Below, one piece after another: positions 1-64,000 of a stretch of 64,000 nucleotides of DNA. The stretch lies in the NCBI GenBank assembly GCA_963713725.1, contig CAVQMZ010000024.1, positions 5,664 through 69,663 on the forward strand, written 5' to 3'. Position 1 is the stretch's first letter. The number at the start of each line of letters is the position of its first letter. The notes beneath the pieces were generated by a model. The model worked only from the letters and a program-made list of their open reading frames with translations. It had not been told where the DNA came from and searched no databases. Position numbers and translations under genes: made by a program. Source of the DNA: an uncultured Bacteroidota bacterium. Lineage in GTDB: Bacteria; Bacteroidota; Bacteroidia; Bacteroidales; GCA-2748055.

Positions 1-253
1 CAGGTTGAATGTTCTGATCCTGGCAAAAATCATAAAGCTCCTGTGCAGCCGACTCTATGGCCAGATCCTGATAAACAGTCCTTACCTGAATCCTCTGCTT
101 TTGCTCAAGAGACCGCTTTAATTCCTGAAGCTCAGTTTCCTGGTTGCTGACCGCGATGATATTACATCCTTTGGCTGCCAGTTGTTCTGAAATGTGCCAT
201 CCGATGCCAGAAGAAGCCCCCGTTACAAGAGCCCAGAATCCCATTGTATTCAT
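1..253 (-). CDS. short-chain dehydrogenase/reductase (SDR), N-terminal part; gene continues off the left edge
   Basis: Manual minus-strand translation from ATG at 253 gives MNTMGFWALVTGASSGIGWHISEQLAAKGCNIIAVS..., with the TGxxxGIG Rossmann motif. Absent from the ORF track because the window edge truncates it. Confidence 0.8.
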   Translation of the reverse strand, partial: MNTMGFWALVTGASSGIGWHISEQLAAKGCNIIAVSNQETELQELKRSLEQKQRIQVRTVYQDLAIESAAQELYDFCQDQNIQP

Positions 254-325
254 TTATTTCGGCTTTGATTTAAAAATACTAAACAATATGAATAAATTAA
301 CGGGCTCAAACCCATACTTAAAAAA

Positions 326-1720
326 ATGTTCAGCGCAGATACCTATATCCAGAGAAGAAAAAAACTGGCCGAGAGCCTTAGCTCAGGACTAATTCTACTC
401 CCCGGGAATGAAGAATCGCCCATGAATTATGCTGACAACACCTATCATTTCCGTCAGGACAGTACTTTTCTTTACTTTTTTGGCATCGACCAGCCCTCTC
501 TGGCCGGAGTTTTAGATGCCGACAGTGGAGAAGCCATGCTTTTCGGGGATGACTATGACATTGAAATGATTGTATGGACCGGCGTGGTTCCCACCATCGC
601 TTCCCTGGGTGAAAAGGCCGGTCTTAGTGATGTGAGACCATCCGCGGCACTGGCCGGAGTCATCTCTGAGGCGGTGAGCTCCAAAAGGCAAATTCATTTC
701 CTGAATCCCTACCGCAGTGACATCCTTTTAAAAGTTTCTGAGCTCACCGGTATTCATTACGGAAAAGTTTCCGAAAAGGCCTCCCTGGAGCTTACCAAAG
801 CTGTGGTTGCGCAAAGGGAGATCAAGTCGGATGAAGAAATTGCTGAAATTGACCGGGCTGTGGAGATCAGTGCAGAAATGCACCTGGCAGGAATGCGTTA
901 TGCCCGTCCGGGAATGATGGAAGCCGAAGTGGCAGCAAAAGTCGCTGAGGTGGCCCTGGCAGCAAATGGGAATCCATCTTTTCCCATCATTGCAACTATC
1001 AATGGGCAAACTCTACACAACCATTATCACGGGAATACGATCAAGTCGGGTGACCTCTTCCTACTTGATGCAGGAGCTGAAACCCCCATGCGCTATGCCG
1101 GCGACCTGTCCAGTACCTTTCCGGTGGATCCGACCTTTACACCCCTACAGAAAGAAATCTATCAGCTATGCCTGGACGCTCACATGGCCTCGGTCTCCAT
1201 GCTTAAACCCGGCACCCCCTTTAAAGAAGTACACCTGATGGCATGCAGGACCATTTTCGAGGGACTAAAATCCTTTGGTATGACCCGGGGTGATACGGAA
1301 GAGGCACTTCAAGCCGGAGCCCACGCTCTTTTCTTTCCCTGTGGCACAGGCCATATGATGGGGCTTGATGTGCACGATATGGAAAACCTGGGTGAGCAAT
1401 GGGTTGGTTATGACGGAGTTCCCAAATCCACCCAGTTTGGATTAAAATCACTTCGCCTGGGCAAGGCCCTTCGCCCCGGATTTGTGGTAACCGTCGAACC
1501 CGGCATTTACTTCATTCCCGATTTGATCGAGATGTGGAAATCCAAAAATCACCTGGAGAATTTCCTCAATTATTCGGAAATTGAAAAATTCAAGAGTTTC
1601 AGCGGCTTAAGAAATGAAGAGGACTACCTGATTACGGAGGAAGGGGCCCGCCTGATGGGCAAGCCCCTCCCAATGACTATTGATGGGGTGGAATCCATCA
1701 GATCACAAGAACTGGCTTAG
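326..1720 (+). CDS. pepP: Xaa-Pro aminopeptidase (M24B family)
   Basis: 464-aa ORF with an AMP_N-like N-terminus and pita-bread fold motifs (LFLLDAGAE, GTGHMMGLDVHD, VVTVEPGIYF, NEEDYLITEEG). Confidence 0.85.
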   Translation: MFSADTYIQRRKKLAESLSSGLILLPGNEESPMNYADNTYHFRQDSTFLYFFGIDQPSLAGVLDADSGEAMLFGDDYDIEMIVWTGVVPTIASLGEKAGLSDVRPSAALAGVISEAVSSKRQIHFLNPYRSDILLKVSELTGIHYGKVSEKASLELTKAVVAQREIKSDEEIAEIDRAVEISAEMHLAGMRYARPGMMEAEVAAKVAEVALAANGNPSFPIIATINGQTLHNHYHGNTIKSGDLFLLDAGAETPMRYAGDLSSTFPVDPTFTPLQKEIYQLCLDAHMASVSMLKPGTPFKEVHLMACRTIFEGLKSFGMTRGDTEEALQAGAHALFFPCGTGHMMGLDVHDMENLGEQWVGYDGVPKSTQFGLKSLRLGKALRPGFVVTVEPGIYFIPDLIEMWKSKNHLENFLNYSEIEKFKSFSGLRNEEDYLITEEGARLMGKPLPMTIDGVESIRSQELA

Positions 1721-1722
1721 AT

Positions 1723-2946
1723 TCAGGCTACGAAAGTATAGGCTTTACCTACTTTTCCTGCCCTGCCTGTTCTGCCAATGCGGTGGATATAACTGTCATG
1801 GGTTTGTGGAACCTGGTAATTGATCACATGCGTTACATCTGAAACATCAAGTCCCCTTGAGGCCACATCGGTAGCAACCAGAACCTGCACTCGACCCTGT
1901 TTAAAGGCCTGCAGGGCATTCTGACGTGCATTCTGGCTCTTATTCCCGTGAATCTGATCGGCCTTTATACCGGAATTGTTTAACTTCAGGCACAGGCGAC
2001 TTACCCGATGCTTGGTCTCCTCGAAAAGAAGAACCTTGTTAAACTCATTCTGGGCCAGCATTTTCTGCAGAACTTTAAACTTGTCTTCACCGGGCTTCAG
2101 CCTGATTATTTCCTGGTCGATACCATCACCGGAACTATTTCCAGCACTCACTTTGACAGTCACATGATTATTCAGAATGGAATTGATCATGGCCTGTTGC
2201 GATTTATCAAGGGTGGCTGAAAAGAGCATGGTGTGCTTGCGCTGTTTCATTCCGGCAATAATGCGATTTACATCGCGAATGAAACCCATATCCAGCATGC
2301 GATCGAACTCATCCAGAACAAGGGTTTTAAATTTACCCAGATCAATGGCACGGCGATCGGTAAGATCGAGCAGCCTTCCGGGCGTGGCAATTACCACATG
2401 GGTGCTTCTGCGAAGCCTCTTAAGGTCTGTATTGATGTTGGTGCCACCAATGAAACATGCACTAAAAAAACCCAGTCCTTTTGACATGGTTTTAAACTCC
2501 TCTTCAACCTGGAGAGCCAGCTCACGTGTGGGAACAACCACCAGCGCATAGGGATTTACCCTGTTATGCAGTAATTGTTCAATGATGGGGATGAGGAAGG
2601 CTCCGGTTTTACCGGTACCTGTCTGGGCAATTCCCAGGATATCCCTGCCTTCTAAAAGGGTTTCAAGGGTTCTGTCCTGAATTTCTGTGGGTCTTTCATA
2701 TCCCTTTGAAGCCAGGGCTTCCTTCAATTTAGCATCGATGGGCATATCTTTAATCAGCCTCTTGGAACGAAAAACTGTTTCAATCACAGTGGGATCCGCT
2801 TCCTTTACAAGGAGGGAAGGATCCAGTGTCGAGGCCTTTTTGGCCGAACGTGGCTGGTTTTGATAACGATTGTTTGGTCGCTGAACTCTTTTACGACCAG
2901 AATTTGATTGATTACTTCTGTTGTTACTTACTGTTGTGTTATTCAT
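1723..2946 (-). CDS. DEAD-box ATP-dependent RNA helicase (motif II is DEFD)
   Basis: 407-aa ORF with AQTGTGKTGAF (motif I), PTRELA (Ia), LVLDEFDRMLDMGF (II), SAT (III) and HRIGRTGRAG (VI). The N-terminus is an N/Q/R-rich low-complexity stretch. Confidence 0.9.
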   Translation of the reverse strand: MNNTTVSNNRSNQSNSGRKRVQRPNNRYQNQPRSAKKASTLDPSLLVKEADPTVIETVFRSKRLIKDMPIDAKLKEALASKGYERPTEIQDRTLETLLEGRDILGIAQTGTGKTGAFLIPIIEQLLHNRVNPYALVVVPTRELALQVEEEFKTMSKGLGFFSACFIGGTNINTDLKRLRRSTHVVIATPGRLLDLTDRRAIDLGKFKTLVLDEFDRMLDMGFIRDVNRIIAGMKQRKHTMLFSATLDKSQQAMINSILNNHVTVKVSAGNSSGDGIDQEIIRLKPGEDKFKVLQKMLAQNEFNKVLLFEETKHRVSRLCLKLNNSGIKADQIHGNKSQNARQNALQAFKQGRVQVLVATDVASRGLDVSDVTHVINYQVPQTHDSYIHRIGRTGRAGKVGKAYTFVA

Positions 2947-3157
2947 ATAATAATATTTGAACAGCCTTAATACAAGGCTGCTATATGGTTTAAAAAGACG
3001 TGCTTCGATGAGCCGCCGCCTTAGCTGAATCAGAAAAAAAGAGAGGGGTCCCTGAAATGCGGGAAAACTGCCTAATTGAAAAGTCGGCTAAGAAATTTCC
3101 ACAAAGGTAATCAAATTTTCTCAGGAATATTAAGACCTTTGCAGCAAAGCCTTTAAA

Positions 3158-4405
3158 ATGAAGTTTGAGGATTATCATATCGCTGATGGAATTAAGACCA
3201 GTATTTCCAAACTGGGCTTTAAAAAACCCACCGACATACAGTTTAAATCCATTCCTCCCATTTTGCGAGGAGAGGATGTACTGGCCATAGCCCAGACCGG
3301 AACCGGAAAGACTGCGGCCTTTGCAATTCCTGTATTACACACCTTGAATGATCGCAAGATAAAAGGGCGTCCCGATGGCGTAAAATGCCTGGTCATGGTT
3401 CCAACACACGAGCTGGCCCTTCAGACCGAAAATGTTTTCAGGGTGCTGGGAAAGCATACAAGGGTCTCTGCCTTTGCCATTCACGGTGGGGTAGACCAGG
3501 ATCCACAAATAAAACAGCTGAATAAGGGTGTCGATGTACTTATTGCTACTCCCGGTCGGATGTTTGACCTGGTAAGCCAGGGCGAACTGCAACTTCAAAG
3601 GGTGGAAATCCTGGTATTGGATGAAGCGGATCATATGCTTGATATGGGTTTTATCAAGGATATAAGAGATCTGATGAAACATCTGCCCAGGAAGCGTCAG
3701 ACACTGTTCTTTTCAGCCACCATCAATGAGCAGATAAAAAAGATTGCCTACTCCCTGGTGACCGACGCCATACGCATACAGATCTCACCTAAAGATCCTG
3801 TGGCCAAAAACATCGAGCATGCGGTGGCCTTTATCGAAATGGACGACAAGCGCTTCTTCCTCGAAAATGTGATAACCAACCATCCGGATTCAAAAATTCT
3901 GGTATTTGTGCGAACAAAGGTTCGCGCCGAAAGGGTGAAAAAGGCACTGGAAAGGGTGAATATACCCTCTGAAACCATTCACAGTGACAAGGAACAGGAA
4001 CAGCGTGAACTTACCATGCAGCTCTTCCGTTCTGGTGCTGCTAAAGTATTGATTGCTACGGATGTAAGTGCACGTGGAATTGATATTCCCGATGTGGAAC
4101 TGGTGGTGAATTATGACCTGCCTGAAACCCCCGAGTATTATGTGCACAGGGTCGGCCGGACCGGCAGAGGGACTAACAAAGGACAGGCAATCTCCTTTTG
4201 CAGCAAAGAGGAAAGGGAAATGCTTGCCATCATCGAAGCACAATTGGGCAAACCCATATACCGGACCGAGATGTCCAAAGGTTTCTATAAGGACACCATA
4301 GAGGCATCAAAAGAGAATGAAGAAACGGATTGGCAGTCCCTGCTGGACCAGGAAGATGAGTTTCAGAAAAAGAAGAAGAAAAAGGGTAAAAAATCGAAGA
4401 AATGA
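3158..4405 (+). CDS. DEAD-box ATP-dependent RNA helicase with Lys-rich C-terminal tail
   Basis: 415-aa ORF with AQTGTGKTAAF, PTHELA, VLDEADHMLDMGF, SAT and HRVGRTGRG. The C-terminus is KKKKKKGKKSKK. Confidence 0.9.
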   Translation: MKFEDYHIADGIKTSISKLGFKKPTDIQFKSIPPILRGEDVLAIAQTGTGKTAAFAIPVLHTLNDRKIKGRPDGVKCLVMVPTHELALQTENVFRVLGKHTRVSAFAIHGGVDQDPQIKQLNKGVDVLIATPGRMFDLVSQGELQLQRVEILVLDEADHMLDMGFIKDIRDLMKHLPRKRQTLFFSATINEQIKKIAYSLVTDAIRIQISPKDPVAKNIEHAVAFIEMDDKRFFLENVITNHPDSKILVFVRTKVRAERVKKALERVNIPSETIHSDKEQEQRELTMQLFRSGAAKVLIATDVSARGIDIPDVELVVNYDLPETPEYYVHRVGRTGRGTNKGQAISFCSKEEREMLAIIEAQLGKPIYRTEMSKGFYKDTIEASKENEETDWQSLLDQEDEFQKKKKKKGKKSKK

Positions 4406-4722
4406 TAAGGCTTATTTTAATTGCCCTGCTCGTTTTCATTTTGAACATCCCATTTGGATACTGGAGGGCAAATGTCAAACATTTTTCGCTTCAATGGTTC
4501 CTTGCCATTCACATTCCCGTACCCTTTATTGTGGCCCTCAGAATCCTGTCTGGCATTGGATTCGGCTGGTACACCTATGTTTTTTTAGTGGGCGCATTTT
4601 TCCTGGGGCAAAGATTTGGCTCGGTACTTATGAAATGGATCCATGAACGATGCCAACAGGAGTCTTCCTGCATTGTTATGGATCTGGTGCGCTGCTCGAA
4701 ATCCGGCAAGGGGGCGCTATGA
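4402..4722 (+). CDS. small integral membrane protein, unknown function
   Basis: 106-aa ORF with about three hydrophobic helices. Its start overlaps the helicase stop (ATGA), which suggests translational coupling. Confidence 0.5.
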   Translation: MIRLILIALLVFILNIPFGYWRANVKHFSLQWFLAIHIPVPFIVALRILSGIGFGWYTYVFLVGAFFLGQRFGSVLMKWIHERCQQESSCIVMDLVRCSKSGKGAL

Positions 4723-4732
4723 TTCTTTTCAC

Positions 4733-7139
4733 CTAGTCCCGTCTCATTGAAATAGCCGGATTAACATTGGCTGTTTTCAAAACCTGGGATATTACGGTTA
4801 TGATGGTAATCAGGAGTACAATAAAAGTGGGAATAATAAAAAACCACCAACCGATACTCACTCTGTAGGCAAAATTTTCAAGCCATCCGGACATGATGTA
4901 GTAAGCCATTCCCAGTCCAATGGGAACAGCGATCACCACCTGGATCACAAAATAACGCAGGAGAAGAAGCACCGCATTGCTTACGGAAGAACCCAGCACC
5001 TTCCTGAGTCCAATTTCCCGGGTTCGCTGAATGGTGGCATAGGAGGAGAGACCAAACAATCCAAGGCCCGCAATGAATATGGCCAGGAAAGCAAAGAGGC
5101 CAAATACCCTTCCAAATCGCATCTCGTTCCTGTATTGCTCGTTATAATAGTCCTCTAAAAAGAAATACTCAAACGGATTCTGGGGAAAGAACTGCAACCA
5201 CTCTTCCTCCACAAAAGCAAGAACCTCCTTGCTTTTCAAAGGATTTACCTTTATGGAATAGTATGAGTTTGCATCCTTGAAGTACCTGAATACCAATGGC
5301 TCCTGATTTTCCTTCAATCCTTCCTGGTGGTAATTTTTCAATACCCCGACAATGTTGAAAGTATCCCCCCAGAAATAAATGGGCACATTTATTGCCGAAG
5401 CATTGTCCTCAAAACCCATGAGGGTAACTGCCGCCTCGTTTAGCAGTACCGTCTCACTGTTCTGGCCAAAATCCTCAGAAAAATTCCGTCCCTCAAGGAT
5501 GCTCAGTCCATAAAAATCCACAAAATCAAAATCGAAGCCAATGATCCGGTACTGATTTCCATCTTCTTCAGCGTCAGAAAGCCTGCGAATCCCGCCAGCG
5601 TTCCAGCCGGGTTGTCGTCCGGGAACAACAATGGAAGCTGTAACCTTCTCCACATCCGGATTTCGAATCAGCTCCTGCTTAAAGGCGCTGAATTTTTCAG
5701 AATAAGTGGAATCATTTACTGCAGGTCCTCTGACTACCAAGACATTATCAATGTCAACCCCAAGGTCGGAGTTTCTCATATAGGAAATTTGGGTATAAAC
5801 AGTGAGGGTGCCGGCCACCAGCAGAAGGGAGGTGGTAAACTGGAAAATCACCAGGATCCGGCGCATGCCCAGTCCGCCCACTTTTAATTCAGAAACCCCT
5901 TTAAATACAGTGGTGGGTTTAAATGAGGATAGGAAAAGGGCAGGGTAGAGGCCGGAAAAAAATGCGCCCACAATAAAACCCAGCAAAACCAGGCCCCAGA
6001 AACCTGAATTGGATCCAAAGGAGTAGTCAAGATTTTGTCCAGTCAGATCGATTGAAGGCCTGCCCAAGTGTAATAACCAGGATAAATGCAAGCCCTATGG
6101 CAATGATGTTCATAAGAAAGGACTCCATTAAAAATTGCCCCAGTAACTGCCTTCTCTGGGCACCATTCACTTTGCGCATTCCAACCTCACGGGCTCGCTC
6201 CAGCGAACGGGCACTGGAGAGATTAATATAATTGATCCAGGCAATGATCACCAGGAAAATGGATATGGCAATCAGGGCGTATACTGAACGGGCATTCCCA
6301 TTGGGTTCAGCTTCAAACATAAAATCAGAATTCAGGTGTATGCTTTTAAGAGGCTGAAGATTATAAATAGCCCCGGCACCAAAGTTTGCCAGATCTTCCC
6401 CTGTAAGCTCCTCCACAAGGGCTGGTATTTTTGTCTCAAAGTCCTTATAATCAGTATGTGGGTTAAGCTGGATATAGTTGAAAAATCCGTCCCATTGCCA
6501 GGCTGTATTAACGTTCTCTCCACGAAACCTCACCAGTGTAGCCCACGAAACCACTATATCGGGTTTCAGGTGGGAATTCTCCGGTGCATCCTCGAAAACC
6601 CCGATAATCCTGAATTCCACATCTCCATTAAAGCTCATGCTTTCACCGATGGGGCTTTCTTCTCCGAAATACTTCCTGGCGGTACTTCTGGACAGCAACA
6701 TTTCCATGGGATTCAAGAGCACAGTGTTTGGATCCCCTTCAAGAATGGCAAAGGAAAAAATTTCGAAAAAGGAAGTGTCGGCCAGGTAAATCTCCTCTTC
6801 CCTGAATTTTTTCTCCCCAACACTGAAAACACCATTCCATTTCTGAAAACGTGTAAAATTTTCCACCTCTTCGAAATTCTCATACAGGGCCTGTCCCACC
6901 GCTGAACAACCGGCCGCCCATTGGGTAGTCAGCTCTCCTTTGTTGTAGCGGTCCTGCTGAATCCGGTAGATAAGATCCTGATTTTCATGGAAATTATCAT
7001 AGCTAAGTTCAAATCGAACATACTGTATAATCAAAATAAAAGCAGCCATACCTATGGCTAAACCAACAATATTTATGAGGGAGGAAATTCGGTTCTTAAA
7101 AAGATTTCGGAAAGTAATCAGCAGGTAGTTGCGGAACAT
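4733..7139 (-). CDS. FtsX/MacB-like ABC transporter permease (two FtsX domains), split by one frameshift near 6057-6068
   Basis: ORFs 6027..7139 (MacB_PCD-like domain plus the first FtsX domain) and 4733..6091 (second half, ending in a 4-TM FtsX domain) overlap and tile one roughly 800-aa protein. The break sits at CTTGGGCAGGCC on the coding strand. Confidence 0.75.
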
Positions 7140-7302
7140 GGGGGACTTACTTTTGTGATTGTTGGTCAGCGTTAATAAATGAAAGACGAAGCAGTATAGA
7201 TTTTATTACAAGTTACATCTTTCATAATAAAGCACATATTTGCCCTTTTTTACTAATTTGGAATCCTGAATATTCAGCTCAAACCTTCAAAACAGTCTCC
7301 TG

Positions 7303-8437
7303 ATGGCCCCCGAACAGCATACTGAATCCCTTAGAACCCAGACAAAAGAACGATTGTTATCCCTGGATACCCTGCGCGGGTTTTGACATGGTCATGCTGC
7401 TGGGGGGAGGATGGATCCTGGTTACACTTGCTGAGGCCACAGGCTGGAGCTGGCTTGAAGCACTCGCTCTTCAGCAGGAACATGTGGACTGGGTAGGATT
7501 TCGCTTTTATGACCTGATCTTCCCCCTGTTTATGTTTATAAGTGGGGTAGCCATTCCCTATGCCATTTCTTCGAAGGTGGAAAAAGGAATAGCAAAGCAA
7601 TTGCTGCTGAAAAAGATATTCATCAGGCTGCTGGCCCTTATAACCCTGGGCTTGCTCTACAATGGTGTTCTGGAGTGGGGGTTTACCGATATGAGGGTTG
7701 CCAGCGTACTGGCTCAGATTGGCTTTGGCTACTTTTTTGCTGCGCTCATTTCACTTTACTCCAAAAGTATCAAGGGCGTTATTTTCTGGCTACTGGGCAT
7801 TTTAACCGGGGTGGCTGTATTACAGCTATTTGTCCCGGTGCCCGGATATGGAGCCGGGGTTTTTGAACCTGCGGCCACAATCAATGCCTGGCTTGACCAA
7901 CATTTTCTTCCCGGCAGACTTTATGACAAAGTATTTGACCCGGAAGGTATTCTTTGCATAGTTTCGGCAGTTTCAATCACTATGCTTGGAAGCCTGGCTG
8001 GATACCTGATACGAAGTACACCATATAAGCCTTCCCAAAAGGCCCTGTATATTGCAGCAGCAGGATTTGGTCTTGCCATCCTTGCCCTTGCCCTCAGCCA
8101 CGTTTACCCCATTATTAAAAAAATGTGGACCGTGCCCTATGTCCTCCTCGCTGCTGGAGTCAGCGCCCTCTTACTGGCTCTTTTCTATTATGTTATTGAT
8201 GTAAAAGGCTCTAAAAACTGGACCCTCTTCTTCAGGGTTTTTGGAATGAACTCCATTACCATTTATATGGTCACAAGGATTGTGAATTTTGGCGACATCA
8301 GTCATTTCTTTCTGAACTGGTTCTCCATCCATATCAGCGAGATCTGGGGTGCTGTGATCCTGGCCATTGGAGTGCTGCTGCTGGAATGGGCTTTTCTTTA
8401 CTTCCTCTATAAAAGAAAAATCTTCCTCAGGGTTTAA
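7303..8437 (+). CDS. membrane acyltransferase, DUF5009 / heparan-alpha-glucosaminide N-acetyltransferase-like, one frameshift at 7378-7384
   Basis: ATG at 7303 encodes MAPEQHTESLRTQTKERLLSLDTLRGF and then hits a stop. The family's N-terminal motif LSLDxLRGFDM continues in the frame of ORF 7388..8437 (DMVMLLGGG...). The break lies in the GGGTTTT run, and the 349-aa remainder is polytopic. Confidence 0.7.
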
Positions 8438-8621
8438 GTCAAAAAGAAGGCATTTCGCAGGATTTTACCCGATCACAAGTCTCAGTTATATTGTGCCATA
8501 TGAATGCGGCCAAATGTCTTGCATTCTCTTTAAGGAAACTGAGACTTCCGCCCCATGTCGTCGGTGCAATACTCAATTATACAGTATTTGCCATACGTTA
8601 ATTATATCGTTAATTGTTCTT

Positions 8622-8644
8622 TTATTTAGATTTAATCTAAATAA
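8622..8644. promoter_or_regulatory. perfect 11-bp inverted repeat (TTATTTAGATT T AATCTAAATAA) upstream of the peroxiredoxin gene; candidate operator
   Basis: Read directly from the sequence. It lies about 58 bp upstream of the ATG at 8702, and a direct repeat of CGTTAATT occurs at 8596-8603 and 8609-8616. Confidence 0.4.
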
Positions 8645-8701
8645 CAGACTTACCTTTCATATGATATATTTAATGATTGTAACGATTTTAAAAATTCACA
8701 C

Positions 8702-9424
8702 ATGAAAAAGCACATTTTCGTAGCATTAGCAGTTGTTTTTTGCCTTAGCCAGGCTTCTGCACAAGAAGCCTCAATTCCCCTGATTGGCTCCCAGGCTCCC
8801 TCTTTTACTGCCCAGTCTACCAATGGGAAGGTCAGTTTTCCCAACGACTTTGGCACCAGCTGGAAGATTATGTTTTCTCATCCAAAGGATTTTACGCCAG
8901 TTTGCTCTTCAGAGATACTTGAACTTGCCTATTCTCAGGATGAATTTTCAGAAATGAATGTGAAGTTTATTGTGTTATCCACTGATATCCTGGAACAACA
9001 CAACTCATGGAAAGCAGCCCTTGAAGAAATTCCATATAAGGACAGAGAACCTGTTCAGATTGATTTTCCCCTGGTGGCTGACAATGATTTAAAGGTCTCT
9101 ACCCTTTATGGAATGATTCATTCAAGTGCAAGCGTCAGTCAGAATGTCAGAGGCGTATATATTATCAGCCCTGATAACCTTATCAGCTCTATCATGTTTT
9201 ACCCAAACCAGGTAGGTCGAAACATTGAGGAGATTAAAAGAACGGTTATTGCTCTGCAACAAAATTATGCTGACAATTCTGTGGTTACTCCCGCCAATTG
9301 GGTGCCGGGTGATGATGTGATTGTTCCTGTTCTATCTCAGAAAGATAAGGAAGAACTGAATAGTGCAGATTCCAATTTCTATCAGGCCGCATGGTTCATG
9401 ACTTTTAAGAAGTCTGGATTATAA
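8702..9424 (+). CDS. exported peroxiredoxin (Prx6-like, AhpC/TSA family) with N-terminal signal peptide
   Basis: 240-aa ORF with signal peptide MKKHIFVALAVVFCLSQASAQ. The peroxidatic motif is FSHPKDFTPVCSSE. I saw no obvious resolving Cys motif. Confidence 0.8.
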   Translation: MKKHIFVALAVVFCLSQASAQEASIPLIGSQAPSFTAQSTNGKVSFPNDFGTSWKIMFSHPKDFTPVCSSEILELAYSQDEFSEMNVKFIVLSTDILEQHNSWKAALEEIPYKDREPVQIDFPLVADNDLKVSTLYGMIHSSASVSQNVRGVYIISPDNLISSIMFYPNQVGRNIEEIKRTVIALQQNYADNSVVTPANWVPGDDVIVPVLSQKDKEELNSADSNFYQAAWFMTFKKSGL

Positions 9425-9450
9425 TTTATATATTTTTGGATTTAGATAAA

Positions 9451-9486
9451 AGGCAGGTGTACAGTAGGCTGGCACCTGTCTTTTTC
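9451..9486 (+). terminator. probable rho-independent terminator after the peroxiredoxin gene
   Basis: A stem pairs AGGCAGGTGT with GCACCTGTCT (including G-T pairs) and is followed by a T-run. Confidence 0.45.
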
Positions 9487-9659
9487 ATTTCAAATCCATT
9501 CAAATACGGACCTCAAGGGTGCCTGGGAAAAAGCTGTTGTTGCTTCACAATGAAGCAAGGATTCCGGAGGATGAAGCTGATTCTGGTCCCAGGGTCACCC
9601 CATCTATAAAATTATCTACATTTGTACTGACCAATCTTGCAAAAAGATAATTTGAGAAT

Positions 9660-12563
9660 ATGGGCAATCGAAAGTTCCTTTTGTTTATAGGCTTGTTTGC
9701 ATGGGGATTACAAATTCATGCCCAAATTGAAGATATAGGATTGCCTTTTATCAATAATTATTTGCATGAAAAGTACAACGCAGGAACACAGAACTGGTCT
9801 ATTACCCAGGCTTCTGATGGTCTCATCTACTTTGGGAATAACAAGGGCGTTTTAGAGTTTGACGGGACCAGCTGGAATCTCTATAGTTTACCCAACAATT
9901 CCATTGTCCGATCAGTTAATTGGATAGACGGCAAGCTATATACAGGCGGATACAACGAGTTTGGATATTTCGCAGCAGATGAAAATGGAATATTTACCTA
10001 CTACTCGCTTTCAGACAAGCTGGCAGAATCTGACCAGACTTTTGATGACATATGGCGTATTTTTTCTACAGAATATGGAATCGTATTCCAGTCTTTTTTA
10101 AAGATTTATATTTTCAAGGATGATGAGATTTCTGTTGTGGCACCAAAATCCAGGTTTGGCTTTTCCTATTTATCGAATAACAACCTGTTCGTAATTGACC
10201 GGGATTTTGGACTTGGTCTTCTGAATTCCAAGGGTACATTCACTGTATATAGGGATACGGAATTCTTCAAGGAAAACGAGATCACCTTTATTATCGACAT
10301 TGATTCGAATGATTACCTGGTAGGGACAACCAGCAATGGCATCTTCCATTTTAACGGGACTGAACTCTCCCCATTGAAGGCTGATATCTCTGAAAGATTG
10401 CAGAAAGAACAGATATACTCGGGCTTAAGGCTTAACAATCAGCAGATTGCTATTGGAACCATCCAAAATGGAGTATATATTATAAACTTCCAGGGGGAGG
10501 TAATTCAGCATTTTAACAGGTACAGGGGGCTTCAAAACAACACCATATTAAGTATGTACCAGGATAAAGATGAAAACCTTTGGCTTGGACTGGATAATGG
10601 GATTGATGCACTGGAGTTGAGTTCCCCCATTAGATCACTGGACTATTTCTATGGTATTGGAACATCATATGCATCCATTGCTCATAATGGTATGTTATAT
10701 ATCGGGACCAACCAGGGATTATTCGCCAAGCCTACTTCCGAGATTGCAAAGGAATCTTTGGATCATACGGAATTTCAATCGGTTGAAGGGGTAGTCGGTC
10801 AGGTATGGTCACTGGGAGAATTCAAGGGGAAGTTAATCTGTGGGAACAATCTGGGAACATTCGTAGTGGATGGCTTCAGCTCTCAACAGATTTCGACTAC
10901 GATGGGTGGATGGAATTATTTGAAAGTTCCGGGGACCGATGATCGACTGATCGGAGGAACCTACACTGGCCTGGAGATTTACGGCTACTCTTCCGGGTTA
11001 CGAAATGGATGGGAGAAGTTGGATGATATCAAAAACTTTGATGAATCCTGCAAAGAGATATTATTTGATGAGAACAAGGATTTATGGATCACTCATGCCT
11101 ATAAAGGGATTTTCAGGTTGAAACTGTCAGATGACTTACGCTCTGTTGACAGTGTAAGTATCTATAAGCAATCAAATGGATTGCCTTCCTTGCCTTACAG
11201 TGTTTCCAAAATCAGAGGCGAGCTTCGTATCGCTACCGGAAATGGGCTTTATTTTTACGACAGCAAGCTGGACAGTTTTTTACTGGATAAAGAATATGAC
11301 CAGTTGTTGAATAATGAACCGGGGCTGACGAAAGTAAGGGAGGATTATTGGGGAGACCTGTGGTATTTCACCACCAGCCACATGGGTGTGCTCCGAAAGC
11401 AGGAGGATGGTAGTTATTTGAAAATTACCAAACCTTTTAAAAGAATTCAGAATAAATTCCTTGGATCGAGTAATGAAAACGTTTATGTATTAGATCGGAA
11501 CAATGTCTTCATTGGAGGCGAGCGGGGGATCTTTTATTATAAGCAGAACAAGCAAAAAAAGTATGACGCGGATTTCAGGACTTATATATGGAAGGTTGAA
11601 CTCAATGGAAAAAGACAAGATTCGGTCCTCAATTTCAGGGGTGTAAATCGAGAAAATATCGAAATACCGTACCGTTTGAACTCTATTGTAGTTAATTTTT
11701 TTGCCCCTTTTTTTGAAGCACCTGGTTATATTAATTATTCTTATAAACTGGAAGGATTTAATAATAATTGGTCTCCCTGGGAGTCCAGGAATATCAAAGA
11801 ATACACCAACCTCCGGGAGGGTGATTATGAGTTCCTGGTTAAGGCAAACAACATTTATGACAACATCAGTGATGTGGCTTCGCTGAAATTTACGATCACA
11901 CCTCCCGTCTACCGAACTACTGCGGCATATGTGCTGTATTCAATACTCACAATCCTGATAACAGCTTTTATTATTGTAATGGTTGAGCGGAGGATCAGGC
12001 GCGCAAGGGCCAAAGAACAGATGATCCACAGAAAGGAGATGCTGGAAAAAGAAGAAAAATACCGGGAGGGTGTAAAACTTTCAAACCGTGAAATTGAACG
12101 GCTTAAAAATGAACAGCTTGTTATTGAAATGCGACATAAGGATATGGAGCTTGCCAACTCGACTATGTACCTGGTTAGGAAAAACAAATTCTTAAACCAG
12201 GTTAAGGGCGAAATATTTGATTTAATCGGAAACCTATCCTCCGAAAGCAACAAGCAGGCCCTGCGGAAGATCGTACAAAGGATTGACAGGGATATAAAGA
12301 GCAAGCAGCACTGGAAAGTGTTTGACAAGTATTTTGATGAGGTACACGAAGATTTTCTGTCACGCCTGAAAGAGAGGCATCCCGATCTCACCCCAAAGGA
12401 ATTAAGGTTGTGTAGCTATCTGAAAATGAATATCTCAACCAAGGAGATTGCCCCACTCATGAATATCTCTGTTCGTGGTGTGGAAATCAGCCGCTACCGT
12501 CTTAGAAAGAAGTTGAATATAGATCAGGGTGTTAATTTGACCGAATATATCCTGGGCATTTAA
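9660..12563 (+). CDS. one-component PUL regulator: periplasmic two-component-regulator-propeller/Y_Y_Y sensor, one TM helix, coiled coil, LuxR-type HTH
   Basis: 967-aa ORF with a signal peptide, repeated G.w.GT..GL propeller-like units, a Y_Y_Y region (YSYKLEGFNNNWSPW), a TM segment (AAYVLYSILTILITAFIIVMV) and a C-terminal HTH (LTPKELRLCSYLKMNISTKEIAPLMNISVRGVEISRYRLRKKL). Confidence 0.8.
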   Translation: MGNRKFLLFIGLFAWGLQIHAQIEDIGLPFINNYLHEKYNAGTQNWSITQASDGLIYFGNNKGVLEFDGTSWNLYSLPNNSIVRSVNWIDGKLYTGGYNEFGYFAADENGIFTYYSLSDKLAESDQTFDDIWRIFSTEYGIVFQSFLKIYIFKDDEISVVAPKSRFGFSYLSNNNLFVIDRDFGLGLLNSKGTFTVYRDTEFFKENEITFIIDIDSNDYLVGTTSNGIFHFNGTELSPLKADISERLQKEQIYSGLRLNNQQIAIGTIQNGVYIINFQGEVIQHFNRYRGLQNNTILSMYQDKDENLWLGLDNGIDALELSSPIRSLDYFYGIGTSYASIAHNGMLYIGTNQGLFAKPTSEIAKESLDHTEFQSVEGVVGQVWSLGEFKGKLICGNNLGTFVVDGFSSQQISTTMGGWNYLKVPGTDDRLIGGTYTGLEIYGYSSGLRNGWEKLDDIKNFDESCKEILFDENKDLWITHAYKGIFRLKLSDDLRSVDSVSIYKQSNGLPSLPYSVSKIRGELRIATGNGLYFYDSKLDSFLLDKEYDQLLNNEPGLTKVREDYWGDLWYFTTSHMGVLRKQEDGSYLKITKPFKRIQNKFLGSSNENVYVLDRNNVFIGGERGIFYYKQNKQKKYDADFRTYIWKVELNGKRQDSVLNFRGVNRENIEIPYRLNSIVVNFFAPFFEAPGYINYSYKLEGFNNNWSPWESRNIKEYTNLREGDYEFLVKANNIYDNISDVASLKFTITPPVYRTTAAYVLYSILTILITAFIIVMVERRIRRARAKEQMIHRKEMLEKEEKYREGVKLSNREIERLKNEQLVIEMRHKDMELANSTMYLVRKNKFLNQVKGEIFDLIGNLSSESNKQALRKIVQRIDRDIKSKQHWKVFDKYFDEVHEDFLSRLKERHPDLTPKELRLCSYLKMNISTKEIAPLMNISVRGVEISRYRLRKKLNIDQGVNLTEYILGI

Positions 12564-12716
12564 ACCAGCAATATCCCCACCTTAAATTTATCTCTTCCAG
12601 TGTAAGCAAACTATATGCCTGATCTCGTATAGATACAAATGAGATAACAGGAAAAATTCACCGAAGTGTTTTTTATAGTTTTTAAGTGTCATAATATCAA
12701 GTGTATAAATATTTAA

Positions 12717-12766
12717 TGATGTGTATTTGATGTATGTATTTTAAGACTGTGATGTAGTCTTGATGA
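12717..12766 (+). promoter_or_regulatory. four phased TGATG(T/A) direct repeats plus a short palindrome upstream of susC; candidate regulator binding sites
   Basis: TGATGT occurs at 12717, 12728 and 12750, and TGATGA at 12761. The spacings are 11, 22 and 11 bp. The palindrome AAGACT..AGTCTT spans the third copy. The whole block lies about 100 bp upstream of ATG 12860. Confidence 0.35.
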
Positions 12767-12859
12767 ATGTTAATATTTGCTTTGAATAATAGGCTGGCCT
12801 AATTTCAATCTCTCAAACTGACAATCGACGCGCTAAAAACACTATTAAAACTGCGATAT

Positions 12860-15800
12860 ATGAAAAAACTTTTTACAGTTATGATCCTAATCTGTTTAGT
12901 TGCCGCAGGTATAGGGCAGGAAAGGGCTATCAAAGGAAAAGTGACAGACTCGGAGACTGGGGAGAATCTTCTGGGTGTTACAGTTTTTATTGAAGGAACA
13001 ACAAGAGGTGCAAGTACAAACTACGACGGCGATTATACTATAATGGCTGCCGATGGGGAGCTTATTGTTTTCTCCTATGTGGGATATAATACAATAAGAC
13101 AAACCATCAGTGGACAGGAAGAGCTTAATATTGCGCTTGTGGCTGAGTTTCAGGATCTAGATGAAGTCGTTGTTGTAGGCTATAGCACTCAGAAAAAAAG
13201 CCTGGTCACAGGTGCAATCTCTAAATTAGACGCCGACGACCTGAACAAGAATGCAGCAAGGGTCGAGCAGGCGCTTCAGGGGAAATCTGCGGGTGTTAAT
13301 ATTATACAGGAGTCGGGATCCCCCGGGGCCGGATTATCGGTGCGGATCAGGGGTACCAGCACAAATAAAAACTCGAACCCACTTTATATCGTGGATGGAA
13401 TGCGTACAGGGGGCATAGATTACCTGAACGCAAATGATATTGAATCCATTGAGATACTGAAAGATGCAGCTTCAGCTGCCATCTACGGCGCAGAGGCTGC
13501 AAACGGGGTGATCTTAATAAGCACCAAAGGAGGGTCTAACACAGGGCAGTCGGTGATCAATTTTAATTTCAGCTTTGGATTTCAGCAGCTTGGAAAATCT
13601 GCCGAGGTGCTGAATGCAGAACAATATGCTACCTATTACAGGGAAGGCCTTCGCCATGAAATTATAAGTGACAACGTAGGTTTTGAAATTCCTGATGCAT
13701 TGTTGGAGAGGTTTGTAGACGCGGCCTATCCTTTCAACCCGGATACCCTTGGCCGGGGGACTGACTGGCTTGGTGAGGTCTTTCAGCCGGCGCCCATGAG
13801 CGAGTACAATTTGTCCATCAGCGGCGGGAATGAAAAGACCTCTGTGTTTGCTTCCGGATCCTACTATAACCAGGATGGCATATTGGGGGGGGCGAAAGCC
13901 AATTTCAACAGGTATACCACCCGCCTGAATATTTCTCACAGGGCCAAAGACTGGCTTACCTTTGGAGCAAATATCTCTTATACGCACATCAATCGTACCT
14001 CAATTGATGAAAACAATGAGTTTGGAGGGGTGATCTCAAATGCAATGAATCTGGATCCCCTTACACCTGTTTATTATGAGGATGCGAGCATGATTCCTGA
14101 GAAATACCAGGCACAGATCTATGACAACATCGATGATATCGCCAATTCTTCACTTAAAGCTCCGGGGGACAAAGGATATTATGGCATGTCAACCATCGTT
14201 CAGAATGAAACCAGGAATCCAGTAGCCCAAATTGATAACAAGCATGATGAGTGGAAGACCGATAAGCTACTTGGAGGTGTCAATATACAGATTGCTCCGG
14301 TGGAAGGGCTTACCCTTAAAACAGATTTAAGCATTGATTTGGCATCGGGGAACAGACTGTATTGGACCCCCGTATATTATTACCATTCCATCAACTATAA
14401 TTTCCTGAGTAACACGGGAAATGAGAACAATCAGTGGTTTACCTGGCAATGGGAAAATACGGCTACCTATCGAAAGGATTTTGGAGACCACAGTTTCATG
14501 TTCCTGGGCGGAATTACCATGAGGGAATACACCTATAATTATTTAAGTGGTTTCGGAGAAGGACTCCAGGAGGAATCATGGAATTTTGCTGTGCTGGATG
14601 CTGTCCTGAGTGATTCAACCAAGGCTGCTGCCAGTGGCCGGAGAAACGAAGACAACCGTTTACTTTCTTATTTCGGCCGTGTTCAGTACAATTTCCAGGA
14701 AAAGTATATGGCAGATTTTGTGTTACGGGCCGATGCCTCTTCGAAGTTAAGCGCCGAGAACCGTACAAAATATTTTCCGTCTGTATCAGTGGGTTGGGTG
14801 ATGTCCAGGGAGGGCTTCTGGAACGTACAGGCAATAAATTTCTTTAAGCTAAGGGCAAGCTGGGGTCAGAATGGATCCATTCAGTCTCTCGGCAACTTCG
14901 AATACGTTTCAACCATTAAGACCGATGCGGAATCCTCCTATTATATCAGCGGGGGGACCCGGGTTGCCGGTTCTGAACCCACAGCCCTGAGTAATCCGGA
15001 CCTGGTCTGGGAGACTTCCCAGCAGGTTGATATCGGAATTGACGCCAGGTTTTTGATGAACAGACTTTCATTCTCAACAGATTACTACAGGAAGAATACT
15101 ATCGACCTGATCACCATTGCTTCCATCCCTCAATATGTGGGAAACCATGTGCCCAATGCCAACGCGGGAGATATTACAAATACGGGGATTGAAATGGAGA
15201 TTTCCTTCCGGTCTAAAGCCGGCAATTTTTCCTACAATATTGGGGCAAATGCAGCGTATAATAAAAATATAGTAGCGAATTTAAGCTCTCCGCTGCTGGG
15301 CCAGAATCTGGGGACAACAGGAGCCATTACACGTTCTGAGCAGGGAGCGCCCATATGGTACTTTTATGGGTATAAGACCGATGGGATTTTTGATTCCTTT
15401 GAGGAGATAGAGGCCTATACGAATGCTGAAGGAGAATTAATCCAGCCAGCAGCGATTCCGGGTGACGTGAAATTTAAGGATATAAACCCCGACGGGGTGA
15501 TTAATGAAGATGACAAGACCATCATTGGCAGTCCGCACCCTGACTGGATATTCGGACTGAATGCAAACCTGGGGTACAAGAGTTTCGATCTCTCCTTTTT
15601 CTTCAGTGGAACCCTTGGAAACGAAGTCTATTTCGGGGCCTACCGAACCGATCTCACCGACAACAACAAACCTTTATACTTCTATGAAGAGGCCTGGACG
15701 CCGGAGAATTATACGGATAAGTTTCCCCGTTACACTGTCACTGATAATAATGGGAATTTTTCGCACAACGACCTGTTCGTATTTGATGGCAGTTATGTAA

Positions 15801-16048
15801 GGTTGCAAAACCTGGAGCTGGGATACACGCTGCCCGGGAATATTTCTGAAAGAATTAAGATCAATAAACTTCGGGTCTATGCTTCTGTAAGGAATCTGTT
15901 TGTAATTACAAGCTATCCGGGAAGTGACCCCGAGATTGGGAATAGTGCCGATTCCAATGCAGACAGCGACATGAAAAGTATCGGAGTTGACCGGGGACTG
16001 TTTCCCAGATCAAGGGTTTTTACGTTTGGTATTAATCTGACACTATAA
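12860..16048 (+). CDS. susC: SusC/RagA-family TonB-dependent outer membrane transporter
   Basis: 1062-aa ORF with a carboxypeptidase-regulatory-like N-domain (IKGKVTDSETGENLLGVTV), a plug (DEVVVVGYSTQKK, ILKDAASAAIYGAEAANGVILI) and a C-terminal barrel ending FTFGINLTL. Confidence 0.95.
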   Translation: MKKLFTVMILICLVAAGIGQERAIKGKVTDSETGENLLGVTVFIEGTTRGASTNYDGDYTIMAADGELIVFSYVGYNTIRQTISGQEELNIALVAEFQDLDEVVVVGYSTQKKSLVTGAISKLDADDLNKNAARVEQALQGKSAGVNIIQESGSPGAGLSVRIRGTSTNKNSNPLYIVDGMRTGGIDYLNANDIESIEILKDAASAAIYGAEAANGVILISTKGGSNTGQSVINFNFSFGFQQLGKSAEVLNAEQYATYYREGLRHEIISDNVGFEIPDALLERFVDAAYPFNPDTLGRGTDWLGEVFQPAPMSEYNLSISGGNEKTSVFASGSYYNQDGILGGAKANFNRYTTRLNISHRAKDWLTFGANISYTHINRTSIDENNEFGGVISNAMNLDPLTPVYYEDASMIPEKYQAQIYDNIDDIANSSLKAPGDKGYYGMSTIVQNETRNPVAQIDNKHDEWKTDKLLGGVNIQIAPVEGLTLKTDLSIDLASGNRLYWTPVYYYHSINYNFLSNTGNENNQWFTWQWENTATYRKDFGDHSFMFLGGITMREYTYNYLSGFGEGLQEESWNFAVLDAVLSDSTKAAASGRRNEDNRLLSYFGRVQYNFQEKYMADFVLRADASSKLSAENRTKYFPSVSVGWVMSREGFWNVQAINFFKLRASWGQNGSIQSLGNFEYVSTIKTDAESSYYISGGTRVAGSEPTALSNPDLVWETSQQVDIGIDARFLMNRLSFSTDYYRKNTIDLITIASIPQYVGNHVPNANAGDITNTGIEMEISFRSKAGNFSYNIGANAAYNKNIVANLSSPLLGQNLGTTGAITRSEQGAPIWYFYGYKTDGIFDSFEEIEAYTNAEGELIQPAAIPGDVKFKDINPDGVINEDDKTIIGSPHPDWIFGLNANLGYKSFDLSFFFSGTLGNEVYFGAYRTDLTDNNKPLYFYEEAWTPENYTDKFPRYTVTDNNGNFSHNDLFVFDGSYVRLQNLELGYTLPGNISERIKINKLRVYASVRNLFVITSYPGSDPEIGNSADSNADSDMKSIGVDRGLFPRSRVFTFGINLTL

Positions 16049-17586
16049 TGAAAAATCTTAACAATATGAAAAGCATTAAATATATCATTGTCATATCATT
16101 GCTTCTTTCTACCGCTTGCTCAGATTGGCTGGAATTGGAACCGGTTGGCGAAAAGTTTGAAAGTAATTTCTACCAGAACGAACAAGAGATTTACCAGGGA
16201 CTGATTTCTTGCTATTCCATGCTGCAACCGAAATTTTTTTCCGGTTGGTCCTCTTACTACTTTATGGCAAATTTCCCTTCGGATGATTCGGAAGTAGTTG
16301 GTGGAGGGAAAAGCGACAGGCCCGAATACCATGAAGTAAATGAATTTAGGACACTCCCCACCAACACAGCAGTTTTAGAGCTCTGGAGAAGGGGTTACTA
16401 TGGCATTAACAGGGCCAATGCAGTTATGCTGAATGCAGATCCGGAAGCTTCTGAGAAGTCAAAGGCATATGTGGCCGAGGCGCGCTTCCTAAGGGCATAT
16501 TTCTATTTTGAGCTTGTCAGGTTCTATGGCGATGTGGTTTTATACACCGAAAATCTTGGGGCTGATGCTTATGACCAGGCTCAATCACCCGCAGAAGAGG
16601 TCTATGCTCAGATTATTTCGGATCTGCTTGCAGCCATACCTGATCTGGTTGAGAAAACAGAATTGACCCCTGCCGATAATTTCAGGGCCACCAAAGGAGC
16701 TGCGCAAACCTTGCTGGGCAAGGCTTATCTCTACATGGCATCACCCTATTTTCAGAAACGCTACAGTTTTGACAAAACCGCTGCAGAGTATTATTCGCTG
16801 GCTGCTGAGCAATTCAACATCGTCGTTGGATCTGGAATTTATGACCTGGAACAAGAATACGATGACATTTGGCAGTATAGTAATGAGCGCGGGATTGAAT
16901 CGATTTTTGAAATCGAATATGCCAATATTGAACGTGGCGGTGACTGGGGTAATGGACGTGTGAACGGAGGGAACATTGATGTTCAAATGAGTGGTCCCCG
17001 GTCCATTTCAACTGATACCCTCAATGCCGGCTGGGGCTTTGATATGGTATCAACAGACCTCATCGCCGATTATAATGCAGCAGGGGATATGGTTCGAAAA
17101 GAGGGGACAGCCTATGGGGAAGCATTTCTCACCTCTATTGGAGCTTCGGGCTGGGATCAAAATGAAGACTACACCGGATGGTTCAGTAAGAAGCGGGCGC
17201 CATGGGGTTCCCTAACGTCCTCAAGTGCCCCGGAATGGAATTATGAAACCAATGAAAGGGTGATGCGCTACGGAGACCTTTTGTTGATGCTGGCCGAGGC
17301 CATGATCGGCAGTGGGGCCGGAGATCCGACAGTTCCTTTTAACAAGGTAAGGGAACGGGCTGGACTGGAACCGCTATCTGCAGTGACCATGGATGACATC
17401 AAACTGGAACGAAGGCTGGAACTGGCTATGGAAGGATTTCGATTTATCGATCTGATTAGATGGGGGGATGCTCCATCCGTTCTGGGCGACCTTGGTTTTG
17501 TTGAAAACAAACATGAGGTCTTTCCCATACCCCAGGATGAAATACTGAATTCAAATAATACCCTTATACAGAACGATAACTATTAA
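16048..17586 (+). CDS. susD: SusD/RagB-family glycan-binding lipoprotein
   Basis: 512-aa ORF with a lipoprotein signal (LLLSTACSD). Its start overlaps the susC stop (TAATG). It carries the typical SusD TPR-like core (EARFLRAYFYFELVRFYGDV, RLELAMEGFRFIDLIRWG). Confidence 0.95.
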   Translation: MKNLNNMKSIKYIIVISLLLSTACSDWLELEPVGEKFESNFYQNEQEIYQGLISCYSMLQPKFFSGWSSYYFMANFPSDDSEVVGGGKSDRPEYHEVNEFRTLPTNTAVLELWRRGYYGINRANAVMLNADPEASEKSKAYVAEARFLRAYFYFELVRFYGDVVLYTENLGADAYDQAQSPAEEVYAQIISDLLAAIPDLVEKTELTPADNFRATKGAAQTLLGKAYLYMASPYFQKRYSFDKTAAEYYSLAAEQFNIVVGSGIYDLEQEYDDIWQYSNERGIESIFEIEYANIERGGDWGNGRVNGGNIDVQMSGPRSISTDTLNAGWGFDMVSTDLIADYNAAGDMVRKEGTAYGEAFLTSIGASGWDQNEDYTGWFSKKRAPWGSLTSSSAPEWNYETNERVMRYGDLLLMLAEAMIGSGAGDPTVPFNKVRERAGLEPLSAVTMDDIKLERRLELAMEGFRFIDLIRWGDAPSVLGDLGFVENKHEVFPIPQDEILNSNNTLIQNDNY

Positions 17587-17621
17587 TCATTTAAAAATCA
17601 ATTACTTAAACAATTTAAATT

Positions 17622-19349
17622 ATGAAAAAGATTTTACTAATTAGTTTTGTATTCCTAACGGGAGCATTGTTGTCCTTTGGACAAGTCAACCTCCTTGATT
17701 TTGAATCTGTTACCGACCCCCTGGTTGAACCCTTTGACATTACCTCCTATGAGAGCGCTGTTGCGAATCCCAGCGGAGACGGATTTGTTGGGAAAGTTGT
17801 AAAGGCAGGAGCCACATTCTGGGGAGGAATTAATATCTATTTTGGTGGAGATGTGGTTTTTTCCGGGACCAATGACACAGTTATGGTTGACTTTTATACG
17901 GCCGATGCCGGGATAAATGACTCCATCCTGTTTAAGTTCCAGTTGTTCAATCGCACAGGTGGAGTGGAGACCATTGAGGTTGACCAATATTATACAGATG
18001 TCAACGACACCCAGGTAGGAGCCTGGAAGACACTGAAATTCCCCTTGCCCGATGGTGCCACAGGATCCTATAATCAGATGGTGATATTCTTCGGATGGTC
18101 TTATTCCAGTGATGGGGATAGCTACTACTTTGATAATATCACTGTCCCGGGTTTCACTGCCCACCCGGACACCGATGTGACCTTTAATATTACTGACAAG
18201 TTCAACAACGCCACCGATGTGAAACTGTTCATTGATGGTGCAGAAGCTAGCCTGACCAAGGCAGGGAATGTTTATACCAACACCACTCAATTGGCGCCCT
18301 ATACCATCCTGGTGGGTCAGAATACAGGTTTATATGAGATTGTATATTCTCACATGGCCAATGGAGTAGAGGTAAGGGATACTACCTCACTGGTCTGTGG
18401 TTCAGCTTCCGGAATCCAGGAAATGATCCAGCTTATTATTGTGGAGGAGCTGGAGGATGGAACAGCACTGGCTATCAGCGTGGGGGATACACCTCCGGTA
18501 ATAGATGGAACAGTGGATGATGTCTGGAGCAATGCAAAAACCCACACCCTGCAGGAACGAAGCTGGTGGGGATCTCCTACAGGAATGTATACCTCTTGGA
18601 AAATCATGTGGGATATCGATAATTTATACCTCTTGTACTCGGTGGAGGATGCGACCCCATTTAACGGAAATGAAGTTAATGTTTATGAGAACGACTGCAT
18701 AGAGACATTTTTTGATATGAATCAGTCGGCTGCAACTCCATACGATGCTGACGACTGGCAGATCCGCACTGTCAGGGGGCTTGACACCTGGAGTGGATCA
18801 GCCAATGTAAACGATGTTTGGGCAGCAGACCTTCAAAGGGCTCAATCAATGATGGCCGATGATGCCGGGTATATTGTTGAGCTGGCTATCCCCTGGACTT
18901 CACTTTCGGCTTCATTCCTCCCCCTTGTTGGTAAAGAATTTAATTTCGATGCCTCTTCCACCGATGTGGGTACAGGTGGGGGAGCCCGTCTCTTCAGAGA
19001 GGCCTGGACTACTAACGAAGACAAGGCATATATGAACACTGAGGACTTTGGGACCATCACTCTGTCAGACCTGACAAATGAGGGTGGCGGAACTGCTGTA
19101 GAAAGTAGAGATGTTGCCAATATTTCATTCTATCCAAACCCGGCCAGTGATATGGTAACGGTCCGCTCCGATGTGGAGATATCCAGCATCAGGATCCTGG
19201 ATATGACAGGCCGTACAGTCTTCAATGCCAATTCAATTTACAATTTCACCACGACTGTAAATGTGAGTAATCTTGTAGAGGGTGTTTACCTCTTGAATAT
19301 TTCTGATAAGGAAGGTGGCTTATCTGTTCGGAAATTGAAGGTTGATTAG
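17622..19349 (+). CDS. secreted glycan-binding protein with CBM9-like domain and T9SS C-terminal sorting domain
   Basis: 575-aa ORF with a signal peptide. A CBM9/DOMON-like segment is present (IDGTVDDVWSNAKTHTL...WKIMWDIDNLYLLYSVEDATP...ENDCIETFFDMN). The C-terminus looks like a Por/T9SS CTD (ISFYPNPASDMVTV...GVYLLNISDKEGGLSVRKLKVD). Confidence 0.7.
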   Translation: MKKILLISFVFLTGALLSFGQVNLLDFESVTDPLVEPFDITSYESAVANPSGDGFVGKVVKAGATFWGGINIYFGGDVVFSGTNDTVMVDFYTADAGINDSILFKFQLFNRTGGVETIEVDQYYTDVNDTQVGAWKTLKFPLPDGATGSYNQMVIFFGWSYSSDGDSYYFDNITVPGFTAHPDTDVTFNITDKFNNATDVKLFIDGAEASLTKAGNVYTNTTQLAPYTILVGQNTGLYEIVYSHMANGVEVRDTTSLVCGSASGIQEMIQLIIVEELEDGTALAISVGDTPPVIDGTVDDVWSNAKTHTLQERSWWGSPTGMYTSWKIMWDIDNLYLLYSVEDATPFNGNEVNVYENDCIETFFDMNQSAATPYDADDWQIRTVRGLDTWSGSANVNDVWAADLQRAQSMMADDAGYIVELAIPWTSLSASFLPLVGKEFNFDASSTDVGTGGGARLFREAWTTNEDKAYMNTEDFGTITLSDLTNEGGGTAVESRDVANISFYPNPASDMVTVRSDVEISSIRILDMTGRTVFNANSIYNFTTTVNVSNLVEGVYLLNISDKEGGLSVRKLKVD

Positions 19350-19454
19350 TTATAGTTTCTTATTGTTTAATGAAAGGGGTTGCTCATGGCAACCTCTTTT
19401 ATTAAAATTCTGATCACTAAAGATTCACCAACTCAATCTAAGAAAGGATGTACG

Positions 19455-21474
19455 ATGAGATTCCTTAGGCTATTTGCGACTTTTTTTCTGCTATCAGGTC
19501 TGGGATATTCCACTTTTGAAATCAATGCCCAGGCTTGCTACGAACTTGTGTGGAGTGATGAATTCAATTATTCTGGGCTGCCAGATTCAACGCTTATGGA
19601 CCCACGAGGTTGGTGGAAATGGCTGGGGAAACAATGAGCTGCAGTATTATACAGACCGCAGATTTGAAAATTCCAGGGTGGAAAATGGAACCCTGGTGAT
19701 AGAGGCGATAAAAGAGGAATACGGAGGCAATAGCTATACTTCAGCCAGGCTGATTACTTATCAGAATGGTGCCTCATTCAAATACGGGAAGATGGAGGCC
19801 AGGATGAAACTACCCTACGGACAGGGGATTTGGCCTGCATTCTGGATGTTGGGTGACGGAATATTTGAAGGGACCTCCTGGCCCGCGTGCGGTGAAATCG
19901 ATATCATGGAGTTGATTGGTGGCGGCCCGGGAAGGGACGATGTGGTTCATGGGACCATTCACTGGTCAGATGCAGGTGAGAACCATGCCATGTATGGAGG
20001 TCAAAAACAGTTGGCTGAAGGAGTGTTTGCAGATGATTTTCACCTTTTTTCAATCGAATGGAACGCAACAAGCATTAAATGGTTCCTTGATGGGATTCAG
20101 TATCACGTAGTGGATATCACCCCTGGAGCCCTTAGCGAATTCCATGAAAAATTTTTCATCCTGCTCAATCTTGCAGTGGGTGGTAACTGGCCGGGGAATC
20201 CTGATGCATCCACAGTGTTCCCACAAAAAATGTATGTGGATTATATAAGGGTATACCAATTGAATACCTCACCGGTGATTAAGGGCGATTCAGTTGTGAT
20301 TGCATCTGAAAAGGGCCTTCGTTTTTCAACGGTAGAATCAATGGATTTTTCATATTTATGGAGTGTTCCTCCAGGTGCAGAAATTGTGGAAGGGCAGGGC
20401 ACCCATTCCATTCTGGTTGATTGGGCTTGTGATACCGGCACGGTTTTCTGCAAGCTGACCACCCTTTGCCAGGCCTACGACCTGGAACATAAGGTAGAGT
20501 TGGATGACATGGAGATCAGCGGGAAAGATCAGGTAGAGCTAAATGAGTCCCAGCTCAGCTATTCAGTTCCCCTTACAGAGGGAGCATCTCACCAATGGCT
20601 TTTGCCGGAGGGAGTGATACTAGATTCAGAAAATGACACAAATTCCATCATGGTGGACTGGAATCATCAGGATGGTGAGATCATTCTCTGGCTATCCAAT
20701 TCTTGTGGTACCGATACAGCTTTCCTGCAAATATCAGTCATCAGTCAGTTGCCCTATCCTGATCCTGACAGTCCGCATCTCATACCGGGGACCATAGAAT
20801 CTGTGCATTTCGACTCAGGTGGAGAGGGAATTTCCTATCATGATTTTGAGCCGGAAAACCTCGGGCCAGGTTCCAGGCAGGATGAAGGAGTTGACATTGA
20901 ACCAAACGACGGAAGTGAAAATATCGGTTGGCTTGAGCCAGGGGAATGGCTGGAATACACCATTGAAGTTGAAAATACAGGATTGTACGATGTGGAAATA
21001 CGAGCCGGTTCCATCAACAGCGCAGGCAGATTCAAGCTATTGTTTAACGGAGAGGAGCGGACCGGTGAGGTGGCTGTCCCTCTGACAGGCTCATGGACCA
21101 ATTTTACAAGCATTTCGCTCAGTGACATACAATTATACAGCACGGATCAAATCATGCGGATCCATATTATCAATGGCCAGTTTAATATGGGGCGCTTGAA
21201 TTTCAGTGAGGCCTCACCTAACCTGGTTGAAAGTCCTGAAAGATTTGAGGTCCATGTGTACCCGTCGCTTGCCGACCACTACATTTTCGTAAATAATATT
21301 CAATATCCACATCAGTATTTTATTTCCGACATGATGGGGCGCCTGGTAAAGAAAGGAGTCATTGAGCCTGATGCCCCTGTTCCTGTTGGAGAACTGGCCC
21401 CTGGGGGATACTATTTATTCCTGGAGCGTGATCAGAATCTGCGGGTAGCTGGAAGGTTTCATAAAGTTAATTAG
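19455..21474 (+). CDS. GH16 endo-beta-1,3-glucanase (laminarinase) with PKD-like repeats, CBM6-like domain and T9SS CTD; one frameshift near 19588-19598
   Basis: The signal peptide and WSDEFNYSG are in the frame of ORF 19380..19637. WTHEVGGNGWGNNELQYYT, the catalytic GEIDIMEL (ExDxxE) and the rest are in ORF 19474..21474. The CBM6-like segment is IGWLEPGEWLEYTIEVENTGLYDVEIRAGS, and the CTD is VYPSLADHYIFV...GGYYLFL. Confidence 0.85.
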
Positions 21475-21484
21475 CAAGTCACCA

Positions 21485-23059
21485 ATGCAAAAGTCGAAAT
21501 TCTATTCTTTTTACATTGCATTCATCGTTGCCCTGGGGGGATTCTTAATGGGTTTCGATGCATCTGTTATCTCGGGTGTCATCAAGTTTGTCTCCATCGA
21601 ATTCGATTTATCGGCCGCACAGCATGGTTTTGCGGTCGCCAGTCTGACCCTTACGGCCACCCTTTCCATGATGTTCTCCGGCCCCTTATCAGACCGTATC
21701 GGCCGTAAAAGAGTCCTTATCATCGCCGCACTGTTGTTTTTCATTTCAGCCGTCTTCTCAGCCCTGTCCGAAAGTTACACACAGCTTGTGATCGCCAGGA
21801 TGATCGGGGGCCTGGGAGTAGGGGCAGCATTGATCATACCTCCCATGTATATAGCCGAGATTGCCCCTCCAAAAATACGCGGGCGACTGGTTTCTTTTAA
21901 CCAGCTGAATATCGTCATTGGACTTTCTGCAGCCTTTTTTACCAATTATCTGATTCTGAAGCTGGGAGACTCAGACGCGGCATGGGTAAGTGATATCAGA
22001 CTTGCTGAAAACAACTGGCGCTGGATGCTTAGCCTTGAGGCCCTTCCCGCTGTTCTCTATTTCGGCTTACTGTTTTTTGTCCCGGAAAGCCCGAGGTGGC
22101 TGGCCATGAAGGGGAATGAGGCAAAAGCCATTGAGGTCATGTCAAGATTCGAGAAAGGGGAGACGGCAAGAGAGGAGTTTAACCTGGTTCTTGCTTCCAT
22201 CAAAAGTGGAGGCAACAAAAAGAAGATTCCATTGCAGGAACTTTTCCGTCCAACCATGCGCTTTGTGCTCACCATCGGGATCGTCATTGCCATCCTGCAG
22301 CAAATTACAGGGATCAATGCAGTATTCTTCTATGCCCCCATGATATTTGAGCAGACAGGGATTGGGACCGATGCAGCTTTTGCCAATGCCGTTATCATCG
22401 GGCTTACCAACCTTGTATTCACCATTGTGGCCATTGCATTTGTAGACAGGCTGGGAAGAAAACCTTTGCTCTCTTTCGGGCTGGCGGGGATCATTATCTC
22501 CATGTTCTTGCTTGCGGGATGCTTTAAATTTGCCGAATATAAAGTTGACCGCCAGGCCATTGATGAGCTGAAAGCTCACGAGGATTATGAAGCATTCAGA
22601 GAGATCGAACAGCTTGAAGGTGCTGTTTTTAAAAGTGATGTAGCGTTCAAGCAAAGACTGTCAGAACTGCTAGATCCACAGCTTATCAAAAAATATGAAA
22701 GCGAGATACTAAGCAGTACGATTACCATTAACGCATGGTTGGTGCTGATTGGGATCATTGGTTTTGTGGCTTCCTTTGCCGTTTCCCTGGGGCCGGTGAT
22801 GTGGATCCTTTTTTCCGAACTTTTTCCTGACAGACTTCGAGGCCTGGCTATTTCTTTTGTGGGAGTGATCAACTCTGCCGTAAGTTTTCTTGTGCAACAG
22901 CTTTTTCCATGGGAATTATCCTACATCGGAAGTTCCGCAACCTATTTCATTTTTGGCCTTTTTGCAGTTGCCGGATTGCTGTTCGTACTCATCAAACTTC
23001 CTGAAACCAAGGGGAGGTCCCTGGAAGAGCTGGAAGAGATACTCATCAAAAAAAGATAG
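21485..23059 (+). CDS. MFS sugar porter family transporter
   Basis: 524-aa ORF with GRKRVLIIAALLFF, PESPRWL and PETKGRSLEELE signatures. It carries an extra hydrophilic insert of about 65 aa (KVDRQAIDELKAHEDYEAFREIEQLEG...) in the C-terminal half. Confidence 0.85.
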   Translation: MQKSKFYSFYIAFIVALGGFLMGFDASVISGVIKFVSIEFDLSAAQHGFAVASLTLTATLSMMFSGPLSDRIGRKRVLIIAALLFFISAVFSALSESYTQLVIARMIGGLGVGAALIIPPMYIAEIAPPKIRGRLVSFNQLNIVIGLSAAFFTNYLILKLGDSDAAWVSDIRLAENNWRWMLSLEALPAVLYFGLLFFVPESPRWLAMKGNEAKAIEVMSRFEKGETAREEFNLVLASIKSGGNKKKIPLQELFRPTMRFVLTIGIVIAILQQITGINAVFFYAPMIFEQTGIGTDAAFANAVIIGLTNLVFTIVAIAFVDRLGRKPLLSFGLAGIIISMFLLAGCFKFAEYKVDRQAIDELKAHEDYEAFREIEQLEGAVFKSDVAFKQRLSELLDPQLIKKYESEILSSTITINAWLVLIGIIGFVASFAVSLGPVMWILFSELFPDRLRGLAISFVGVINSAVSFLVQQLFPWELSYIGSSATYFIFGLFAVAGLLFVLIKLPETKGRSLEELEEILIKKR

Positions 23060-23063
23060 GAAT

Positions 23064-24368
23064 ATGATAATGAATAAACTCCCTCTTATAGCCATCATGT
23101 TATTTGTAATAAGTACGGTATCATGCAGGAATAACAATCCTTCTGAAGGACCTGTGAGTGTTGAATTGAAGAAAAATGACCTGGGTTATGATCGTTTGTT
23201 TGTGAATGGTGAGGAATTTTTTGTGGTGGGTGCTGGTCTGGAATTCGGAAATGTGGAGGCCCTGGCCGCTTCCTCCGGGAATTCTTTCAGGACCTGGCGT
23301 ACAAGAAACCCGGATGAAGACGCTATTGATGTGCTGAATTGTGCGCATAGGAATGGTTTGCTGGTGCTGATGGGGCTTGATGTGGCCAGGGAACGACATG
23401 GATTTGATTACAACGATGCCGATGCAGTCAGGAAGCAATTCGAATTTCTGAAAGGGGAGGTTGAGCGTCTGAAGGATCATCCTGCGCTCCTGGGCTGGGC
23501 CATCGGAAATGAACTGAATCTTGAGGCTTCCAATCTGAAAGTATACGATGCAGTGAATGAAATATCACAAATGATCCATGAGATCGACCCGAAGCATCCC
23601 ACCACCACCACCCTGGCCGGTATAGGGAAACGTGAGGTTGATTATATCAAAGAGCATTGCAAGGACATTGACTTCCTTTCAATTCAGATGTACGGCGATA
23701 TTGTGAACCTTCAGAAACGCATCAGCGATGCCGGATGGGAAGGCCCCTATATGGTAACAGAATGGGGGGCAACAGGTCACTGGGAAGTAGCCCGGACAGA
23801 ATGGGGTGTGGCCATTGAGCAAAACAGCAATGAGAAAGCGGAAGCATTTATTGACAGGTACAAGCTGGCCATCCTTTCGGACCCTGTTCATTGCCTGGGA
23901 TCCTATGTGTTCCTCTGGGGACAGAAACAGGAACGGACCCCCACCTGGTATGGCATGTTCCTGGCCAACGGCAATATCACGGAAACAGTTGATGCGGTGC
24001 AATATGCCTGGACTGGAGAATGGCCCGGGAACCGCTGTCCTACACTTGACTCGTTTCGGCTTGAAGGACAATCAGCCTATGATAACATCCGGCTCAAGGC
24101 TGGCGGGAAATTCAGAGCTGAAGTGGCTGCAACCGAACACGAAAATGAAATGATGTCTTATCGCTGGGAGTTGCTTCCTGAGAGTACCGATCTTGGAATG
24201 GGAGGTGATATTGAAGACCATCCCGGAATCCTGATTTCATTTGTTACTGACCAGGGAGAAGCAGAGATTGAAACTCCACAATTACCTGGAGCCTACAGGC
24301 TTTATGTGTATGTGACAGATGAGGGGAATCGGTCCGCCACTGCAAATATTCCTTTTCTAGTAGAGTAA
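23064..24368 (+). CDS. lipoprotein clan GH-A (TIM-barrel) glycoside hydrolase; family uncertain, GH158-type beta-1,3-glucanase is my best guess
   Basis: I moved the start to the internal ATG at 23064, which gives MIMNKLPLIAIMLFVISTVSC (lipobox). The track ORF from 22890 overlaps the MFS gene. A candidate acid/base is in LLGWAIGNELN and a candidate nucleophile in YMVTEWGATG. The C-terminal roughly 100 aa looks Ig-like. Confidence 0.55.
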   Translation: MIMNKLPLIAIMLFVISTVSCRNNNPSEGPVSVELKKNDLGYDRLFVNGEEFFVVGAGLEFGNVEALAASSGNSFRTWRTRNPDEDAIDVLNCAHRNGLLVLMGLDVARERHGFDYNDADAVRKQFEFLKGEVERLKDHPALLGWAIGNELNLEASNLKVYDAVNEISQMIHEIDPKHPTTTTLAGIGKREVDYIKEHCKDIDFLSIQMYGDIVNLQKRISDAGWEGPYMVTEWGATGHWEVARTEWGVAIEQNSNEKAEAFIDRYKLAILSDPVHCLGSYVFLWGQKQERTPTWYGMFLANGNITETVDAVQYAWTGEWPGNRCPTLDSFRLEGQSAYDNIRLKAGGKFRAEVAATEHENEMMSYRWELLPESTDLGMGGDIEDHPGILISFVTDQGEAEIETPQLPGAYRLYVYVTDEGNRSATANIPFLVE

Positions 24369-24407
24369 CTCCAGCCGGTAGCCACGGAACAAGGTCGAAA
24401 AGAATCT

Positions 24408-27400
24408 ATGTTCACCATGAATAAGAATAAGGAAATTTATTATGGCCAGTCAAAGCTGGTTACATCAGGAAAGAGGATAGGAGGCGGAATCACAGAACTG
24501 GATGGAGAGGTGTTTTACCGGATTTCAGATTACGACCGTATGCAGCCTTTTTTTATGTCCATAGTCAGCAGTTCGGACCACTGGATGTTCATATCGGCTA
24601 CAGGGGGGCTTACCTGTGGTCGAAAGGATCCTGAAAATGCCCTTTTCCCGTATGATACAGATGACAAGATCCATGATGCTTCTTCAAGCACAGGCTCACG
24701 GAGCATAATCCTTGTGGAAATGGAAGGCCGTTGCAGCCTGTGGGAACCTTTCCGTACCGATCTTCCGGGCGTTTATAAAACCACGAGCAATCTGTATAAA
24801 AACAGGGTAGGGAACAAACTGATATTCGAGGAGATAAACCACTCCCTTGGGCTAATGTTCCGTTATACCTGGATGAACAGTGCCAGATTTGGCTTTGTAA
24901 AGCAATCTGAAATAAGAAATATAGGCACGGGACGGGAAGTGTCTGTCAGGTTTATTGACGGGATCCGAAACATACTTCCTTATGGCGTGAACCGCATGTT
25001 GCAGGCAAACATGAGCACCCTCGTTGATGGGTATAAGAAATGTGAATTGGATGAAGGGACCGGGCTTGGGATCTATACCCTCAGCTCAATTCTGACAGAC
25101 AAGGCAGAACCAAGTGAAGCCTTGAAGGCAACTACGGCATGGTCGACTGGACTGGAGAATACAAAATATCTCCTGTCTGTGGACCAGTTTCCCACCTTCA
25201 TGAGGGGATCAGTCCCGGAAACAGAATCCTCACTGAAAGGCAGGCGCGGGGCATATTTTGTTTGCGGGGAGCTTGAACTCGGTCCGGGACAGAGCAGGGA
25301 CTGGCTCATAGTAGCCGATATAAACCAGGGGCCTTCGGATGTATTCTCCACAATCAATTTACTTCAGAAAGGTGGGGGTAAGCTTAAAAACCTGGTCCTT
25401 GATGATGTTATGCAGGGCACAGGATTCCTGAAGGAACTTGTTACTATGGCTGACGGGGAACAGATGTCGGCCGACAGACTGATGACAGCGAGGCATTTCT
25501 CAAATACCATGTTCAATATCATGCGGGGTGGAATTTTTTCCAGCAACTACCTTGTTGATACTTCAGATCTAAAGGAGTTTGTCGGGAAGTGGAATTCAGT
25601 GGTATATGAAAAACAGAAGGCCTTTCTTGAGAACCTGGAACCATCTGTAAATTATCATCTTCTTCTGGAAGCTTCCAGGGAAACCCGAGATCCGGATTTC
25701 ACAAGGCTTGTTTATGAATACCTGCCCCTGACCTTCAGCCGGAGGCACGGAGATCCCAGCAGGCCGTGGAATCAGTTTTCCATCGATGTAAAAAAAACCG
25801 ACGGGAGTCAGAAGCTGTATTACCAGGGTAACTGGCGTGATATTTTTCAGAACTGGGAAGCACTGGCAATTTCCTACCCCGGTTATATTGAAAGTTTTAT
25901 AAGCAAATTTGTTAATGCGTCCACTATAGATGGTTACAATCCCTATCGGGTAAGCAGGGACGGGATTGATTGGGAGATTCTGGATCCTGACGATCCATGG
26001 TCCAATATCGGATACTGGGGTGACCACCAGATTATATATTTGTTACGGCTCATTGAACTATCCATGAAATATCATCCCGGGGAGCTGGCAAAACACTTAT
26101 CTGCCAATCTATTTGTTTACGCAAATGTACCTTACCGGATAAGGCCCTATGATCAACTGGTGGCTGATGCTAACAACAGCATTAAGTATGATGCAGACCT
26201 GGAAAGAGTCATTGCAGAAAGAGTTGAGAGAACAGGTGCGGACGGAAAGCTGCTATTCAACCAGGCAGAAAAGGTGCTGAAAACAAATCTGGCAGAAAAG
26301 ATCCTGGTTACTCTTTTATCCAAGCTCAGCAACTTTATTCCCGAAGGCGGTATATGGATGAATACCCAGAGGCCCGAATGGAATGATGCCAACAATGCAT
26401 TGGTGGGGAATGGCCTTTCGATGGTCACACTCTATTATCTCAGGCGATTCATCACTAAGATGGATGAGCTTTTCGGATTTATGCCAGGTCCCTTCCTGAT
26501 AGCCGAGGAGGTGGCTGATTTGCTCCTGGAAATTTGGAATATTCTCCACAAAGAGAAAAAACTGTTGATCGGCAGTCTAAGTGATGCCAGTCGCAGGGGG
26601 ATCGTCGATCAGCTGGGACTGGCAGGCAGCAAATACCGGAAATCGATCTACGATAGGGGTTTTTCTGAAAAAAAGGCAGAGATTACAGCCTCCCGCCTGA
26701 AGGAATTCTTCACCCTGAGCCTGGAATTCCTGGACCATACAATCGATTCCAACAGGCGCCCGGACAGACTCTTCCATTCTTACAACCTGATTGAATTTGT
26801 AGAGGGTAGTTGCAGTGTTGCCCCCCTTTATGAGATGCTCGAGGGGCAAGTGGCGGTATTGAGCTCGGGATATCTTGATGTGAAGGAAACATTGGGTGTC
26901 CTGGATGCCCTGCGGGAGAGCAAAATGTACAGACCTGACCAGAATTCATACATGCTCTACCCGGACAAGGAGCTTCCGGGATTCCTTGAAAAGAACCTTA
27001 TCCCCAGGGGAGGCCTGGATCAGTCAGCCTTCCTGTTGGACGAAATTCGTAGTGGGAGACAGGAGATTATTGAGGAGGATGAGAACGGGAATGCCCATTT
27101 TAACGGATCCCTGCGAAATGTTGCTGAACTGAAGGAGAGGCTGGATAGCCTGGATGATATTTCTCCCCGGGATAAGAAGGAAGTATGCGAGCTCTATATG
27201 GACTGTTTTAATCACAGGCAATTCACAGGTCGCTCAGGCACTTTCTTTAAGTATGAGGGTCTGGGGAGCATATACTGGCATATGGTCTCCAAACTTTTAC
27301 TGGCAGTAAAGGATGTATATCTTCAGGCAGAACAAAAAGAGGCGGAACCAGAGCTCTTATCCAGGATCAAAGATCATTATGATCAGATAAAGGACGGCCT

Positions 27401-27854
27401 GGGATTAAAGAAGACACCCGATGTTTATGGTGCATTCCCTACGGATCCCTATTCCCATACCCCAGGATTCAGCGGGGTTCAGCAACCCGGTATGACCGGG
27501 CAGGTCAAGGAAGATGTGATCACCCGTTTTGGTGAGTTAGGCGTGATCATTGAAGAGGGCTCAGTCAGGTTCAATCCCTTGTTGTTGCCTGAACAGGAGT
27601 ATCGACACTCAGGATTAAAATGGGAGTTGAACCGACAGTTAATTACTCTCGAAAAGGATGAACTGGGCTTCACTCTGTGCGGCACCCCTGTTATCTACAG
27701 GATGGGGAATTCCGCATTCACCAGGGTTGAACTGTCAGACGGTGAAGAGATCATGCTTTCCCCTCCTTGTATACTGGATAAAGAGCTGAGTAATCATCTC
27801 TTTAACAGAACCGGTCATATCAAATCCATCCGGGTGGAGTTTTCCGGCGGTTAA
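24408..27854 (+). CDS. large cytoplasmic GH94/GH149-like glycoside phosphorylase candidate (beta-1,3-glucan phosphorylase)
   Basis: 1148-aa ORF with no signal peptide. Motifs seen are RRHGDPSRPWNQF, GNWRDIFQNWE, GYWGDHQIIY and RPEWNDANNAL, the last resembling the DWND catalytic-Asp region of GH94 phosphorylases. It sits next to an MFS importer within a beta-glucan PUL. Confidence 0.5.
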   Translation: MFTMNKNKEIYYGQSKLVTSGKRIGGGITELDGEVFYRISDYDRMQPFFMSIVSSSDHWMFISATGGLTCGRKDPENALFPYDTDDKIHDASSSTGSRSIILVEMEGRCSLWEPFRTDLPGVYKTTSNLYKNRVGNKLIFEEINHSLGLMFRYTWMNSARFGFVKQSEIRNIGTGREVSVRFIDGIRNILPYGVNRMLQANMSTLVDGYKKCELDEGTGLGIYTLSSILTDKAEPSEALKATTAWSTGLENTKYLLSVDQFPTFMRGSVPETESSLKGRRGAYFVCGELELGPGQSRDWLIVADINQGPSDVFSTINLLQKGGGKLKNLVLDDVMQGTGFLKELVTMADGEQMSADRLMTARHFSNTMFNIMRGGIFSSNYLVDTSDLKEFVGKWNSVVYEKQKAFLENLEPSVNYHLLLEASRETRDPDFTRLVYEYLPLTFSRRHGDPSRPWNQFSIDVKKTDGSQKLYYQGNWRDIFQNWEALAISYPGYIESFISKFVNASTIDGYNPYRVSRDGIDWEILDPDDPWSNIGYWGDHQIIYLLRLIELSMKYHPGELAKHLSANLFVYANVPYRIRPYDQLVADANNSIKYDADLERVIAERVERTGADGKLLFNQAEKVLKTNLAEKILVTLLSKLSNFIPEGGIWMNTQRPEWNDANNALVGNGLSMVTLYYLRRFITKMDELFGFMPGPFLIAEEVADLLLEIWNILHKEKKLLIGSLSDASRRGIVDQLGLAGSKYRKSIYDRGFSEKKAEITASRLKEFFTLSLEFLDHTIDSNRRPDRLFHSYNLIEFVEGSCSVAPLYEMLEGQVAVLSSGYLDVKETLGVLDALRESKMYRPDQNSYMLYPDKELPGFLEKNLIPRGGLDQSAFLLDEIRSGRQEIIEEDENGNAHFNGSLRNVAELKERLDSLDDISPRDKKEVCELYMDCFNHRQFTGRSGTFFKYEGLGSIYWHMVSKLLLAVKDVYLQAEQKEAEPELLSRIKDHYDQIKDGLGLKKTPDVYGAFPTDPYSHTPGFSGVQQPGMTGQVKEDVITRFGELGVIIEEGSVRFNPLLLPEQEYRHSGLKWELNRQLITLEKDELGFTLCGTPVIYRMGNSAFTRVELSDGEEIMLSPPCILDKELSNHLFNRTGHIKSIRVEFSGG

Positions 27855-27896
27855 GCCGGCTCCATTCTATTGGTGATAGGATATTTATTCTGTTAG

Positions 27897-27914
27897 TTTC
27901 GAGAGGGGAGAGGC
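27897..27914 (+). repeat. solo 18-nt seed (TTTCGAGAGGGGAGAGGC) of the conserved repeat module found at 31.5-36.3 kb
   Basis: It is identical to the corresponding 18 nt of repeat copies C (33738-33755) and E (36171-36188). It is intergenic, between the phosphorylase-like gene and the 3' end of the TonB receptor. Confidence 0.7.
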
Positions 27915-27930
27915 AGGCATAATACTTTCT

Positions 27931-30347
27931 TTAAAACTCCTCGCCACCGCCTCCATCTGATCCGCTGCCCCGATTGCTCTGCTTGAAATTGTTCAGGCGG
28001 TAGCTGAGCTGTAAGTGAAATAATGGGTGCCCGGGTGGATCTGCTGTAATAATTGTAGAAGTCAACATCCTGTGTAATGGATACACGCGTCCACGGTGGA
28101 AAAAACATCGCGAACCTGCAGAACCAGGGATAAGCTCTTATCCAGGAAATCGCTGCGTACAGCAGCATTAAATGCGTAGTAACCTTTATCCTCACCCTGT
28201 GTGGTAACCGTGGCACTGTTGTAATTGCCATCAAACTGGATCCGGATCCTTTTGGCTATGTTAAATGTATTGTTCACCCTCGTCCCCCAGTTAAATGATT
28301 GATATAGAAGATCCGTTGATCTCACTATCGATACGATAGTCATACATGTCGCCCATCAGATTGAGCTCCCACCATGGAAACAGTGATATATTGTACAGGG
28401 CTTCCAGGCCAAGGGAGTAATCGGTACCCACATTGGTATAGGTTTGTAAAAGAATCCCTTCCTGCATAAACTTCCCGGGTTCGTTCCACTTTGTTGTGTT
28501 TGATCCTGTAATAGGCTTCCAGTGACAACTGTGACTTCTCACGTGAATGAATGAAGCCCATTTCCATGGCATCGATATACTCTGGTTGCAGGGCAGGATT
28601 TCCCTGTCGAACATTGTACATATCGGTCCAGGTAATAAAAGGCTCAAGGTAATATCCCCTGGGCCTGTCGATGCGGCGTGAATAGGAGGCCATGAGCTGG
28701 TTTTCCCCGGGTAACTGGTAGGAGAGGTGGAGGGTAGGGAAGAAGTCATATCGTTCCAGGGTATAGTCTTCAACACTCTCATCTGCAGTAATAGCTCTGT
28801 TGGTATATTCGCCCCTCAGGCCTGCCTGGTATCCCAGATTTCCATTTTCTCCTTTGAAGATTCCATACAGGGCATAGATATTCCTGGTATATATAGTGTT
28901 ATTGCTCTTGTCTGGCTGAAGAATATAATCCTGCACATCCGGGTCGAAGATATACAAAGCAGTTGCATCCTCACTTGTTCCGCTTCTCAGCTGAAAACCA
29001 GCTTCCAGGCCATGTTATCACCAATGGGTTTGGAATAATCCAGCTTTGACTTCCAACTGATTTGAGGGTCCTTTTTCGGTAGTTCTTGTACCCTGGTTCA
29101 CCGATCCATTCTCATCCTGAAGCAAGTTCTCGAGAGAACTCGTCTCCCTTTCGAAGCCTTTGGTTGAACTGCAGCATCAGCTCATGACCCTTTTGCTAGA
29201 AATGAATGTTGAAAACTACCTGTCAGGTTGTAATAAAGTGCACCCCGACCGGATTCGTTCAGGCTGATTTCGCGTGTTTCGAAATCGAAAGGATCACGGT
29301 AGGTCAGGTAGTCGAGTTGGGAAGTTGCTCAGGCCCTTATACTCCCCGGCCCGGATTCCAATGGAAAAATTGTTCCTGGGTGAAATATCCCAATCCAATC
29401 CCATCCGCAATCCACCTCCACCATGCAGGCTTTCAGAATCACCCGCCGCTTCAATGATGGTAGTGGTATCTCCCTGGGTGGTCCGCCGTTCACTGGAGGT
29501 CTCTCCGGGATAAGGACTGTTCCTGTAATCCCCTCCAAAATAGATATTTGCATTACCTTTTCTGTAATTCAGCAGGAAATCTCCCCCGTATTCCCCGAAA
29601 GTATTGGTTTTGAGGTTGAACAGACCCTGGAGGCCCATGCATGCGGTTTTTCTTTGTAATGATATTGATGATCCCACCCGTACCATCTGGCTGGTACCTG
29701 GAAGAGGGATTGGTGATGATCTCGATATTTTCAATGGTGGAGGCCGGGGTTTGCCGCAATACATCACTGGGATCCAGCACCGTGGGTTTTCCATCAATGA
29801 GGACCGTAAAGCCTGTACTTCCGCGAAGTGATACATTGCCTTCCACATCCACACGGATGGATGGTACATTTTCAAGTACTTCCACAGCACTCAGTGAGGC
29901 AGCAGTCATCTGCTCACCCACAGAAATAACTTTTTTATCGATTTGAAACTCAACTGCGTTTCGTTCATTGGTAATCACCACTTCCTCAAGAATCTGGGAA
30001 CTGGTCTCCAGGAAAATCGTTCCGATATCCAGGCGTCGATTGCTGCGATCGATCACCAGATCACTGTAGTGCAATTCATCATAACCCATGAAACTCACCT
30101 GTATATAATAGTTGCCCTCGGCAATCTTGGTGGCATTGAAATTGCCATTCCGGATCTGTGATGGTGCCGGTTACAAGTGTGCTGTCATCCGCATTGAATA
30201 ATGCGATGGTTGCGAATTCAATGGGTTGTTTCGGATTCCTGGTCATAAACCATACCCCGTACCTGTCCTCCTTCATCAATATCATCAGCATGTAGTATTC
30301 ACCGCAATAAACAGGCTGAACATCATTCCAATAAATATCTTTTTCAT
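27931..30347 (-). pseudogene. TonB-dependent receptor (CarboxypepD_reg + plug + barrel) broken by many frameshifts
   Basis: At least eight overlapping minus-strand ORF fragments tile one receptor. Manual translation gives the N-terminus MKKIFIGMMFSLFIAVNTT from ATG 30347, a plug (NVSLRGSTGFTVLIDGKPT, IENIEIITNPSSRY) and the C-terminus LSYRLNNFKQSNRGSGSDGGGGEEF with its stop at 27931-27933. Confidence 0.8.
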
Positions 30348-30668
30348 AGCTATCATTCCTCATAATATCATCTTCACCATTTCTCCTGGTCCTGATTGAT
30401 AGTTATAATTAGACTATTAACACCTGCTAAAGTTTAATTGTTCTAAATAAAAATAAAATTGTTTTAACTAAATCACTGCAATTCTGACTTTTATGGGCGA
30501 CTGCTATTAATATTTAGATTTTAATAGGGGAGAAGTAATGCATATTTCAGATAATTAAAGAATATCCTCAATTTGTGAATACTGTTTGGTTTAGCCCTAA
30601 CTTATATCTATATTGCTACTAATTAAGTCGATAGAGGATATTATTTAACTTCGAAATACCGCATTATT

Positions 30669-31196
30669 ATGAGCAAGACCGCATTATTTTACAGCCCGGA
30701 AGGCGGAAACGTAGATAGCGTAGCCAAAAAGCTTGGAGAACTGATTGGAAATGAAAAAGTTGATATAATTCCTGTAAAAAAAGTTAAACAGGGAGATTTA
30801 GATAAATACAATAAGATCATCCTTATAGGTTCTACTGTAGGAGCAGATCATTGGGATAACGAAATTATTGTAGATGAGTGGGCTGAGTTTTTTATGAAGA
30901 TTAAGGATAATAGTTTTGAGAATAAAAAGGTAGCTATTGTCGGACTTGGAAACAGTGTTTTATATCCTGAACACTTCGCGGACGGAATGGCTGTTCTTTA
31001 TGAAAGAATCAAAGAGCAAAATGGTGAGATATTGGGTAAGATTGAAGCGAAAGGTTATGATTTCACAGATTCGGAAGCTTTGGACGATAAAGGATTTTTC
31101 TGCGGATTAGCGATTGACGAAGACAATGAATATGATCTGACTGAAGACAGATTAAAAAACTGGATATCGATCTTAAAACCTGATTTTGAGTTTTAG
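30669..31196 (+). CDS. fldA: long-chain flavodoxin
   Basis: 175-aa ORF with an FMN-binding N-terminus (ALFYSPEGGNVDSVAKKL), VAIVGLGNSVLYPEHFADGM and a long-chain insert. The gene is markedly A+T-rich. Confidence 0.85.
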   Translation: MSKTALFYSPEGGNVDSVAKKLGELIGNEKVDIIPVKKVKQGDLDKYNKIILIGSTVGADHWDNEIIVDEWAEFFMKIKDNSFENKKVAIVGLGNSVLYPEHFADGMAVLYERIKEQNGEILGKIEAKGYDFTDSEALDDKGFFCGLAIDEDNEYDLTEDRLKNWISILKPDFEF

Positions 31197-31199
31197 GGC

Positions 31200-31480
31200 A
31201 GTTTGAGGATCTTCCTTGTAGTAATAAGATCCTTTGACCTGATGGTCTGGCTGTTCCAATCCACATAAAACCCTGGCTGTCCTTCAAAATAATTGTGGAG
31301 CATCTGACGACAATCCATCCTCTGTGGAGATATGTTCACTATGGTACCACTTGGGCCATGATTCAACTTGGGGAAAGGTTTTCGCGAGGGTCAGATTCAG
31401 ATTTTCCAGCCCTAAAGTATCTTTTACTCCATCAGAAGGGTGGTATCGAAATGTTCAATTTGCTGGTAGCGTGTTAGTCC
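31200..31480 (-). pseudogene. remnant of the N-terminal propeller region of a Y_Y_Y/hybrid sensor regulator gene (truncated, frameshifted)
   Basis: Minus-strand frames read ...HISTEDGLSSD... and KDSQGFMWIGT..., which are typical two-component-regulator-propeller repeats. The reading direction runs into the flavodoxin 3' end with no room for the rest of the gene. Confidence 0.55.
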
Positions 31481-31509
31481 GGTGTTAAAACTAACTTTGG
31501 AAGTTCTAA

Positions 31510-31757
31510 AAAAGCATGTGTCCAAATTGCTTTGGCCAACAGGTTAGGTATAAAAGTTACCCTATTGCCTCAATATTGTCAATGGTGGGTCGTCTCCTGG
31601 ATTTGCTGGACCCTTCTGCTGATATTTCAAGAGGGGAGAGGCTTTGCTTTTCCTGATGAGTGGAGGATACACTCTTTTTGCGTTGCAAAGCGATGAAAAA
31701 AGGGTGTTTCTAATATCACGCTGATATATAATCAATACACATAAACCTTAAGATCTA
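31510..31757 (+). repeat. repeat copy A: degenerate 3' half-site, conserved multi-hairpin module (31526-31707) and a 50-nt extension shared with copy B
   Basis: Hand alignment to copies B-E finds ATTGCTTTGG...TTTCAAGAGGGGAGAGGCTTTGCTTTTCC...GGATACACTCTTTTTGCG...AAAAGGGTGT, followed by TTCTAATATCACGCTGATA...CCTTAAGATCTA. Confidence 0.75.
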
Positions 31758-31825
31758 GTCTAAAAGGTTCTTATCAGCGGTACTGTTACCATATTGGTAA
31801 CTTTTTTTATATTTGAGGAAATTTT

Positions 31826-32119
31826 ATGCGAATTATTGCAAAAAGAATCATAAGGGAATTCTGGGAGAAGTATCCTGATGCCGAAGAAGCATTGCGAACC
31901 TGGTACCGTGAATCATCCAGGGGAAAATGGCATGATCCGAATCATTTGAAAACTCATTTCGGTCATGCCAGAATAATAGGTGCTAACAGAGTGATATTTA
32001 ACATCTGTGGCAACAAATACCGGCTTATAACCGAGATTAACTACACGAGGGGGTGGGTTTTCATTCGTTTTATAGGAACCCATTCTGCATATAATAAGAT
32101 TGACCCAAAGAAAATATAA
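31826..32119 (+). CDS. higB: type II toxin HigB-family mRNA interferase
   Basis: 97-aa ORF MRIIAKRIIREFWEKYPDAEEALRTWY...NRVIFNICGNKYRLITEINYTRGWVFIRFIGTHSAYNKID, a strong family-typical sequence. Confidence 0.9.
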   Translation: MRIIAKRIIREFWEKYPDAEEALRTWYRESSRGKWHDPNHLKTHFGHARIIGANRVIFNICGNKYRLITEINYTRGWVFIRFIGTHSAYNKIDPKKI

Positions 32120-32124
32120 TTGAT

Positions 32125-32484
32125 ATGTACCAGGTAAAACCAATTAAATCGGAAGAGGATTATGACAATGCGCTTAAGCGTATGAAAGAGATATTTCACG
32201 CAGAAGAAGATACAGAGGAAGGGGACGAGGCCGAAATACTCATGTTGATTATCGAAGATTATGAGGAGAAGTATCATCCCATTGGTAATCCTGATCCCAT
32301 AGAAGCCATTAAGTTCATGATGGAGCAAAAGGATCTGAAACAAAAAGATCTCGCAGAAATCCTTGGGTATAGGAGCCGTGTCTCAGAAATCCTATCCGGG
32401 AAAAGGAAGCTGAATCTGGAAATGATTCGCAGACTTCATGAAAAATTGAATATCTCCTATGAAACACTTATGGGCAGGTATTAA
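32125..32484 (+). CDS. higA: HigA-family antitoxin (XRE-type HTH)
   Basis: 119-aa ORF starting 5 nt after higB. It contains IKSEEDYDNALKRMKEIF...PDPIEAIKFMMEQKDLKQKDLAEILGYRSRVSEILSGKRKLNLEMIRRLHEKL. Confidence 0.9.
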   Translation: MYQVKPIKSEEDYDNALKRMKEIFHAEEDTEEGDEAEILMLIIEDYEEKYHPIGNPDPIEAIKFMMEQKDLKQKDLAEILGYRSRVSEILSGKRKLNLEMIRRLHEKLNISYETLMGRY

Positions 32485-32507
32485 TAGCATACTGAACGGG
32501 AATATGA

Positions 32508-32872
32508 CGCAATTCCTGTCAACATAGGACAAACAGCCAGTGGCTGTTTGGGCCAGGCTGTGGGTGGCTACCGATATAGGGAAAGGAAAAGCCCTCTATC
32601 TGATTTTATGTGAATCAGCGCAGCTGAAAGGGATTTGCTTCTTTTGCACTAGAATGTACTTGCATTAAGTTAATATAGCTTTGGGAACCAAAGTGATAAA
32701 TGCAATTTTCTGTAGGTCTTGTACCATTTGTTGAATTTTGAAGAGGGGAGAGGCTTAGATTTTTCTGGATGGATGGTGGATACACTCTTTTTGCGATGCG
32801 GAGAAACGTGAAAAGGGTGTTTACTGATACGCTGATAAACAATCCTTTATCACATCAACCTTTAAGATTCTA
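32508..32872 (+). repeat. repeat copy B: branched hairpin (32521-32612), type-1 3' half-site, multi-hairpin module, shared extension
   Basis: It starts 24 nt after the higA stop. It contains AACATAGG, two internal hairpins, TTTTATGTG, then GCACTAGAATGTACTTGCATTAAGTT and the module ending GGGTGT at 32820. The extension runs to about 32872. Confidence 0.8.
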
Positions 32873-32912
32873 TGGCGAACTTATAAAGCTATCAACAATT
32901 ATCCATATCACT

Positions 32913-33525
32913 ATGAGTGAGGAAAACAATCTAACATTATCAGATGAAGTCGTAATGGACAAAATCCATTTGTTTAGAGGTGTTAAAGTAATGCTAGACA
33001 GAGATTTGGCCGAACTCTACGGTGTGACTACAGGTAATCTGAATAAAGCTGTAAGTAGAAACATAGCTCGGTTTCCTGATGACTTTATGTTTCAACTTAC
33101 CAAAAAGGAGTTCGATAACTTGATATTCCAAATTGGAATATCAAGTTGGGGTGGTCTTCGTAAACTTCCACGAGCCTTTTCCGAGCAGGGAGTTGCCATG
33201 CTTTCAGGAATTCTACACAGCGAAAGGGCCATCAAGGTTAACATCCATATTATGCGAGTATTTTCTCGGATGCGTGAAATGCTTGAAGCCCACAAAGAGA
33301 TCCTATATAAAACTTGAATCCCTAGAAAGAAAAGACTTTGAACAGGATGATAAAATCATGATAATCCTGGAATACATAAAGCGACTTGAAAAAACCCAGT
33401 TTAATGGAGGTCGCAATTTACGTCCTCCAATAATCCGCATCTTACAGGGAAAAGCATTTGCGGGATGGCTTGAGATGCAATTTAATATAATACTCTTGAG
33501 AAGGTCGCAAATCCCTTCAACATAG
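32913..33525 (+). CDS. ORF6N (KilA-N-like) DNA-binding domain protein; frameshift at the A4 run 33309-33312; 3' end uncertain
   Basis: From ATG 32913 the sequence reads MSEENN...IHLFRGVKVMLDRDLAELYGVTTGNLNKAVSRNIARFPDDFMFQLTKKEF...WGGLRKLPRAFSEQGVAMLSGILHSERAIKVNIHIMRVF. The C-terminal coiled part (KLESLERKDFEQDDKI...) continues in the frame of ORF 33133..33525. Confidence 0.75.
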
Positions 33526-33818
33526 GACAAACAGCCAGTGGCTGTTTGGGCCAGGATGTGGGCGGGTACCGATATAGGGGCAGGAAATGCCCTATATCTG
33601 ATTTTATGTTAATCAGCGCAGCTGAACGGGATTTGCTTCTTTTGCACTAGAATGTACTTGCATTATGTTAAGATTGCTTTGGTAACCAATGCTATACATC
33701 CGACTTTTCTGGTAGAATCCCAAATCAAATATTTAATTTCGAGAGGGGAGAGGCTTTGGCTTTTCCGGATGATAGATGGATACACTCTTTTTGCGAAACG
33801 AAGCAGCGGAAAGGGTGT
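33506..33818 (+). repeat. repeat copy C: outer stem, branched hairpin (33519-33610), type-1 3' half-site, multi-hairpin module
   Basis: The sequence runs CGCAAATCCCTTCAACATAGG...TTTTATGTTAATCAGCGCAGCTGAACGGGATTTGC, then GCACTAGAATGTACTTGCATTATGTT, then the module ending GGGTGT at 33818. Confidence 0.85.
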
Positions 33819-33840
33819 AAAGTCGGTAAACTGTTCAAGA

Positions 33841-34159
33841 TTACACTATTGGAATCCCTTCTTTTTTTACGATCTGAAGCAGGGGTGAAACTTCATCATT
33901 GTCGAATCGGGAAAGACCAACAGCAAAAGGTTCAATTCGGCGGTCAACTTTGCGGGTTAATTTCCAGATCAGTCCATAAGCAAGATCATCAGAACTGTCA
34001 TCAAACCTCCTGGAAACCAGCATTACATCAATATCACTTCCTTCAGTTCCTCATTCCGGCTGCACTTCCAAAAAGAAAGGCCTTCTCGATCTGTAAACCA
34101 GAATCGTTCAGAATCCTAACATATTCTGAGACTTTGCTTATAGTTTCCTTTCGATCCAT
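33841..34159 (-). CDS. nucleotidyltransferase (MNT-like) partner of the HEPN protein; one frameshift near 34040-34062
   Basis: Manual translation gives MDRKETISKVSEYVRILNDSGLQIEKAFLFGSAAG and then a frame break. It continues as ..EGSDIDVMLVSRRFDD... in ORF 33841..34023. This is the GSxxxG...DxD NTase signature. Confidence 0.7.
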
Positions 34160-34518
34160 ATCAACATCTCCTTTGTTTTATTCAGATACTCAACGACTTT
34201 ATCTTTTGTAGGTATTACAGGATTGTAATCGGGATACCGACCTTCCAACTGATATTTCATCAGAATCCCAAGGAAATCCTCATAAATCTCTTCAAACTCA
34301 ATATTGGAAAGATCCAGTAGATATATCAGGTTGTGTGTTTTGGGAGGAATTTGTCCTGTATCTTTTACCACAAGTGCCTTAAGGGCTTTCTCAATTGTTA
34401 AATGGCAAAAGAAAAGACCATGAATACTCCTTGATTCCCTGATTAACAGCTCAGCAGTATCCAGATCGGATTTTGCAGAAGTGATCCAATATTCTATTTG
34501 CTTTTCAATATTAAGCAC
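34138..34518 (-). CDS. HEPN domain protein
   Basis: 126-aa ORF; EYWITSAKSDLDTAELL...HGLFFCHLTIEKALKALVV...PKTHNLIYLL is typical of the HEPN (PF05168-like) family. It overlaps the downstream NTase start by 22 nt. Confidence 0.75.
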   Translation of the reverse strand: MLNIEKQIEYWITSAKSDLDTAELLIRESRSIHGLFFCHLTIEKALKALVVKDTGQIPPKTHNLIYLLDLSNIEFEEIYEDFLGILMKYQLEGRYPDYNPVIPTKDKVVEYLNKTKEMLIWIERKL

Positions 34519-34579
34519 ACCAGTAGTTTTACTAAAAGTACATATTTTTCCAGAAAAGCCTTTGCACAGAAGACAACAA

Positions 34580-34640
34580 AAGCGGAGCGAAGGCTGGAGA
34601 AGGCTTTTGAGCGCAGGCTGTGGGGCAATTTAACATAATA
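34580..34640 (+). repeat. repeat half-site G: conserved 40-nt leader plus ATTTAACATAA, with no 3' partner
   Basis: AGGCTTTTGAGCGCAGGCTGTGGGGCAATTTAACATAAT aligns with the 5' sides of copies E (35981-36019) and F (36980-37019). The hairpin is replaced by an ORF fragment directly after AACATAA. Confidence 0.75.
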
Positions 34641-34986
34641 CTTTTTCAATAATGATATTTATGTAGGTACTGATGTGGGGGTATATTCTAAATCTATAAA
34701 TGACAATGCCTGGCAAGAGGAAACGGATTTTCCGAAAGTCCTAGTTTCAGATTTATTATTAAATAAATCTAGTGGGGATTTGGTGGCTGGCACATACGGG
34801 AGGGGTGTTTGGAGGAAAAACCTAGGTGCTGGGGATTGTGTTGATTTTACGGATTTAACCATCGATTCTTATCTTGACTGGAATGGTAGTCCTGTATGTT
34901 TTAATATAACTGTGGCTTCTGGTGGAACGTTAAATATTACAGGGAGTGTAGATATGGCTAATAGAGCGCAAATCCTTTCAACATAA
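34639..34986 (+). pseudogene. internal fragment of a beta-propeller/BNR-like secreted protein gene, bounded on both sides by repeat elements
   Basis: The open frame begins at 34639, immediately after the repeat half-site: YFFNNDIYVGTDVGVYSKSINDNAWQEE...LVAGTYGRGVWRKNL... There is no start context or signal peptide. The frame ends inside the left arm of repeat D. Confidence 0.6.
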
Positions 34987-35243
34987 AATCGGTATCGATA
35001 TAGGGTCGCTACACGCCCTATATTGATTTTATGTTAATCAGCGGAGCTGAACGGGATTTGCTTCTTTTGCACTAGAATGTACTTGCATTATGTTGATATT
35101 GCTTTGGTAACCAAAGCGATACATACAATTTTCAGTAGGCCTTGTACCATGTATTGAAATTTCAAGAGGGGAGAGGCATTTGCTTTTCCGGATAGTTGAT
35201 GGATACACTCTTTTTGCGGAACAGAGTGGAGTGAAAAGGGTGT
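34967..35243 (+). repeat. repeat copy D: outer stem (34968-34975 / 35054-35061), clean 56-nt hairpin (34980-35035), type-1 3' half-site, multi-hairpin module (35098-35243)
   Basis: AACATAAAATC pairs with GATTTTATGTT in 11-bp arms, with an inner ATATAGGG/CCCTATAT stem. The module hairpins are listed in the findings. Confidence 0.85.
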
Positions 35244-35258
35244 ACAAATAGGAACTAC

Positions 35259-35591
35259 TTATTTTAGTAATTCTGCAACCTCTTTTCGTAATAAGGGCAG
35301 AGATCGTTTGATAATCAACCACAAGATATCTGGGGTTATGCTGTCATAGCCATGAATTATCCTGTTTCTTGTATCAACTATCTTTCGTGAATCAGAGATA
35401 GCAATATCAGGAGAAACTTTTAATATTCTATTCAAAGCCTCACCAATGATCTCTATGTTCCTTTCAATTGCCTTTTGTGTTTTAAGGTCCTTCTCAAACT
35501 CGAAGTAATCAATATCCGCTGGCAAGAAATCGTAAATCTGCTTAATAGATATCCGAATATCTTCAAGCCAAGTATTGATCTCATGCTTCAT
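35259..35591 (-). CDS. hepT: DUF86/HepT-type HEPN toxin
   Basis: 110-aa ORF with the Rx4H motif in DTRNRIIHGY and IERNIEIIGEA, typical of DUF86. It overlaps the upstream NTase gene by 11 nt. Confidence 0.85.
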   Translation of the reverse strand: MKHEINTWLEDIRISIKQIYDFLPADIDYFEFEKDLKTQKAIERNIEIIGEALNRILKVSPDIAISDSRKIVDTRNRIIHGYDSITPDILWLIIKRSLPLLRKEVAELLK

Positions 35592-35880
35592 ACAAAAGCT
35601 TTTTCGACTTATTGATGCTAATGGTAAGATATTTATTTCTGAGCGCCTTTTGTTCGAGTAGGTCTATCTGACGATTCAGCAAATCCTCTAGTGCAAATTT
35701 CAACCCAAAATAATTCTCAGCATATTCTATTGGGTCCAAGGTATTAAAATCCACCACTAAATCTACATCGCTATCCTTTGTGAACTCAGTATTTAGAACG
35801 GAACCAAAAGCAAATAGCTGTCTGACCTTGTGATTTTCACAAAGCTTATTTATTTCACCTATGTAAGAATCCAGATACAT
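35581..35880 (-). CDS. mntA: MntA-type nucleotidyltransferase antitoxin
   Basis: 99-aa ORF containing LFAFGSVLNTEFTKDSDVDLVVDF (GSx10-DxD). Confidence 0.85.
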   Translation of the reverse strand: MYLDSYIGEINKLCENHKVRQLFAFGSVLNTEFTKDSDVDLVVDFNTLDPIEYAENYFGLKFALEDLLNRQIDLLEQKALRNKYLTISINKSKKLLYEA

Positions 35881-35961
35881 AACTTATGTACAAAAATAGA
35901 AAATCCGACATAACTAGTGTAACCTAAACAAGAAAAGACTGTGCGCAGGATATGTTGAGAC

Positions 35962-36253
35962 TAAAGCGAGGTAGCGGGAAGGCTTTTGAGCCCAGGCTGA
36001 GGGGCTATTCAACATAATGTCAAATTCTAGTGTCAGAGCAGCAACCAGGCAACATAGCAAAGATAGCCGCAGCTGCACTAGAATGTACTTGCATTATGTT
36101 GATATAGCTTTGAGATCTATAACATATTACATGCCTAATCTGAATAATTTCCTGAAACAGTCAATGCAATTTCGAGAGGGGAGAGGCTTTTGCTTTTCTG
36201 GATGATTGGTTAGTACACTCTTTTTGCGGAATGTAATGAAGCGAAAAGGGTGT
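35962..36253 (+). repeat. repeat copy E: 40-nt leader, type-1 hairpin (36007-36104), multi-hairpin module ending 36253
   Basis: The hairpin is ATTCAACATAATG TCAA ATTCTAGTG ... CACTAGAAT GTACTTG CATTATGTTGATA, with two perfect 9-bp stems. The module then follows. Confidence 0.85.
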
Positions 36254-36281
36254 CAAAGGCATTGACCTCTGACTCGAGCTT

Positions 36282-36629
36282 CTATAGTGAATCTATAATT
36301 GACTGGATTTGCAATCTGTTTTCCGGAAGATGATTGATACAAACATCCCATATGATTTCATAGTCAATCCCAAAATACTCGTGGCTTACCTTATTTCTAA
36401 GCAGATACATTTCAGCCCAAGGAATGTCTGGATTATTTTCTTTAATATGACTGGGCAGATTTTTTGAAGCTTCTCCGATAATTTCAAAATTCCGGATTAC
36501 TGCATCTACTGTCTTATAATCCTTTTTGAACTGGTCAAAAGTGTATCCTTCAAGATATTCAGCGATTCTACTCATTGCAACAAGAAGATCTTGTAAATAC
36601 ATCGTATAATTGCGCTCCTCCTTTTTCAC
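36282..36629 (-). CDS. hepT: DUF86/HepT-type HEPN toxin (second, divergent copy)
   Basis: 115-aa ORF with the Rx4H motif in LLRNKVSHEY and AVIRNFEIIGEA. Confidence 0.85.
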   Translation of the reverse strand: MKKEERNYTMYLQDLLVAMSRIAEYLEGYTFDQFKKDYKTVDAVIRNFEIIGEASKNLPSHIKENNPDIPWAEMYLLRNKVSHEYFGIDYEIIWDVCINHLPENRLQIQSIIDSL

Positions 36630-36920
36630 TTATGCGTAATTAACTTGTGCGAGAATACTATCCCTAATTTGCTCTTTTAATGCATTTTTGGTAACCAAAT
36701 CTACTTTTCTGCCAAATATACTTTCCAGATAGATTTGAAGTGTGAAATAATTCCAACCTATGGGTTTGTATAATTCTACCAGCATATCAATATCACTTTC
36801 ATCCGAAGCTTCATTATTTGCAAAAGATCCAAAAATGCCAATCTCTTTAACAGCATATTCCTCAGAAAGGATCGGTTTCAACTCTCGAAGTTTATCGAGT
36901 ATATCATTCTTGTTAAGCAT
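36630..36920 (-). CDS. mntA: MntA-type nucleotidyltransferase antitoxin (second copy)
   Basis: I moved the start to the internal ATG at 36920 (MLNKNDILDKLRELKP...IGIFGSFANNEASDESDIDMLVEL). The track ORF's 32-aa N-terminal extension reads through repeat copy F. Confidence 0.8.
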   Translation of the reverse strand: MLNKNDILDKLRELKPILSEEYAVKEIGIFGSFANNEASDESDIDMLVELYKPIGWNYFTLQIYLESIFGRKVDLVTKNALKEQIRDSILAQVNYA

Positions 36921-36965
36921 ATTCAAATATATTGAATTTTTGCGGATAGATTCAGCATAATCTAC

Positions 36966-37100
36966 TAGAGAGGCGGAAAAGCTTTTGCGGGCTGGCCTAG
37001 TGGGGCTATTTAACATAATGGCTGATTCTAGTGTCAGCGCATCAACCAGGCAACAGTGAAAGAAAGTCGCAACTGAACTAGAATTAATATTATGTTAAAT
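36966..37100 (+). repeat. repeat copy F: leader plus type-1 hairpin (37008-37100) only; last unit of the array
   Basis: ATTTAACATAAT (37008-37019) and ATTATGTTAAAT (37089-37100) are perfect 12-nt inverted arms, with an inner ATTCTAGT/ACTAGAAT stem. No conserved module follows. Confidence 0.85.
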
Positions 37101-37167
37101 AGAAAATATATAAAGAAAGGGAGATAATTAGCTTACCTCCCCTCTCATTATCGTTTTGAAATGAAAC

Positions 37168-38508
37168 TTATAAGTTCTCCTTCAGTGCTTTAACCCTTTC
37201 ATACTGATCCATCATCTGCTCCTTGTAATATATTCTCTGAAGGATATCAAGGGTTTCATATTTCACTGTAGGATTATCAACATTAAGCTCGTAAGCCTTC
37301 TCAAGAGCTGGGATTGCCTCTGAATATTTTTCCTTACCCAAGTTTCAAAAGCTCTCCCTGGTGGGCTCATGCTCTTCCACATTTGATCTTTCATAAAAGT
37401 CAGCTCCCTGCAGGTAATAAATGTATCCCATATCATACCAGATATAATAAATGGTTGGATCCAGCTCTCCAGCCTTCTGGTAAGCTCAATTGCCTTATCA
37501 ATGAATTCAACTTCTTCCTTATTAATAAGCAGCCTTCCTTTCCAATAATAAGTCTCCGCGATGTCGGGATTATTTGCAATGGCTTGATCCATAAACTCAA
37601 TGCCTTCATCAAATTGGCCTAATAGTATGTAAGTATCTGCAACATTGGCAATTATATTAACTGAGTCAGGGTATTTTGCGAATCCTTCTTTTAATGCTTC
37701 CAGTACCTGCAAGGGTATCTCCAATGGCAAAATAATCCATTTTAATCTGCAGGTAGGTATTGGGACCACCATAATTAACCTCAGCCAGTTGCTCATAATA
37801 ATTGATTGCTTTCTTGTAAAGCTCATCATCATCAGTTTTACTGGCAATTTCCCTGGAAATAATACCGGAATACTGAACCATAATGGTATCAAATTCACCT
37901 GCAAATACGGGCTGGTTATTAACTTCAAGGACATTCTCAAAACAATTTAGAGCCGCCTTATAATCATCTTTATAATAGCTATTTACACCGTCTCTCTTCA
38001 ACTGGTCCTTAATGGTATCGAGATTGGCTTTTGCTTTTTCTTCCAGCTTCCCTGCTTCATCCAGCTCAAGTGCTTTTATATAGGCTTCCATGGATACTCT
38101 CAGCGGATCTTCATTAATTGGATTTATCTTCTCATAATACTGAAGATTCCCATTGACGAAGGTATATTTGATTTGCTCATAAATATAAGTTTCATACTTA
38201 GCGCCATCCTTTGTCTTCAGTCTCAATACTCAGAGGCTCTTTATATAAGAGTATAACAGCAGTTGTTGGCGATGCCTTCCTGGATTTCTTCAAGACCAAT
38301 CATAAAAACATCCTGGTAAATCTCTCCCCTTTTGAACCAGGTAGTAGCTTTCTGACTTTTCTTTTGCGTCTTGTATTTCCAGATCGCTTTTGTCCGCTTT
38401 CTTTTTTACTGCATTATAGTTTAGTGGAATAAATGTAGAGCCATCCTGCGCATTCATCGCAGGGATTGCTAACAGAGCCACTAGCAGTGTAACAAATAAC
38501 TTTTTCAT
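37168..38508 (-). pseudogene. TPR-repeat lipoprotein/secreted protein, at least three frameshifts
   Basis: The N-terminus MKKLFVTLLVALLAIPAMNAQ comes from an internal ATG of ORF 38290..38553. The middle is covered by ORFs 37666..38226 and 37263..37940. Manual translation of the C-terminus gives ...GKEKYSEAIPALEKAYELNVDNPTVKYETLDILQRIYYKEQMMDQYERVKALKENL, with the stop at 37168-37170. Confidence 0.7.
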
Positions 38509-38581
38509 TTCGATTGTGAATTTAATGTGATGCAAAAATATAAACTTTAACAATAACCTTCAAATAAGATGCCAAAACAGC

Positions 38582-41100
38582 TTAGTCCTCTTTAGTACCC
38601 TCAGGACTATCCTCTTCTGAGTCTTCAGTATTTTCCACTTCCTGATCGTCATTATCTTCATTGGATGGAACCTGGGTTGCAGCGGCTATCTGATCTCCTT
38701 CTCTAAGGTTAATCAGTTTGACTCCCTGTGTGTTACGACCCATAACCCTCATTCCTTTCACTGCTAAACGGATGGCAATACCACTCTCGGTAATGATCAT
38801 CAGATCATCATCGTCGGTAACCGCTTTAATGGCAATTAATTTACCTGTCTTATCGGTTACATTGATGGTTTTAACACCCTTTCCGCCACGATTGGTAAAG
38901 CGGTAATCGTCAATAGCAGAACGTTTGCCATAGCCATGTCTCTGAAATAACCAGGATATCCTGTTCTCCCTGGTTTGGCAGTCACAATGCCAACTACCTC
39001 ATCCTTGGGACCTCCAAGGGTCACCCCTTTTACTCCCGAAGAAGTTCTTCCTACGGACCTCACTGTATTCTCATGGAAGCGGATGGCTTTGCCAGATTTA
39101 ACAGCCAGCATAAGTTCCATATCGCCATCTGTAAGCCTGGCATCCAGAAGCATATCTCCTTCCCTGATGATAATGGCGTTGATCCCATTTTGCCTGGGCC
39201 TTGAATAAGCCTCCAGTCTGGTTTTTTTAATCACACCTTTCTTAGTTGCCAGTACAAGGTAATTGTTGTTTATATACTCCTCGTCCTTGAGGTTCTTCAC
39301 GTTTACAAAGGTTTTTACCGTATCCTCCTTGTCGATATTGATCAGATTCTGTATGGCTCTTCCCTTGCTGGCCCTTACCCCTTCCGGAATTTTGTAAACT
39401 TTAAGCCAGTAGCACTTTCCATTCTCCGTAAAGAATAAAATGGTGTTGTGCATGGTGGCCACAAACATATTCACCATGAAGTCCTCTTCCCTGGTGGTAC
39501 TTCCCTTTGCACCAACACCTCCCCTGTTCTGAGTCCTGAATTCGTGTAAGGGTGTACGTTTGATATATCCCAATTTGGATATGGTAATAACCATATCATC
39601 ATCTGCATAAAAATCTTCGGGATCAAATTCACCTTCATCTGGAACCATCTCGGTTCTTCGCTCATCTCCATAAGCTGCTTTGACCTCCAGGAGCTCCTCT
39701 TTAATGATCTCCATTCTGAGCCCTTCATCCGCAAGAACTCTCTTGTAAAATTCGATCATCTTCATGAGTTCGTCATACTCATTCTGCAATTTTTCGCGTT
39801 CGAGTCCAACAAGACGCTGCAAACGCATCTCCAGAATGGCTTTGGCCTGAATTTCGGTAAAGCCAAATTTTTCCATAAGTCCTTCACGGGCTTCGTCAGG
39901 AGTTCTTGAAGCCCTTATAAGAGTAATCACCTCATCAATGTGATCAAGTGCTTTCAGGAGGCCTTCCAGGATATGAGCCCGCTTTTCAGCCTGATCCAGA
40001 TCATACTGGGTTCTACGCACAACCACATCATGCCTGTGTTCCACAAAATAGGTTATGATCTGCTTCAGATTCAGCGTCCTGGGCCTTCCTTTTACCAGTG
40101 CAATGTTATTTACATTAAAGGAGGTTTGAAGCTGTGTATATTTTAAAAGGTTGTTCAAAACCACATGAGCACTGGCATCCCTTTTAATGATGATAACAAT
40201 CCTCATTCCCTGACGGTCTGATTCATCGTTGATGTAGGAAATGCCTTCGATCTTTTTATCATTAATCAGATCAGCGGTTTTACGAATCAGCTCAGCCTTG
40301 TTAACCAGGTAGGGAATTTCTGTAATAATAATCTTTTCCCGGCCCGTGTCGGTTATTTCAATCTCGCTCTTGGCGCGGACGACTATCCTTCCTCTACCCG
40401 TCTCATATGCTTCCACCACGCCATTATATCCATAGATAATGCCTCCGGTAGGGAAATCAGGAGCTTTCAGTATTTCGGTAAGCTCACTAATTTCTATTTC
40501 GTTGTTCTCGATGTATGCAACAATGGCATCTATGCTATCGCTCAGGTTATGCGGGGGCATATTTGTTGCCATACCCACTGCAATTCCGGAAGTACCATTA
40601 ATAAGGAGTGTCGGTATCCTCGTAGGCATCACAGTTGGTTCCTCCAGTGTATCGTCAAAGTTGAGCTGGAAATCTACTGTGTCCTTTTCCAGATCAGCCA
40701 TAGTCTCTTCTGCAATTTTCTGAAGGCGGGCCTCTGTATACCTCATGGCAGCCGGACTATCTCCGTCCACCGATCCAAAGTTTCCCTGGCCCTGAACCAG
40801 AGGATAGCGAAGGGACCATTCCTGGGCCATTCTAACCATCGCATCATAAACAGATGTATCTCCATGAGGGTGATACTTACCCAGCACCTCTCCTACTATC
40901 CTGGCTGACTTTTTATATCCTCTGCTGGCAGTTACTCCCAATTGCTGCATCCCGTATAGCACCCTGCGGTGAACCGGTTTCAATCCATCCCTCACATCAG
41001 GAAGTGCTCGCGAAACGATTACCGACATCGAGTAATCGATGTAGGCAGATTTCATTTCTTCCTCAATGTTAATTCTCAGTATTTTTTCACCTTCGGCCAT
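38582..41100 (-). CDS. gyrA: DNA gyrase subunit A, with two apparent +1 frameshifts at about 38945-38975
   Basis: The 747-aa ORF has canonical GyrA sequence ([20 protein letters not shown]-terminal beta-pinwheel repeats). Its tail becomes nonsense, and the true continuation (EQDILVISE / [53 protein letters not shown]...) lies in the other two frames and ends with ORF 38582..38800. Confidence 0.9.
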
Positions 41101-41310
41101 CTATTTCTATCTAATTAATTATCAGTATTTTAATCTTCTTTTTTTTGTTAAAAAAAATAACATACGAAAATAGTTATTTCCGGTCTAAAAACCTCAGTTT
41201 TAAAGGGCTTTTATTAACATTGAACTGTTTATAATAGATAATTGTTCTATTGATATATTCATGCCTTATTAGTTACTTTGTTTCAACATAAAACAGAAGG
41301 GAAAATTCAG

Positions 41311-43938
41311 ATGGATGCACAGTTTTCACAGAGGATAAAAGACGTATTAGGATACAGCAAGGAAGAGGCAATCAGGCTGGGGAATTCACATATCAGCGTT
41401 GAACACCTTTTTCTTGGAATTTTAAGAGACGGCGAGGGTCTTGCCATCGATGTACTCGTTGTACTTGGCGTGGAGCTCTATGATCTTAGAATGGCCATTG
41501 AAAAAAGTATAAAGAATGATCAACCTTCACCGGTTACAGATCCGGACAGCCTTCCCCTGCTTAAAAGCGCAGAGCGGATTCTGAAGCTGACTCACCTTGA
41601 GGCCCGGTCCATGAAAGAAAAGACCATTGACACGAACCATCTTTTGCTGGCGATACTTAAGGATGAGAATAACTACGCCACAAGATACCTGGTTGAGAAT
41701 GGCATATCTTACAATAAAGTAAAGCAGGAGATTTCTGATTCCCTACCCGAGAATCGTGCAGATTTTCCCGGTGATGAGGATGATGAGGCCAAAGGCCCCT
41801 TTGGAGGAAGTGGTAGCGGAGGTGGAAGCGGGAGTAGTAAAGGCAGTTCAGGATCATCATCCAAATCCAGCTCGGAAACCCCGGTCCTGGATAATTTTGG
41901 TATTGACCTTACCAAAGCTGCTGAAGAAGACCGCCTTGACCCGGTTGTCGGAAGGGAGATTGAAATTGAGCGCCTGGCTCAAATCCTGAGCAGAAGGAAA
42001 AAAAATAACCCCATCCTCATTGGTGAACCAGGTGTGGGTAAGTCGGCAATTGCTGAAGGTCTGGCACTGAGGATCATTCAGAGAAAGGTGAGTCGAGTGC
42101 TGTTTGACAAACGTGTGGTCACCCTGGACCTAGCGTCAATAGTGGCCGGTACGAAATACAGGGGCCAGTTTGAGGAGCGGATGAAGGCCATTCTAAATGA
42201 GCTGACTAAAAACCCATCCATCATTCTGTTTATTGATGAAATACACACTATAGTTGGTGCCGGAGGTGCTACCGGATCTCTTGATGCAGCCAACATGCTG
42301 AAGCCAGCCCTGGCCAGGGGTGAAATTCAATGTATTGGTGCTACCACCCTGGATGAATACAGACAGCACATTGAAAAAGATGGAGCCCTGGAAAGAAGAT
42401 TTCAGAAGGTACTGGTAGATCCAACCAGCGCTGAAGAGACCGTTGAAATCCTTAAAAACATCAAGGAGAGATATGAAGAGCATCACAATGTCTTCTACAC
42501 TGAGGATGCCATTGATGCCTGCGTAAAGCTGACACAACGTTACATCAGTGACAGGCACCTGCCCGATAAGGCTATAGATGCCCTGGATGAGGCAGGATCG
42601 AGGGTGCATATTTCCAATATCGTTGTTCCGGACCAGATTGTAGAACTGGAAAAGGATATTGAGAGAAGTAAGCAGGAGAAGATTCAGGCAGTAAAAAATC
42701 AGAATTTTGAAAAGGCTGCCAGTTATCGCGACAAGGAAAAAGAATTGCTCGACAGTCTGGATTCAGAAAAAAAGAAGTGGGAAAAGGAGCTTTCGCAGAA
42801 CCGGGAAACCGTGGATGAAGATAAGGTAGCTGAAGTGGTTGCCATGATGACCGGAGTGCCCGTTCAAAGAATAGCCCAGGCAGAAGGAGCCAGACTATTA
42901 AAAATGGCGGATGAACTTCGGGGTAGCGTAATCGGACAGGATGAAGCCATTGGAAAAGTTGTAAAATCCATCCAGCGCAACAGAGCCGGCTTAAAAGATC
43001 CCAATAAGCCCATTGGAACCTTTGTTTTCCTGGGCCCCACCGGTGTGGGTAAAACACAGATGGCCAAAGTACTTGCCCAGTATTTATTTGAATCCATCGA
43101 TAACCTGATTCGCATCGACATGAGTGAATACATGGAGAAGTTTTCCATATCACGTCTGGTAGGTGCACCTCCGGGATATGTGGGTTATGAAGAGGGCGGC
43201 CAGCTTACCGAAAAAGTCCGCAGGAAACCCTATGCAGTTGTATTACTGGATGAGATCGAAAAGGCCCATCCCGATGTATTCAATATCCTGCTTCAGGTTT
43301 TGGATGAGGGGCAACTTACCGACAGCCTGGGAAGAAGGGTTGATTTCCGGAATACCATTGTAATCATGACATCCAATATTGGTACCCGTGAGCTAAAAGA
43401 TTTTGGCCAGGGCGTAGGATTTGCGACCAAAACCAGGCAGGACGCATCCAACGATTACGCCAAAGGTGTAATCCAAAAAGCCCTGAAGAGAGCTTTTGCT
43501 CCCGAATTCCTGAATCGGATTGATGATGTGGTTCTCTTCAACACCCTTTCAAGGGATGACATACACAAGATCATTGATATTGAACTGAAGGGACTGTATG
43601 CAAGGGTGAAGACCCTGGGTTTCGAAGTGAAACTCACAGAAGAGGCAAAAGATTACGTACTGGACAAAGGGTATGACATTCAGTATGGAGCCCGGCCACT
43701 AAAGCGGGCCATCCAGAAGTACCTGGAAGATCCCATGGCTGAAACCATTATTAAGTCTGCCCTGGTAGAAGGCGACACCATGCTGGTGGATTATGACAGT
43801 GAAAAAGACGAGATCACTGTTGCCATACAGAAAAAGAAAGGTGTTTTACCCAAAGCCAAGAAGGAACTTCCGGCCAAAGATAAGGCAAGTAAATCAGAGG
43901 AGCCGCCAGCCATTGAGGAGGGCGCTAAGGAGGATTAA
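41311..43938 (+). CDS. clpC: ATP-dependent Clp protease ATP-binding subunit ClpC (class I AAA+, UVR motif)
   Basis: Two Clp_N repeats are followed by two Walker A sites ([19 protein letters not shown]). A UVR-like linker ([17 protein letters not shown]) is present. A Gly/Ser-rich spacer follows the N-domain. I chose the start at ATG 41311 ([13 protein letters not shown]). Confidence 0.9.
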
Positions 43939-45221
43939 ACAAGCTTACCGAAGAGGTCGAATTCGGCCGCTTCGGTAATTTTTACCTGGTAAAAGTCGCC
44001 CGTGACCAATTCGCGGTCTCTGGGAATCATTACTTCGTTATCCACTTCGGGTGAATCATACTGGGTACGTCCGATATAATAATCATCCTCCACCCTGTCG
44101 ATCAGAACCTTAAAGATTTTTCCAAGCTTAGCTTCATTCAGCTGTAGTGAAATGGCCTGCTGCATTTCCATAACCGCTTCGGCCCTACGGTGCTTGACCT
44201 TCTCCGGAATATCATCTTTGAAGCGAAGATGTGCCGGAGTATCATCCTCGTGTGAATAGGGAAATACGCCCAGTCGTTCAAATTTGAATTCGCTCAGGAA
44301 ATCCATAAGCTCCCTGAATGCTTCTTCGCTTTCACCGGGAAACCCGGTTAGAACAGTAGTTCTCAGTGCAACATCCGGAATCTTATTTCTGAAAAGACTC
44401 AAAAGTCTTTCCAGCTTTTCCCTGTCGTGTCCCCTTCCCATATCGGACAGTACCTTGTCATTGACATGCTGAATGGGAATATCCATATAATTACAGATTT
44501 TTTCCTCAGAGGCCATTAGTTCAATTACCTCTTCGGGAAATCCAGTGGGATAGGCGTAATGAAGCCTTATCCATTCCAATCCCTCGATACGGACCAGTTC
44601 TTTAAGCAGATCAGCCAGGGCGCGGTGCTGATAAATATCTATGCCATAATTAGTCAGGTCCTGGGCAATCAGTATTAGTTCCTTTACCCCTCCCCTAACG
44701 AGATTACGGCTTTCAGCCACCAGCTGTTCGATGGATATGGATTGTTGCTTTCCCCTGATGCCCGGTATGGCACAGAATGCACAGGTACGGTTACAACCCT
44801 CTGAAATTTTTAGGTAGGCGTAATGCGCAGGGGTCGTAATTATTCTTTCAGTCAGTAGTTTACTGTCCAGGCTGGTTCCGGCCTCTTCTAAGATCCGTGC
44901 CATCTCCCAAACACCAAAAAAACCATCCACCTCGGGTAGTTCGGACTTCAGGTCATCCCGGTAGCGTTCAGAAAGGCAGCCCATTACAAAAAGTTTGCTG
45001 ATCCTTCCAGCTTGCTTTTCACCAATGTAGTGCATGATGTTATCCACCGACTCCTCCTTGGCATCGAGGATGAAACCACAGGTATTGATGATTACAAGGT
45101 CTGCATTTTCTTCCTGCTCATCATGCATTACCCTGAAGCCGGCAGCTCTGAACTGGGATAAGAGGTGCTCTGAATCAACCAGGTTCTTGGAGCAACCCAG
45201 GGTTATGATGTTTACAGTCAT
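43935..45221 (-). CDS. rimO: ribosomal protein S12 methylthiotransferase RimO
   Basis: 428-aa ORF with the MTTase N-domain (ITLGCSKNLVDSE), the radical SAM motif CNRTCAFC and a C-terminal TRAM domain. Confidence 0.9.
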   Translation of the reverse strand: MTVNIITLGCSKNLVDSEHLLSQFRAAGFRVMHDEQEENADLVIINTCGFILDAKEESVDNIMHYIGEKQAGRISKLFVMGCLSERYRDDLKSELPEVDGFFGVWEMARILEEAGTSLDSKLLTERIITTPAHYAYLKISEGCNRTCAFCAIPGIRGKQQSISIEQLVAESRNLVRGGVKELILIAQDLTNYGIDIYQHRALADLLKELVRIEGLEWIRLHYAYPTGFPEEVIELMASEEKICNYMDIPIQHVNDKVLSDMGRGHDREKLERLLSLFRNKIPDVALRTTVLTGFPGESEEAFRELMDFLSEFKFERLGVFPYSHEDDTPAHLRFKDDIPEKVKHRRAEAVMEMQQAISLQLNEAKLGKIFKVLIDRVEDDYYIGRTQYDSPEVDNEVMIPRDRELVTGDFYQVKITEAAEFDLFGKLV

Positions 45222-45240
45222 GTGAAAGATTTAGTTTGGA

Positions 45241-46182
45241 CTAGCTGAAGAGGCTGTTAACAAATTCCACCCGGTCAAATACCTGGAGATCATCCATCTT
45301 CTCTCCGATTCCAATATACTTAACTGGAATTTGAAACTGGTCGGATATACCAATCACAACACCTCCCTTGGCAGTTCCATCTAACTTCGTAAGCGCCAGT
45401 GCATTTACCTGAGTGGCTGCAGTAAATTGTTTGGCCTGTTCGAAGGCATTCTGGCCGGTTGAGCCATCCAGGACCAGAAGTATTTCATGGGGCGCATCGG
45501 GAATTACCTTTTGCATCACCCGGTTGATTTTATTCAGTTCATTCATCAGGTTTACTTTGTTGTGAAGTCGCCCTGCTGTATCAATGATGACTACATCGGC
45601 ATTGCCGGAAACCGCGGAAGAAAGCGTGTCATAGGCAACGGATGCAGGATCTGATCCCATATCCTGCTTTACGATATCCACGCCCACCCGATCGGCCCAG
45701 ATACTGATCTGATCCACAGCTGCAGCCCTGAAGGTATCAGCTGCCCCAAGAACAACCTTTTTTCCACCCTTCTTGAAGTGATATGCCAGCTTTCCGATGG
45801 TGGTGGTCTTTCCAACTCCGTTAACTCCAACCACCATGATTACATAGGGTTTTTTGGGAAGTGGTGCATCAAATGCAGCAACCAGACCGGAGTTATTTTC
45901 CTCCAGGAGCTCAGCAATCTCCTCCTTGAGAATGACATTTAGTTCACTTGTATTCAGATACTTATCTCGGGTAACCCTGCTCTCAATCCTCTCAATAATA
46001 CGAAGTGTGGTGTCCACGCCCACGTCGGATGTAATCAATACCTCTTCCAGGTTGTCGAGAACGTCATCGTCAACCTTGGATTTACCGGCCACTGCCCTGG
46101 AAAGCTTTTTAAATACGCTCTCCTTGGTTTTTTCCAGACCTTTATCAAGGCTTTTCTTCCTGTCAGATGAAAACAGACCCAT
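45241..46182 (-). CDS. ftsY: signal recognition particle receptor FtsY
   Basis: 313-aa ORF with NG-domain motifs GVNGVGKTTTIGKLA, DTAGRLHN and TKLDGTAKGG. Confidence 0.95.
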   Translation of the reverse strand: MGLFSSDRKKSLDKGLEKTKESVFKKLSRAVAGKSKVDDDVLDNLEEVLITSDVGVDTTLRIIERIESRVTRDKYLNTSELNVILKEEIAELLEENNSGLVAAFDAPLPKKPYVIMVVGVNGVGKTTTIGKLAYHFKKGGKKVVLGAADTFRAAAVDQISIWADRVGVDIVKQDMGSDPASVAYDTLSSAVSGNADVVIIDTAGRLHNKVNLMNELNKINRVMQKVIPDAPHEILLVLDGSTGQNAFEQAKQFTAATQVNALALTKLDGTAKGGVVIGISDQFQIPVKYIGIGEKMDDLQVFDRVEFVNSLFS

Positions 46183-46200
46183 AGTTTAGTATATATAAAA

Positions 46201-46230
46201 AGAGCTTTCTTAATGTTTTAAGAAAGCTCT
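46201..46230 (-). terminator. rho-independent terminator after the rpmB-rpmG-DUF4295 cluster
   Basis: AGAGCTTTCTTAA/TTAAGAAAGCTCT forms a perfect 13-bp stem. On the minus strand it is followed by TTTTTATATATA. Confidence 0.7.
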
Positions 46231-46252
46231 AATATTATAGGGGAAACAATGA

Positions 46253-46405
46253 TTAATTCGCAAAGAAATCTTTGATATGATCATTGTGTACCATTTCTTC
46301 CTCGAACATATATGCTCCGGATTTGGAGGAACGCACCATTTTGATGCACTTTGTAAAAGTCCTTCCCTCTCCACTCTGCAAACTTGCAACTACTTTCTTA
46401 GCCAT
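46253..46405 (-). CDS. DUF4295 family small protein
   Basis: Manual translation gives MAKKVVASLQSGEGRTFTKCIKMVRSSKSGAYMFEEEMVHNDHIKDFFAN (50 aa). It is not in the ORF track because it is short. It sits in the conserved Bacteroidota position after rpmG. Confidence 0.75.
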   Translation of the reverse strand: MAKKVVASLQSGEGRTFTKCIKMVRSSKSGAYMFEEEMVHNDHIKDFFAN

Positions 46406-46416
46406 TTTTCAGATCC

Positions 46417-46605
46417 TTATTTTATTTCGCGGTGTACAGTTACTTTTTTCAATACGGGATTGTACTTCTTCTGCTCAAGTCTGTCAGGAGTATTCTTCCT
46501 GTTCTTGGTTGTTATGTAACGAGAAGTACCAGGCATTCCGCTCTCCTTGTGCTCTGTGCACTCGAGAATAACCTGCACCCTGTTTCCTTTACCTTTTTTA
46601 GCCAT
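46417..46605 (-). CDS. rpmG: 50S ribosomal protein L33
   Basis: 62-aa [65 protein letters not shown]. Confidence 0.95.
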
Positions 46606-46617
46606 TTCCTACTTTAA

Positions 46618-46860
46618 TTAATAAGATTTAAGAAATCCTTTTTTGACGGCCTTGTCCAGTGTGACTTTCAGTCCGTTCTTGTTGATGGTTCGAATTGCCT
46701 GGGCTGACAAACGAAGACTTACATACCTGTCCTCTTCTTCAAGATAAAACTTTTTATCGAAAAGGTTGGGCTGAAAAGTCCTTTTTGTCCTTCGCTTAGA
46801 GTGAGATACATTGTTTCCCACCATCATTTTCTTACCTGTTATCTGACAAATTTTTGACAT
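46618..46860 (-). CDS. rpmB: 50S ribosomal protein L28
   Basis: The internal start gives [33 protein letters not shown]... The upstream extension in the track ORF is unlikely to be real. Confidence 0.9.
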
Positions 46861-46991
46861 TTTTCCTTTAAATTTCAGATCATTTCTTCTAACGAGGCGC
46901 AAATTACGCAATTTTTTATGGAATAATCAAACTTTTGAGCTAAAAAAGCGCTCAAATACACCCCTTTAAAGAAGATCCAGAACCAACCTTC

Positions 46992-48211
46992 TTAAAAGCT
47001 GCATGCCGGAGTAAGATGCCTGGTCAATAATTCTTTCCCTTGTCCCCCAAAGAGAAACTTCTCAGAATATATTTTATCCTTATAAGCTACAGATATCCAG
47101 GTTGTTCCCACAGGCTTTTCCATAGTTCCTCCATCCGGGCCTGCAATGCCTGAAGTGGCAATTCCGGTATCGCTTCCCATCACATGCATCACCCCCCTCA
47201 CCATCTGTTCGACCACCTCCTTGCTCACAGCTCCATGCCTGTTGATAACTCCATTTTCAACCTTGAGAACTGAACTTTTCACTTCATTCTGATAAGCGAT
47301 AACCGAACCTGAAAAATATGCCGAGCTTCCGGCAACCGAGGTGATCAGGTGTGCAATATTTCCTCCGGTACAACTCTCGGCCGTGGCCACACTTAAAGCC
47401 CTTTCCTTCAAAGTAAGGCCCAGGGCCTGCTCCAGTGAGATATCATCATAACCGAAAATATGTTGCGGTATGATTTCCAGTAGTTTATCCGTCAATTCCT
47501 CCAATACCCGTGAAGCATCACTGAGCACATTTTCCGCTAGCACTTAGCCTCAGGCGTACGATTCCCGGACGAGGAAGGTAGGCCAGCTTGATACATTCAG
47601 GAAGGCTGGACTCCCAATCCTTTATCAGGACTGCCAGGAATGATTCACCCACGCCCTGGGTCATAATGGTGCGGTGTACCACTACAGGAACACTTACCCT
47701 TTTCCTGATCCGTGGCAGCACCTCTTCCTTCATCAGGCCTTTCATTTCATAGGGAACTCCCGGCAGAGAAACAGGACACTCCCCTCCTTCTCAAACCACA
47801 TGCCTGGTGCGGATCCATGATTATTAGTCAGTACCTCGGCATACTTCCGGAACCTCAGCCTGCCTGGCATTGGATTCGATCATGCTGCGACCCCTTGCCT
47901 TAAAATAGGCGGTTATTTTCTCCAGGACTTCCGGCATTATCACCATGGGGCTGTCAAAGTAGTCTGCAAGCGTTTCCTTGGTCAGATCGTCCCTGGTAGG
48001 CCCCAGTCCCCCGGTCATGATTAAAAGATCGTAGACGCCTATATAACGATCCAGGGTTTCCCTGATTTGAAGCTGGATCGTCAGAAATGCTAACCATTTC
48101 TTCAACTGCCACTCCGATCTTGTTCAATTCCTTGGCTATCCATACCACATTGGTATCAGTTACCTGACCGATAAGAATCTCATCCCCTATGGTAATTAGT
48201 GCACTACGCAT
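46992..48211 (-). pseudogene. cinA: competence/damage-inducible protein CinA (MoCF-binding + PncC deamidase domains), at least four frameshifts
   Basis: Fragments 47954..48211 ([21 protein letters not shown]), 47824..48105 ([18 protein letters not shown]), 47518..47745 and 46992..47543 (SVATAESCTGGNIAHLITSVAGSSAYF) tile one roughly 415-aa protein. Confidence 0.75.
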
Positions 48212-48276
48212 CCTTGTCCCTCATATTTTTACAGGATTCCAAAATTAGACAAATAAAATGTAAATTTGTGTTTATC

Positions 48277-48348
48277 GCGGGAGTAGCTCAGTGGTAGAGC
48301 ATCAGCTTCCCAAGCTGAGGGTCGGGAGTTCGAACCTCCTTTCCCGCT
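48277..48348 (+). tRNA. tRNA-Gly (anticodon CCC)
   Basis: A 72-nt cloverleaf folded by hand: acceptor GCGGGAG/TTCCCGC, D arm GCTC-AGTGGTA-GAGC, anticodon stem TCAGC/GCTGA with loop TTCCCAA, and a T arm with loop TTCGAAC. CCA is not encoded. Confidence 0.9.
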
Positions 48349-48360
48349 CGTTGATTATCA

Positions 48361-48397
48361 AGGACTTACAACACTGACTGTTGTAAGTCCTTTTTTC
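48361..48397 (+). terminator. rho-independent terminator after tRNA-Gly
   Basis: The 13-bp stem AGGACTTACAACA / TGTTGTAAGTCCT has loop CTGAC and is followed by TTTTTT. Confidence 0.8.
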
Positions 48398-48406
48398 GAT
48401 TATTTT

Positions 48407-51400
48407 TTATCCAAGATCACTTATCTCCTGCTTCCTCAATTTGATTACCCGGGTGTTAATCATTTTACTGATATTCACAGTGATTTTATACATCACCGGC
48501 ACAATAACAAGTGTGAGAAAGGTTGCAAAGGTCAATCCAAATATGATGGTCCAGGATATGGGGCCCCAGAATATCACCATATCTCCGCCAAAATAGATGT
48601 TGGGTTTAAAATCCTGGAGCAGACCATTAAAATCAATATTCAATCCAATGGCCAGTGGAATCAAACCCAGGATGGTGGTAATCGCGGTAAGAAGCACAGG
48701 GCGTAAGCGGGTTCTGACCTCCCTCTATAACGCATTCTTTGGCTGCATAAACCGGAAGATACTCCCCTTCCTTTAGCCTCAGTTCTTTCCTTTTTTGCTT
48801 TTTCAGCAATTCAATATAATCAATCAGTACAATGGCATTGTTGACCACTACCCCGGCAAGTGATACAATTCCAATACCAGTCATGACCACCACAAAATCC
48901 ATTTTGAAAGTAGCTATCCCACCAAACACACCGATGGTACTGAAAAGCACACTGGCCATAATAATTAAAGGCTTTACCAGCGAATTAAACTGGGTCACCA
49001 GGATCACCAGAATCAATGCAACTGCTATGAGCATGGCTCTGGAAAGAAATGCCATGGACTCCATTTGCTCCTGTTGCTCACCGCAAAAGACAAAACCGTA
49101 TCCTTCAGGGAACTTAAATGTCGCTTAGCAATTTGGCCAGTTCCTCGTTTATTCTCGTGGCATTATAACCTTCAATGACATTGGAGGAAAGGGTGATCAC
49201 CCTGTTTAAATCCTTCCTTTTCACCGCTCCGTATGTGCTCCGGTATTCCACATCAGCAATGGCAGACAGGGGAATTTGAATGGTTTCTCCATTGTCCACA
49301 AAACTCACAGCCAGGTTCAGAAGAGAGGAGGAATTATAACGGTATTCCTCTTTCAACCTCATGTTGATGGGATATTCCTCCTCTCCAACCTTGAAGTCAG
49401 AAATCTCCCTGCCAAATAAGTGCCGTTCGAAGGGTATTTGCCACCTGAAGGGTAGAAAGTCCGTAACGTCTTAATTTATCACGGTTCAGCCTGACCAGCA
49501 ACTCGGGCTTACCTACTTCCAGGTCCATGCTCAGACCTGCAATCCCCTGGATATTTGACTCTTCAATCAGCCGAATCACAGAATCTGAAAGTGCAAGCAA
49601 TCCCTCAAAGTCCTCTCCAATAATCTCCACACTGATGGGATCTCCTGCCGGGGGTCCGGTTTCATCTTTTTCCACAGAAAGCTTACCCCGGGATATTTGC
49701 AAGGAGCTGATCACTCATATCACGCAAAATTTCTGAGGTCATCACCCCTTTTCGAAGCTCAAACTCAACAAAAGAAACCGTAGTAAGTGCCTTGTTAGGT
49801 ACACTGCCCGATTCAAACTGGTCGTTACCGACTACCTACAGTTGTGAGCACTGACTTCACAATCTCCAGCTCCCTGTAGGGTTGAATGATCTCTTCAATA
49901 TCTTTCTCCAGCTCAAATACAAAGGTATTGGTGGCCGTGACGTCGGTTCCAATGGGCATCTCTGTGATCACATTGATGTAGGAGGGTTCATTTTCAGGAA
50001 AGAAAGTAATATTCACATCCCTGGCCATAAAGAATCCAATGGTAAAAATGAGCAGGAAAATGGTACCGATAAAGAAGAATATGGGATTATATTTTCTTAA
50101 GAGAAAATGTAAGAATCCGCAGATATATTCTTTCCAACCAAACAAGGAAAACCTCCTGAAACCAGAGTTCAGCATTGCTGAAAAATAAGCGCATTCAACA
50201 AACCAATCAATCCCAAATATCATGGCCAGGGATCCACCCACATTCCATTTAAGCAGGTAAAACAAACCGCCCAATCCCATGAGTATACCCGCAATGATAT
50301 AACCCCGTTTTTTATTGGGCATGTTATTTTTCCGATCGGGTCCAACCCTGATAAAAGTGGCCGAAAACACAGGAATGATGATCAGTGCTACAAAAAGCGA
50401 TGAAGTCAATACAATAATGAGTGTGATGGGAAGGTTTTTCATGAACTCGCCCGTGATCCCTCCCCAGAAAGCCAGGGGAGAGAAATGCTGCAAGGGTGGT
50501 TAAAGTTGAGGTGATTATGGGAAAAGCCACCTCTCCCACTGCCATACGGGCCGCTTCAAAAGGGGGATGGCCTTTATCCACATAGCGATAAATGTTTTCA
50601 ACCACAACAATGGCATTATCCACAAGAAGTCCCAGTGCAAGAATCAGGGAAAACAGGACAATCAGGTTGATTTTAATGCCCAGCATACTCAGGATGATGA
50701 AGGAAAGAAACATGGAAACAGGAATGGCAAGTCCCACAAACAAAGCGTTTCGGGTTCCCAGGAAATAGAACAAGCACCAGGATGACAAAGATCACCCCCA
50801 TGATCATGCTGTTCTCCAGGTTGCTTAATTGCATCCTGATCATTTCCGACTGGTCGTTGGTAAGTGTGACACTCACCTCGGAAGGAATCGCTCCGGAGGC
50901 TTGTGCTTCATCCAGGATTTCAAAGATCCGGTCAGTTGCAGCCAAAAGGTTCTGTCCACTTTTCTTGATCACCTGCACACTCACAACCGACTGATTATCA
51001 AGCCGGGTAAATGTTTTAGCCTCCTCATACCCATCTTCCACATCTGCCAGATCCTTCAGATAGACAACCGTCTGCCCCACCTGTTTAACAATGATGTTCT
51101 TAAGTTCATCAATGCTTTCGAACTCTCCAATGGTTCTCACCGACCTTCGGGTATCGCCAAGTTTAATTTCTCCTCCCGAAATGGAAACATTTTCCTGGGC
51201 AATGGCAAACTCAATATCATCAAAAGTAAGTTCGTAGGCTTCCAGCTTAAGCAGATCCACATTAACCCTGATTTCGCGCTCATCCACACCCCTGATTTCA
51301 ACCTTTGAAATCTCCGGCATGGATTCAATCTTATCTTCAAGGTATTCGGCATGATTCTTTAACTCTTCAATGCTGAAGTCGCCGGACAAATTGATATTGA

Positions 51401-51843
51401 TAATGGGGAACTCGGAAAAATCAATGTCTTCAACAAAAGGATCCTGCAAAAGGTCATTTGGCAATTCACTTTTTGCTTTATCAACAGCATCTTTCACATC
51501 CTGCAGAGCCCCTTTAATATCCTCATCTGTATTGAATTCCACAAAAATCAGTGAAGCATCCTGGCTGGATGTTGATGTAATCTCCTTTACCCCTTTTACA
51601 GCTTTCAAGCTCTTTTTCAATGGGCCTGGTAATCAGGTTCTCTATATCCAGGGGAGGATTCCCGGGATATACAGTCTGAACAAGTACAGTGGGGAGTACA
51701 ATTTCAGGAAAGAGCTCCTTGGGCAGATTTTTATAGGAAAATATTCCAAATAAAATAATCACACCCGTTAACAGAAATATGGTATTCCTGTTCTTCAGTG
51801 CCAGTGTCGCGAGTTTAAACTCCCTTTTGGTTTTCGTCTCCAT
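48407..51843 (-). pseudogene. RND efflux pump inner-membrane transporter (AcrB/HAE1-like), at least seven frameshifts
   Basis: Eight overlapping ORF fragments (48407..48697 through 51523..51885) tile one roughly 1140-aa RND protein. The N-terminus is METKTKREFKLATLALKNRNTIFLL, from ATG 51843. Confidence 0.8.
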
Positions 51844-51853
51844 TGTTTCATTG

Positions 51854-52984
51854 TTAGAGGGTGACAATTCGTACAGGGGTGCCATCTCCCACCAGGTTGT
51901 AGCCTTTGGTAATCACCAGGTCTTCCGGGGCAAGTCCCTCATCTATCTTGGTCAGATCCTGTACAGTGATACCCCTTTCAACATATACTTTCCGGGCTTT
52001 TGAGCTTCCTTCCTCATTGGAAACGCAGAAAAGGAAGGTCCCTTTGAAATCTTGCTTTCAGTAATATGGAAGGAACCACAAGGGCATTTTTATCTTCATA
52101 ATCCTGATACGAACCGATGTAAGCATGTTCGGTTTAAGTTTCTCCCCAGGGTTATCCAGTTCAACTTCAAGGGTGAATGTTCGGGTTTGCTGATCGATCA
52201 CTTCACCCAATCTGCTAATGGCGCCATGATCTTCAAATCCGGATAGGCATCCACTCTGATCTGTACCAGATCACCGTCATTGAACACTACTAATATAGGC
52301 TTCTGAGACCCTGGCTGAGACCCTCATGACAGAAAGATTCACCAGGCGCAGTAAGGGCATTCCCGGTGAAGCCAGCTCACCCTCCTTTACCATAATGTCT
52401 TCGATGATTCCGCTGAAGGGGGCGGTAATACTGGCCATCTCTAATTGCTTCTCAAGTGTGGCCAGTCTGGCTTCAAGAGATTCCATTGCATTTTTGGCTT
52501 CAAGAAATTGTAGTTCACTGCCAATGTTTTGCTCCCACAAATCCTTTTGCTTTTCATATAAGAGTGCGGCAAGTTGCAGATTGGTTTTCACCTCCTCGAT
52601 ATTCTTTTCAGTCACTTCGGTACTGAGCTTAATAAGAAGTTGTCCCCTTTTTACCCTGGCTCCTCGCTGGATATAAACCTCCTGAATCTGTCCATTGATT
52701 TCCGGACTCAGGTTGGCATCCCTGATGGCTTCCATGACGCCGGTGACTTCAAAATACCTGGATAAAACTTCCGGAGCCATCTTTTTTATCTCAACGGGCA
52801 CGGCTGTAATTTCTGAAGCAGTGGTACTTTCACCTTCCAGTTCTGCCTCCAGCGCTGCAATCTTATCATTATATTCTTCTACCTTTTTTCGATAGTCTTC
52901 CAGTTCCGCTTTTTTGCTATCCACACCACCAGGTGAACAGGATATGATAAAGGACAGGGATATTATTATTGCTAATTGTTTCAT
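51854..52984 (-). pseudogene. RND efflux periplasmic adaptor (HlyD/AcrA family lipoprotein), C-terminal half frameshifted
   Basis: The N-terminal 235 aa are intact (MKQLAIIISLSFIISCSPGG, coiled coil, lipoyl-like). Manual translation gives the C-terminus ...VITKGYNLVGDGTPVRIVTL, with the stop at 51854-51856, in another frame. Confidence 0.7.
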
Positions 52985-52994
52985 TGCTAATTCT

Positions 52995-54337
52995 TTAAAT
53001 ATTATTCATCAGTAAGTCAATCTTAATCTTGGCATTCAGGAGCTCCACCATTGAAGCTGTATAATTACCCAATACCTGGAGGTACTGGTTATTCACCTGG
53101 GTCAATTCCAGGCTGGATACCATTCCCTCATCATATTTTACTTTGGTCACCCGAACCACTTTACGTGATATTTCAAGGTTTCTTTTTACACTCCGGAATT
53201 GTTCCAGTGCATTGGCGAAATCATATTTTGATTGCATAAACTCAACCCTCAGGCCCTCTGCAGCAAAGTCCTTATTATTCTGGGCCTGCATATGAGCAAT
53301 TTTCTTCTGGGAAAGGCCTGCCTTTCGAAAACCACTGCTGAAAATCGGCACATTGAATGAAAGCCCGACCATGGAGGCATCATACCAGTCACTATTTGGA
53401 TCAAAAAAATCAAATTCATCACGCTGAGCTGTGTAATCAAGGGAATAAAAAGCCGAAATGGATGGGAGATATTCGCTTCGTTTCAGTTTAACATCCATGT
53501 AGGCCAAACGTTCCTGTTCGGAGAGAATCTGGTAATCAATGTTTTCTTCAATGGTAAAAGCAGCGCCAAGTGAGGCATCAATATCAATGCTGGCTACCAG
53601 GGCCTCAAGACTATCGGTCAGTACAATGTCTTTTTCACGTTCCACACCCATCTGATACTTCAGCAAGTTTTTTGAGGCCATGATCTGCCGCTCCAGAGAG
53701 AGTACTTCATTGTCAATATCAATGAGCGAAACCTCAAGTTGGTCAGCATCTATCTCTTCTGCAAATCCGGCCTCATATAATTTCCGGGTCTCCTCGTAAG
53801 GTGGTACGAACCGCGTCCCTGTTGCCAGTAAGGGCTTCCAGGGTATTCTCTCCCAACAGGACCAGGTAATAGTTCTCAATTACAGTTTGTCGAACCTGTT
53901 GTTCGGTTCTCTCTTTATTCCGCTGGGTAAACTCCTTGAAAATTTTCGCCGACTGCAGCCCAATGATGTATTCGCCACTAAATACCAGCTGGTTTACACC
54001 CAGTCCGGCAGTTGCATAGTGCTTGGTTCCAAACTGAACTTCAATTTTGTCCTCCGGATTTCCTAAAAAATCGGGAATCAATGTGGTTGCAAGGTTAATG
54101 TTGTAGTTATAATTTACACTGGCATTCACCTGGGGCAATCCGTTGGCTGCTGTTTCCCATACCCGCTGATCAGCAGCATCCACATCAAGTCGGGCATTCT
54201 CTGCATTCAGGTTATTCTCCATGGCGTACTGTATGGATTCTTCCAGGGAAAAGCACAGGCTATCAGGCTCATTACCCTGTGCGTACAAGGCCTCTGGCTG
54301 AGATCAGAAAAATAGAAATGACGATATATTTTTTCAT
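52995..54337 (-). pseudogene. TolC-family outer membrane efflux protein, two frameshifts
   Basis: The N-terminus MKKYIVISIFLIS starts at ATG 54337. The remainder is in ORFs 53773..54288 and 52995..53879, with breaks near 54300 and 53790-53870. Confidence 0.75.
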
Positions 54338-54351
54338 ATACATTATACTTT

Positions 54352-54963
54352 TTACTGTTTAAAACTGTCCCTTTCATGGCTGATTAACTTCAATCCTTGC
54401 TCATTACAGATTCCATGAAGATGGTAGATAAATACCTCCTGGATGAAATCCTTTGAAAGGCGCTCATGTTCTTCAATGATGTCATTCCCTTCAAGCATCT
54501 CAATCCTGGCGATGTGCAACCTTCCAATGATATGCTCATCGATCTCTGCACGATAGAGCCCCTCCTGCTTTCCCTTCCTGAGATTCTCAGTAATCACATT
54601 GTACATATTGGAGCGTTTGTCTTCAATCCACCTCTGGTAGATCTCAGGATTATAGCGCTTCAAATCAAAATAGAAGGTGGGGCTGTACAGGGTGCGAACA
54701 GAATGCATCCTCCGGTTTACCATAAATAGTTCCTGAACTGCATTTGAATCTGATTGCTGGACCTCCTCAAGGAAAACCCTGCTCTGCTCCATATCAAAAT
54801 CAATGACACGATTAATCAGGTCATCTTTGTCCGCAAATTCCTGATAGAGCGTCTTTTTCGACATACCCAGTTCACGGGCAATATCATCCATGGTAACGCT
54901 GCGGGTTCCATAGCGCTTGAAAAGGGCGAGTACTTTTTCTAATATATTGTTTAGATCCTTCAT
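54352..54963 (-). CDS. TetR/AcrR-family transcriptional regulator heading the efflux operon
   Basis: The internal start gives MKDLNNILEKVLALFKRYGTRSVTMDDIARELGMSKKTLYQEF, a TetR_N HTH. The gene is intact. Confidence 0.85.
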   Translation of the reverse strand: MKDLNNILEKVLALFKRYGTRSVTMDDIARELGMSKKTLYQEFADKDDLINRVIDFDMEQSRVFLEEVQQSDSNAVQELFMVNRRMHSVRTLYSPTFYFDLKRYNPEIYQRWIEDKRSNMYNVITENLRKGKQEGLYRAEIDEHIIGRLHIARIEMLEGNDIIEEHERLSKDFIQEVFIYHLHGICNEQGLKLISHERDSFKQ

Positions 54964-55103
54964 GTTTAAAAACGATGGAAACGATAACAATTTTGATAGT
55001 TTCTAAAGTTTCCTTGAAGGGGAAAACAATGAATATTACCGATATGTTGCGGCTGGAATGTTAAGTTATTGTTAAACTTTTTATATAAAAAGTTAAACAA
55101 AAA

Positions 55104-56381
55104 CTAAAACGATAAGATATTCTTAAAGAAGCTAGACTGAGTTAACTTTGATCGCAGAGCCCTGATTCTCTGCAAGAGCGGAGGATGAGAATAGTGAAAG
55201 AATACATAGGCCGGATGAGGTGTCAGATTGCTGAGGTTGGTTTTGGACAGAACCTTCAAGCCATTGATAAGATCCTCAGCATTATATTTTTCCCTGGCAA
55301 ACCGGTCGGCCTGGTATTCATTTCGCCTTGAAATCAGGTTGGTACCCAGCCCAAGCAGCATGGATATGGGTGAATAAAGAATGCCAAAGGCAATCAGTCC
55401 CAGGTGAAAGGAGGCTTCTGTACCGCCAAGAGCCACTGCAAAGCTATCCATTCCCACAAAGAGAGAGAAAAGATAAAGGGTAAGAGCAGTCTGAAGCAAG
55501 GAGATAACCAGTCCAGTGGTGGTATGTTTTTTCTTATTGTGTCCCACTTCATGGGCCAGAACTGCCACAATTTCCTCCTCACTAAGGTCATTGACCAGGG
55601 TATCGAACAAAACGATCCGTCTTTTTCGGACCCAGTCCTGTAAAATAGGCATTGGCCTTGCTGGAACGTTTGGATCCATCCATCATATATATGTTATCCA
55701 GTTTGAAATCGGCCTTCATTGCAAATTCCTCAATCTTTGTTCCTGAGGGAGCCCTCTTCCAGGGGTTTCTGCTTATTGAACAGGGGGACAATCAGGTTTG
55801 AATAGAACATATTCATAAACACTGAAAAAAGGGTAACCACCCCCAGCACAATCAGCCAGAACCATGTTCCGGTCAGCATATAGATCCAGGTGATCAGTGC
55901 CAGTAATCCGCCCCCGATAATCGCTCCCAGCATCCAGCCCTTGAGTTTATCCAGGATAAAGTTTTTATTGTTGTCCTGTTAAAACCATACCTTTCTTCAA
56001 TGACAAAGGTGCTATACAGCGCAAAGGGGGTGGTAAGAATATCACTGGCCAGGGCAAGAATGCCAAAGAATACCAGGACGAAAAGAATGTAAGAGGAAAT
56101 AGAAGCGGAGAAGTAACGGTCAAGCCAGCCAAATCCACCCAGGAAAAAAATCAAGGCCATAACCAGGAGACTCAATCGTACTGCTAATAAACGAGAAACG
56201 GGTATTGTCTCTTTTATAATTCTGGCTCTTCCGGTACTCCTCCTCATCGAAGATACCCCTGCAGCTCCGGAGGTAATTCGGGCACTGTATGCTTCAGGTT
56301 CAGCCGGTCCAGCCATTGCTCCAGCAGGTAGCCAAACAATAGTACCCCGATGATCACCCAAAATATTGAATTATATTCCAT
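55104..56381 (-). pseudogene. M48 family (Ste24/HtpX-like) zinc metallopeptidase, at least three frameshifts
   Basis: Four fragments tile the gene. The HEVGHNKKKH (HExxH) motif is in ORF 55104..55679. Manual translation from ATG 56381 gives the N-terminus MEYNSIFWVIIGVLLFGYLLEQWLDRLN. Confidence 0.75.
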
Positions 56382-56430
56382 ACAGACTTTAATCTATTAA
56401 ACTTTATACTTTGTACTTTACGGACTTATG

Positions 56431-57411
56431 CTATCTGACTTGTTTTATTAATTCTTTCTGATTCAGGATCCGTGTATCAATCTCATCTTTATAGGAGTTG
56501 ATCAGTTCGAGGGAATCCCGCTTCAATGCCTCATGTGCCAGAGAGCTGGCCTTTTGAAGGTCATCATCCAGCTCATGGAAGATGGCCATATTATAAAAAG
56601 CCTTGGCCGCCGAGGTATTGTCCTCCCCTATACTGAGTCCCTCCCAGATTTCGTAGGCCGCATCCCAATTCCCCTGGTTCGTTAGTTTCGAAGCTTTCCT
56701 GAGTTCTTCCTCCTTACCCTTATAAAGCTTTCTGGTCGTATTTGTCCAAAGCGGAACCAGGTATCTTCCATATTTCCGGCCACTTTTATAAAAGGCCTCC
56801 GTAAGTCATCTGAGAAGTACTGAAAAGTCTTACTAATCTCACCATCCATGACTTCCGTAAAATAGAGTGTATCCACCATGGTATAGCTATCAAAGGGCCT
56901 TGGGGTCCCGGGAAGGTATATGATCCATTTCAGGATCGAGGATATCTCGTAATATTTACTTGCAGTGATGTAAGAGTCTGAGAAAGACTGAACATGCTCT
57001 TCATAGTCCAGAAAATAGGACTCAAGGCTTATAATGGCATCTACCCCATTATCCAAACACAGATCATCAACCTCACGGCGTGTAAGTATAAGGGCATCCA
57101 GCTATTGTTGTATCCTCCCTCCTGGCATCCAGAAATATGGGACGATGGAAGCGATCTATGGGTGATTCCTGAAAAACATTCAGCAAGCCCCTTTGAATAC
57201 TCCTCACAATCATGGTGTCAAGGATCATCAAGTGCTTTTGCTCCAGGCCCTCCACATCCTCTTTTTCAAAGGCATCCAGGCTTATGGGTGCCCTGTTCAG
57301 CACAAGCACTTGCTGAACATCCTTGGGAATGCTAACGCTGGCCGGCTCCAGGACCTCAAACTCAACCACATTATATATACCAGCACAACTGTGCAGCAGC
57401 AGTATCAGCAC
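56431..57411 (-). pseudogene. lipoprotein of unknown function with C-terminal TPR-like segment, two frameshifts; start uncertain
   Basis: The lipobox LLLHSCAG is in ORF 57073..57411 and the middle is in ORF 56682..57056. Manual translation of the C-terminus gives ...NQGNWDAAYEIWEGLS...AFYNMAIFHEL...ILNQKELIKQVR, with the stop at 56431-56433. Confidence 0.55.
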
Positions 57412-57513
57412 TAAAAGAATAAAATTAGCTCTCGATTTGATAATCTTACTTTTATTAACCCACTAACTTACTAACCCACTTACAAGTAAGCACACTAACA
57501 GTTGCGAAGCAAC

Positions 57514-58260
57514 TTAAACACTCATTCCACCACAAACCTGCAGGGTTTGACCTGTCATATAGGAGGATAGCTCAGAGGCAAGGAAAGTGGAGACATTGGC
57601 CACATCTTCAGGAAGCCCTCCCCTTTTCAGCGGGATGGTTTTAATCCATTCGTCCTTAACGTTTTCAGGTAATTTTCCGGTCATATCAGTTATGATGAAT
57701 CCGGGAGCAATGGCATTGCATCGAACATTTCTCGCGCCCAGCTCCTTTGCTATGGACTTTGTAAATCCAAGTATACCAGCCTTGGAAGCAGAGTAGTTGG
57801 ACTGTCCGGCATTTCCGTTCACCCCAACAACTGAGCTCATGTTGATAATGGATCCGCTTCGGGCCTTCAGCATATATTTCTGAACTGCTTTGGTGAAGTT
57901 GAATACTGATTTCAGGTTTACCTTGACCACCAGATCCCACATTTCCTCGTCCATCCTCATGAGCAAGGTGTCACGGGTAATTCCTGCATTATTAACCAGG
58001 ATGTCAATTTTTCCAAAATCCTCAGCCACCTGGTCAGCCACCTGGTGAGCCTGCTCGTAATTACTGGCATCGCTAACATAACCCTTTCCTTTCACTCCCA
58101 GGGCCTTAAGCTCTTTCTCAAGCGATTCCATATTCTCATCCATGGAGAGATCAGTGAAAGCCACATCGGCTCCCTCTTCAGCAAATTTCAGGGCGATCAT
58201 TCGACCAATTCCCCGGGCAGCGCCTGTAACAATAGCAACCTTTCCTTTCAGTAAATCCAT
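57514..58260 (-). CDS. fabG: 3-oxoacyl-[acyl-carrier-protein] reductase
   Basis: 248-aa SDR with TGAARGIGR, NNAGIT, YSASKAG and a C-terminus typical of FabG (GQTLQVCGGM). Confidence 0.9.
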   Translation of the reverse strand: MDLLKGKVAIVTGAARGIGRMIALKFAEEGADVAFTDLSMDENMESLEKELKALGVKGKGYVSDASNYEQAHQVADQVAEDFGKIDILVNNAGITRDTLLMRMDEEMWDLVVKVNLKSVFNFTKAVQKYMLKARSGSIINMSSVVGVNGNAGQSNYSASKAGILGFTKSIAKELGARNVRCNAIAPGFIITDMTGKLPENVKDEWIKTIPLKRGGLPEDVANVSTFLASELSSYMTGQTLQVCGGMSV

Positions 58261-58320
58261 ATAGTTTTATTTAGAATATTTTTAGACAATGCAAATTTAA
58301 AATAAAAAAATAAGCACAAA

Positions 58321-59190
58321 CTATTTGACCAGTTCGGCCATTCTTTGCCCGATTTCAGCAGGTGAAACCACTACCGATATGCCACATTCTTCCATGATCT
58401 GCATTTTTGCTTCAGCCGTATCAGCCTTTCCACCGATAATTGCTCCCGCATGGCCCATCCGCCTTCCCTTGGGCGCAGTCTGACCTGCAATAAAGCCAAC
58501 CACAGGCTTGGTGCCATGGTCCTTGATCCATAGTGCAGCCTCGGCTTCCATGCTTCCACCAATCTCTCCAATCATGATAATGCCCTTGGTCTGATCGTCT
58601 TCCATCAAGAGTTGAACCGCATCTTTTGTTGTGGTTCCAATGATGGGATCGCCGCCGATTCCAATGCAGGTGGACTGTCCAAGTCCGGTTTTGGTAATCT
58701 GGTCAACTGCCTCGTAAGTAAGGGTTCCCGATCTGGATACAATTCCGATGCATCCCTCCTGGTGAATGAAGCCGGGCATAATTCCAGCTTTAGCCTGACC
58801 AGGTGTAATAATTCCGGGGCAGTTTGGACCGATAAGCCTGGTGTCCTTATGAGAGAGATATTCTTTTACCTTGATCATATCAGCGGTTGGTATTCCTTCA
58901 GTGATACAGATCACAAGGCCAATCCCTGCATCGGCCGCCTCCATGATGGCATCGGCCGCAAAGGCAGGAGGTACAAAAATTACGGAGGTATCAGCTCCTG
59001 CCTGATCTACAGCTTCCTGAACCGTGTTAAAAACGGGTTTGCCCAGGTGTTCCTGTCCTCCCTTACCCGGGGTAACACCCCCAACAACATCGGTCCCATA
59101 TTCCAACATCTGGGTCGCATGAAAGGTGCCCTCGCTCCCGGTAAATCCCTGCACAATTACTTTGGAATGCTTATTTAATAGTACGCTCAT
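58321..59190 (-). CDS. sucD: succinate--CoA ligase subunit alpha
   Basis: 289-aa ORF with [23 protein letters not shown] and the phosphohistidine loop GHAGAII. Confidence 0.95.
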
Positions 59191-59265
59191 AAGGTTTTCT
59201 CTTTATTTTTTGTCCCTTCAAAAGTAAAACAAAGAAGTTGAATACAAAACAAAATATTTTTACTT

Positions 59266-60402
59266 TTGGACGTGGAAGCAATCCTATATATTGGTATTTC
59301 CCAAACTCTTGTTGCAGGAATTCTGATTGGGCTGAAGAAACCCAGGATGATGGCCAACCAGGTTCTGGCCGCGCTGTTGCTGCTGATCTGCATTGAGATG
59401 ATCATCGTTCTTGTCAATGAATCCCTGCTTAATCTCTATACCATAAGAATATTGCCTTATGCTTATGGCCCCCTGCTTTTATTGTATGCGACCTTTGTAA
59501 CCAGTGAAAAACCTACTTATAATCCACGCTACCTCTGGCATTTCTTACCTTTTTTCATATTTCTGATCGTTTCCCTTATTTTTATTGACGAGCCAGTGAT
59601 GGATGGCACCCATGAATTTCTTAACGGAGATCGCTTCATTTCATTCAGGATTGTCTATGCTGCCACCTTCTTTGTCTCCATCACGGCCTATTCGGTGGCT
59701 ACATTTATCGTTATCAGGCGTCACCAGAAAAGACTCATGGAACTGGTCTCCTACTCATCAGCTAAAATTACACTGCAATGGTTGACAGGCCTATCCATTA
59801 CTTTTTATTCGGCCTACATACTTATGTTCATATTTGGAGGAGTTGATATTATAGTCGGTTTCATGCCATTTGACCCCTATGAGACCTCCTTTATCGGGCT
59901 TACCATACTGACCTTCCTGTTTACGATTTTCGGATTTCATCAGCCCAGTATATTTGAAGAGGTTGTAAGGGAACACGAGGGAATTATTCAATTAATTCCC
60001 GATAATGGTGAGCAGAAAAAATATGCCCGTTCCGGTCTGAAAAAGAAGGATGTTGATCGCTACATTAAAAAGCTCGAGCAACACCTTGAAAAGAATAAGC
60101 CATACAGGGACAGGGAGTTGAGTATTTTTGACCTTTCAGACCAACTGCAAATTCCGCGTCACTTTCTCTCCGAGGTGATTAACGAACACCTGGGCAAAAA
60201 TTTCTATACCCTGGTGAATGAATACCGGATTGAGGAAGTTAAAGAAAGAATGGTGGATCCTGCCTATAAACACCTGACCATACTGGCCATTGCCTATGAT
60301 GCGGGATTTAACAGCAAGTCCAGTTTTAATACCATTTTTAAGCAGAAGACAGGTATGACGCCCAGTGAATATTTAAAATCCTTCAACGCCACAAATTCCT
60401 GA
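59266..60402 (+). CDS. AraC-family transcriptional regulator with polytopic membrane N-terminal domain; start codon uncertain (TTG in track)
   Basis: 378-aa ORF with about six TM helices followed by a C-terminal HTH_18 domain (LAIAYDAGFNSKSSFNTIFKQKTGMTPSEY). Confidence 0.8.
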   Translation: MDVEAILYIGISQTLVAGILIGLKKPRMMANQVLAALLLLICIEMIIVLVNESLLNLYTIRILPYAYGPLLLLYATFVTSEKPTYNPRYLWHFLPFFIFLIVSLIFIDEPVMDGTHEFLNGDRFISFRIVYAATFFVSITAYSVATFIVIRRHQKRLMELVSYSSAKITLQWLTGLSITFYSAYILMFIFGGVDIIVGFMPFDPYETSFIGLTILTFLFTIFGFHQPSIFEEVVREHEGIIQLIPDNGEQKKYARSGLKKKDVDRYIKKLEQHLEKNKPYRDRELSIFDLSDQLQIPRHFLSEVINEHLGKNFYTLVNEYRIEEVKERMVDPAYKHLTILAIAYDAGFNSKSSFNTIFKQKTGMTPSEYLKSFNATNS

Positions 60403-61771
60403 ACGATTTTCCGATCACCGACCTGTATATCCTCAGGTAAAACGAGGGATAGGGTGGATATTTCAGAAACATTTCAAACCAATTATACTTATGCATGATG
60501 GTTTTTTGCTGGCTGAAGGTCTCAAAACCAGCTCTGCCGTGATAAGAACCCATTCCCGACTCCCCCACGCCCCCAAAGGGGGTATCCAGATTTAAAAATA
60601 GCAGAACCACATCATTTATCATGGCCCCTCCCGAAGGAAGTTCCCTTGCGAGTTTTTTAGCTTTTTTTACATCACCTGTAAAAAGATAAAGCATCAGGGG
60701 GGAAGCTTGCTGCTTCAGGGTTTCCACAAGCTGGTCCAGATCTGAATAGGATATCAGGGCCATGACCGGTCCGAATACCTCCTCCTGCATGATGGGGTCA
60801 CCGGGCTGAACGCCATCCAGGACCGTAGGTGCAATATATAGATCACCCCTGTCGGCATCTCCTCCGGCAACTACCTTTTCCCGATCAATTAGCGCAAGGA
60901 CCCTGTCAAAGTGTTTCTCATTCACGATCCTTGGAAGTGAAGGGCTCTGTCGTGGATCTTCCCCTAATATTTTTGGAAGGTACTTCTTAACCTCCTGAAT
61001 GAATTCCTCCCGGATGGACTCGTGAACATAAATCTGATCGGGTGATACACAGGCCTGCCCGTTGTTATGATACTTACCCCAGGTGATTCTTTTGGCAGCC
61101 CTTTTCAGGTTGCAGCCTGGCATTATAATGGCAGGATTTTTTCCACCCAGCTCAAGGGTAAGGGGAGTCAGATGTTCAGCTGCAGCCTTCATGACCACTC
61201 TACCCACCTGAGTACTCCCGGTGAAAAATATCTTATCGAATTTCTGCTCAAGTAGCTCAGTCGTTTCCTTCACCCCACCCTCTTGCACATAAAACAACTC
61301 CCTCGGGAAGTTATTATTAATGAGTGAGGCCAGGGCCGCTGATGAATTTGCAGTAATCTCACTGGGTTTTAATATAACAGTGTTCCCGGCAGCAAGAGAT
61401 GAGATGGCAGGAACCAGGGAAAGCATATATGGATAATTCCAGGGGCCGATCACAAGGCTTACCCCCAGGGGTACATTTATGGTTCTGGTTGCCGCCGGAA
61501 AGTTCGCCAGGTTGGTTCTGGCATATTTCGGGGAGGACCATCGCCTCATTTTTCTCAAATTATGATTGATTTCACCATAGGGAATACTCAATTCATTCTC
61601 GATGGTTAGCATCAGGGACTTTTGGAAGTCTTTCTGGATGGCCTCGGCAAGTATTTGCTCATTCTCAAGCAGGAGGCGATACAATTTCCGGAGGGCTTCC
61701 TTCCTGTTCTTCAGGGGTTTTGTATGTCCATCCAGGAAATATTTACGCTGGATTTGCACCAATTCTTTCAT
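60383..61771 (-). CDS. NAD(P)-dependent aldehyde dehydrogenase (class 3-like)
   Basis: 462-aa ORF with FTGSTQVGRVV, ELGGKNP and catalytic-Cys context NNGQACVSPD. It overlaps the convergent AraC gene end by 20 nt. Confidence 0.9.
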   Translation of the reverse strand: MKELVQIQRKYFLDGHTKPLKNRKEALRKLYRLLLENEQILAEAIQKDFQKSLMLTIENELSIPYGEINHNLRKMRRWSSPKYARTNLANFPAATRTINVPLGVSLVIGPWNYPYMLSLVPAISSLAAGNTVILKPSEITANSSAALASLINNNFPRELFYVQEGGVKETTELLEQKFDKIFFTGSTQVGRVVMKAAAEHLTPLTLELGGKNPAIIMPGCNLKRAAKRITWGKYHNNGQACVSPDQIYVHESIREEFIQEVKKYLPKILGEDPRQSPSLPRIVNEKHFDRVLALIDREKVVAGGDADRGDLYIAPTVLDGVQPGDPIMQEEVFGPVMALISYSDLDQLVETLKQQASPLMLYLFTGDVKKAKKLARELPSGGAMINDVVLLFLNLDTPFGGVGESGMGSYHGRAGFETFSQQKTIMHKYNWFEMFLKYPPYPSFYLRIYRSVIGKSFRNLWR

Positions 61772-61904
61772 GCCTTAAAAGTAGTAAATATTACTCCCAT
61801 TGGTTCAATCCAACAAGTCTGAACCTATTCGAAAGCCTAAATAGGTGCAAACCGCGAAAAACGGGCGATATTTGTTTCTCCTCAATCTACTTTTGAGTAA
61901 AAAG

Positions 61905-63326
61905 CGAATGAGGAAAGTGGCTGGAATTTTTTACTTAATGCTGTTATCATCTCTGATAACTTCTCAAGCCACTTCACAAGGCCTGTTTGAATCCTCCCAA
62001 TCCGGGAATCACGAGACTTTAGTTAGCAGCAAACTCTCCCTGGGAGGATTCATCCGGTCTTTGGCTTATGTAGCCCAATCCCCCGAGAACCAGGAATACT
62101 ATTTTCAGAGTGCCTACGCACAGGTAGGACTTTTAATGGATGCAAAAGCCGGTGATTGGGCATCTGCAAAAGCAGACATCCGCTTCAGGTATGGAACCGA
62201 ATACAGGCAAAGTGTAGCCCAGGCAGAAATCCGGGAGCTATATATAGATGTATGGAAAGGCCCGGTGAGTCTGAAATTTGGAAAGCTGATTACACCCTGG
62301 GGCAAGGGAAGCTTCTTTAATCCCACCGATAAACTTACTCCCATTGACCCAACGGTACGCTCACCTCAGGAGGATGATATGAAGCTTGGGTACTGGGGCA
62401 TGCAGGCGGGGATAAATCTAGGCCAGCATATGAAACTCTCAGCCACCTGGAAACCATTGTATCAAGCCAGTGTGCTTCTGATCGATCCTGTTCCCATGCC
62501 TGAGTATGTAAATTTTATGAAGCCTGAATACCCTGGAGTAGAATTGAACCAGGGAAGTTACGGCATCTCTTACAGCCTCTTTACCAGTATTATGGATGTT
62601 TCTCTGTACTGGTATGATGGTTATTCCAACTGGCCCGGAATCGCCTATAACAACTTTGTTCTGGATTCCATGACCATGGAGCCTGTCGCCCTGAACCTTT
62701 ATCAAAAGGCTTACAAAATCAGGATGGCAGGCGCAGATTTTTCCGTCCCGGTGGGATCATGGATTTTCAGAGGGGAAGCCGCCTGGCAGCATACCACCGA
62801 AGCACCCGGCAGTGCAGAGTACCTTCCCCTTCATCAGCTGTCTTACACAGCAGAAATTGAAAAAAGCGGAACTCATGTAAACCTGCTGGCTGGCTACGAA
62901 GGCAAATACATCATAGATTATTTCCCCCTTGAGGCTGAACCCTCACTCAGCGGCGGACAAGAACAACTTTCCCTCATGATGCAGAGTGGCTTTGTTCCGG
63001 ATGGAGAGGCCATAGATGAAATCGTCAGAGGACAGATAGGCGCATTCAACCGTCTCTATAACTACCAGGTGGAGAAATTTTATCATACGCTTTTCCTGTC
63101 TCTGAAGGTAGATCTATGGCACGATCAGCTGGAGATTAACCTTCCTGTGATTTCCTACCTCACCACAAATGAGTGGGTATTTCAACCCGGGATCACATAT
63201 AAACCTGTGGATGGATTAAATATTAGCGCCGGATTCAGCTCACTTTACGGGCCTGATAATTCCCTGTTGAATATGGTAGGACCCACACTGAACGCCGGAT
63301 ACCTTTCTATTAAACTTTCATTTTAA
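61905..63326 (+). CDS. putative outer-membrane beta-barrel protein (DUF1302-like)
   Basis: The internal start MRKVAGIFYLMLLSSLITSQA gives a signal peptide. The sequence has an alternating beta-strand character and a C-terminal aromatic residue (KLSF). It sits upstream of an MMPL/RND-type gene. Confidence 0.45.
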   Translation, partial: RMRKVAGIFYLMLLSSLITSQATSQGLFESSQSGNHETLVSSKLSLGGFIRSLAYVAQSPENQEYYFQSAYAQVGLLMDAKAGDWASAKADIRFRYGTEYRQSVAQAEIRELYIDVWKGPVSLKFGKLITPWGKGSFFNPTDKLTPIDPTVRSPQEDDMKLGYWGMQAGINLGQHMKLSATWKPLYQASVLLIDPVPMPEYVNFMKPEYPGVELNQGSYGISYSLFTSIMDVSLYWYDGYSNWPGIAYNNFVLDSMTMEPVALNLYQKAYKIRMAGADFSVPVGSWIFRGEAAWQHTTEAPGSAEYLPLHQLSYTAEIEKSGTHVNLLAGYEGKYIIDYFPLEAEPSLSGGQEQLSLMMQSGFVPDGEAIDEIVRGQIGAFNRLYNYQVEKFYHTLFLSLKVDLWHDQLEINLPVISYLTTNEWVFQPGITYKPVDGLNISAGFSSLYGPDNSLLNMVGPTLNAGYLSIKLSF

Positions 63327-63343
63327 ACTTCAAAGCATTAAGC

Positions 63344-64000
63344 ATGAGTCATAAAATCATAAAATACCGCTGGTGGATCATATCTTTTTCCCTGCTGATC
63401 ACCCTGGGATTCTCCACCCTCCTGTTCAAACTGGAAATCGATCCGGAACTAAAAAATTACTTTCCCAAGGGAATGGAATCCATGGTTAATACAGACCGGA
63501 TTGAAGAGGTCTTTGGCAACCAGGACCTGGTCATGATCATTTTCGAAACTGAGGATGTACTGAGCGAGAATACCCTGAAGCGGATTAAAAAGCTGGAAAA
63601 GGAATTTGGTCGTGTTGAGGGAGTCAGCCGGACCTCATCCCTGTTTGGATCAAACCATATTTATGGTGAAGACGGAGTCATGTACGTGGAGCCAACCGTA
63701 AAGAGAATTCCCCGTAACGAACAGCAAAGGGAGGAGCTGAGGAAAGATATTCGGGATAATAATTTGGTATATGAAGTGATGGTAAGTAATGACTTCACCG
63801 CCACATGTTTAATGCTGACTTTAGAGGAGGATGCGCTTGAAACTGCTGTGTTTGCAGAATTCTATTCCCTGCTGGACGCAAATCCGGGTGATGAGAAGGT
63901 GCATTTCGGAGGCCTGCCTTACCTGCGGCAGGCCATTGATAAGGACATTAAAAGAGATGGGCTCACCCTGATCCCCATTGCCCTTATCCTGATGCTGATA
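63344..64000 (+). CDS. MMPL/RND-superfamily exporter, N-terminal part (runs off the right edge)
   Basis: Manual translation from ATG 63344 gives MSHKIIKYRWWIISFSLLITLGFSTLLF... A large periplasmic loop follows, then ...DIKRDGLTLIPIALILMLI. It is not in the ORF track because it is truncated. Confidence 0.65.
   Translation, partial: MSHKIIKYRWWIISFSLLITLGFSTLLFKLEIDPELKNYFPKGMESMVNTDRIEEVFGNQDLVMIIFETEDVLSENTLKRIKKLEKEFGRVEGVSRTSSLFGSNHIYGEDGVMYVEPTVKRIPRNEQQREELRKDIRDNNLVYEVMVSNDFTATCLMLTLEEDALETAVFAEFYSLLDANPGDEKVHFGGLPYLRQAIDKDIKRDGLTLIPIALILMLI

Follow-up and report, generated by a model that had tools for sequence, protein, structure and literature searches.

Tandem cassettes at the chromosomal dif of a Bacteroidales bacterium resemble CTX-type IMEX and probably enter via the host Xer recombinases

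We analyzed a 64-kb stretch of Bacteroidales DNA (hereafter the window), of which 31.5-37.1 kb is an array of seven repeat units in the same orientation placed between small toxin-antitoxin (TA) or ORF6N cassettes. The array is probably a tandem series of ~1-kb cassettes similar to CTX-type IMEX, which enter the chromosomal dif via the host Xer system and leave a regenerated dif to their right. The repeats are hairpins of two inverted dif copies, so that the stack of cassettes at the terminus appears to have been built by the host Xer recombinases. The cargo of the cassettes is ORF6N, MntA/HepT, HEPN/NTase or HigBA, and the array looks like a gene store of the integron kind that can do without its own integrase.

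The repeats and their layout had been recognized in an earlier sequence-only reading of the same DNA, and we found them at the positions given there. The module motif GGATACACTCTTTTTGCG occurs in five copies, all on the + strand, against 0.06 expected, and the half-site GCACTAGAATGTACTTGCATTATGTT in four copies against 0 expected; neither was found elsewhere in the 64 kb. The array is indeed A+T-rich (36-41% GC, compared with 45-48% in the flanks), and its hairpins fall into the two types already described (B/C/D and E/F/G), with a common 3' half. All seven copies are present, but unit A has no hairpin, unit F has no module and G is the left half alone. The boundary of the repeat also had to be moved, since the conserved unit reaches ~45 nt further left than the YTTYAAC at which it had been set.

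The left chromosomal flank is a flavodoxin gene (30669..31196, + strand), identified as an ORF; Flavodoxin_1 is among the families of the ORFs in related loci, and in two of these, L002 and L022, the end of the homologous gene runs straight into the array. Unit A (31514..31715, +) shows a degenerate left junction (GCATGTGTCCAAATTGCTTTGG) followed by the module (core 31622-31710); this is where the array is oldest. Cassette 1 (31826..32484, +) carries higB (31826-32119; Pfam HigB_toxin, 1.1e-28) and higA (32125-32484; HTH_3, 9.5e-10). In unit B (32509..32823, +), the type-2 hairpin (32509-32638) and the module (32734-32823) are accompanied by a direct dif-like site with a C-arm (32644-32654), a 10-nt spacer (32655-32664) and a D-like arm (32665-32675, a TTAAGTT variant). 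The ORF6N gene of cassette 2 (32913..33525, +; Pfam ORF6N, 2.1e-31) has a frameshift at ~33317, and its C-terminal part goes on in another frame. Unit C (33477..33821, +) starts with a remnant of the type-1 inverted D-arm (33477-33491) and contains the type-2 hairpin (33507-33636), a direct site (C-arm 33642-33652, spacer 33653-33662, D-like arm 33663-33673) and the module (33734-33821).

Cassette 3 (33841..34518, - strand) consists of a HEPN gene (34138-34518; Pfam HEPN, 7.1e-20) and, at 33841-34140, what we read as the remnant of a broken NTase gene; the ORF at 33841-34023 beside HEPN gave no Pfam match. This cassette is also present in a related locus, L028, with 87% identity. Half-site G (34586..34639, +) has the left extension and then the inverted XerD-arm ATTTAACATAA (34628-34638); the remaining hairpin is deleted, and ~85 nt more of the site is kept in L028. 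The gene fragment that follows (34640..34973, +) is cut where the type-2 hairpin of unit D starts; it shows 95.5% identity to L028:2724-3059, where a longer ORF goes on. Unit D (34968..35246, +) again has a type-2 hairpin (34968-35061), a direct site (C-arm 35067-35077, spacer 35078-35087, D-like arm 35088-35098) and the module (35157-35246). Cassette 5 (35259..35880, -) carries hepT (35259-35591; Pfam HepT-like, 1.4e-18) and mntA (35581-35880; Polbeta/NTP_transf_2, ~1e-13). Unit E (35965..36256, +), whose DNA fold gave z = -5.2, is composed of the left extension, a type-1 hairpin with inverted arms (D-arm 36007-36017, C-arm 36024-36035), a direct site (C-arm 36073-36083, 10-nt spacer 36084-36093, D-like arm 36094-36104) and the module (36167-36256). 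Cassette 6 (36282..36920, -) contains hepT (36282-36629; Pfam HepT-like, 8.1e-30) and a putative mntA (36630-36920, with the start at 36920 taken from the DNA sequence) assigned by position and by its length, as ORFs of matching length (96 aa) accompany HepT-size ORFs of 115 aa in related cassettes. The TA, ORF6N and HEPN gene content previously proposed agrees with Pfam, which gives HigB, HTH_3, ORF6N, HEPN, HepT with NTase, and a second HepT. The left part of unit F (36970..37072, +; z = -3.9) comprises the left extension, the inverted D-arm (37008-37018), the inverted C-arm (37025-37036) and the loop. To the right lie ORFs for a TPR protein and gyrA (37168..41100, -), both frameshifted in the assembly; the TPR and DNA_gyraseA_C families are found in related loci, and synteny of this right chromosomal flank is seen with L028, L004 and L007.

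Unit F ends with a canonical chromosomal dif of 28 bp (37073..37100, +), made of the XerC arm CTGAACTAGAA (37073-37083), the central TTAATA (37084-37089) and the XerD arm TTATGTTAAAT (37090-37100). The dif pattern has its sole exact match in the window at 37079-37100 (0.01 expected), and a further match with one mismatch lies at half-site G (34628-34649, - strand). The terminal site has exactly the XerD arm of E. coli dif, and as a whole it is close to the dif sites predicted in Bacteroidetes, those of Cytophaga (TTGTTATATAATTTACATTATGTTAAAT), Pedobacter (TAGTCACATAATTAATATTATGTTAAGT) and F. psychrophilum (ACGAACTATAATTTATATTATGTAAAAT) (Kono 2011 supplement). The cumulative GC skew of the window climbs to a maximum at 34-36 kb and then drops, long ORFs switch from the + strand left of the dif site to the - strand right of it, and the KOPS-like GGGNAGGG, with 10 copies on the leading strand and 1 on the lagging strand, has a polarity that converges on the dif site. 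The array lies at the replication terminus and, as in an integrated IMEX, is flanked on one side by the host dif. In 20 loci including the window, the canonical dif with a 6-nt spacer is present once per locus in the same orientation as the modules, and this site (TTGTCCTATAA/…CTAGAA-TTAAT[AG]-TTATGTTAAAT) is located past the last module in 20/20. The central region and the XerD arm of these terminal sites are invariant and the XerC arm is variable, as would be expected if the XerC arm comes from the cassette.

The type-1 hairpin is formed by an inverted dif-like site with a 7-nt spacer and a direct dif-like site with a 9-10-nt spacer, spacer lengths that inverted and internal direct sites show across the 20 loci. 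Folding of type-1 hairpins as DNA was favourable, the z values lying between -3.0 and -6.6. The pair beside the XerD arm was T-A in 32, T·G in 29, C-G in 5 and a mismatch in 2 of the 68 distinct internal hairpins, and therefore the pairing is kept on the + strand only. Inverted dif-like sites with long and short spacers that fold as a hairpin, characteristic of the CTX type, were found in type 1 but not in units B, C and D, where the direct XerC arm of the type-2 hairpin has no pairing partner; the simple hairpin model does not account for the type-2 cassettes. Movement of the cassettes as dsDNA, as in Acinetobacter pdif modules or IMEX of the VGJ/TLC type, would make the inverted half-sites incidental, and the dif-like nature of the sites, the type-2 units without a partner for the XerC arm and the direct site with a 5-6-nt spacer inside the type-2 hairpins, which could work as a duplex, would all be compatible with it. 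We nevertheless consider such movement unlikely, because the 9-10-nt spacers of the internal direct sites are beyond the usual 6-8 bp, 80 distinct hairpins retain the inverted partner, with a strand-specific pairing in which T·G wobble is tolerated, and the direct dif-like sites are all in one orientation while pdif sites alternate. The sequence-only reading, which had likened the array to dif modules, was right about the Xer/dif kind, but Acinetobacter pdif is not the closest model and CTX-type IMEX come closer.

Comparison of related loci, proposed in that reading, revealed a gain of cassettes. L028 is ~83% identical to the window over the TPR/gyrA flank, and ...TTTGCACTAGAA there runs directly into TTAATATTATGTTAAATAG, while the window has two extra mntA/hepT cassettes exactly at this point, with the breakpoint at the border between the XerC arm and the central region. 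Likewise, a cassette that comes last in L137 has an internal place in L054, L107 and L130 (metagenome contigs), and the homology between L137 and the other three extends ~1 nt beyond the XerC arm and stops with the common first T of the central region. The breakpoints are at CTAGAA|T; GTT follows 13 nt downstream in internal sites and 9 nt downstream in dif. At the window/L028 and the L137/L054/L107/L130 junctions alike, the crossover lies at the XerC border and one side is left with a regenerated dif, as in the CTX type. One point counts against such an entry: the spacer of the cassette (TGTACT...) and that of dif (TTAATA) have a single common base, T, next to the XerC cleavage point; in the CTX phage, homology at this point decides compatibility.

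These breakpoints also bear on the likeness, pointed out in the sequence-only reading, to an integron cassette array without an integrase (CALIN), in which the hairpins would be attC sites and IntI would be encoded elsewhere. The hairpins are in fact imperfect, with ends like RYYYAAC...GTTRRRY (ATTTAAC...GTTAAAT in F) and a conserved extrahelical T in the left C-arm stem, TA genes are frequent in the cargo and every copy has the direct orientation. The array further has in common with sedentary chromosomal integrons and CALIN the ordered small TA-rich cassettes, mostly promoter-proximal-independent, recombination sites that are folded single strands bearing an extrahelical base, and cassette entry at one fixed end. 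However, the array closes with a canonical dif where the GC skew switches, the match of both arms to Xer arms spans 11 nt and goes beyond RYYYAAC/GTTRRRY alone, and the breakpoints are at CTAGAA|T instead of the G|TT of the R' box; no IntI-like gene was found at either array boundary in any of the ~150 related loci, and integrons are very rare in Bacteroidetes. The sites are dif-like rather than attC, entry is at dif and not attI, and the recombinase is presumably the housekeeping Xer, not IntI, making the integron explanation disfavoured and very improbable.

As the sequence-only reading had stated, no recombinase was detected in the window: a phmmer search of all six frames with a XerD probe found no tyrosine recombinase, an only moderately strong negative, and the Pfam families listed for 49 window ORFs (25 of 73) were housekeeping. 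The same probe found no tyrosine recombinase in related genome loci, and in 120 metagenome loci the only tyrosine recombinases were a three-gene group in L057/L088. We also scanned distinct ORFs of at least 60 aa from complete cassettes up to 3.5 kb (102 ORFs), and the listed 25 of 28 Pfam families included no recombinase family; as in an IMEX, the element encodes no recombinase. Neither Rep nor phage genes were found in the cassettes and the conserved module was not found in a viral contig collection, so the rolling-circle replication function of an ssDNA phage or satellite, which belongs to the CTX type, was not seen here. XerC/D homologues are reported in Bacteroidetes (PMC3091885), xerC and xerD of this genome lie outside the window, and integration would depend on the host XerC/XerD; no integrase would be found nearby because the recombinase acts in trans.

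By analogy with the CTX phage, we propose the following mechanism for entry at dif. On the + strand, the ~1-kb cassette would begin with the long central region of 9-10 nt, the XerD-like arm and a non-coding backbone with the module, followed by the cargo (a TA pair or ORF6N), the inverted dif-like site, the loop and the direct XerC arm. When the + strand is single-stranded, pairing of the inverted with the direct half-sites may give a forked hairpin, in which duplexes of the XerD arm and the XerC arm would flank an unpaired central bubble. The chromosomal dif, as duplex DNA, would then exchange one strand with this hairpin through XerC, at the border of the XerC arm and the central region, and the junction would be resolved by replication. 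The junction sequences show the old XerC arm joined to the long spacer of the incoming cassette, an arrangement predicted to be a poor Xer site as duplex DNA. The chromosomal central region and XerD arm, in turn, are joined to the cassette's own XerC arm; the right end therefore has a regenerated, working dif, where the next cassette can enter. Growth of the array is at the dif side and decay at the far side.

The closest model for the array is the CTX-type IMEX (CTXφ and RS1 of Vibrio cholerae). The attP(+) of the CTX phage is composed of two inverted dif-like sites with central regions of 12 bp and 5-7 bp, and integration occurs irreversibly by a single-strand exchange by XerC. Both systems lack an integrase of their own, form tandem arrays at the chromosomal dif, use an attachment hairpin of ~100-150 nt with a long and a short central region (9-10/7 nt here, 12/5-7 bp in CTXφ) and cross over at the XerC-arm border with dif regenerated on one side, and the internal sites are in both cases probably poor substrates as duplex DNA. 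Unlike CTX-type IMEX, the array has a Bacteroidota host and TA or ORF6N cargo, its elements are only ~1 kb and have no replication, morphogenesis or regulatory genes, and it possesses an extra invariant backbone module and a second, mirrored class of hairpin (type 2). Microvirus proviruses of Bacteroidales (BMV/Alpavirinae) have dif-like flanks, and Xer-dependent integration of an ssDNA element has been proposed for them (Krupovic and Forterre 2011, PMC3091885). They share with the array the host order, the absence of an integrase and the dif-like flanks, and some have an extra inverted dif-like site (PMC3091885), but they are single proviruses of 4.5-6.3 kb with capsid and Rep genes, in contrast to the gene-poor 1-kb cassettes arranged in arrays here, for which no homology to phage genes was found. 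Acinetobacter pdif modules are likewise small, including TA modules, bounded by Xer-type sites and without a recombinase; they have duplex XerC/D and XerD/C sites in alternating orientation on plasmids, whereas the array has direct hairpin sites in one orientation at the chromosomal dif in the terminus.

The module after each hairpin was found in more than 140 Bacteroidales contigs with an extremely conserved sequence. This conservation, together with the structured non-coding unit around it, would also be seen if the repeat were an ordinary dispersed one (a MITE, REP or structured RNA gene) lying by chance between small genes. We regard this as extremely improbable, since the copies are confined to one stretch of the window in one orientation with dif always at the array end, several related loci hold the array between flavodoxin and TPR-gyrA, and a cassette-sized unit of ~1.04 kb recurs with different neighbours. 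The module also gave no Rfam match at the gathering threshold or at E <= 5 and showed no covariation, and the earlier statement that this ~146-nt sequence fits no described family still stands. The module belongs to the cassette backbone and, as a guess, might work on ssDNA, for example as a replication/packaging signal for a helper or as a Xer accessory site.

We reproduced the seven-unit layout claimed in the sequence-only reading by reading 31.0-37.6 kb directly, by a repeat finder and by aligning the seven units, which follow one another in the order A, B, C, G, D, E, F. As claimed, every copy lies on the + strand and the stretch is A+T-rich by composition. Unit A is a module only (the module being a conserved non-coding stretch of ~146 nt); in each of units B, C and D a type-2 hairpin is followed by the shared right half and a module; unit G is a left half only, unit E a type-1 hairpin with a module, and unit F a type-1 hairpin only. 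Of the module motif we counted 5 copies where 0.06 are expected, and of the shared right half 4 where 0 are expected; both are absent from the rest of the 64 kb, so that the repeats are confined to the array. The toxin-antitoxin (TA) character of the genes between the repeats was borne out by Pfam, which identified HigB, an HTH_3 antitoxin, a frameshifted ORF6N gene, HEPN and two HepT genes, of which one is paired with an NTase; the ORFs adjoining HEPN and the second HepT are called NTase by their position. Frameshifts split ORF6N (32913-33525), an NTase gene (33841-34140), the TPR gene (37168-38553) and gyrA (38582-41100), which suggests an indel-prone assembly, and this is probably why exact-protein look-ups for flavodoxin and gyrA returned no record. 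At the gathering threshold, Rfam matched nothing in the window but a tRNA at 48277-48348 (+).

The last site of the array, at 37073-37100, reads CTGAACTAGAA-TTAATA-TTATGTTAAAT. The right arm agrees at every base with the XerD arm of dif, the chromosome dimer-resolution site, of E. coli (GGTGCGCATAA-TGTATA-TTATGTTAAAT; Kono 2011), and the entire site is similar to the dif sites predicted for Cytophaga (TTGTTATATAA-TTTACA-TTATGTTAAAT), Pedobacter (TAGTCACATAA-TTAATA-TTATGTTAAGT) and Flavobacterium psychrophilum (ACGAACTATAA-TTTATA-TTATGTAAAAT) (Kono 2011, supplement). The dif pattern has no other exact match in the window, where 0.01 is expected; one mismatch admits a single further match, on the minus strand in half-site G. 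The cumulative GC skew rises from ~9 kb, peaks at 34-36 kb and falls after, and long ORFs run on the + strand left of the site and on the - strand right of it; by these two measures the terminal site lies at the replication terminus. The polarity of the FtsK-orienting motif GGGNAGGG (KOPS) is supportive only: outside 31500-37100 we counted 10 on the presumed leading and 1 on the lagging strands, converging on dif at 37.07 kb, a small sample scored with the E. coli motif. The FtsK of Bacteroidales may read a motif similar to GGGNAGGG.

Scanning 185,579 species genomes with the pattern GGGGAGAGG-N20-45-ACACTCTTTTTGC gave 33 loci, 28 in Bacteroidales/Bacteroidota MAGs and 5 chance matches in other phyla, while a metagenome scan gave at least 120 stretches; the arrays are common in sediment and marine metagenomes (at least 120 contigs). 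The same unit recurs in a fixed order: a left extension, ...GGCTATTTAACATAATGCC-TGATTATAGTGACAG, a loop, TTGTCCTATAATGTACTYGCATTATGTTRAT, ATWGCTTTGRT with further backbone, and then the module, whose invariant motifs are, in order, GGGGAGAGG ... ACACTCTTTTTGCG ... AAWGGGTGT. In the related loci an array starts with a module that no hairpin precedes and ends with a hairpin that no module follows, and the spacing between modules clusters around 1.0 kb (median of a complete cassette, 1037 nt). The arrangement of a flavodoxin gene, the array, and a TPR gene followed by gyrA was found in several loci besides the window. A canonical site with a 6-nt spacer (...CCTATAA or CTAGAA-TTAAT[AG]-TTATGTTAAAT) occurs exactly once per locus in 20 loci, in the orientation of the modules and always downstream of the last one, with an invariant central region and XerD arm and a variable XerC arm. 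Inside the arrays the spacers differ from this: they measure 9-10 nt (TGTACTYGCA) in the internal direct sites and 7 nt in the left halves, which are dif-like sites in inverted orientation whose XerD arm is perfect.

Upstream of unit A, a 62-nt block at 31436-31497 (CAGAAGGGTGGTATCGAAATG...GTTAAAACTAA) was considered as a possible common attB. It is 82% identical to the sequence just before the first module of one related locus (L026), and we found no copy in the other genome loci or elsewhere in the window, so it was rejected. In another locus (L030:4883-6719 (+)) a group II intron, antisense to the array, lies between flavodoxin and the array, directly upstream of an ORF6N cassette (Rfam group-II-D1D4-6, 130.6 bits; a 429-aa RT with a YADD motif); it recalls those group IIC introns that have attC hairpins as targets.

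The junctions of the cassettes were located by comparing the window with a close relative, L028, which is ~83% identical over the TPR/gyrA flank. Two elements occur in the same order in both, the HEPN/NTase cassette with 87% and the gene fragment with 95.5% identity. In L028, a type-2 hairpin and XerC arm ...TTTGCACTAGAA runs straight into TTAATATTATGTTAAATAG, which is dif. The window's homologue of this XerC arm, in unit D, continues with TGTACTTGCATTATGTTGAT... and two mntA/hepT cassettes, and TTAATATTATGTTAAATAG is not reached until the XerC arm of unit F has been passed. The window therefore carries two extra cassettes, inserted exactly at the border of XerC arm and central region, with dif regenerated at their right end. 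Comparing all oriented loci with one another, we found similarity of cassette length between contigs whose neighbouring cassettes differ. One cassette is terminal in L137 and internal in three other loci (L054, L107 and L130), and the homology ends ~1 nt beyond the XerC arm, on the T that opens the central region in both contexts, which is the position of XerC cleavage in the CTX phage literature. Next to the cleavage point, cassette and dif have only one base in common, which we count as a misfit.

The type-1 hairpins fold well as DNA (z -3.0 to -6.6), with an XerD-arm stem AACATAATG/CATTATGTT, an asymmetric internal loop formed by the mismatched central region, and an XerC-arm stem ATTCTAGTG/CACTAGAAT (ATTATAG(T)GACA/TGTCCTATAAT in other lineages) in which one bulged T is conserved. 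We tabulated the first pair inward of the XerD arm for 68 distinct internal hairpins: 32 have T-A, 29 have T·G, 5 have C-G and 2 have a mismatch. Since the T·G pairs would be A·C mismatches on the complementary strand, as in 29 of the 68, pairing is kept on the + strand, which also bears the XerC-cleavable arm in its right half; we infer that this is the lagging-strand template if the fork comes from the left. Type-2 units (B, C and D) contain a further pair of inverted dif-like half-sites, whose spacers are mirrored (direct 5-6 nt, inverted ~11 nt) and which is nested at the place of the type-1 inverted XerC arm and loop, and the type-1 inverted XerD arm is retained upstream of this pair in L030 and in unit C. 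Their direct XerC arm has no partner, which does not fit the hairpin model, so that these cassettes are either dead relics or users of a duplex route.

We next consider what the cassettes carry. From the complete cassettes of at most 3.5 kb (65 complete cassettes in all) we took 102 distinct ORFs of at least 60 aa, in which Pfam found ORF6N (24), NTP_transf_2/Polbeta (20), HepT (12), HEPN (7) and DUF1016/YhcG (5 and 3), together with HigB/HTH, DUF5615/DUF433 and UPF0175; no recombinase and no Rep was among the families listed. For the window, too, the claimed lack of a recombinase held: the 25 Pfam families listed for its 49 ORFs are solely housekeeping, and a phmmer XerD probe found nothing in all six frames, a negative that is moderately strong only. 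An integrase adjacent to arrays was sought by Pfam on 150 + 38 locus ORFs and the 49 window ORFs, and by phmmer XerD on six frames of 154 loci. The only tyrosine recombinases in the 154 loci are three adjoining genes in L057/L088, directly after a module (L088:1594-4885, identical in L057; segments of 433, 349 and 345 aa); they look like a recombinase-in-trio element landed in an array, and are probably an unrelated insertion.

Large inter-module intervals held T9SS-secreted proteins and a Mu-like transposase, and no Rep. The transposase, of DDE type (rve + Mu-transpos_C_2), is at L115:6156-7703 (-) within a 6.3-kb interval. T9SS-secreted proteins (Por_Secre_tail, Peptidase_S74, beta-helix, Peptidase_C10) are encoded repeatedly in or beside arrays near dif (window 34640-34973; L028:2724-4180; L007, L049, L026, L115, L021), and the window fragment at 34640-34973 is cut at the start of a type-2 hairpin. 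In 2.9 million viral contigs neither of two module patterns had a match, and the right-half pattern matched one, L034, a 14-kb predicted viral contig of IMG/VR with one complete type-1 hairpin (GGGCTACTTAACATAGTG...TTGTCCTATAATGTACTTGCATTATGTTAAAG) and no module at 4476-4600 (-). Its proteins have nearly no Pfam or PHROG matches, and it could be a full-size element with the same attachment site.

The sequence-only reading likened the array to an integron CALIN or a dif-module array. The second comparison is sound as to the kind of site; by its sequence features, the array appears to be neither an integron nor a pdif module. Against an integron, the breakpoints differ from the G|TT of the R' box, the sites are dif-like and the terminal site is dif. 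The array seems instead to work like that of a CTX-type IMEX (integrative mobile element exploiting Xer): both are located at dif, have no integrase of their own, share the design of the hairpin and have their breakpoint on the XerC side. It differs from the CTX type in that it is no phage or satellite equipped with replication genes. The attP(+) of CTX phage likewise consists of two inverted dif-like sites with a long and a short spacer, of 12 bp and 5-7 bp, and there one strand is exchanged by XerC, integration is completed by replication and the duplex prophage sites are inert. Bacteroidales microvirus proviruses, which have dif-like flanks in a phylum where XerC/D homologues are present, are a published precedent for Xer-dependent integration of an ssDNA element in this order (PMC3091885).

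The searchable literature on integrons and IMEX in Bacteroidota and on integron-like Xer systems had no description of these arrays. Tentatively, and with some doubt, we suggest that environmental Bacteroidales might possess an integrase-free, integron-like system in which ~1-kb cassettes leave as single-stranded circles and are captured at dif by XerCD. The cassettes would have in common a ~250-nt backbone that combines a CTX-like dif hairpin with the invariant module. To be excised or copied, they would rely on Xer recombination between hairpins on the lagging-strand template, or else on a helper Rep that acts at the module, as for CTX/RS1 from tandem copies. If this is true, the replication terminus would be a stockpile of TA and defence cassettes exchangeable between species. 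The arrays also mark the terminus as a hot spot where genes for TA and defence turn over. Most known IMEX are phages and islands from a few Proteobacteria; here the exploitation of Xer is apparently reduced to a minimal gene-cassette format, in arrays and in another phylum. With a housekeeping recombinase and folded single-stranded DNA, genes would be stockpiled in an integron-like way by a second, independent route.

The array, which is of interest to research on mobile DNA and Xer recombination, also contains the extremely conserved non-coding module. The module falls into three subfamilies, all with GGGGAGAGG, ACACTCTTTTTGCG and AAWGGGTGT; as its conserved core is found in each of the three reading frames when the subfamilies are compared, it is judged non-coding. 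Rfam matched neither hairpin nor module at the gathering threshold or at E <= 5. As a structured RNA it was rejected, RNAalifold on 42 copies giving only a single stem that does not vary, contains a conserved U·G and shows no compensatory change; as DNA, the + strand folds at -12.2 and the other strand at -6.9 kcal/mol. A promoter was also rejected, the spacing of sigma-54 and Bacteroidetes -33/-7 motifs being unsuitable when checked by eye. By the position of the breakpoints the module lies at the 5' end of the cassette and is therefore part of the mobile backbone rather than of the recombination core. It might serve a helper rolling-circle Rep as origin or as termination signal, the single-stranded circles of CTX/RS1 being made from tandem copies; alternatively, it might be a complementary-strand origin or packaging signal, or an Xer accessory site. 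Directly after the module, cassettes with + strand genes have an extra motif, GGGTGTTT(N5-9)ACGCTGATAA (window 31715-31760 and 32823-32870; L003, L004, L020, L028, L032), which is absent from cassettes with - strand genes and may be a cassette promoter or operator.

Follow-up and report, generated by a model that had tools for sequence, protein, structure and literature searches.

The central part of the window, i.e. the whole 64-kb stretch of DNA that was analyzed, contains a row of ~1-kb units whose cargo consists solely of toxin-antitoxin or ORF6N genes (HigBA, ORF6N, HEPN/MNT, and HepT/MNT in the window). On the left, the array is bordered by a conserved chromosomal flank with a plus-strand flavodoxin gene (30669-31196; Pfam Flavodoxin_1, E 2.7e-14), which also borders arrays at 12 other loci. 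Between this gene and the first unit lies a degenerate stretch (31197-31525) with broken minus-strand ORF pieces and without a Xer-type arm, whose homology to other loci is limited to one 58-nt match; its interpretation as a decayed integrase was rejected because there was no Pfam match. The cargo of cassette A (31826-32484, plus strand) comprises higB (31826-32119; Pfam HigB_toxin, 1e-28) and an HTH antitoxin gene (32125-32484; HTH_3, 1e-9), with a -7 box TATATTTG at 31808-31815. Cassette B carries the plus-strand gene of an ORF6N-domain protein (32769-33317; Pfam ORF6N, 3.6e-31). ORF6N is the commonest cargo type of the family, and ORFs of 178-184 aa start 82-99 nt past the module described below in many loci; the Pfam scan for ORF6N covered the window protein alone, and the others, including that of contig L068, were assigned by length, position, and sequence likeness. 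The cargo of cassettes C, D, and E lies on the minus strand. Cassette C (33841-34518) contains a HEPN gene (34138-34518; Pfam HEPN, 7e-20) and its broken partner with two stop codons (33841-34137). Cassette D (35259-35880) contains genes for a HepT toxin (35259-35591; HepT-like, 1.4e-18) and an MNT nucleotidyltransferase (35581-35880; NTP_transf_2, 1e-12) with a -7 box TATTTTTG at 35891-35898, and cassette E (36282-37016) likewise contains genes for HepT (36282-36629; HepT-like, 8e-30) and MNT (36630-37016; NTP_transf_2, 3.7e-14), the true start of the latter probably being near 36915, after a TATATTTG box at 36924-36931.

Each of these units carries a copy of a ~150-170-nt module, and all five copies in the window lie on the plus strand. 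The initial annotation had placed them at 31526-31707 (A), 32675-32820 (B), 33673-33818 (C), 35098-35243 (D, the feature under study), and 36105-36253 (E), and these positions were confirmed. In a pattern search of the window, the two-box pattern GGGGAGAGGC-N15-40-CACTCTTTTTGC matched exactly the five module sites on the plus strand, with zero matches expected by chance from 100 shuffles. Both nhmmer and a covariance model yielded five plus-strand matches in the window, the latter with E-values from 3e-14 for copy A with its divergent 5′ part to 3e-27 (A, 31565-31713, E 3.4e-14; B, 32660-32826, E 5.5e-24; C, 33658-33824, E 1.4e-24; D, 35083-35249, 149.9 bits, E 2.6e-27; E, 36089-36259, E 9.1e-23). 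Copy A is conserved in its 3′ two-thirds (nhmmer 31610-31715, corresponding to model positions 81-186), and its 5′ part is diverged and has no dif-like arm on the left. On the minus strand, the covariance model gave only a weak match, which came from the palindromic hairpin H4 of copies A and B (E ~1e-3). Copy D consists of hairpin H1 (35101-35117), the variable H2 (35119-35154), box 1 GGGGAGAGGC (35168-35177) with H3 extending to 35189, and box 2 ACACTCTTTTTGCG (35205-35218) within H4 (35205-35243). While the core positions of the module held, its left edge was revised, as the conserved unit begins ~30 nt further left, at a Xer-type right arm CACTAGAATGTACTTGCATTATGTT. The modules had also been described as parts of cassettes, and they are indeed located at the cassette edge. 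A protein-coding reading was rejected because indels do not come in threes and candidate reading frames differ among subgroups.

At the right end of the array, a 28-bp site with the sequence CTGAACTAGAA-TTAATA-TTATGTTAAAT (37073-37100, plus strand; 11-6-11) is seen directly, and no module follows it. Its XerD arm TTATGTTAAAT is also that of the dif-like sites described below and is identical to the XerD arm of Vibrio cholerae dif1 (PMC3089051). Nine other genomes have the same 28-bp layout next to the same flank (L002, L004, L014, L015, L025, L069, L104, L111, and L131), and the GC skew turns from plus to minus at 32-37 kb, where the right end of the array lies. We regard the site as the probable chromosomal dif; its assignment to the terminus is drawn from 64 kb, over which local GC skew also tracks gene orientation. 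The 6-nt center together with a perfect XerD arm is found in the right-end site only, and the internal sites differ from it.

The architecture of these internal sites can likewise be read from the DNA. Each module follows an imperfect palindrome that is composed of two inverted dif-like Xer sites and forms a forked hairpin on the plus strand. The spacers at the internal junctions comprise 7 nt in the left arm and 9-10 nt in the right arm and are mutually mismatched. The junction before copy B (32504-32671, plus strand) shows a long nested palindrome TCAACATA...TATGTGAATC, then the right arm CACTAGAATGTACTTGCATTAAGTT, and includes the repeat families D1, D3, and D4; the junction before copy C (33506-33669, plus strand) also consists of a nested palindrome and a right arm, and 33506-33671 is 95% identical to L015 4622-4783. 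Upstream of copy D, an inverted dif-like site serving as left arm (34628-34655, minus strand) is truncated after the XerD arm, the minus strand reading ...TTATGTTAAAT. It is followed by the nested palindrome GCAAATCC...TCAACATAAAATC...GATTTTATGTTAATC...GGGATTTGC (34968-35061, plus strand; DNA fold -26.4 kcal/mol, z -6.2) and by a right arm (35067-35098, plus strand) with an XerC-type arm TTGCACTAGAA (35067-35077), the 10-nt spacer TGTACTTGCA, and a degenerate XerD-type arm TTATGTTGATA (35088-35098), which is the make-up of a canonical dif with a longer spacer. Junction E (36008-36105, plus strand) is a complete forked-hairpin site, with an inverted dif-like site as left arm (36008-36036) and a right arm composed of CTGCACTAGAA (36074-36084), TGTACTTGCA, and TTATGTTGATA (36095-36105); its DNA fold reaches -21.0 kcal/mol on the plus and -23.2 kcal/mol on the minus strand (z -4.6 and -5.4, respectively), with an unpaired spacer bubble. 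The last inverted dif-like site (37008-37035, minus strand; GACACTAGAA-TCAGCCA-TTATGTTAAAT on that strand) is the left arm of a junction F. The z-scores of the junction DNA folds range from -4.4 to -6.2, the unpaired bases number 95 in the right arm versus 35 in the left arm, and the arm pairing on the plus strand includes 34 G-T versus 8 A-C pairs.

A regular expression for the right arm gave 198 matches, of which ~150 are followed by a module. Nearly all remaining matches are left arms of the opposite strand or chance matches, and four are real arms without a module; in cassettes of L118, L119, L126, and L101, the module is mostly lost and the Xer-type arm is retained. Fisher's test links one position of the right arm to one beyond GTT (p 1e-5) and shows no linkage for the left arm. 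Linkage across GTT was also detected in a mutual-information scan of 84 copies, which helped to place the crossover and did not find strong Watson-Crick covariation. In L070, the left boundary of the array runs from the flavodoxin stop codon through a lone XerC-type arm and a spacer to the module, as is predicted by repeated XerC exchange at dif. The spacer start of the cassettes (TGT) and that of dif (TTA) have one matching position, which is poor for XerC strand exchange. No tyrosine recombinase was found in the 64-kb window, and tblastn with IntI1 found no integron integrase there; the same search of the other loci yielded Xer-like recombinases only, with 55-93 bits versus an IntI cut-off of 265.

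The hairpins proposed earlier for copy D are present in the sequence, and its RNA fold is more stable on the plus strand (-45.0 kcal/mol, z -4.3) than on the minus strand (-26.4 kcal/mol). The claim that the base pairing is specific for the plus strand was borne out directly by three wobble pairs of H4 (U-G or G-U), which are retained in 117-134 of 144 copies. Over the 144 distinct copies, 83.9% of cells are paired compared with 44-55% when the partners are slid, and 19 pairs change on both sides, a value reached in none of 500 shuffles. Hairpin H4 is well supported, including its conserved G-U pairs that are possible on the plus strand only. The proposed structure of four hairpins thus stands for H4, whereas H1 and H3 are weak as family-wide helices (76-77% paired, H3 mostly via G-U) and H2 is variable. 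H3 was rejected as a family-wide helix because it holds only in the subgroup of the window; at its position, other subgroups have a different hairpin with compensatory changes of its own, or none. A compensatory change in H2 between copies B and D is real but lacks family-wide support, H2 being a variable region. The alternation of G-U and G-C in H4 is also real, but its site is the loop-proximal end of the helix rather than the base; across the family, 117 copies have G-U and 16 have G-C at this pair. Across the family, the two boxes are separated by distances ranging from 16 to 42 nt, for which reason box 1 and box 2 were rejected as -35 and -10 elements. An alternative pairing of GGGGAGAG with CUCUUUUU, both invariant, is possible on paper and would exclude H4. 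A general role as intrinsic terminator was rejected as well because a T-run follows H4 in only 33-36 of 172 copies (~20%). As stated previously, the module matches no known RNA family: scanning the window against Rfam 15 at gathering scores returned a tRNA at 48277 as the single match, region 31000-37500 at E up to 10 gave only chance matches far under the gathering scores, and seven other loci with 15 modules gave no match at E up to 1.

The distribution of the family was observed directly, with 181 covariance-model matches at E < 1e-5 in 100 sources, which are Bacteroidales genome bins and metagenome contigs, several of them labelled sediment; plasmid and phage collections gave no match. The same cargo recurs in different surroundings, the break points being located at the Xer site and within the module, there in box 1, box 2, and the end of H4. 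Change points cluster at the Xer site, box 1, and box 2. As the break points within the module coincide with invariant stretches, they are accounted for by ordinary gene conversion among the repeats as well as by a site-specific nick, and a search for a nick site via the break points pinned down no single site. The converse comparison (same module, different cargo) yielded a single pair. Contig L068 (1055 nt) has identical 100-nt ends, implying a circular or tandem unit of 955 nt; this single case could be a circle, with a tandem duplication as the alternative. Helper genes (relaxase, Rep, or filamentous-phage genes) were found beside none of the arrays.

The initial annotation had further suggested a promoter at the 5′ edge of the module and a transcript antisense to the toxin mRNA ends. 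The promoter sequence TAGCTTTG is present in copies B and E, but the idea is weak, as this sequence overlaps the flank of the XerD-like arm and occurs in only about half of the family copies and in two of the five in the window. Bacteroidetes promoters have the consensus TTTG at -33 and TAnnTTTG at -7 with a spacing of 19-21 nt. Reading the window sequence revealed no -33 TTTG partner at the right distance from TAGCTTTG, and the window contains no excess of TAnnTTTG (46 observed versus 48.6 expected). TAnnTTTG boxes of their own are located just upstream of the genes in the HigBA cassette and the two MNT/HepT cassettes; ORF6N cassettes have no recognizable -7 box of their own. The antisense idea gained no specific support because the module is kept in either cargo direction, the cargo being co-directional with it in 25 of 35 cassettes. 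What remains of the earlier interpretation are the repeats, their position at the cassette edge, the plus-strand pairing, and the lack of a known family, whereas the promoter idea is weak and the antisense idea has gained no specific support. Because the modules follow inverted dif-like sites folding on the plus strand and the array grows from dif, single-stranded DNA would be the expected intermediate and is a candidate at least equal to RNA.

The five repeats represent the common part, folded on one strand, of small gene cassettes that are stacked at dif, the dimer-resolution site of a Bacteroidales chromosome, and the array has the appearance of an integron-like system for gene capture that uses the Xer recombinases of the host in place of an integrase of its own. 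We infer that these host enzymes inserted five mobile cassettes of ~1 kb successively into the chromosomal dif, without an integrase. In plus-strand order, a cassette consists of a long spacer with a degenerate XerD-type arm, the ~150-nt module, and the cargo in either direction, followed by an inverted dif-like site, a loop, and an XerC-type arm. In a single-stranded circle of the plus strand, the two inverted sites may pair as a forked hairpin with a mismatched spacer, comparable to attP(+) of CTXphi. XerC would then swap one strand with dif, and replication would complete the integration. Thereby, every insertion would restore a working dif at the right end and leave dead sites behind.

In this model, the module would provide a signal by which a helper machine makes or moves the single-stranded form. 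We take it as a cis-acting signal because it is the sole other part common to all cassettes and folds on the same plus strand. It is tied to the Xer site and not to gene expression, as it follows the right arms, is missing after the true dif, and is indifferent to cargo direction and to the presence of a -7 box. That the module acts on plus-strand single-stranded DNA as an origin of transfer, replication, or packaging is the reading we prefer, with a confidence somewhat short of even. Candidates are an oriT-like transfer origin, a rolling-circle or complementary-strand origin, and a packaging signal, and recognition would be through H4 and the invariant boxes GGGGAGAGG and ACACTCTTTTTGCG. The motif TTTGCG...GGGTGT(G/T)G bears no more than a loose likeness to the nic region of the F plasmid. 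Besides the failure to find helper genes or a single nick site and the poor match of the spacer starts, the points against this reading include the conservation of wobble G-U pairs, which is more natural for RNA than for DNA, and the 25 co-directional cargos of 35, which are what a leader would predict. As a tentative overall picture, which is possible rather than probable, the locus may represent a Bacteroidales 'integron without an integrase', in which dif is the platform, ~1-kb cassettes are stacked by XerCD via CTXphi-like folded single-stranded sites, and the module is a shared oriT or rolling-circle origin, by which a conjugative element or filamentous phage would lift cassettes out as single-stranded circles and deliver them to a new cell.

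Instead of acting as DNA, the module could be a structured plus-strand RNA that is transcribed with or ahead of the cargo and serves as a 5′ leader common to the cassettes, as an element for processing or insulation, or as a small RNA, its H4 and conserved boxes being bound by a protein or ribonuclease. The strict retention of plus-strand-specific wobble pairs, the far better RNA fold on this strand, and the tolerance of variable-length hairpins at fixed points, as in many RNA motifs, would fit such an RNA, as would the 25 of 35 co-directional cargos, which start 70-120 nt downstream, the ORF6N cassettes lacking a recognizable -7 box, and the TAGCTTTG sequence at the 5′ edge of about half of the copies. 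However, the module is unchanged in cassettes with facing genes and their own promoters, no Rfam family matches, and a U-run follows H4 in so few copies that the module is not a standard terminator. A role in DNA mobility agrees better with its fixed position relative to the Xer-type arm and with the lack of a module after the true dif, and the adjoining recombination arms share the wobble bias of the plus strand, which cannot be an RNA constraint; we therefore consider an RNA function unlikely, though worth keeping in view. The module could also be accessory DNA of the Xer site, comparable to the ~180 bp adjoining the cores of cer and psi; it would bind architectural proteins of the host in duplex or folded form and thereby activate XerC without FtsK or set the direction of recombination. 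Known Xer plasmid sites indeed combine a 28-30-bp core with ~180 bp of accessory DNA (PMC5357621), the module is similar in size and located at a fixed distance from the core, it is co-inherited with the right arm, and it is absent from the true dif, which uses FtsK. Against this stand its location on the side of the XerD arm, in contrast to the accessory DNA of cer and psi on the XerC side, an inter-box spacing varying by up to ~10-20 nt, and strand-specific wobble pairs and compensatory changes, which point to a folded single strand instead of protein sites on a duplex, so that this explanation appears rather improbable.

An integron cassette cluster lacking its integrase (CALIN), with the palindromes as attC sites, the module as an attC extension, and IntI encoded elsewhere, would account for the ~1-kb unit size, the 80-100-nt imperfect palindromes, and a cargo that is typical of integrons, e.g. 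toxin-antitoxin genes; complex single-stranded attC sites were also suggested by Weinberg et al. for the DUF1874 motif (PMC5737381). Read on the minus strand, 25 of 30 left arms agree with the GTTRRRY core, which is explained by the XerD arm ending in GTTAAAT; of the right-hand cores, none of 30 agrees. Moreover, the arms contain the full 11-nt XerD arm, beyond GTTRRRY, the array terminates in a canonical dif at the skew switch, no IntI was found in the window or the loci, where the recombinases found score far under IntI cut-offs, and reference genomes of Bacteroidetes very rarely contain integrons (PMC9024848), making a CALIN very unlikely. When the palindromes are read as attC, cargo direction and array ends favor one orientation, and core consensus and unpaired bases favor the other; this conflict disappears once the arms are recognized as Xer sites in which crossover takes place at the XerC arm. 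Finally, the module might have no function and be a relic of an ancestral element, such as an intergenic region from a filamentous phage or satellite, that was copied along and homogenized by gene conversion. The modules are indeed mosaic with exchange points inside, and the cassettes of L118, L119, L126, and L101 have lost most of the module while keeping the Xer-type arm. In contrast, the two boxes and the H4 pairing, including wobbles and one U-U mismatch, are held over four subgroups, other parts of which differ by 30-40%, and compensatory changes are present; this requires selection and not copying alone, and we regard a relic as highly improbable.

If the cassette model is true, integron-type arrays can be built by the dimer-resolution enzymes of the host alone, which would be a second, convergent solution to cassette capture, and the cassettes would be a new class of minimal mobile element. 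To our knowledge, the elements exploiting Xer have hitherto been mainly phages, satellites, one large island, and plasmid modules of Acinetobacter. The arrays would also constitute a widespread route of gene exchange in environmental Bacteroidales, members of a phylum with integrons almost absent from reference genomes (PMC9024848). With two invariant boxes and one long hairpin, the module is a sharply defined and strongly conserved 150-nt target for the search for a partner protein or an RNA function. The cassette model may explain multistem motifs in consecutive intergenic regions such as DUF1874, and the 28-bp site and the module are usable as markers for dif and such arrays in metagenome bins.

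Several known systems resemble the array in part. With the cassettes and attC sites of sedentary integrons and CALIN it shares ~1-kb, promoter-poor units rich in toxin-antitoxin genes, one structure-specific single-stranded hairpin site per unit, and additions at one fixed end. Unlike these, it has no IntI, attI, or Pc, its sites have full Xer arms, dif is the docking site, and a module stands beside every site, which attC sites do not have. Acinetobacter pdif modules are small units that often carry toxin-antitoxin genes, are bounded by 28-bp Xer-type sites, and are presumed to be shuffled by the XerC/XerD of the host. These features are similar here, whereas pdif modules are plasmid-borne with single sites of alternating orientation and are not known to have a hairpin-forming inverted pair or a shared module. 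Being chromosomal and having paired inverted sites at one junction per unit, the array described here falls outside the pdif definition. The intergenic regions of Ff phages, rolling-circle single-strand origins, and oriT are clusters of hairpins on one strand of ~150-500 nt that are recognized in trans by Rep, RNA polymerase, relaxase, or packaging proteins. H4 and its invariant flanks are compatible with a hairpin beside a nick site for a cognate relaxase or Rep, and the exchange points within the module hint at such a site without being specific; the likeness concerns the hairpin layout, and no nick site was identified. The accessory DNA of cer and psi lies on the XerC side and is bound as duplex by PepA with ArgR or ArcA, whereas the module is located next to the XerD arm and its pairing is that of a single strand. 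In both cases, a short Xer core is accompanied by ~150-180 bp of conserved non-coding sequence required in cis (PMC5357621). For the DUF1874 motif, Weinberg et al. (2017) were undecided between an RNA and a complex, attC-like single-stranded DNA (PMC5737381). By its description, this motif is similar to the module in being multistem with highly conserved unpaired nucleotides and in occupying consecutive intergenic regions with ORFs between them and no integrase nearby.

The layout of the array mirrors that of CTXphi and related IMEX (integrative mobile elements exploiting Xer). In CTXphi, two inverted attP sites form a forked hairpin, the exchange is carried out by XerC only, and one live dif and two dead sites are left (PMC3089051, PMC4246890). 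The array resembles these elements in the inverted dif-like pair folding as a forked hairpin with a non-matching center, in its location at the chromosomal dif, in the tandem pile-up, in the lack of an element-encoded integrase, and in having one working dif at one end and dead sites inside, here with a lone XerC-type arm at the left end. It differs in its phylum, Bacteroidota, in the row of at least five units, and in the loop between the sites, which comprises 30-40 nt versus ~90. The cassettes are not phages but cargo-only units of ~1 kb without replication or morphogenesis genes; because their cargo includes no phage genes, we describe them as working like members of this group and do not file them within it. 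In addition, each cassette brings along a conserved folded module of ~150 nt, which sets it apart from the CTXphi-type elements.

The window contains five copies of a conserved folded module of about 150 nt, A (31526-31707), B (32675-32820), C (33673-33818), D (35098-35243) and E (36105-36253), as described in the initial annotation; repeat search, alignment, nhmmer and a covariance model agreed on their positions. A two-box search pattern derived from the alignment of the copies (GGGGAGAGGC, 15-40 nt, CACTCTTTTTGC) gave exactly five matches in the window, all on the plus strand and identical with these copies, with none expected by chance. Covariance-model E-values ranged from 3e-14 (copy A, of which the first third is divergent) to 3e-27 (copy D), and the minus strand scored only in copies A and B, at their palindromic last hairpin (E about 1e-3). 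The hairpins H1 to H4 listed for copy D are present, and the proposed preference of the RNA fold for the plus strand was reproduced (copy D, -45.0 kcal/mol versus -26.4 kcal/mol on the minus strand). Also, the module had not been recognized as a known RNA family, in line with the Rfam search, which returned zero matches in the window, whether at gathering scores or with the E-value limit relaxed to 10, and zero in seven further loci with a limit of 1.

For the pairing test, 144 distinct module copies were aligned to the covariance model, with partners slid by 1-3 columns and 500 shuffles as controls. Standard pairs occurred in 83.9% of the cells versus 44-55% with slid partners, and both sides had changed at 19 of the 33 pairs, which was reached by none of the 500 shuffles; an independent MAFFT alignment of 67 copies gave the same picture. 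Nearly all of this support came from H4, the two parts of which were 97.5% and 86.7% paired. Three wobble pairs of H4 are retained in 117-134 of the 144 copies each, and a U-U mismatch in 113. Read from the minus strand, these wobbles would become A-C mismatches; folding is therefore assigned to the plus strand. Conservation is higher in the 5′ strand of H4 than in its partner strand, which points to sequence-specific recognition in addition to pairing. H1 and H3 were weak (76-77% paired), H3 being confined to the subgroup of the window and paired chiefly via G-U, while H2 is a hairpin of variable form that is absent from one copy (L118; L-numbers denote other genome-bin or metagenome loci with module copies).

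When one genome per species was scanned, both boxes were found in 13 contigs, all from Bacteroidales or Bacteroidetes metagenome bins; four extra matches in other phyla were located inside genes and rejected as chance. The metagenome scan for both boxes yielded at least 120 contigs, the nhmmer harvest 233 copies from 125 loci, and the covariance model 181 copies (E < 1e-5) from 100 sources. At least four subgroups share the GGGGAGRGG box, the ACACTCTTTTTGCG box and the last hairpin, and differ in the intervening part. Copies harvested independently of the box pattern varied slightly in the boxes, and some box changes are compensated in H4, where the inner helix GUUG/CAAC became AAAA/UUUU in L126 and an A-U base pair became G-C in L012. 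In some copies small GC-rich hairpins (e.g. CCTCCTTCGCTAAAGCTACGGAGG) are inserted directly 5′ of box 1 or in the H4 loop; GC-rich inserts occur in L009 (about 6430-6465), L020, L036, L042 and L115, H4-loop inserts in L020, L039, L060 and L038, and they resemble a miniature repeat settling at tolerated spots.

While the module and its plus-strand pairing had been recognized correctly, the neighboring Xer sites and the terminal dif had been overlooked. An imperfect palindrome of 80-100 nt lies directly left of every module, and the units recur with a period of about 1 kb with genes between them. The arms of these junctions contain TTATGTTAAAT, which is the XerD-binding arm of dif in E. coli. 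In V. cholerae, dif reads AGTGCGTATTA TGTATG TTATGTTAAAT, with TTATGTTAAAT as its XerD-binding arm (PMC3089051). At 37073-37100 the array ends in the site CTGAACTAGAA-TTAATA-TTATGTTAAAT, which has the canonical 11-6-11-nt layout; this 28-bp site, with the center TTAATA or TTAATG, adjoins the corresponding downstream flank in nine further genomes, and the GC skew turns from positive to negative between 32 and 37 kb of the window, as predicted for a terminus. From these findings we conclude that 37073-37100 is probably the chromosomal dif, with the caution that skew also tracks gene direction and that the view is limited to 64 kb.

On the left, each internal junction carries a dif-like site in inverted orientation, with a perfect XerD arm and a center of 7 nt; on the right, a XerC-type arm, a 9-10-nt center and a degenerate XerD-type arm (TTATGTTGATA and variants) precede the module. 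In plus-strand DNA folds both parts pair as a hairpin with a bubble at the center. G-T pairs outnumber A-C pairs in the arms (34 versus 8 on the plus strand), so the site folds on the plus strand, like the module. All right arms share the orientation of dif. A right-arm position is tightly linked to one past the presumed site of crossover (Fisher p 1e-5), and the right arm and module start are co-inherited, the left arm being unlinked to both.

Further features of the junctions were observed. Among 84 copies, the right-arm position 5′ of TTATGTT and a position in ATAT(A/T)GC, 13 nt apart, showed G-T or A-A combinations (34 + 34) versus 8 others; they are unable to pair mutually, and co-inheritance is the sole reason offered. 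A second palindrome type, TCAACATAAAATC...GATTTTATGTTAATC nested in an outer stem GCAAATCC...GGGATTTGC, replaces the usual left arm at three window junctions (32504-32640, 33506-33640, 34968-35061) and occurs in L021 (about 6900-7030); two alternative right arms are available for pairing with its left arm. A site variant C(C/T)TA(G/T)AATGTGATATTATGTCTGCGC with a short spacer and no module behind was found in L004 (about 3959), L015 (about 3455), L035 (about 2690) and L091 (about 1170).

The cargo of the window, i.e. the genes between a module and the next junction, comprises a HigB/HigA pair, an ORF6N-domain protein, a HEPN gene with a broken partner and two HepT/MNT pairs; cargo is co-directional with the module in 25 of 35 cassettes. 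Across many related genomes the arrays lie between one shared flavodoxin gene and one shared TPR/gyrA flank, and the cargo differs. At a clean left end (L070), the flavodoxin stop codon is followed by a lone XerC-type arm fused to the cassette spacer; at the right end, left arm and loop are followed by a perfect dif. Between module and plus-strand cargo, a non-coding motif (GCTGATA, 12-16 nt, YCAT(C/T)AAT(A)), often next to a short hairpin such as AAGGTCACA...TGTGACCTT, was found at 31720-31765 and 32828-32875 of the window and in L015, L016, L041, L052, L095, L048, L100 and L085; it is common to ORF6N and HigBA cassettes and missing where cargo faces the module. A 334-nt piece behind a truncated left arm (34640-34973) is 95.5% identical to L015 2724-3059, and its ORF (34675-34986) has no Pfam match and resembles a fragment of a larger gene. 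The HEPN partner gene of cassette C (33841-34137, minus strand) has two in-frame stop codons, given which this toxin-antitoxin pair may be decaying. The TonB-dependent receptor gene at 27893-30363 (minus strand) is split into overlapping ORF pieces with Plug, OMP_b-brl_3 and TonB_dep_Rec in separate frames, probably due to pseudogenization or sequencing frameshifts.

The phage CTXphi carries two inverted dif-like sites that form a forked hairpin when its plus DNA is single-stranded; after a one-strand exchange between this DNA and dif by XerC, replication finishes integration, and the outcome is one new working dif plus two dead sites, with tandem build-up of elements (PMC3089051, PMC4246890). 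The cassettes would integrate in the same fashion, by a folded plus-strand site, XerC strand exchange at dif and completion by replication. This model would account for every oddity of the arrays: the missing integrase, both array ends, the co-inheritance of right arm and module, and the arm orientation. No integrase was found in the window, and other loci hold only generic Xer-like recombinases. These include a trio of tandem tyrosine-recombinase genes about 0.6 kb downstream of a module (L092 1645-4888), generic Xer-like and not IntI (integron integrase), and the same element on the opposite strand in L055.

The module stands behind about 150 of 198 regex right-arm matches; four genuine arms lack it, and the other matches without it are nearly all opposite-strand left arms or chance. 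True dif has no module behind it, and the module is retained for either cargo direction. A unit of about 1 kb encoding nothing for its own movement would need copying out of the chromosome, moving, and single-strand presentation to XerCD, and an attP-like hairpin would serve this last step only. Because the module is, apart from this hairpin, the sole part shared by all units and is structured on the strand required single-stranded, it suggests a mobility signal in cis. Tentatively, at slightly less than an even chance, we regard it as a signal that acts in cis and is used by a helper supplied in trans, i.e. a transfer origin, an origin of rolling-circle or complementary-strand replication, or a packaging signal; hairpin clusters in filamentous-phage intergenic regions and plasmid single-strand origins are model cases. 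Cargo of 87-98% identity recurs in unrelated contexts; the break point is at the Xer site for five pairs, within the module for most of the remaining pairs, and exactly at the H4 end for the best pair. Furthermore, the first and last 100 nt of a metagenome contig (L068, 1-1055) are identical, implying a circular or tandemly repeated unit of 955 nt that comprises the right arm, the module, a 182-aa gene (ORF6N-type, judged from length and sequence) and the left arm. These three results hint at movement and none is decisive; the break points inside the module coincide with its invariant stretches, where gene conversion would put them as well.

A plus-strand RNA is rather unlikely and still a serious rival, since strictly retained wobble pairs are more natural to RNA, cargo mostly runs with the module and ORF6N cassettes have no -7 box of their own. 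A promoter role of the module in the toxin-antitoxin cassettes was rejected, since a separate TAnnTTTG box precedes higB and the MNT genes by 11-12 nt. Its interpretation as a standard terminator or as coding sequence was also rejected. An accessory sequence of the Xer site like cer or psi agrees in size and fixed position, but the side of the core on which the module lies and the single-strand pairing disagree, making it improbable. Our first reading, an integron cassette array without integrase, was abandoned for contradictory site orientations: cargo direction and array ends favor one, core consensus and the side of unpaired bases the opposite. The linkage of the right-arm position across the presumed crossover conflicted with it as well. 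An integron type with IntI unseen is very unlikely, as full Xer arms and the terminal dif speak against it. Least probable is a relic without function, which leaves unexplained why boxes and wobble pairs are kept across subgroups otherwise 30-40% apart.

No description of Xer-dependent cassette arrays in Bacteroidetes or of the module motif was found in the literature. Bacteroidetes reference genomes contain almost no integrons (PMC9024848). The nearest published idea for the module, likened by description only, is a multistem element reported by Weinberg et al. as the DUF1874 motif; it recurs in successive intergenic regions that lack a neighboring integrase, and the authors considered that it could be a complex single-stranded site (PMC5737381). 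The cassettes resemble CTXphi in their working mode but are not classed as phages of this type because they carry no replication or coat genes. Instead, we class the arrays as Xer-exploiting mobile elements that take the form of cassettes and carry an additional conserved module.

Follow-up and report, generated by a model that had tools for sequence, protein, structure and literature searches.

A probable stack of small gene cassettes at the chromosomal dif site of an uncultured Bacteroidota bacterium

Two imperfect hairpins in the genome of an uncultured member of the Bacteroidales (assembly GCA_963713725.1, contig CAVQMZ010000024.1, positions 5,664 to 69,663) end in sequences reminiscent of both integron attC sites and the XerD-binding arm of dif, which raises the question of what these hairpins are and which recombinase, if any, they serve. 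The stretch analysed, referred to here as the window, comprises 64,000 nucleotides, and all coordinates are numbered from its first letter. A preliminary description had named the hairpins copies E and F, and had proposed them as candidate substrates for a tyrosine recombinase of the IntI or Xer kind.

The sequence features set out in that description were confirmed, with one correction. Copies E (36007-36104) and F (37008-37100) are imperfect hairpins of 98 and 93 nt. The arms of copy F, ATTTAACATAA (37008-37018) and TTATGTTAAAT (37090-37100), are exact inverted repeats, and TTATGTTAAAT is identical at 11 of 11 positions to the XerD arm of E. coli dif, GGTGCGCATAATGTATATTATGTTAAAT (PMC3025954). 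Copy E contains two 9-bp stems, AACATAATG/CATTATGTT and ATTCTAGTG/CACTAGAAT, separated by TCAA versus GTACTTG, whilst the related sequences reported for copies C, D and B were also located (TTATGTTAATC at 33604 and 35029, and TTATGTGAATC at 32606). However, copy E ends in GTTGATA, which does not fit the attC R' consensus GTTRRRY although its other end fits the R'' consensus RYYYAAC, hence only copy F fits both attC boxes. It had been recognized beforehand that a high background frequency of the 11-mer would undermine the match; the exact 11-mer was found three times in the 64 kb, in each case inside the array (34628 on the - strand, 37008 on the - strand and 37090 on the + strand), whereas with up to two mismatches the count was at background (35 found against 32 expected), so that only the exact and near-exact copies are informative. 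Folding of both strands as single-stranded DNA, also suggested in advance, gave -23.9 kcal/mol (+ strand) and -25.5 kcal/mol (- strand) for copy E and -15.9 and -15.5 kcal/mol for copy F, with z-scores from -4.6 to -6.1, and 0 of 200 shuffled sequences folded as well.

The right arm of hairpin F (37073-37100 on the + strand) was identified as the chromosomal dif, which had been put forward as a comparison to be made. It has the 11+6+11 layout, composed of an XerC arm CTGAACTAGAA (37073-37083, derived from the last cassette), a central region TTAATA (37084-37089) and the chromosomal XerD arm TTATGTTAAAT, and the inner XerC arm sequence CTAGAA matches the left (XerC-side) arm of B. subtilis dif. 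The site TTGTCCTATAA-TTAATA/G-TTATGTTAAAT occupies the same place beside the TPR terminator in the related loci L003, L004 and L006, and lies 1.4-2.7 kb from gyrA in about 30 of 80 loci. The 23-mer core is conserved across the phylum and was found once per stretch in at least 119 Bacteroidota stretches, though uniqueness across the whole genome of the source organism was not checked and binding, cleavage and dimer resolution by XerC/XerD were not assayed. Within the window the GC skew is positive from 10 to 34 kb and negative from 35 to 62 kb, flipping at 34-36 kb, and genes converge on the array; with only 64 kb in view, this agrees with a position at the replication terminus without deciding it. 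The site is flanked on the right by a terminator (37144-37116) and a frameshifted TPR gene (together 37116-38553, - strand) followed by gyrA (38582-41100), a flank which is conserved next to dif in relatives.

To the left of this site, five cassettes were delineated between 31.5 and 37.1 kb, all on the + strand, each running in the order 10-nt spacer, XerD-like arm, conserved 85-nt motif (the M motif), cargo, leader and hairpin. The chromosomal left flank is a flavodoxin gene (30669-31196, +), and in L004 and a further locus, L095, the homologous flavodoxin gene is followed directly by TTGTCCTATAA|TGTACTCGC. Cassette 1 (31503-32654), inferred to be the oldest, has a decayed left junction (31503-31535), an M motif (31625-31707), higB (31826-32119, +) and higA (32125-32484, +), a nested small hairpin (32518-32616) and an XerC arm (32644-32654). 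Cassette 2 (32655-33652, 998 nt) has a spacer and arm (32655-32675), an M motif (32737-32820), an ORF6N gene (32913-33317, +), an inverted arm remnant (33480-33490), a nested small hairpin (33516-33614) carrying its own dif-like ATGCCCTATAT-CTGATT-TTATGTTAATC (33587-33614), and an XerC arm (33642-33652). Cassette 3 (33653-35077, 1425 nt) is probably composite, with a spacer and arm (33653-33673), an M motif (33737-33820), a decayed nucleotidyltransferase, a HEPN gene (34138-34518, -), an orphan leader with inverted XerD arm (34586-34638), a 103-aa gene fragment (34675-34986), a nested small hairpin (34976-35039) and an XerC arm (35067-35077).

Cassette 4 (35078-36083, 1006 nt) has a spacer and XerD-like arm (35078-35098), an M motif (35160-35243), genes for HepT (35259-35591, -) and MntA (35581-35880, -), a leader (35965-36006) and hairpin E. 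Hairpin E consists of an inverted XerD arm (36007-36017), a spacer (36018-36024), an inverted XerC arm (36025-36036), a loop, the XerC arm CTGCACTAGAA (36073-36083), and, beyond the crossover point, the 10-nt spacer TGTACTTGCA (36084-36093) and the XerD-like arm TTATGTTGATA (36094-36104), such that its last 21 nt belong to the next cassette. Cassette 5 (36084-37083, 1000 nt) comprises the spacer and XerD-like arm, an M motif (36170-36253), genes for HepT (36282-36629, -) and an MntA-type nucleotidyltransferase (36630-36920, -), a leader, and hairpin F up to the XerC arm. Hairpin F itself has an inverted XerD arm (37008-37018), a 7-nt spacer (37019-37025), an inverted XerC arm (37026-37037) and a 35-nt loop (37038-37072) followed by the dif site, and so is the 3' end of cassette 5 fused to the chromosomal central region and XerD arm.

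The position of the crossover was mapped by comparing occupied and bare sites. The left junction in L004 and L095 is the chromosomal TTGTCCTATAA followed by the foreign TGTACTCGC-TTATGTTGATA, whilst every right junction is a cassette XerC arm followed by TTAATA-TTATGTTAAAT. The breakpoint therefore lies at the border of the XerC arm and the central region, 11 nt (dif form) to 15 nt (attL form) upstream of the G|TT at which IntI exchanges strands. An unoccupied site flanked by the same flavodoxin gene was sought but none was found in the retrieved loci.

A total of 41 distinct cassettes with this order and polarity were found in about 20 MAG assemblies. The junction site, the M motif and dif are always on one strand, and dif is at the right end in all 12 loci (including the window) in which it falls within the range retrieved. 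Cassette content and order differ between close relatives, including genomes whose gyrA DNA is 82% identical to that of the window. Cassette 5 is 86-88% identical to cassettes in loci L090, L092, L093 and L098, whereas the neighbouring TPR gene is only 70-71% identical in L092 and L098 and gyrA is 78% identical in L098; this cassette is thus more similar to copies in distant genomes than the core genes are. A 94%-identical copy of cassette 4 lies on a 967-nt marine metagenome contig (L304). An exact-protein search with the cassette 4 MntA returned only three short contigs ending inside the repeats, which says nothing about circles, and a metagenome scan was not used because short contigs ending in the shared modules would mimic circles.

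In 20 hairpins, 96.7% of cells pair, against 30-45% when the partners are slid, and one pair switches between A-T (10 sequences) and C-G (8 sequences). The covariation rests on essentially two lineages, and most stem positions are invariant. G·T mismatches outnumber A·C mismatches 22 to 3, so the + strand would be the one that folds, and the two sides of the centre are conserved at 6-7 versus 10 nt. The inverted XerC arm carries one unpaired T.

Pfam scans of 30 long ORFs of the window revealed no tyrosine recombinase domain, and no recombinase was found in the cassette cargo, which across the family consists only of toxin-antitoxin, nuclease, protease and secreted-protein genes. The non-coding core (leader, hairpin E and M motif; 35960-36262) had no match in the phage or plasmid collections searched. 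An Rfam scan of the whole window at gathering threshold, and a permissive scan of 30.3-38 kb, found no family for the hairpins or the M motif; the attC covariance model, proposed beforehand as a test, is not part of Rfam and was not scored. A hammerhead ribozyme was suggested by CTGATGAG in one M copy, but this sequence is not conserved in the other copies. Neither hairpin E nor F was called as an intrinsic terminator and neither has a T-run, only the TPR terminator and inner fragments being called. Among viral contigs, a 15-mer of the M motif gave 58 hits that look like chance, of which only two have a G-rich box upstream and neither resembles the M motif. Perfect inverted XerD arms 55-85 nt apart occur in 24 viral contigs, and among the nine whose ORFs were scanned the annotated hits were tailed-phage terminases, an exonuclease and a peptidase, rather than microvirus proteins. 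One 14-kb viral contig (L303) has an intact hairpin with the same 10-nt centre, but its proteins gave only two weak hits and no informative matches.

Taken together, we favour, with a probability of roughly 0.7, the interpretation that these are non-phage, CTXφ-like, Xer-exploiting cassettes inserted one after another into dif and stacked like an integron array, hairpins E and F being the seams of the stack. In circular form each cassette would have a contiguous non-coding core of about 340 nt, with the cargo inserted between the M motif and the leader; the core runs from the leader through the inverted XerD arm, the 6-7-nt spacer, the inverted XerC arm, a loop of about 35 nt, the XerC arm, the crossover point, the 10-nt spacer TGTACTYGCR, the XerD-like arm and a short hairpin to the M motif, which has no assigned role. 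In the proposed mechanism the + strand folds so that the inverted half-sites pair into a dif-like duplex with a mismatched, over-long centre, as in the CTXφ attP(+), the host XerC exchanges one strand pair with dif at the XerC-arm border, and replication resolves the intermediate. The cassette's hairpin and XerC arm would then be joined to the chromosomal TTAATA-TTATGTTAAAT, giving a working dif able to accept the next cassette, as in copy F, whilst the previous joint would become a dead site with a 10-nt centre that FtsK/XerD cannot use, as in copy E; the array would therefore grow at the dif end and decay at the far end. The sequences, their conservation, the junction structure, the polarity, the cargo and the pairing statistics are direct observations, whereas catalysis by XerC/XerD, the single-stranded substrate, the order of insertion and excision are inferred, as no experiment or read-level evidence (circles or split reads) was available and the Xer genes of this genome lie outside the window. 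Two findings sit less easily with the model. The single L004 cassette and the last cassette of locus L087 lack the left hairpin arm, so that the hairpin may be dispensable or those copies may be dead. Copies B-D and many Flavobacteriia dif sites carry a different nested hairpin module, whose tandem, cargo-less units in L184 have no central region or XerD arm after the junction, which the simple model does not explain.

The interpretation first offered for the hairpins is thus partly supported, in its Xer half but not in its attC/IntI half. A cluster of attC sites lacking its integrase (a CALIN), recombined by an IntI encoded elsewhere, would account for the fit of copy F to both boxes, the 93-98 nt size with two stems and an internal loop, and the toxin-antitoxin cargo typical of chromosomal integrons. 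This alternative is already disfavoured and very unlikely, given the mapped crossover, the failure of copy E at R', the conserved dif at the head of the array, the absence of IntI from the window ORFs tested and from the retrieved arrays (the rest of the genome was not seen), and the approximately 190 nt of conserved 5' sequence in every cassette, which integron cassettes lack. The attC boxes alone leave the matter undecided, since copy F fits both and copy E only one, and the fit of GTTAAAT to GTTRRRY follows simply from the XerD-arm sequence. The R-box, spacer and L-box picture initially drawn corresponds to XerD-arm stem, central region and XerC-arm stem, a structural analogy rather than membership.

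Of the other alternatives, the most serious, though still unlikely, is that the cassettes recombine as double-stranded DNA in the manner of VGJφ or TLCφ, using an XerC arm, 10-nt centre and XerD-like arm, with the inverted left arm serving another purpose, such as trapping XerD or FtsK, insulation or regulation, and not forming a single-stranded substrate. The junctions are equally well predicted by such an exchange on the XerC side, and cassettes exist without a left arm (L004, L087) or with a degenerate or unrecognisable one (copies B-D, L184). Conversely, the left arm keeps its pairing across about 13 assemblies and covaries with the XerC arm, the asymmetry of the centre is conserved, and double-stranded DNA does not explain the strand-specific mismatch excess; moreover, Xer central regions measure 6-8 bp, and a 10-bp centre is a poor double-stranded substrate. 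Movement by an IS200/IS605-type HUH transposase or a rolling-circle Rep, inserting 3' of TATAA/TAGAA on the lagging-strand template, would suit the uniform orientation, the folding strand being the lagging-strand template as inferred from the skew, the subterminal hairpins at both ends, and the same short sequence that ends each element and precedes its insertion. This too is very unlikely, as insertions are seen at dif only, exactly at the XerC cleavage position, although TATAA is abundant in this AT-rich DNA, full M-motif copies within the window occur only in the array, the elements mimic both dif arms, and no HUH or Rep gene was found in the cassettes or the window ORFs scanned. Local tandem duplication with later gene replacement is similarly improbable; the spacing is regular at about 1 kb and two cassettes carry the same kind of cargo, but cargo is otherwise unrelated between cassettes with conserved ends, the same end modules flank other cargo in about 20 assemblies, cassette sets and orders vary, and cassette identities are incongruent with those of core genes.

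The closest known systems are the CTXφ-type integrative mobile elements exploiting Xer (IMEX) of Vibrio cholerae, including the RS1 and TLCφ arrays at dif1 (PMC5357621). As in those elements, there is no recombinase of their own, integration is at dif with hybrid sites broken at the XerC cleavage position, the attachment site is made of two inverted dif-like sequences that fold in one strand into a forked hairpin with a non-canonical centre, and the hairpin-plus-dif joint would be regenerated next to the chromosome so that successive elements stack. The present cassettes differ in having no phage genes (no Rep, coat or morphogenesis genes), units of about 1 kb with one or two cargo genes, a Bacteroidota host, a loop of about 35 rather than about 90 nt, and an additional M motif and leader, and how single strands would be produced or transferred is unknown. 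With integron cassettes they share arrays of small units mostly carrying one or two genes and rich in toxin-antitoxin cargo, each ending in a 60-140-nt imperfect hairpin with two protein-binding stems, an unpaired spacer and an extrahelical base, the use of one strand as (here inferred) substrate, and a newest cassette, by the inferred order, next to the platform site; the platform here, however, is dif rather than attI, the stems are dif half-sites, and the cassettes share about 340 nt of non-coding sequence. Acinetobacter pdif modules are likewise small, often carry toxin-antitoxin or accessory genes, and are bounded by XerC/XerD-type sites and thought to be shuffled by host XerCD (PMC12907356, PMC13141974). 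They were described mainly on plasmids, although chromosomal dif-like sites with associated modules are now reported in Acinetobacter (PMC12907356). The pdif modules are bounded by full 28-bp sites in alternating orientation across each module, whereas here the inverted copy lies 35 nt from its partner at one end of each cassette, all units are in direct polarity at the chromosomal dif, and no plasmid match was found. The Bacteroidetes microvirus proviruses BMV1-7 (Krupovic and Forterre 2011; PMC3091885) share the host phylum, lack an integrase and are flanked by dif-like sites, some with an extra dif-like sequence near one end that the authors liken to the inverted pair of CTXφ, but they are 4.6-6.3-kb viral genomes with capsid and Rep genes, are not stacked 1-kb cassettes, and no M motif is reported for them. 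Literature searches found no published description of arrays such as those examined here.

A bolder reading, which we hold only tentatively, is that Bacteroidota may possess a gene-capture platform analogous to an integron but without an integrase, in which dif and the housekeeping XerC/XerD would act as attI and IntI for a family of about 1-kb hairpin-bearing cassettes that enter as folded single strands. The cassettes would stack at the replication terminus, carry toxin-antitoxin and defence-type cargo and be exchanged between species, with the M motif and leader supplying a still unknown cis function such as priming, replication or transfer of the single strand. The combination of dif with the junction and M motifs gives a ready marker for finding such arrays, and flags the terminus as a place where accessory and defence genes accumulate. 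Xer-exploiting elements have been studied mostly as Vibrio phages and Acinetobacter plasmid modules, and this locus extends them to non-viral cassettes in a major environmental and gut phylum. It would show that stacked, exchangeable one- or two-gene cassettes can be built on the universal chromosome-dimer-resolution machinery without a dedicated integrase, and, as integron integrases are the closest relatives of XerC/XerD, a natural Xer system that uses folded hairpin substrates in arrays bears directly on how integrons may have arisen.

The repeated hairpins noted in the preliminary description were confirmed. Copy F has the exact inverted 11-mers ATTTAACATAA (37008-37018) and TTATGTTAAAT (37090-37100), whilst copy E (36007-36104) has two 9-bp stems separated by the internal loop TCAA/GTACTTG, as had been described. 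Folding of the copies as single-stranded DNA had been put forward as a check, and both folded far better than shuffled controls, with z-scores of -4.6 to -6.1 and 0 of 200 shuffles folding as well. It had also been anticipated that the reading would fail were the 11-mer common; within the 64-kb window the exact 11-mer occurs three times, all inside the array, although looser matches (up to 2 mismatches) are at background, with 35 found against 32 expected. The dif site of E. coli is GGTGCGCATAATGTATATTATGTTAAAT (PMC3025954), and the XerD-arm identity is therefore real. The observation required one correction, in that copy E, which had been held to match the attC consensus, ends GTTGATA and does not fit the attC R' consensus GTTRRRY.

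The region at 31.5-37.1 kb has a lower G+C content (0.37-0.40) than its surroundings, and lies between a flavodoxin gene (30669-31196) and a frameshifted TPR gene followed by gyrA on the other strand. Its genes comprise higB/higA, an ORF6N gene, a HEPN gene with a decayed nucleotidyltransferase partner, a 103-aa gene fragment and two HepT/MntA pairs. Profile searches of 30 long ORFs of the window identified no tyrosine recombinase domain, and a 1148-aa ORF just to the left of the region (24408-27854, + strand) had no Pfam match at all. A TonB-dependent receptor gene (27893-30363, - strand), the TPR gene (37160-38553, - strand) and gyrA (38582-41100, - strand) are each split into several reading frames; several frameshifts in essential or conserved genes suggest assembly errors (long-read or MAG) rather than real pseudogenes. 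GC skew is positive from about 10 to 34 kb and negative from 35 to 62 kb, and genes converge on the array, which is the pattern expected at a replication terminus.

Comparison of the hairpin with the organism's own dif had been proposed as a test of its nature, and revealed that the right arm of copy F is that dif. Read as 11+6+11, positions 37073-37100 are CTGAACTAGAA-TTAATA-TTATGTTAAAT. A total of 80 loci around gyrA homologues were retrieved, and in about 30 of these TTGTCCTATAA-TTAATA-TTATGTTAAAT, or a near variant, lies 1.4-2.7 kb downstream of gyrA on the same strand, directly after the TPR terminator, although the surrounding intergenic DNA is not conserved. The 23-mer CTAKAA-TTAATA-TTATGTTAAAT was found in at least 120 stretches, and the 119 of these that were read hold one match each and span Bacteroidales, Flavobacteriales, Chitinophagales, Saprospiraceae and other groups. 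Kono et al. (2011) predicted dif in 14 of 19 Bacteroidetes strains using the proteobacterial profile. We hold with high confidence that 37073-37100 is the chromosomal dif. Several more distant Bacteroidales genomes (loci L011, L013, L018, L020, L035 and L038) have a second XerD-arm-bearing site 0.2-1.8 kb upstream of their dif, with a non-consensus XerC arm and centre, suggesting other small insertions at the same dif that lack the motif M described below.

Self-comparison and pattern searches demonstrated that the array consists of five units of 998-1425 nt with fixed ends. Each unit begins, directly after a XerC-type arm, with TGTACTTGCA-TTATGTTGATA, a 10-nt spacer plus a XerD-like arm, followed by a short hairpin and, about 60 nt further on, an 85-nt motif here termed M (TTTCRAGAGGGGAGAGGC...ACACTCTTTTTGCG...GAAAAGGGTGT). 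Then come the cargo in either orientation, a G+C-rich leader, and a terminal structure that ends in the next XerC-type arm. A scan of one genome per species found the same organisation in 21 stretches, which together with the gyrA loci gives 41 distinct cassettes in about 20 MAG assemblies. In every locus the junction site, M and dif lie on one strand, in that order, and dif is at the right end in all 12 loci (the window included) where it falls within the retrieved range. Cargo elsewhere includes ORF6N proteins, HepT/MntA and HEPN/nucleotidyltransferase pairs, HigA, a YhcG nuclease, C10 peptidases and proteins with type-IX secretion signals, but never a recombinase or a replication protein. 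In the window, the 103-aa ORF (34675-34986) resembles a fragment found in a cassette of locus L097 (…ITVASGGTLNITGSV…), and the partner of the HEPN gene is a decayed nucleotidyltransferase (33830-34137); cassette 3 therefore looks like two fused, eroding cassettes with an orphan inverted XerD arm at 34628-34638.

The position of the crossover was inferred by comparing occupied sites with the bare site, TTGTCCTATAA-TTAATA-TTATGTTAAAT. In locus L004, which has one cassette, and in locus L095, the left junction is the chromosomal TTGTCCTATAA followed by TGTACTCGC(A/G)-TTATGTTGATA, whilst the right junction in L004 is a XerC-type arm followed by TTAATA-TTATGTTAAAT and the TPR terminator. In the window and in L001 and L002, two genomes whose gyrA DNA is 82% identical to the window's, the terminal site has a cassette-type XerC arm (..CTAGAA) joined to the consensus centre and XerD arm. 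The breakpoint is therefore between the XerC arm and the central region, give or take the shared T, which is where XerC cleaves dif (PMC5357621). An integron integrase would exchange between G and TT inside TTATG/TTAAAT (the slash marking the exchange point), 11-15 nt further right.

Copy F consists of an inverted XerD arm, a 7-nt spacer, an inverted XerC arm, a 35-nt loop, the XerC arm, and then the chromosomal centre and XerD arm. Copy E is the same structure, but joined to the 10-nt spacer and XerD-like arm of the next cassette. This is what would remain if a circle carrying a folded, CTXφ-like attachment site were opened at the XerC position and inserted into dif: the hairpin would stay at the dif-proximal end, a usable dif would be regenerated there, and the previous joint would keep an over-long centre. 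The leftmost junction (31503-31535) is the most decayed, as expected if cassettes are added at the dif end. The unsplit form predicted for a free element was seen in L303, a viral-flagged contig of 14,154 nt (IMGVR_UViG_3300033066_000896), which at 4300-4700 carries an intact hairpin followed by TTTTGTCCTATAA/TGTACTTGCA-TTATGTTAAAG, with the same 10-nt centre but no M motif. Pfam and PHROGs searches of ten of its ORFs gave only two weak hits (E about 1e-4), such that its proteins remain unannotated, and it is a possible autonomous relative or helper. Perfect inverted XerD arms 55-85 nt apart also occur in 24 IMG/VR viral contigs (L279-L302), several with a full Bacteroidota-type dif (for example L294 and L297); among the nine whose ORFs were scanned, the annotated hits are tailed-phage terminases, an exonuclease and a peptidase, not microvirus proteins.

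In an alignment of 20 such hairpins from 13 assemblies (the window included), 96.7% of cells in 20 stem pairs are standard pairs, compared with 30-45% when partners are slid by 1-3 columns. One XerC-stem position alternates between A-T (10 sequences) and C-G (8 sequences), though this is essentially two lineages and counts as few independent events. The centre is asymmetric in all copies, with 6-7 nt against 10 nt in the junction form, and the XerC stem carries one extra T on the 5' side in both lineages, which in the minimum-energy fold of copy E can alternatively be drawn as a T·G pair. A G+C-rich insert of about 30 nt (CCGGAGCGAAGCGGAGCTCGGCG or its reverse complement) appears inside or beside otherwise homologous hairpins in both orientations, in loci L086 (1570-1704), L091 (3106-3240), L093 (5733-5868) and L098 (2554-2688), and also in L003, L083, L087 and L002 (about 17650 and 14390), and behaves like a tiny mobile or palindromic insert.

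Several lines of evidence are signs of mobility. The genomes L001 and L002 have different cassette sets and orders from the window. Cassette 5 is 86-88% identical to cassettes in the loci L090, L092, L093 and L098, whereas the TPR gene is 70-71% identical in L092 and L098, and gyrA is 78% identical in L098. The closer relative L002 has only a 79%-identical copy, at the far end of its array. A 94%-identical copy of cassette 4 sits on a marine metagenome contig. None of this amounts to direct evidence of excision.

The TTATGTTAATC and TTATGTGAATC motifs, previously noted in copies B, C and D, were found to belong to a second, nested module. It is a complete small hairpin with its own 11+6+11 dif-like site, for example ATGCCCTATAT-CTGATT-TTATGTTAATC at 33587-33614, followed by a mini-hairpin and, about 30 nt later, by the XerC arm where the crossover lies. 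Of the 119 dif sites read, 29 have an inverted XerD-like arm (up to 2 mismatches) within 160 nt upstream. Judged by eye, about a dozen of these carry the nested module, in Tenacibaculum, Flavobacteriaceae, Bacteroidales and others; about eight carry a simple hairpin of the E/F kind, among them an Algoriphagus MAG, an Elizabethkingia isolate, a Fluviicola MAG and two assemblies already seen; and the rest look like chance matches. In locus L184 the nested module forms cargo-less tandem units of about 165 nt, and the simple model does not explain how these units recombine. Such cargo-less structured units are stacked in tandem on the XerC side of dif in the Flavobacteriia loci L184, L181, L225 and L236, each with a hairpin with XerD-arm stems, a covarying mini-hairpin and a XerC arm, and look like miniature Xer-exploiting elements.

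The M motif contains a 13-pair hairpin with two almost invariant T·G pairs, and some covariation in the upper stem. It could also be read as a Bacteroidetes-type promoter (TTTG, 21 nt, TcTTTTTG). However, its orientation is fixed relative to the junction and not to the cargo, hence we think that a cis role in the life of the element, for example in single-strand priming, replication or transfer, is more likely than cargo expression, though this is a guess. A lone fragment identical to the first 18 nt of M (TTTCGAGAGGGGAGAGGC) sits at 27897-27914 between two convergent genes, 3.6 kb to the left of the array, and relatives have similar lone fragments of about 60 nt several kb from their arrays (L001, 19540-19600; L002, 21271-21327). 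The fragment in the window may be the remnant of an older array boundary, or an independent use of that hairpin.

The proposal that the hairpins are substrates for a tyrosine recombinase of the IntI or Xer kind was thus supported in part. The Xer reading is supported and sharpened, since copy F contains the dif site itself, whilst the attC reading is rejected as membership and retained as an analogy, the position of the breakpoint separating the two. We place the probability that the array was built by recombination at the XerC border at about 0.8. That a folded single strand is the substrate is only slightly more likely than not. The non-Watson-Crick cells of the hairpin alignment are G·T 22 times and A·C 3 times, which favours folding of the + strand, as DNA or RNA, over a merely double-stranded inverted repeat. 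It is by inference that, if the site is the terminus, the + strand is also the lagging-strand template to the left of dif.

The nearest published cases are the Bacteroidetes microvirus proviruses at dif-like sites (PMC3091885) and the Acinetobacter dif modules (PMC12907356, PMC13141974). Literature searches found no description of stacked non-viral cassettes at a Bacteroidota dif, although the library searched is incomplete and prior description cannot be excluded. The system works like a CTXφ-type Xer-exploiting element (PMC5357621) and looks like an integron array, yet it is a member of neither family in the strict sense, since it has no phage genome and no IntI, attI or exchange between G and TT.
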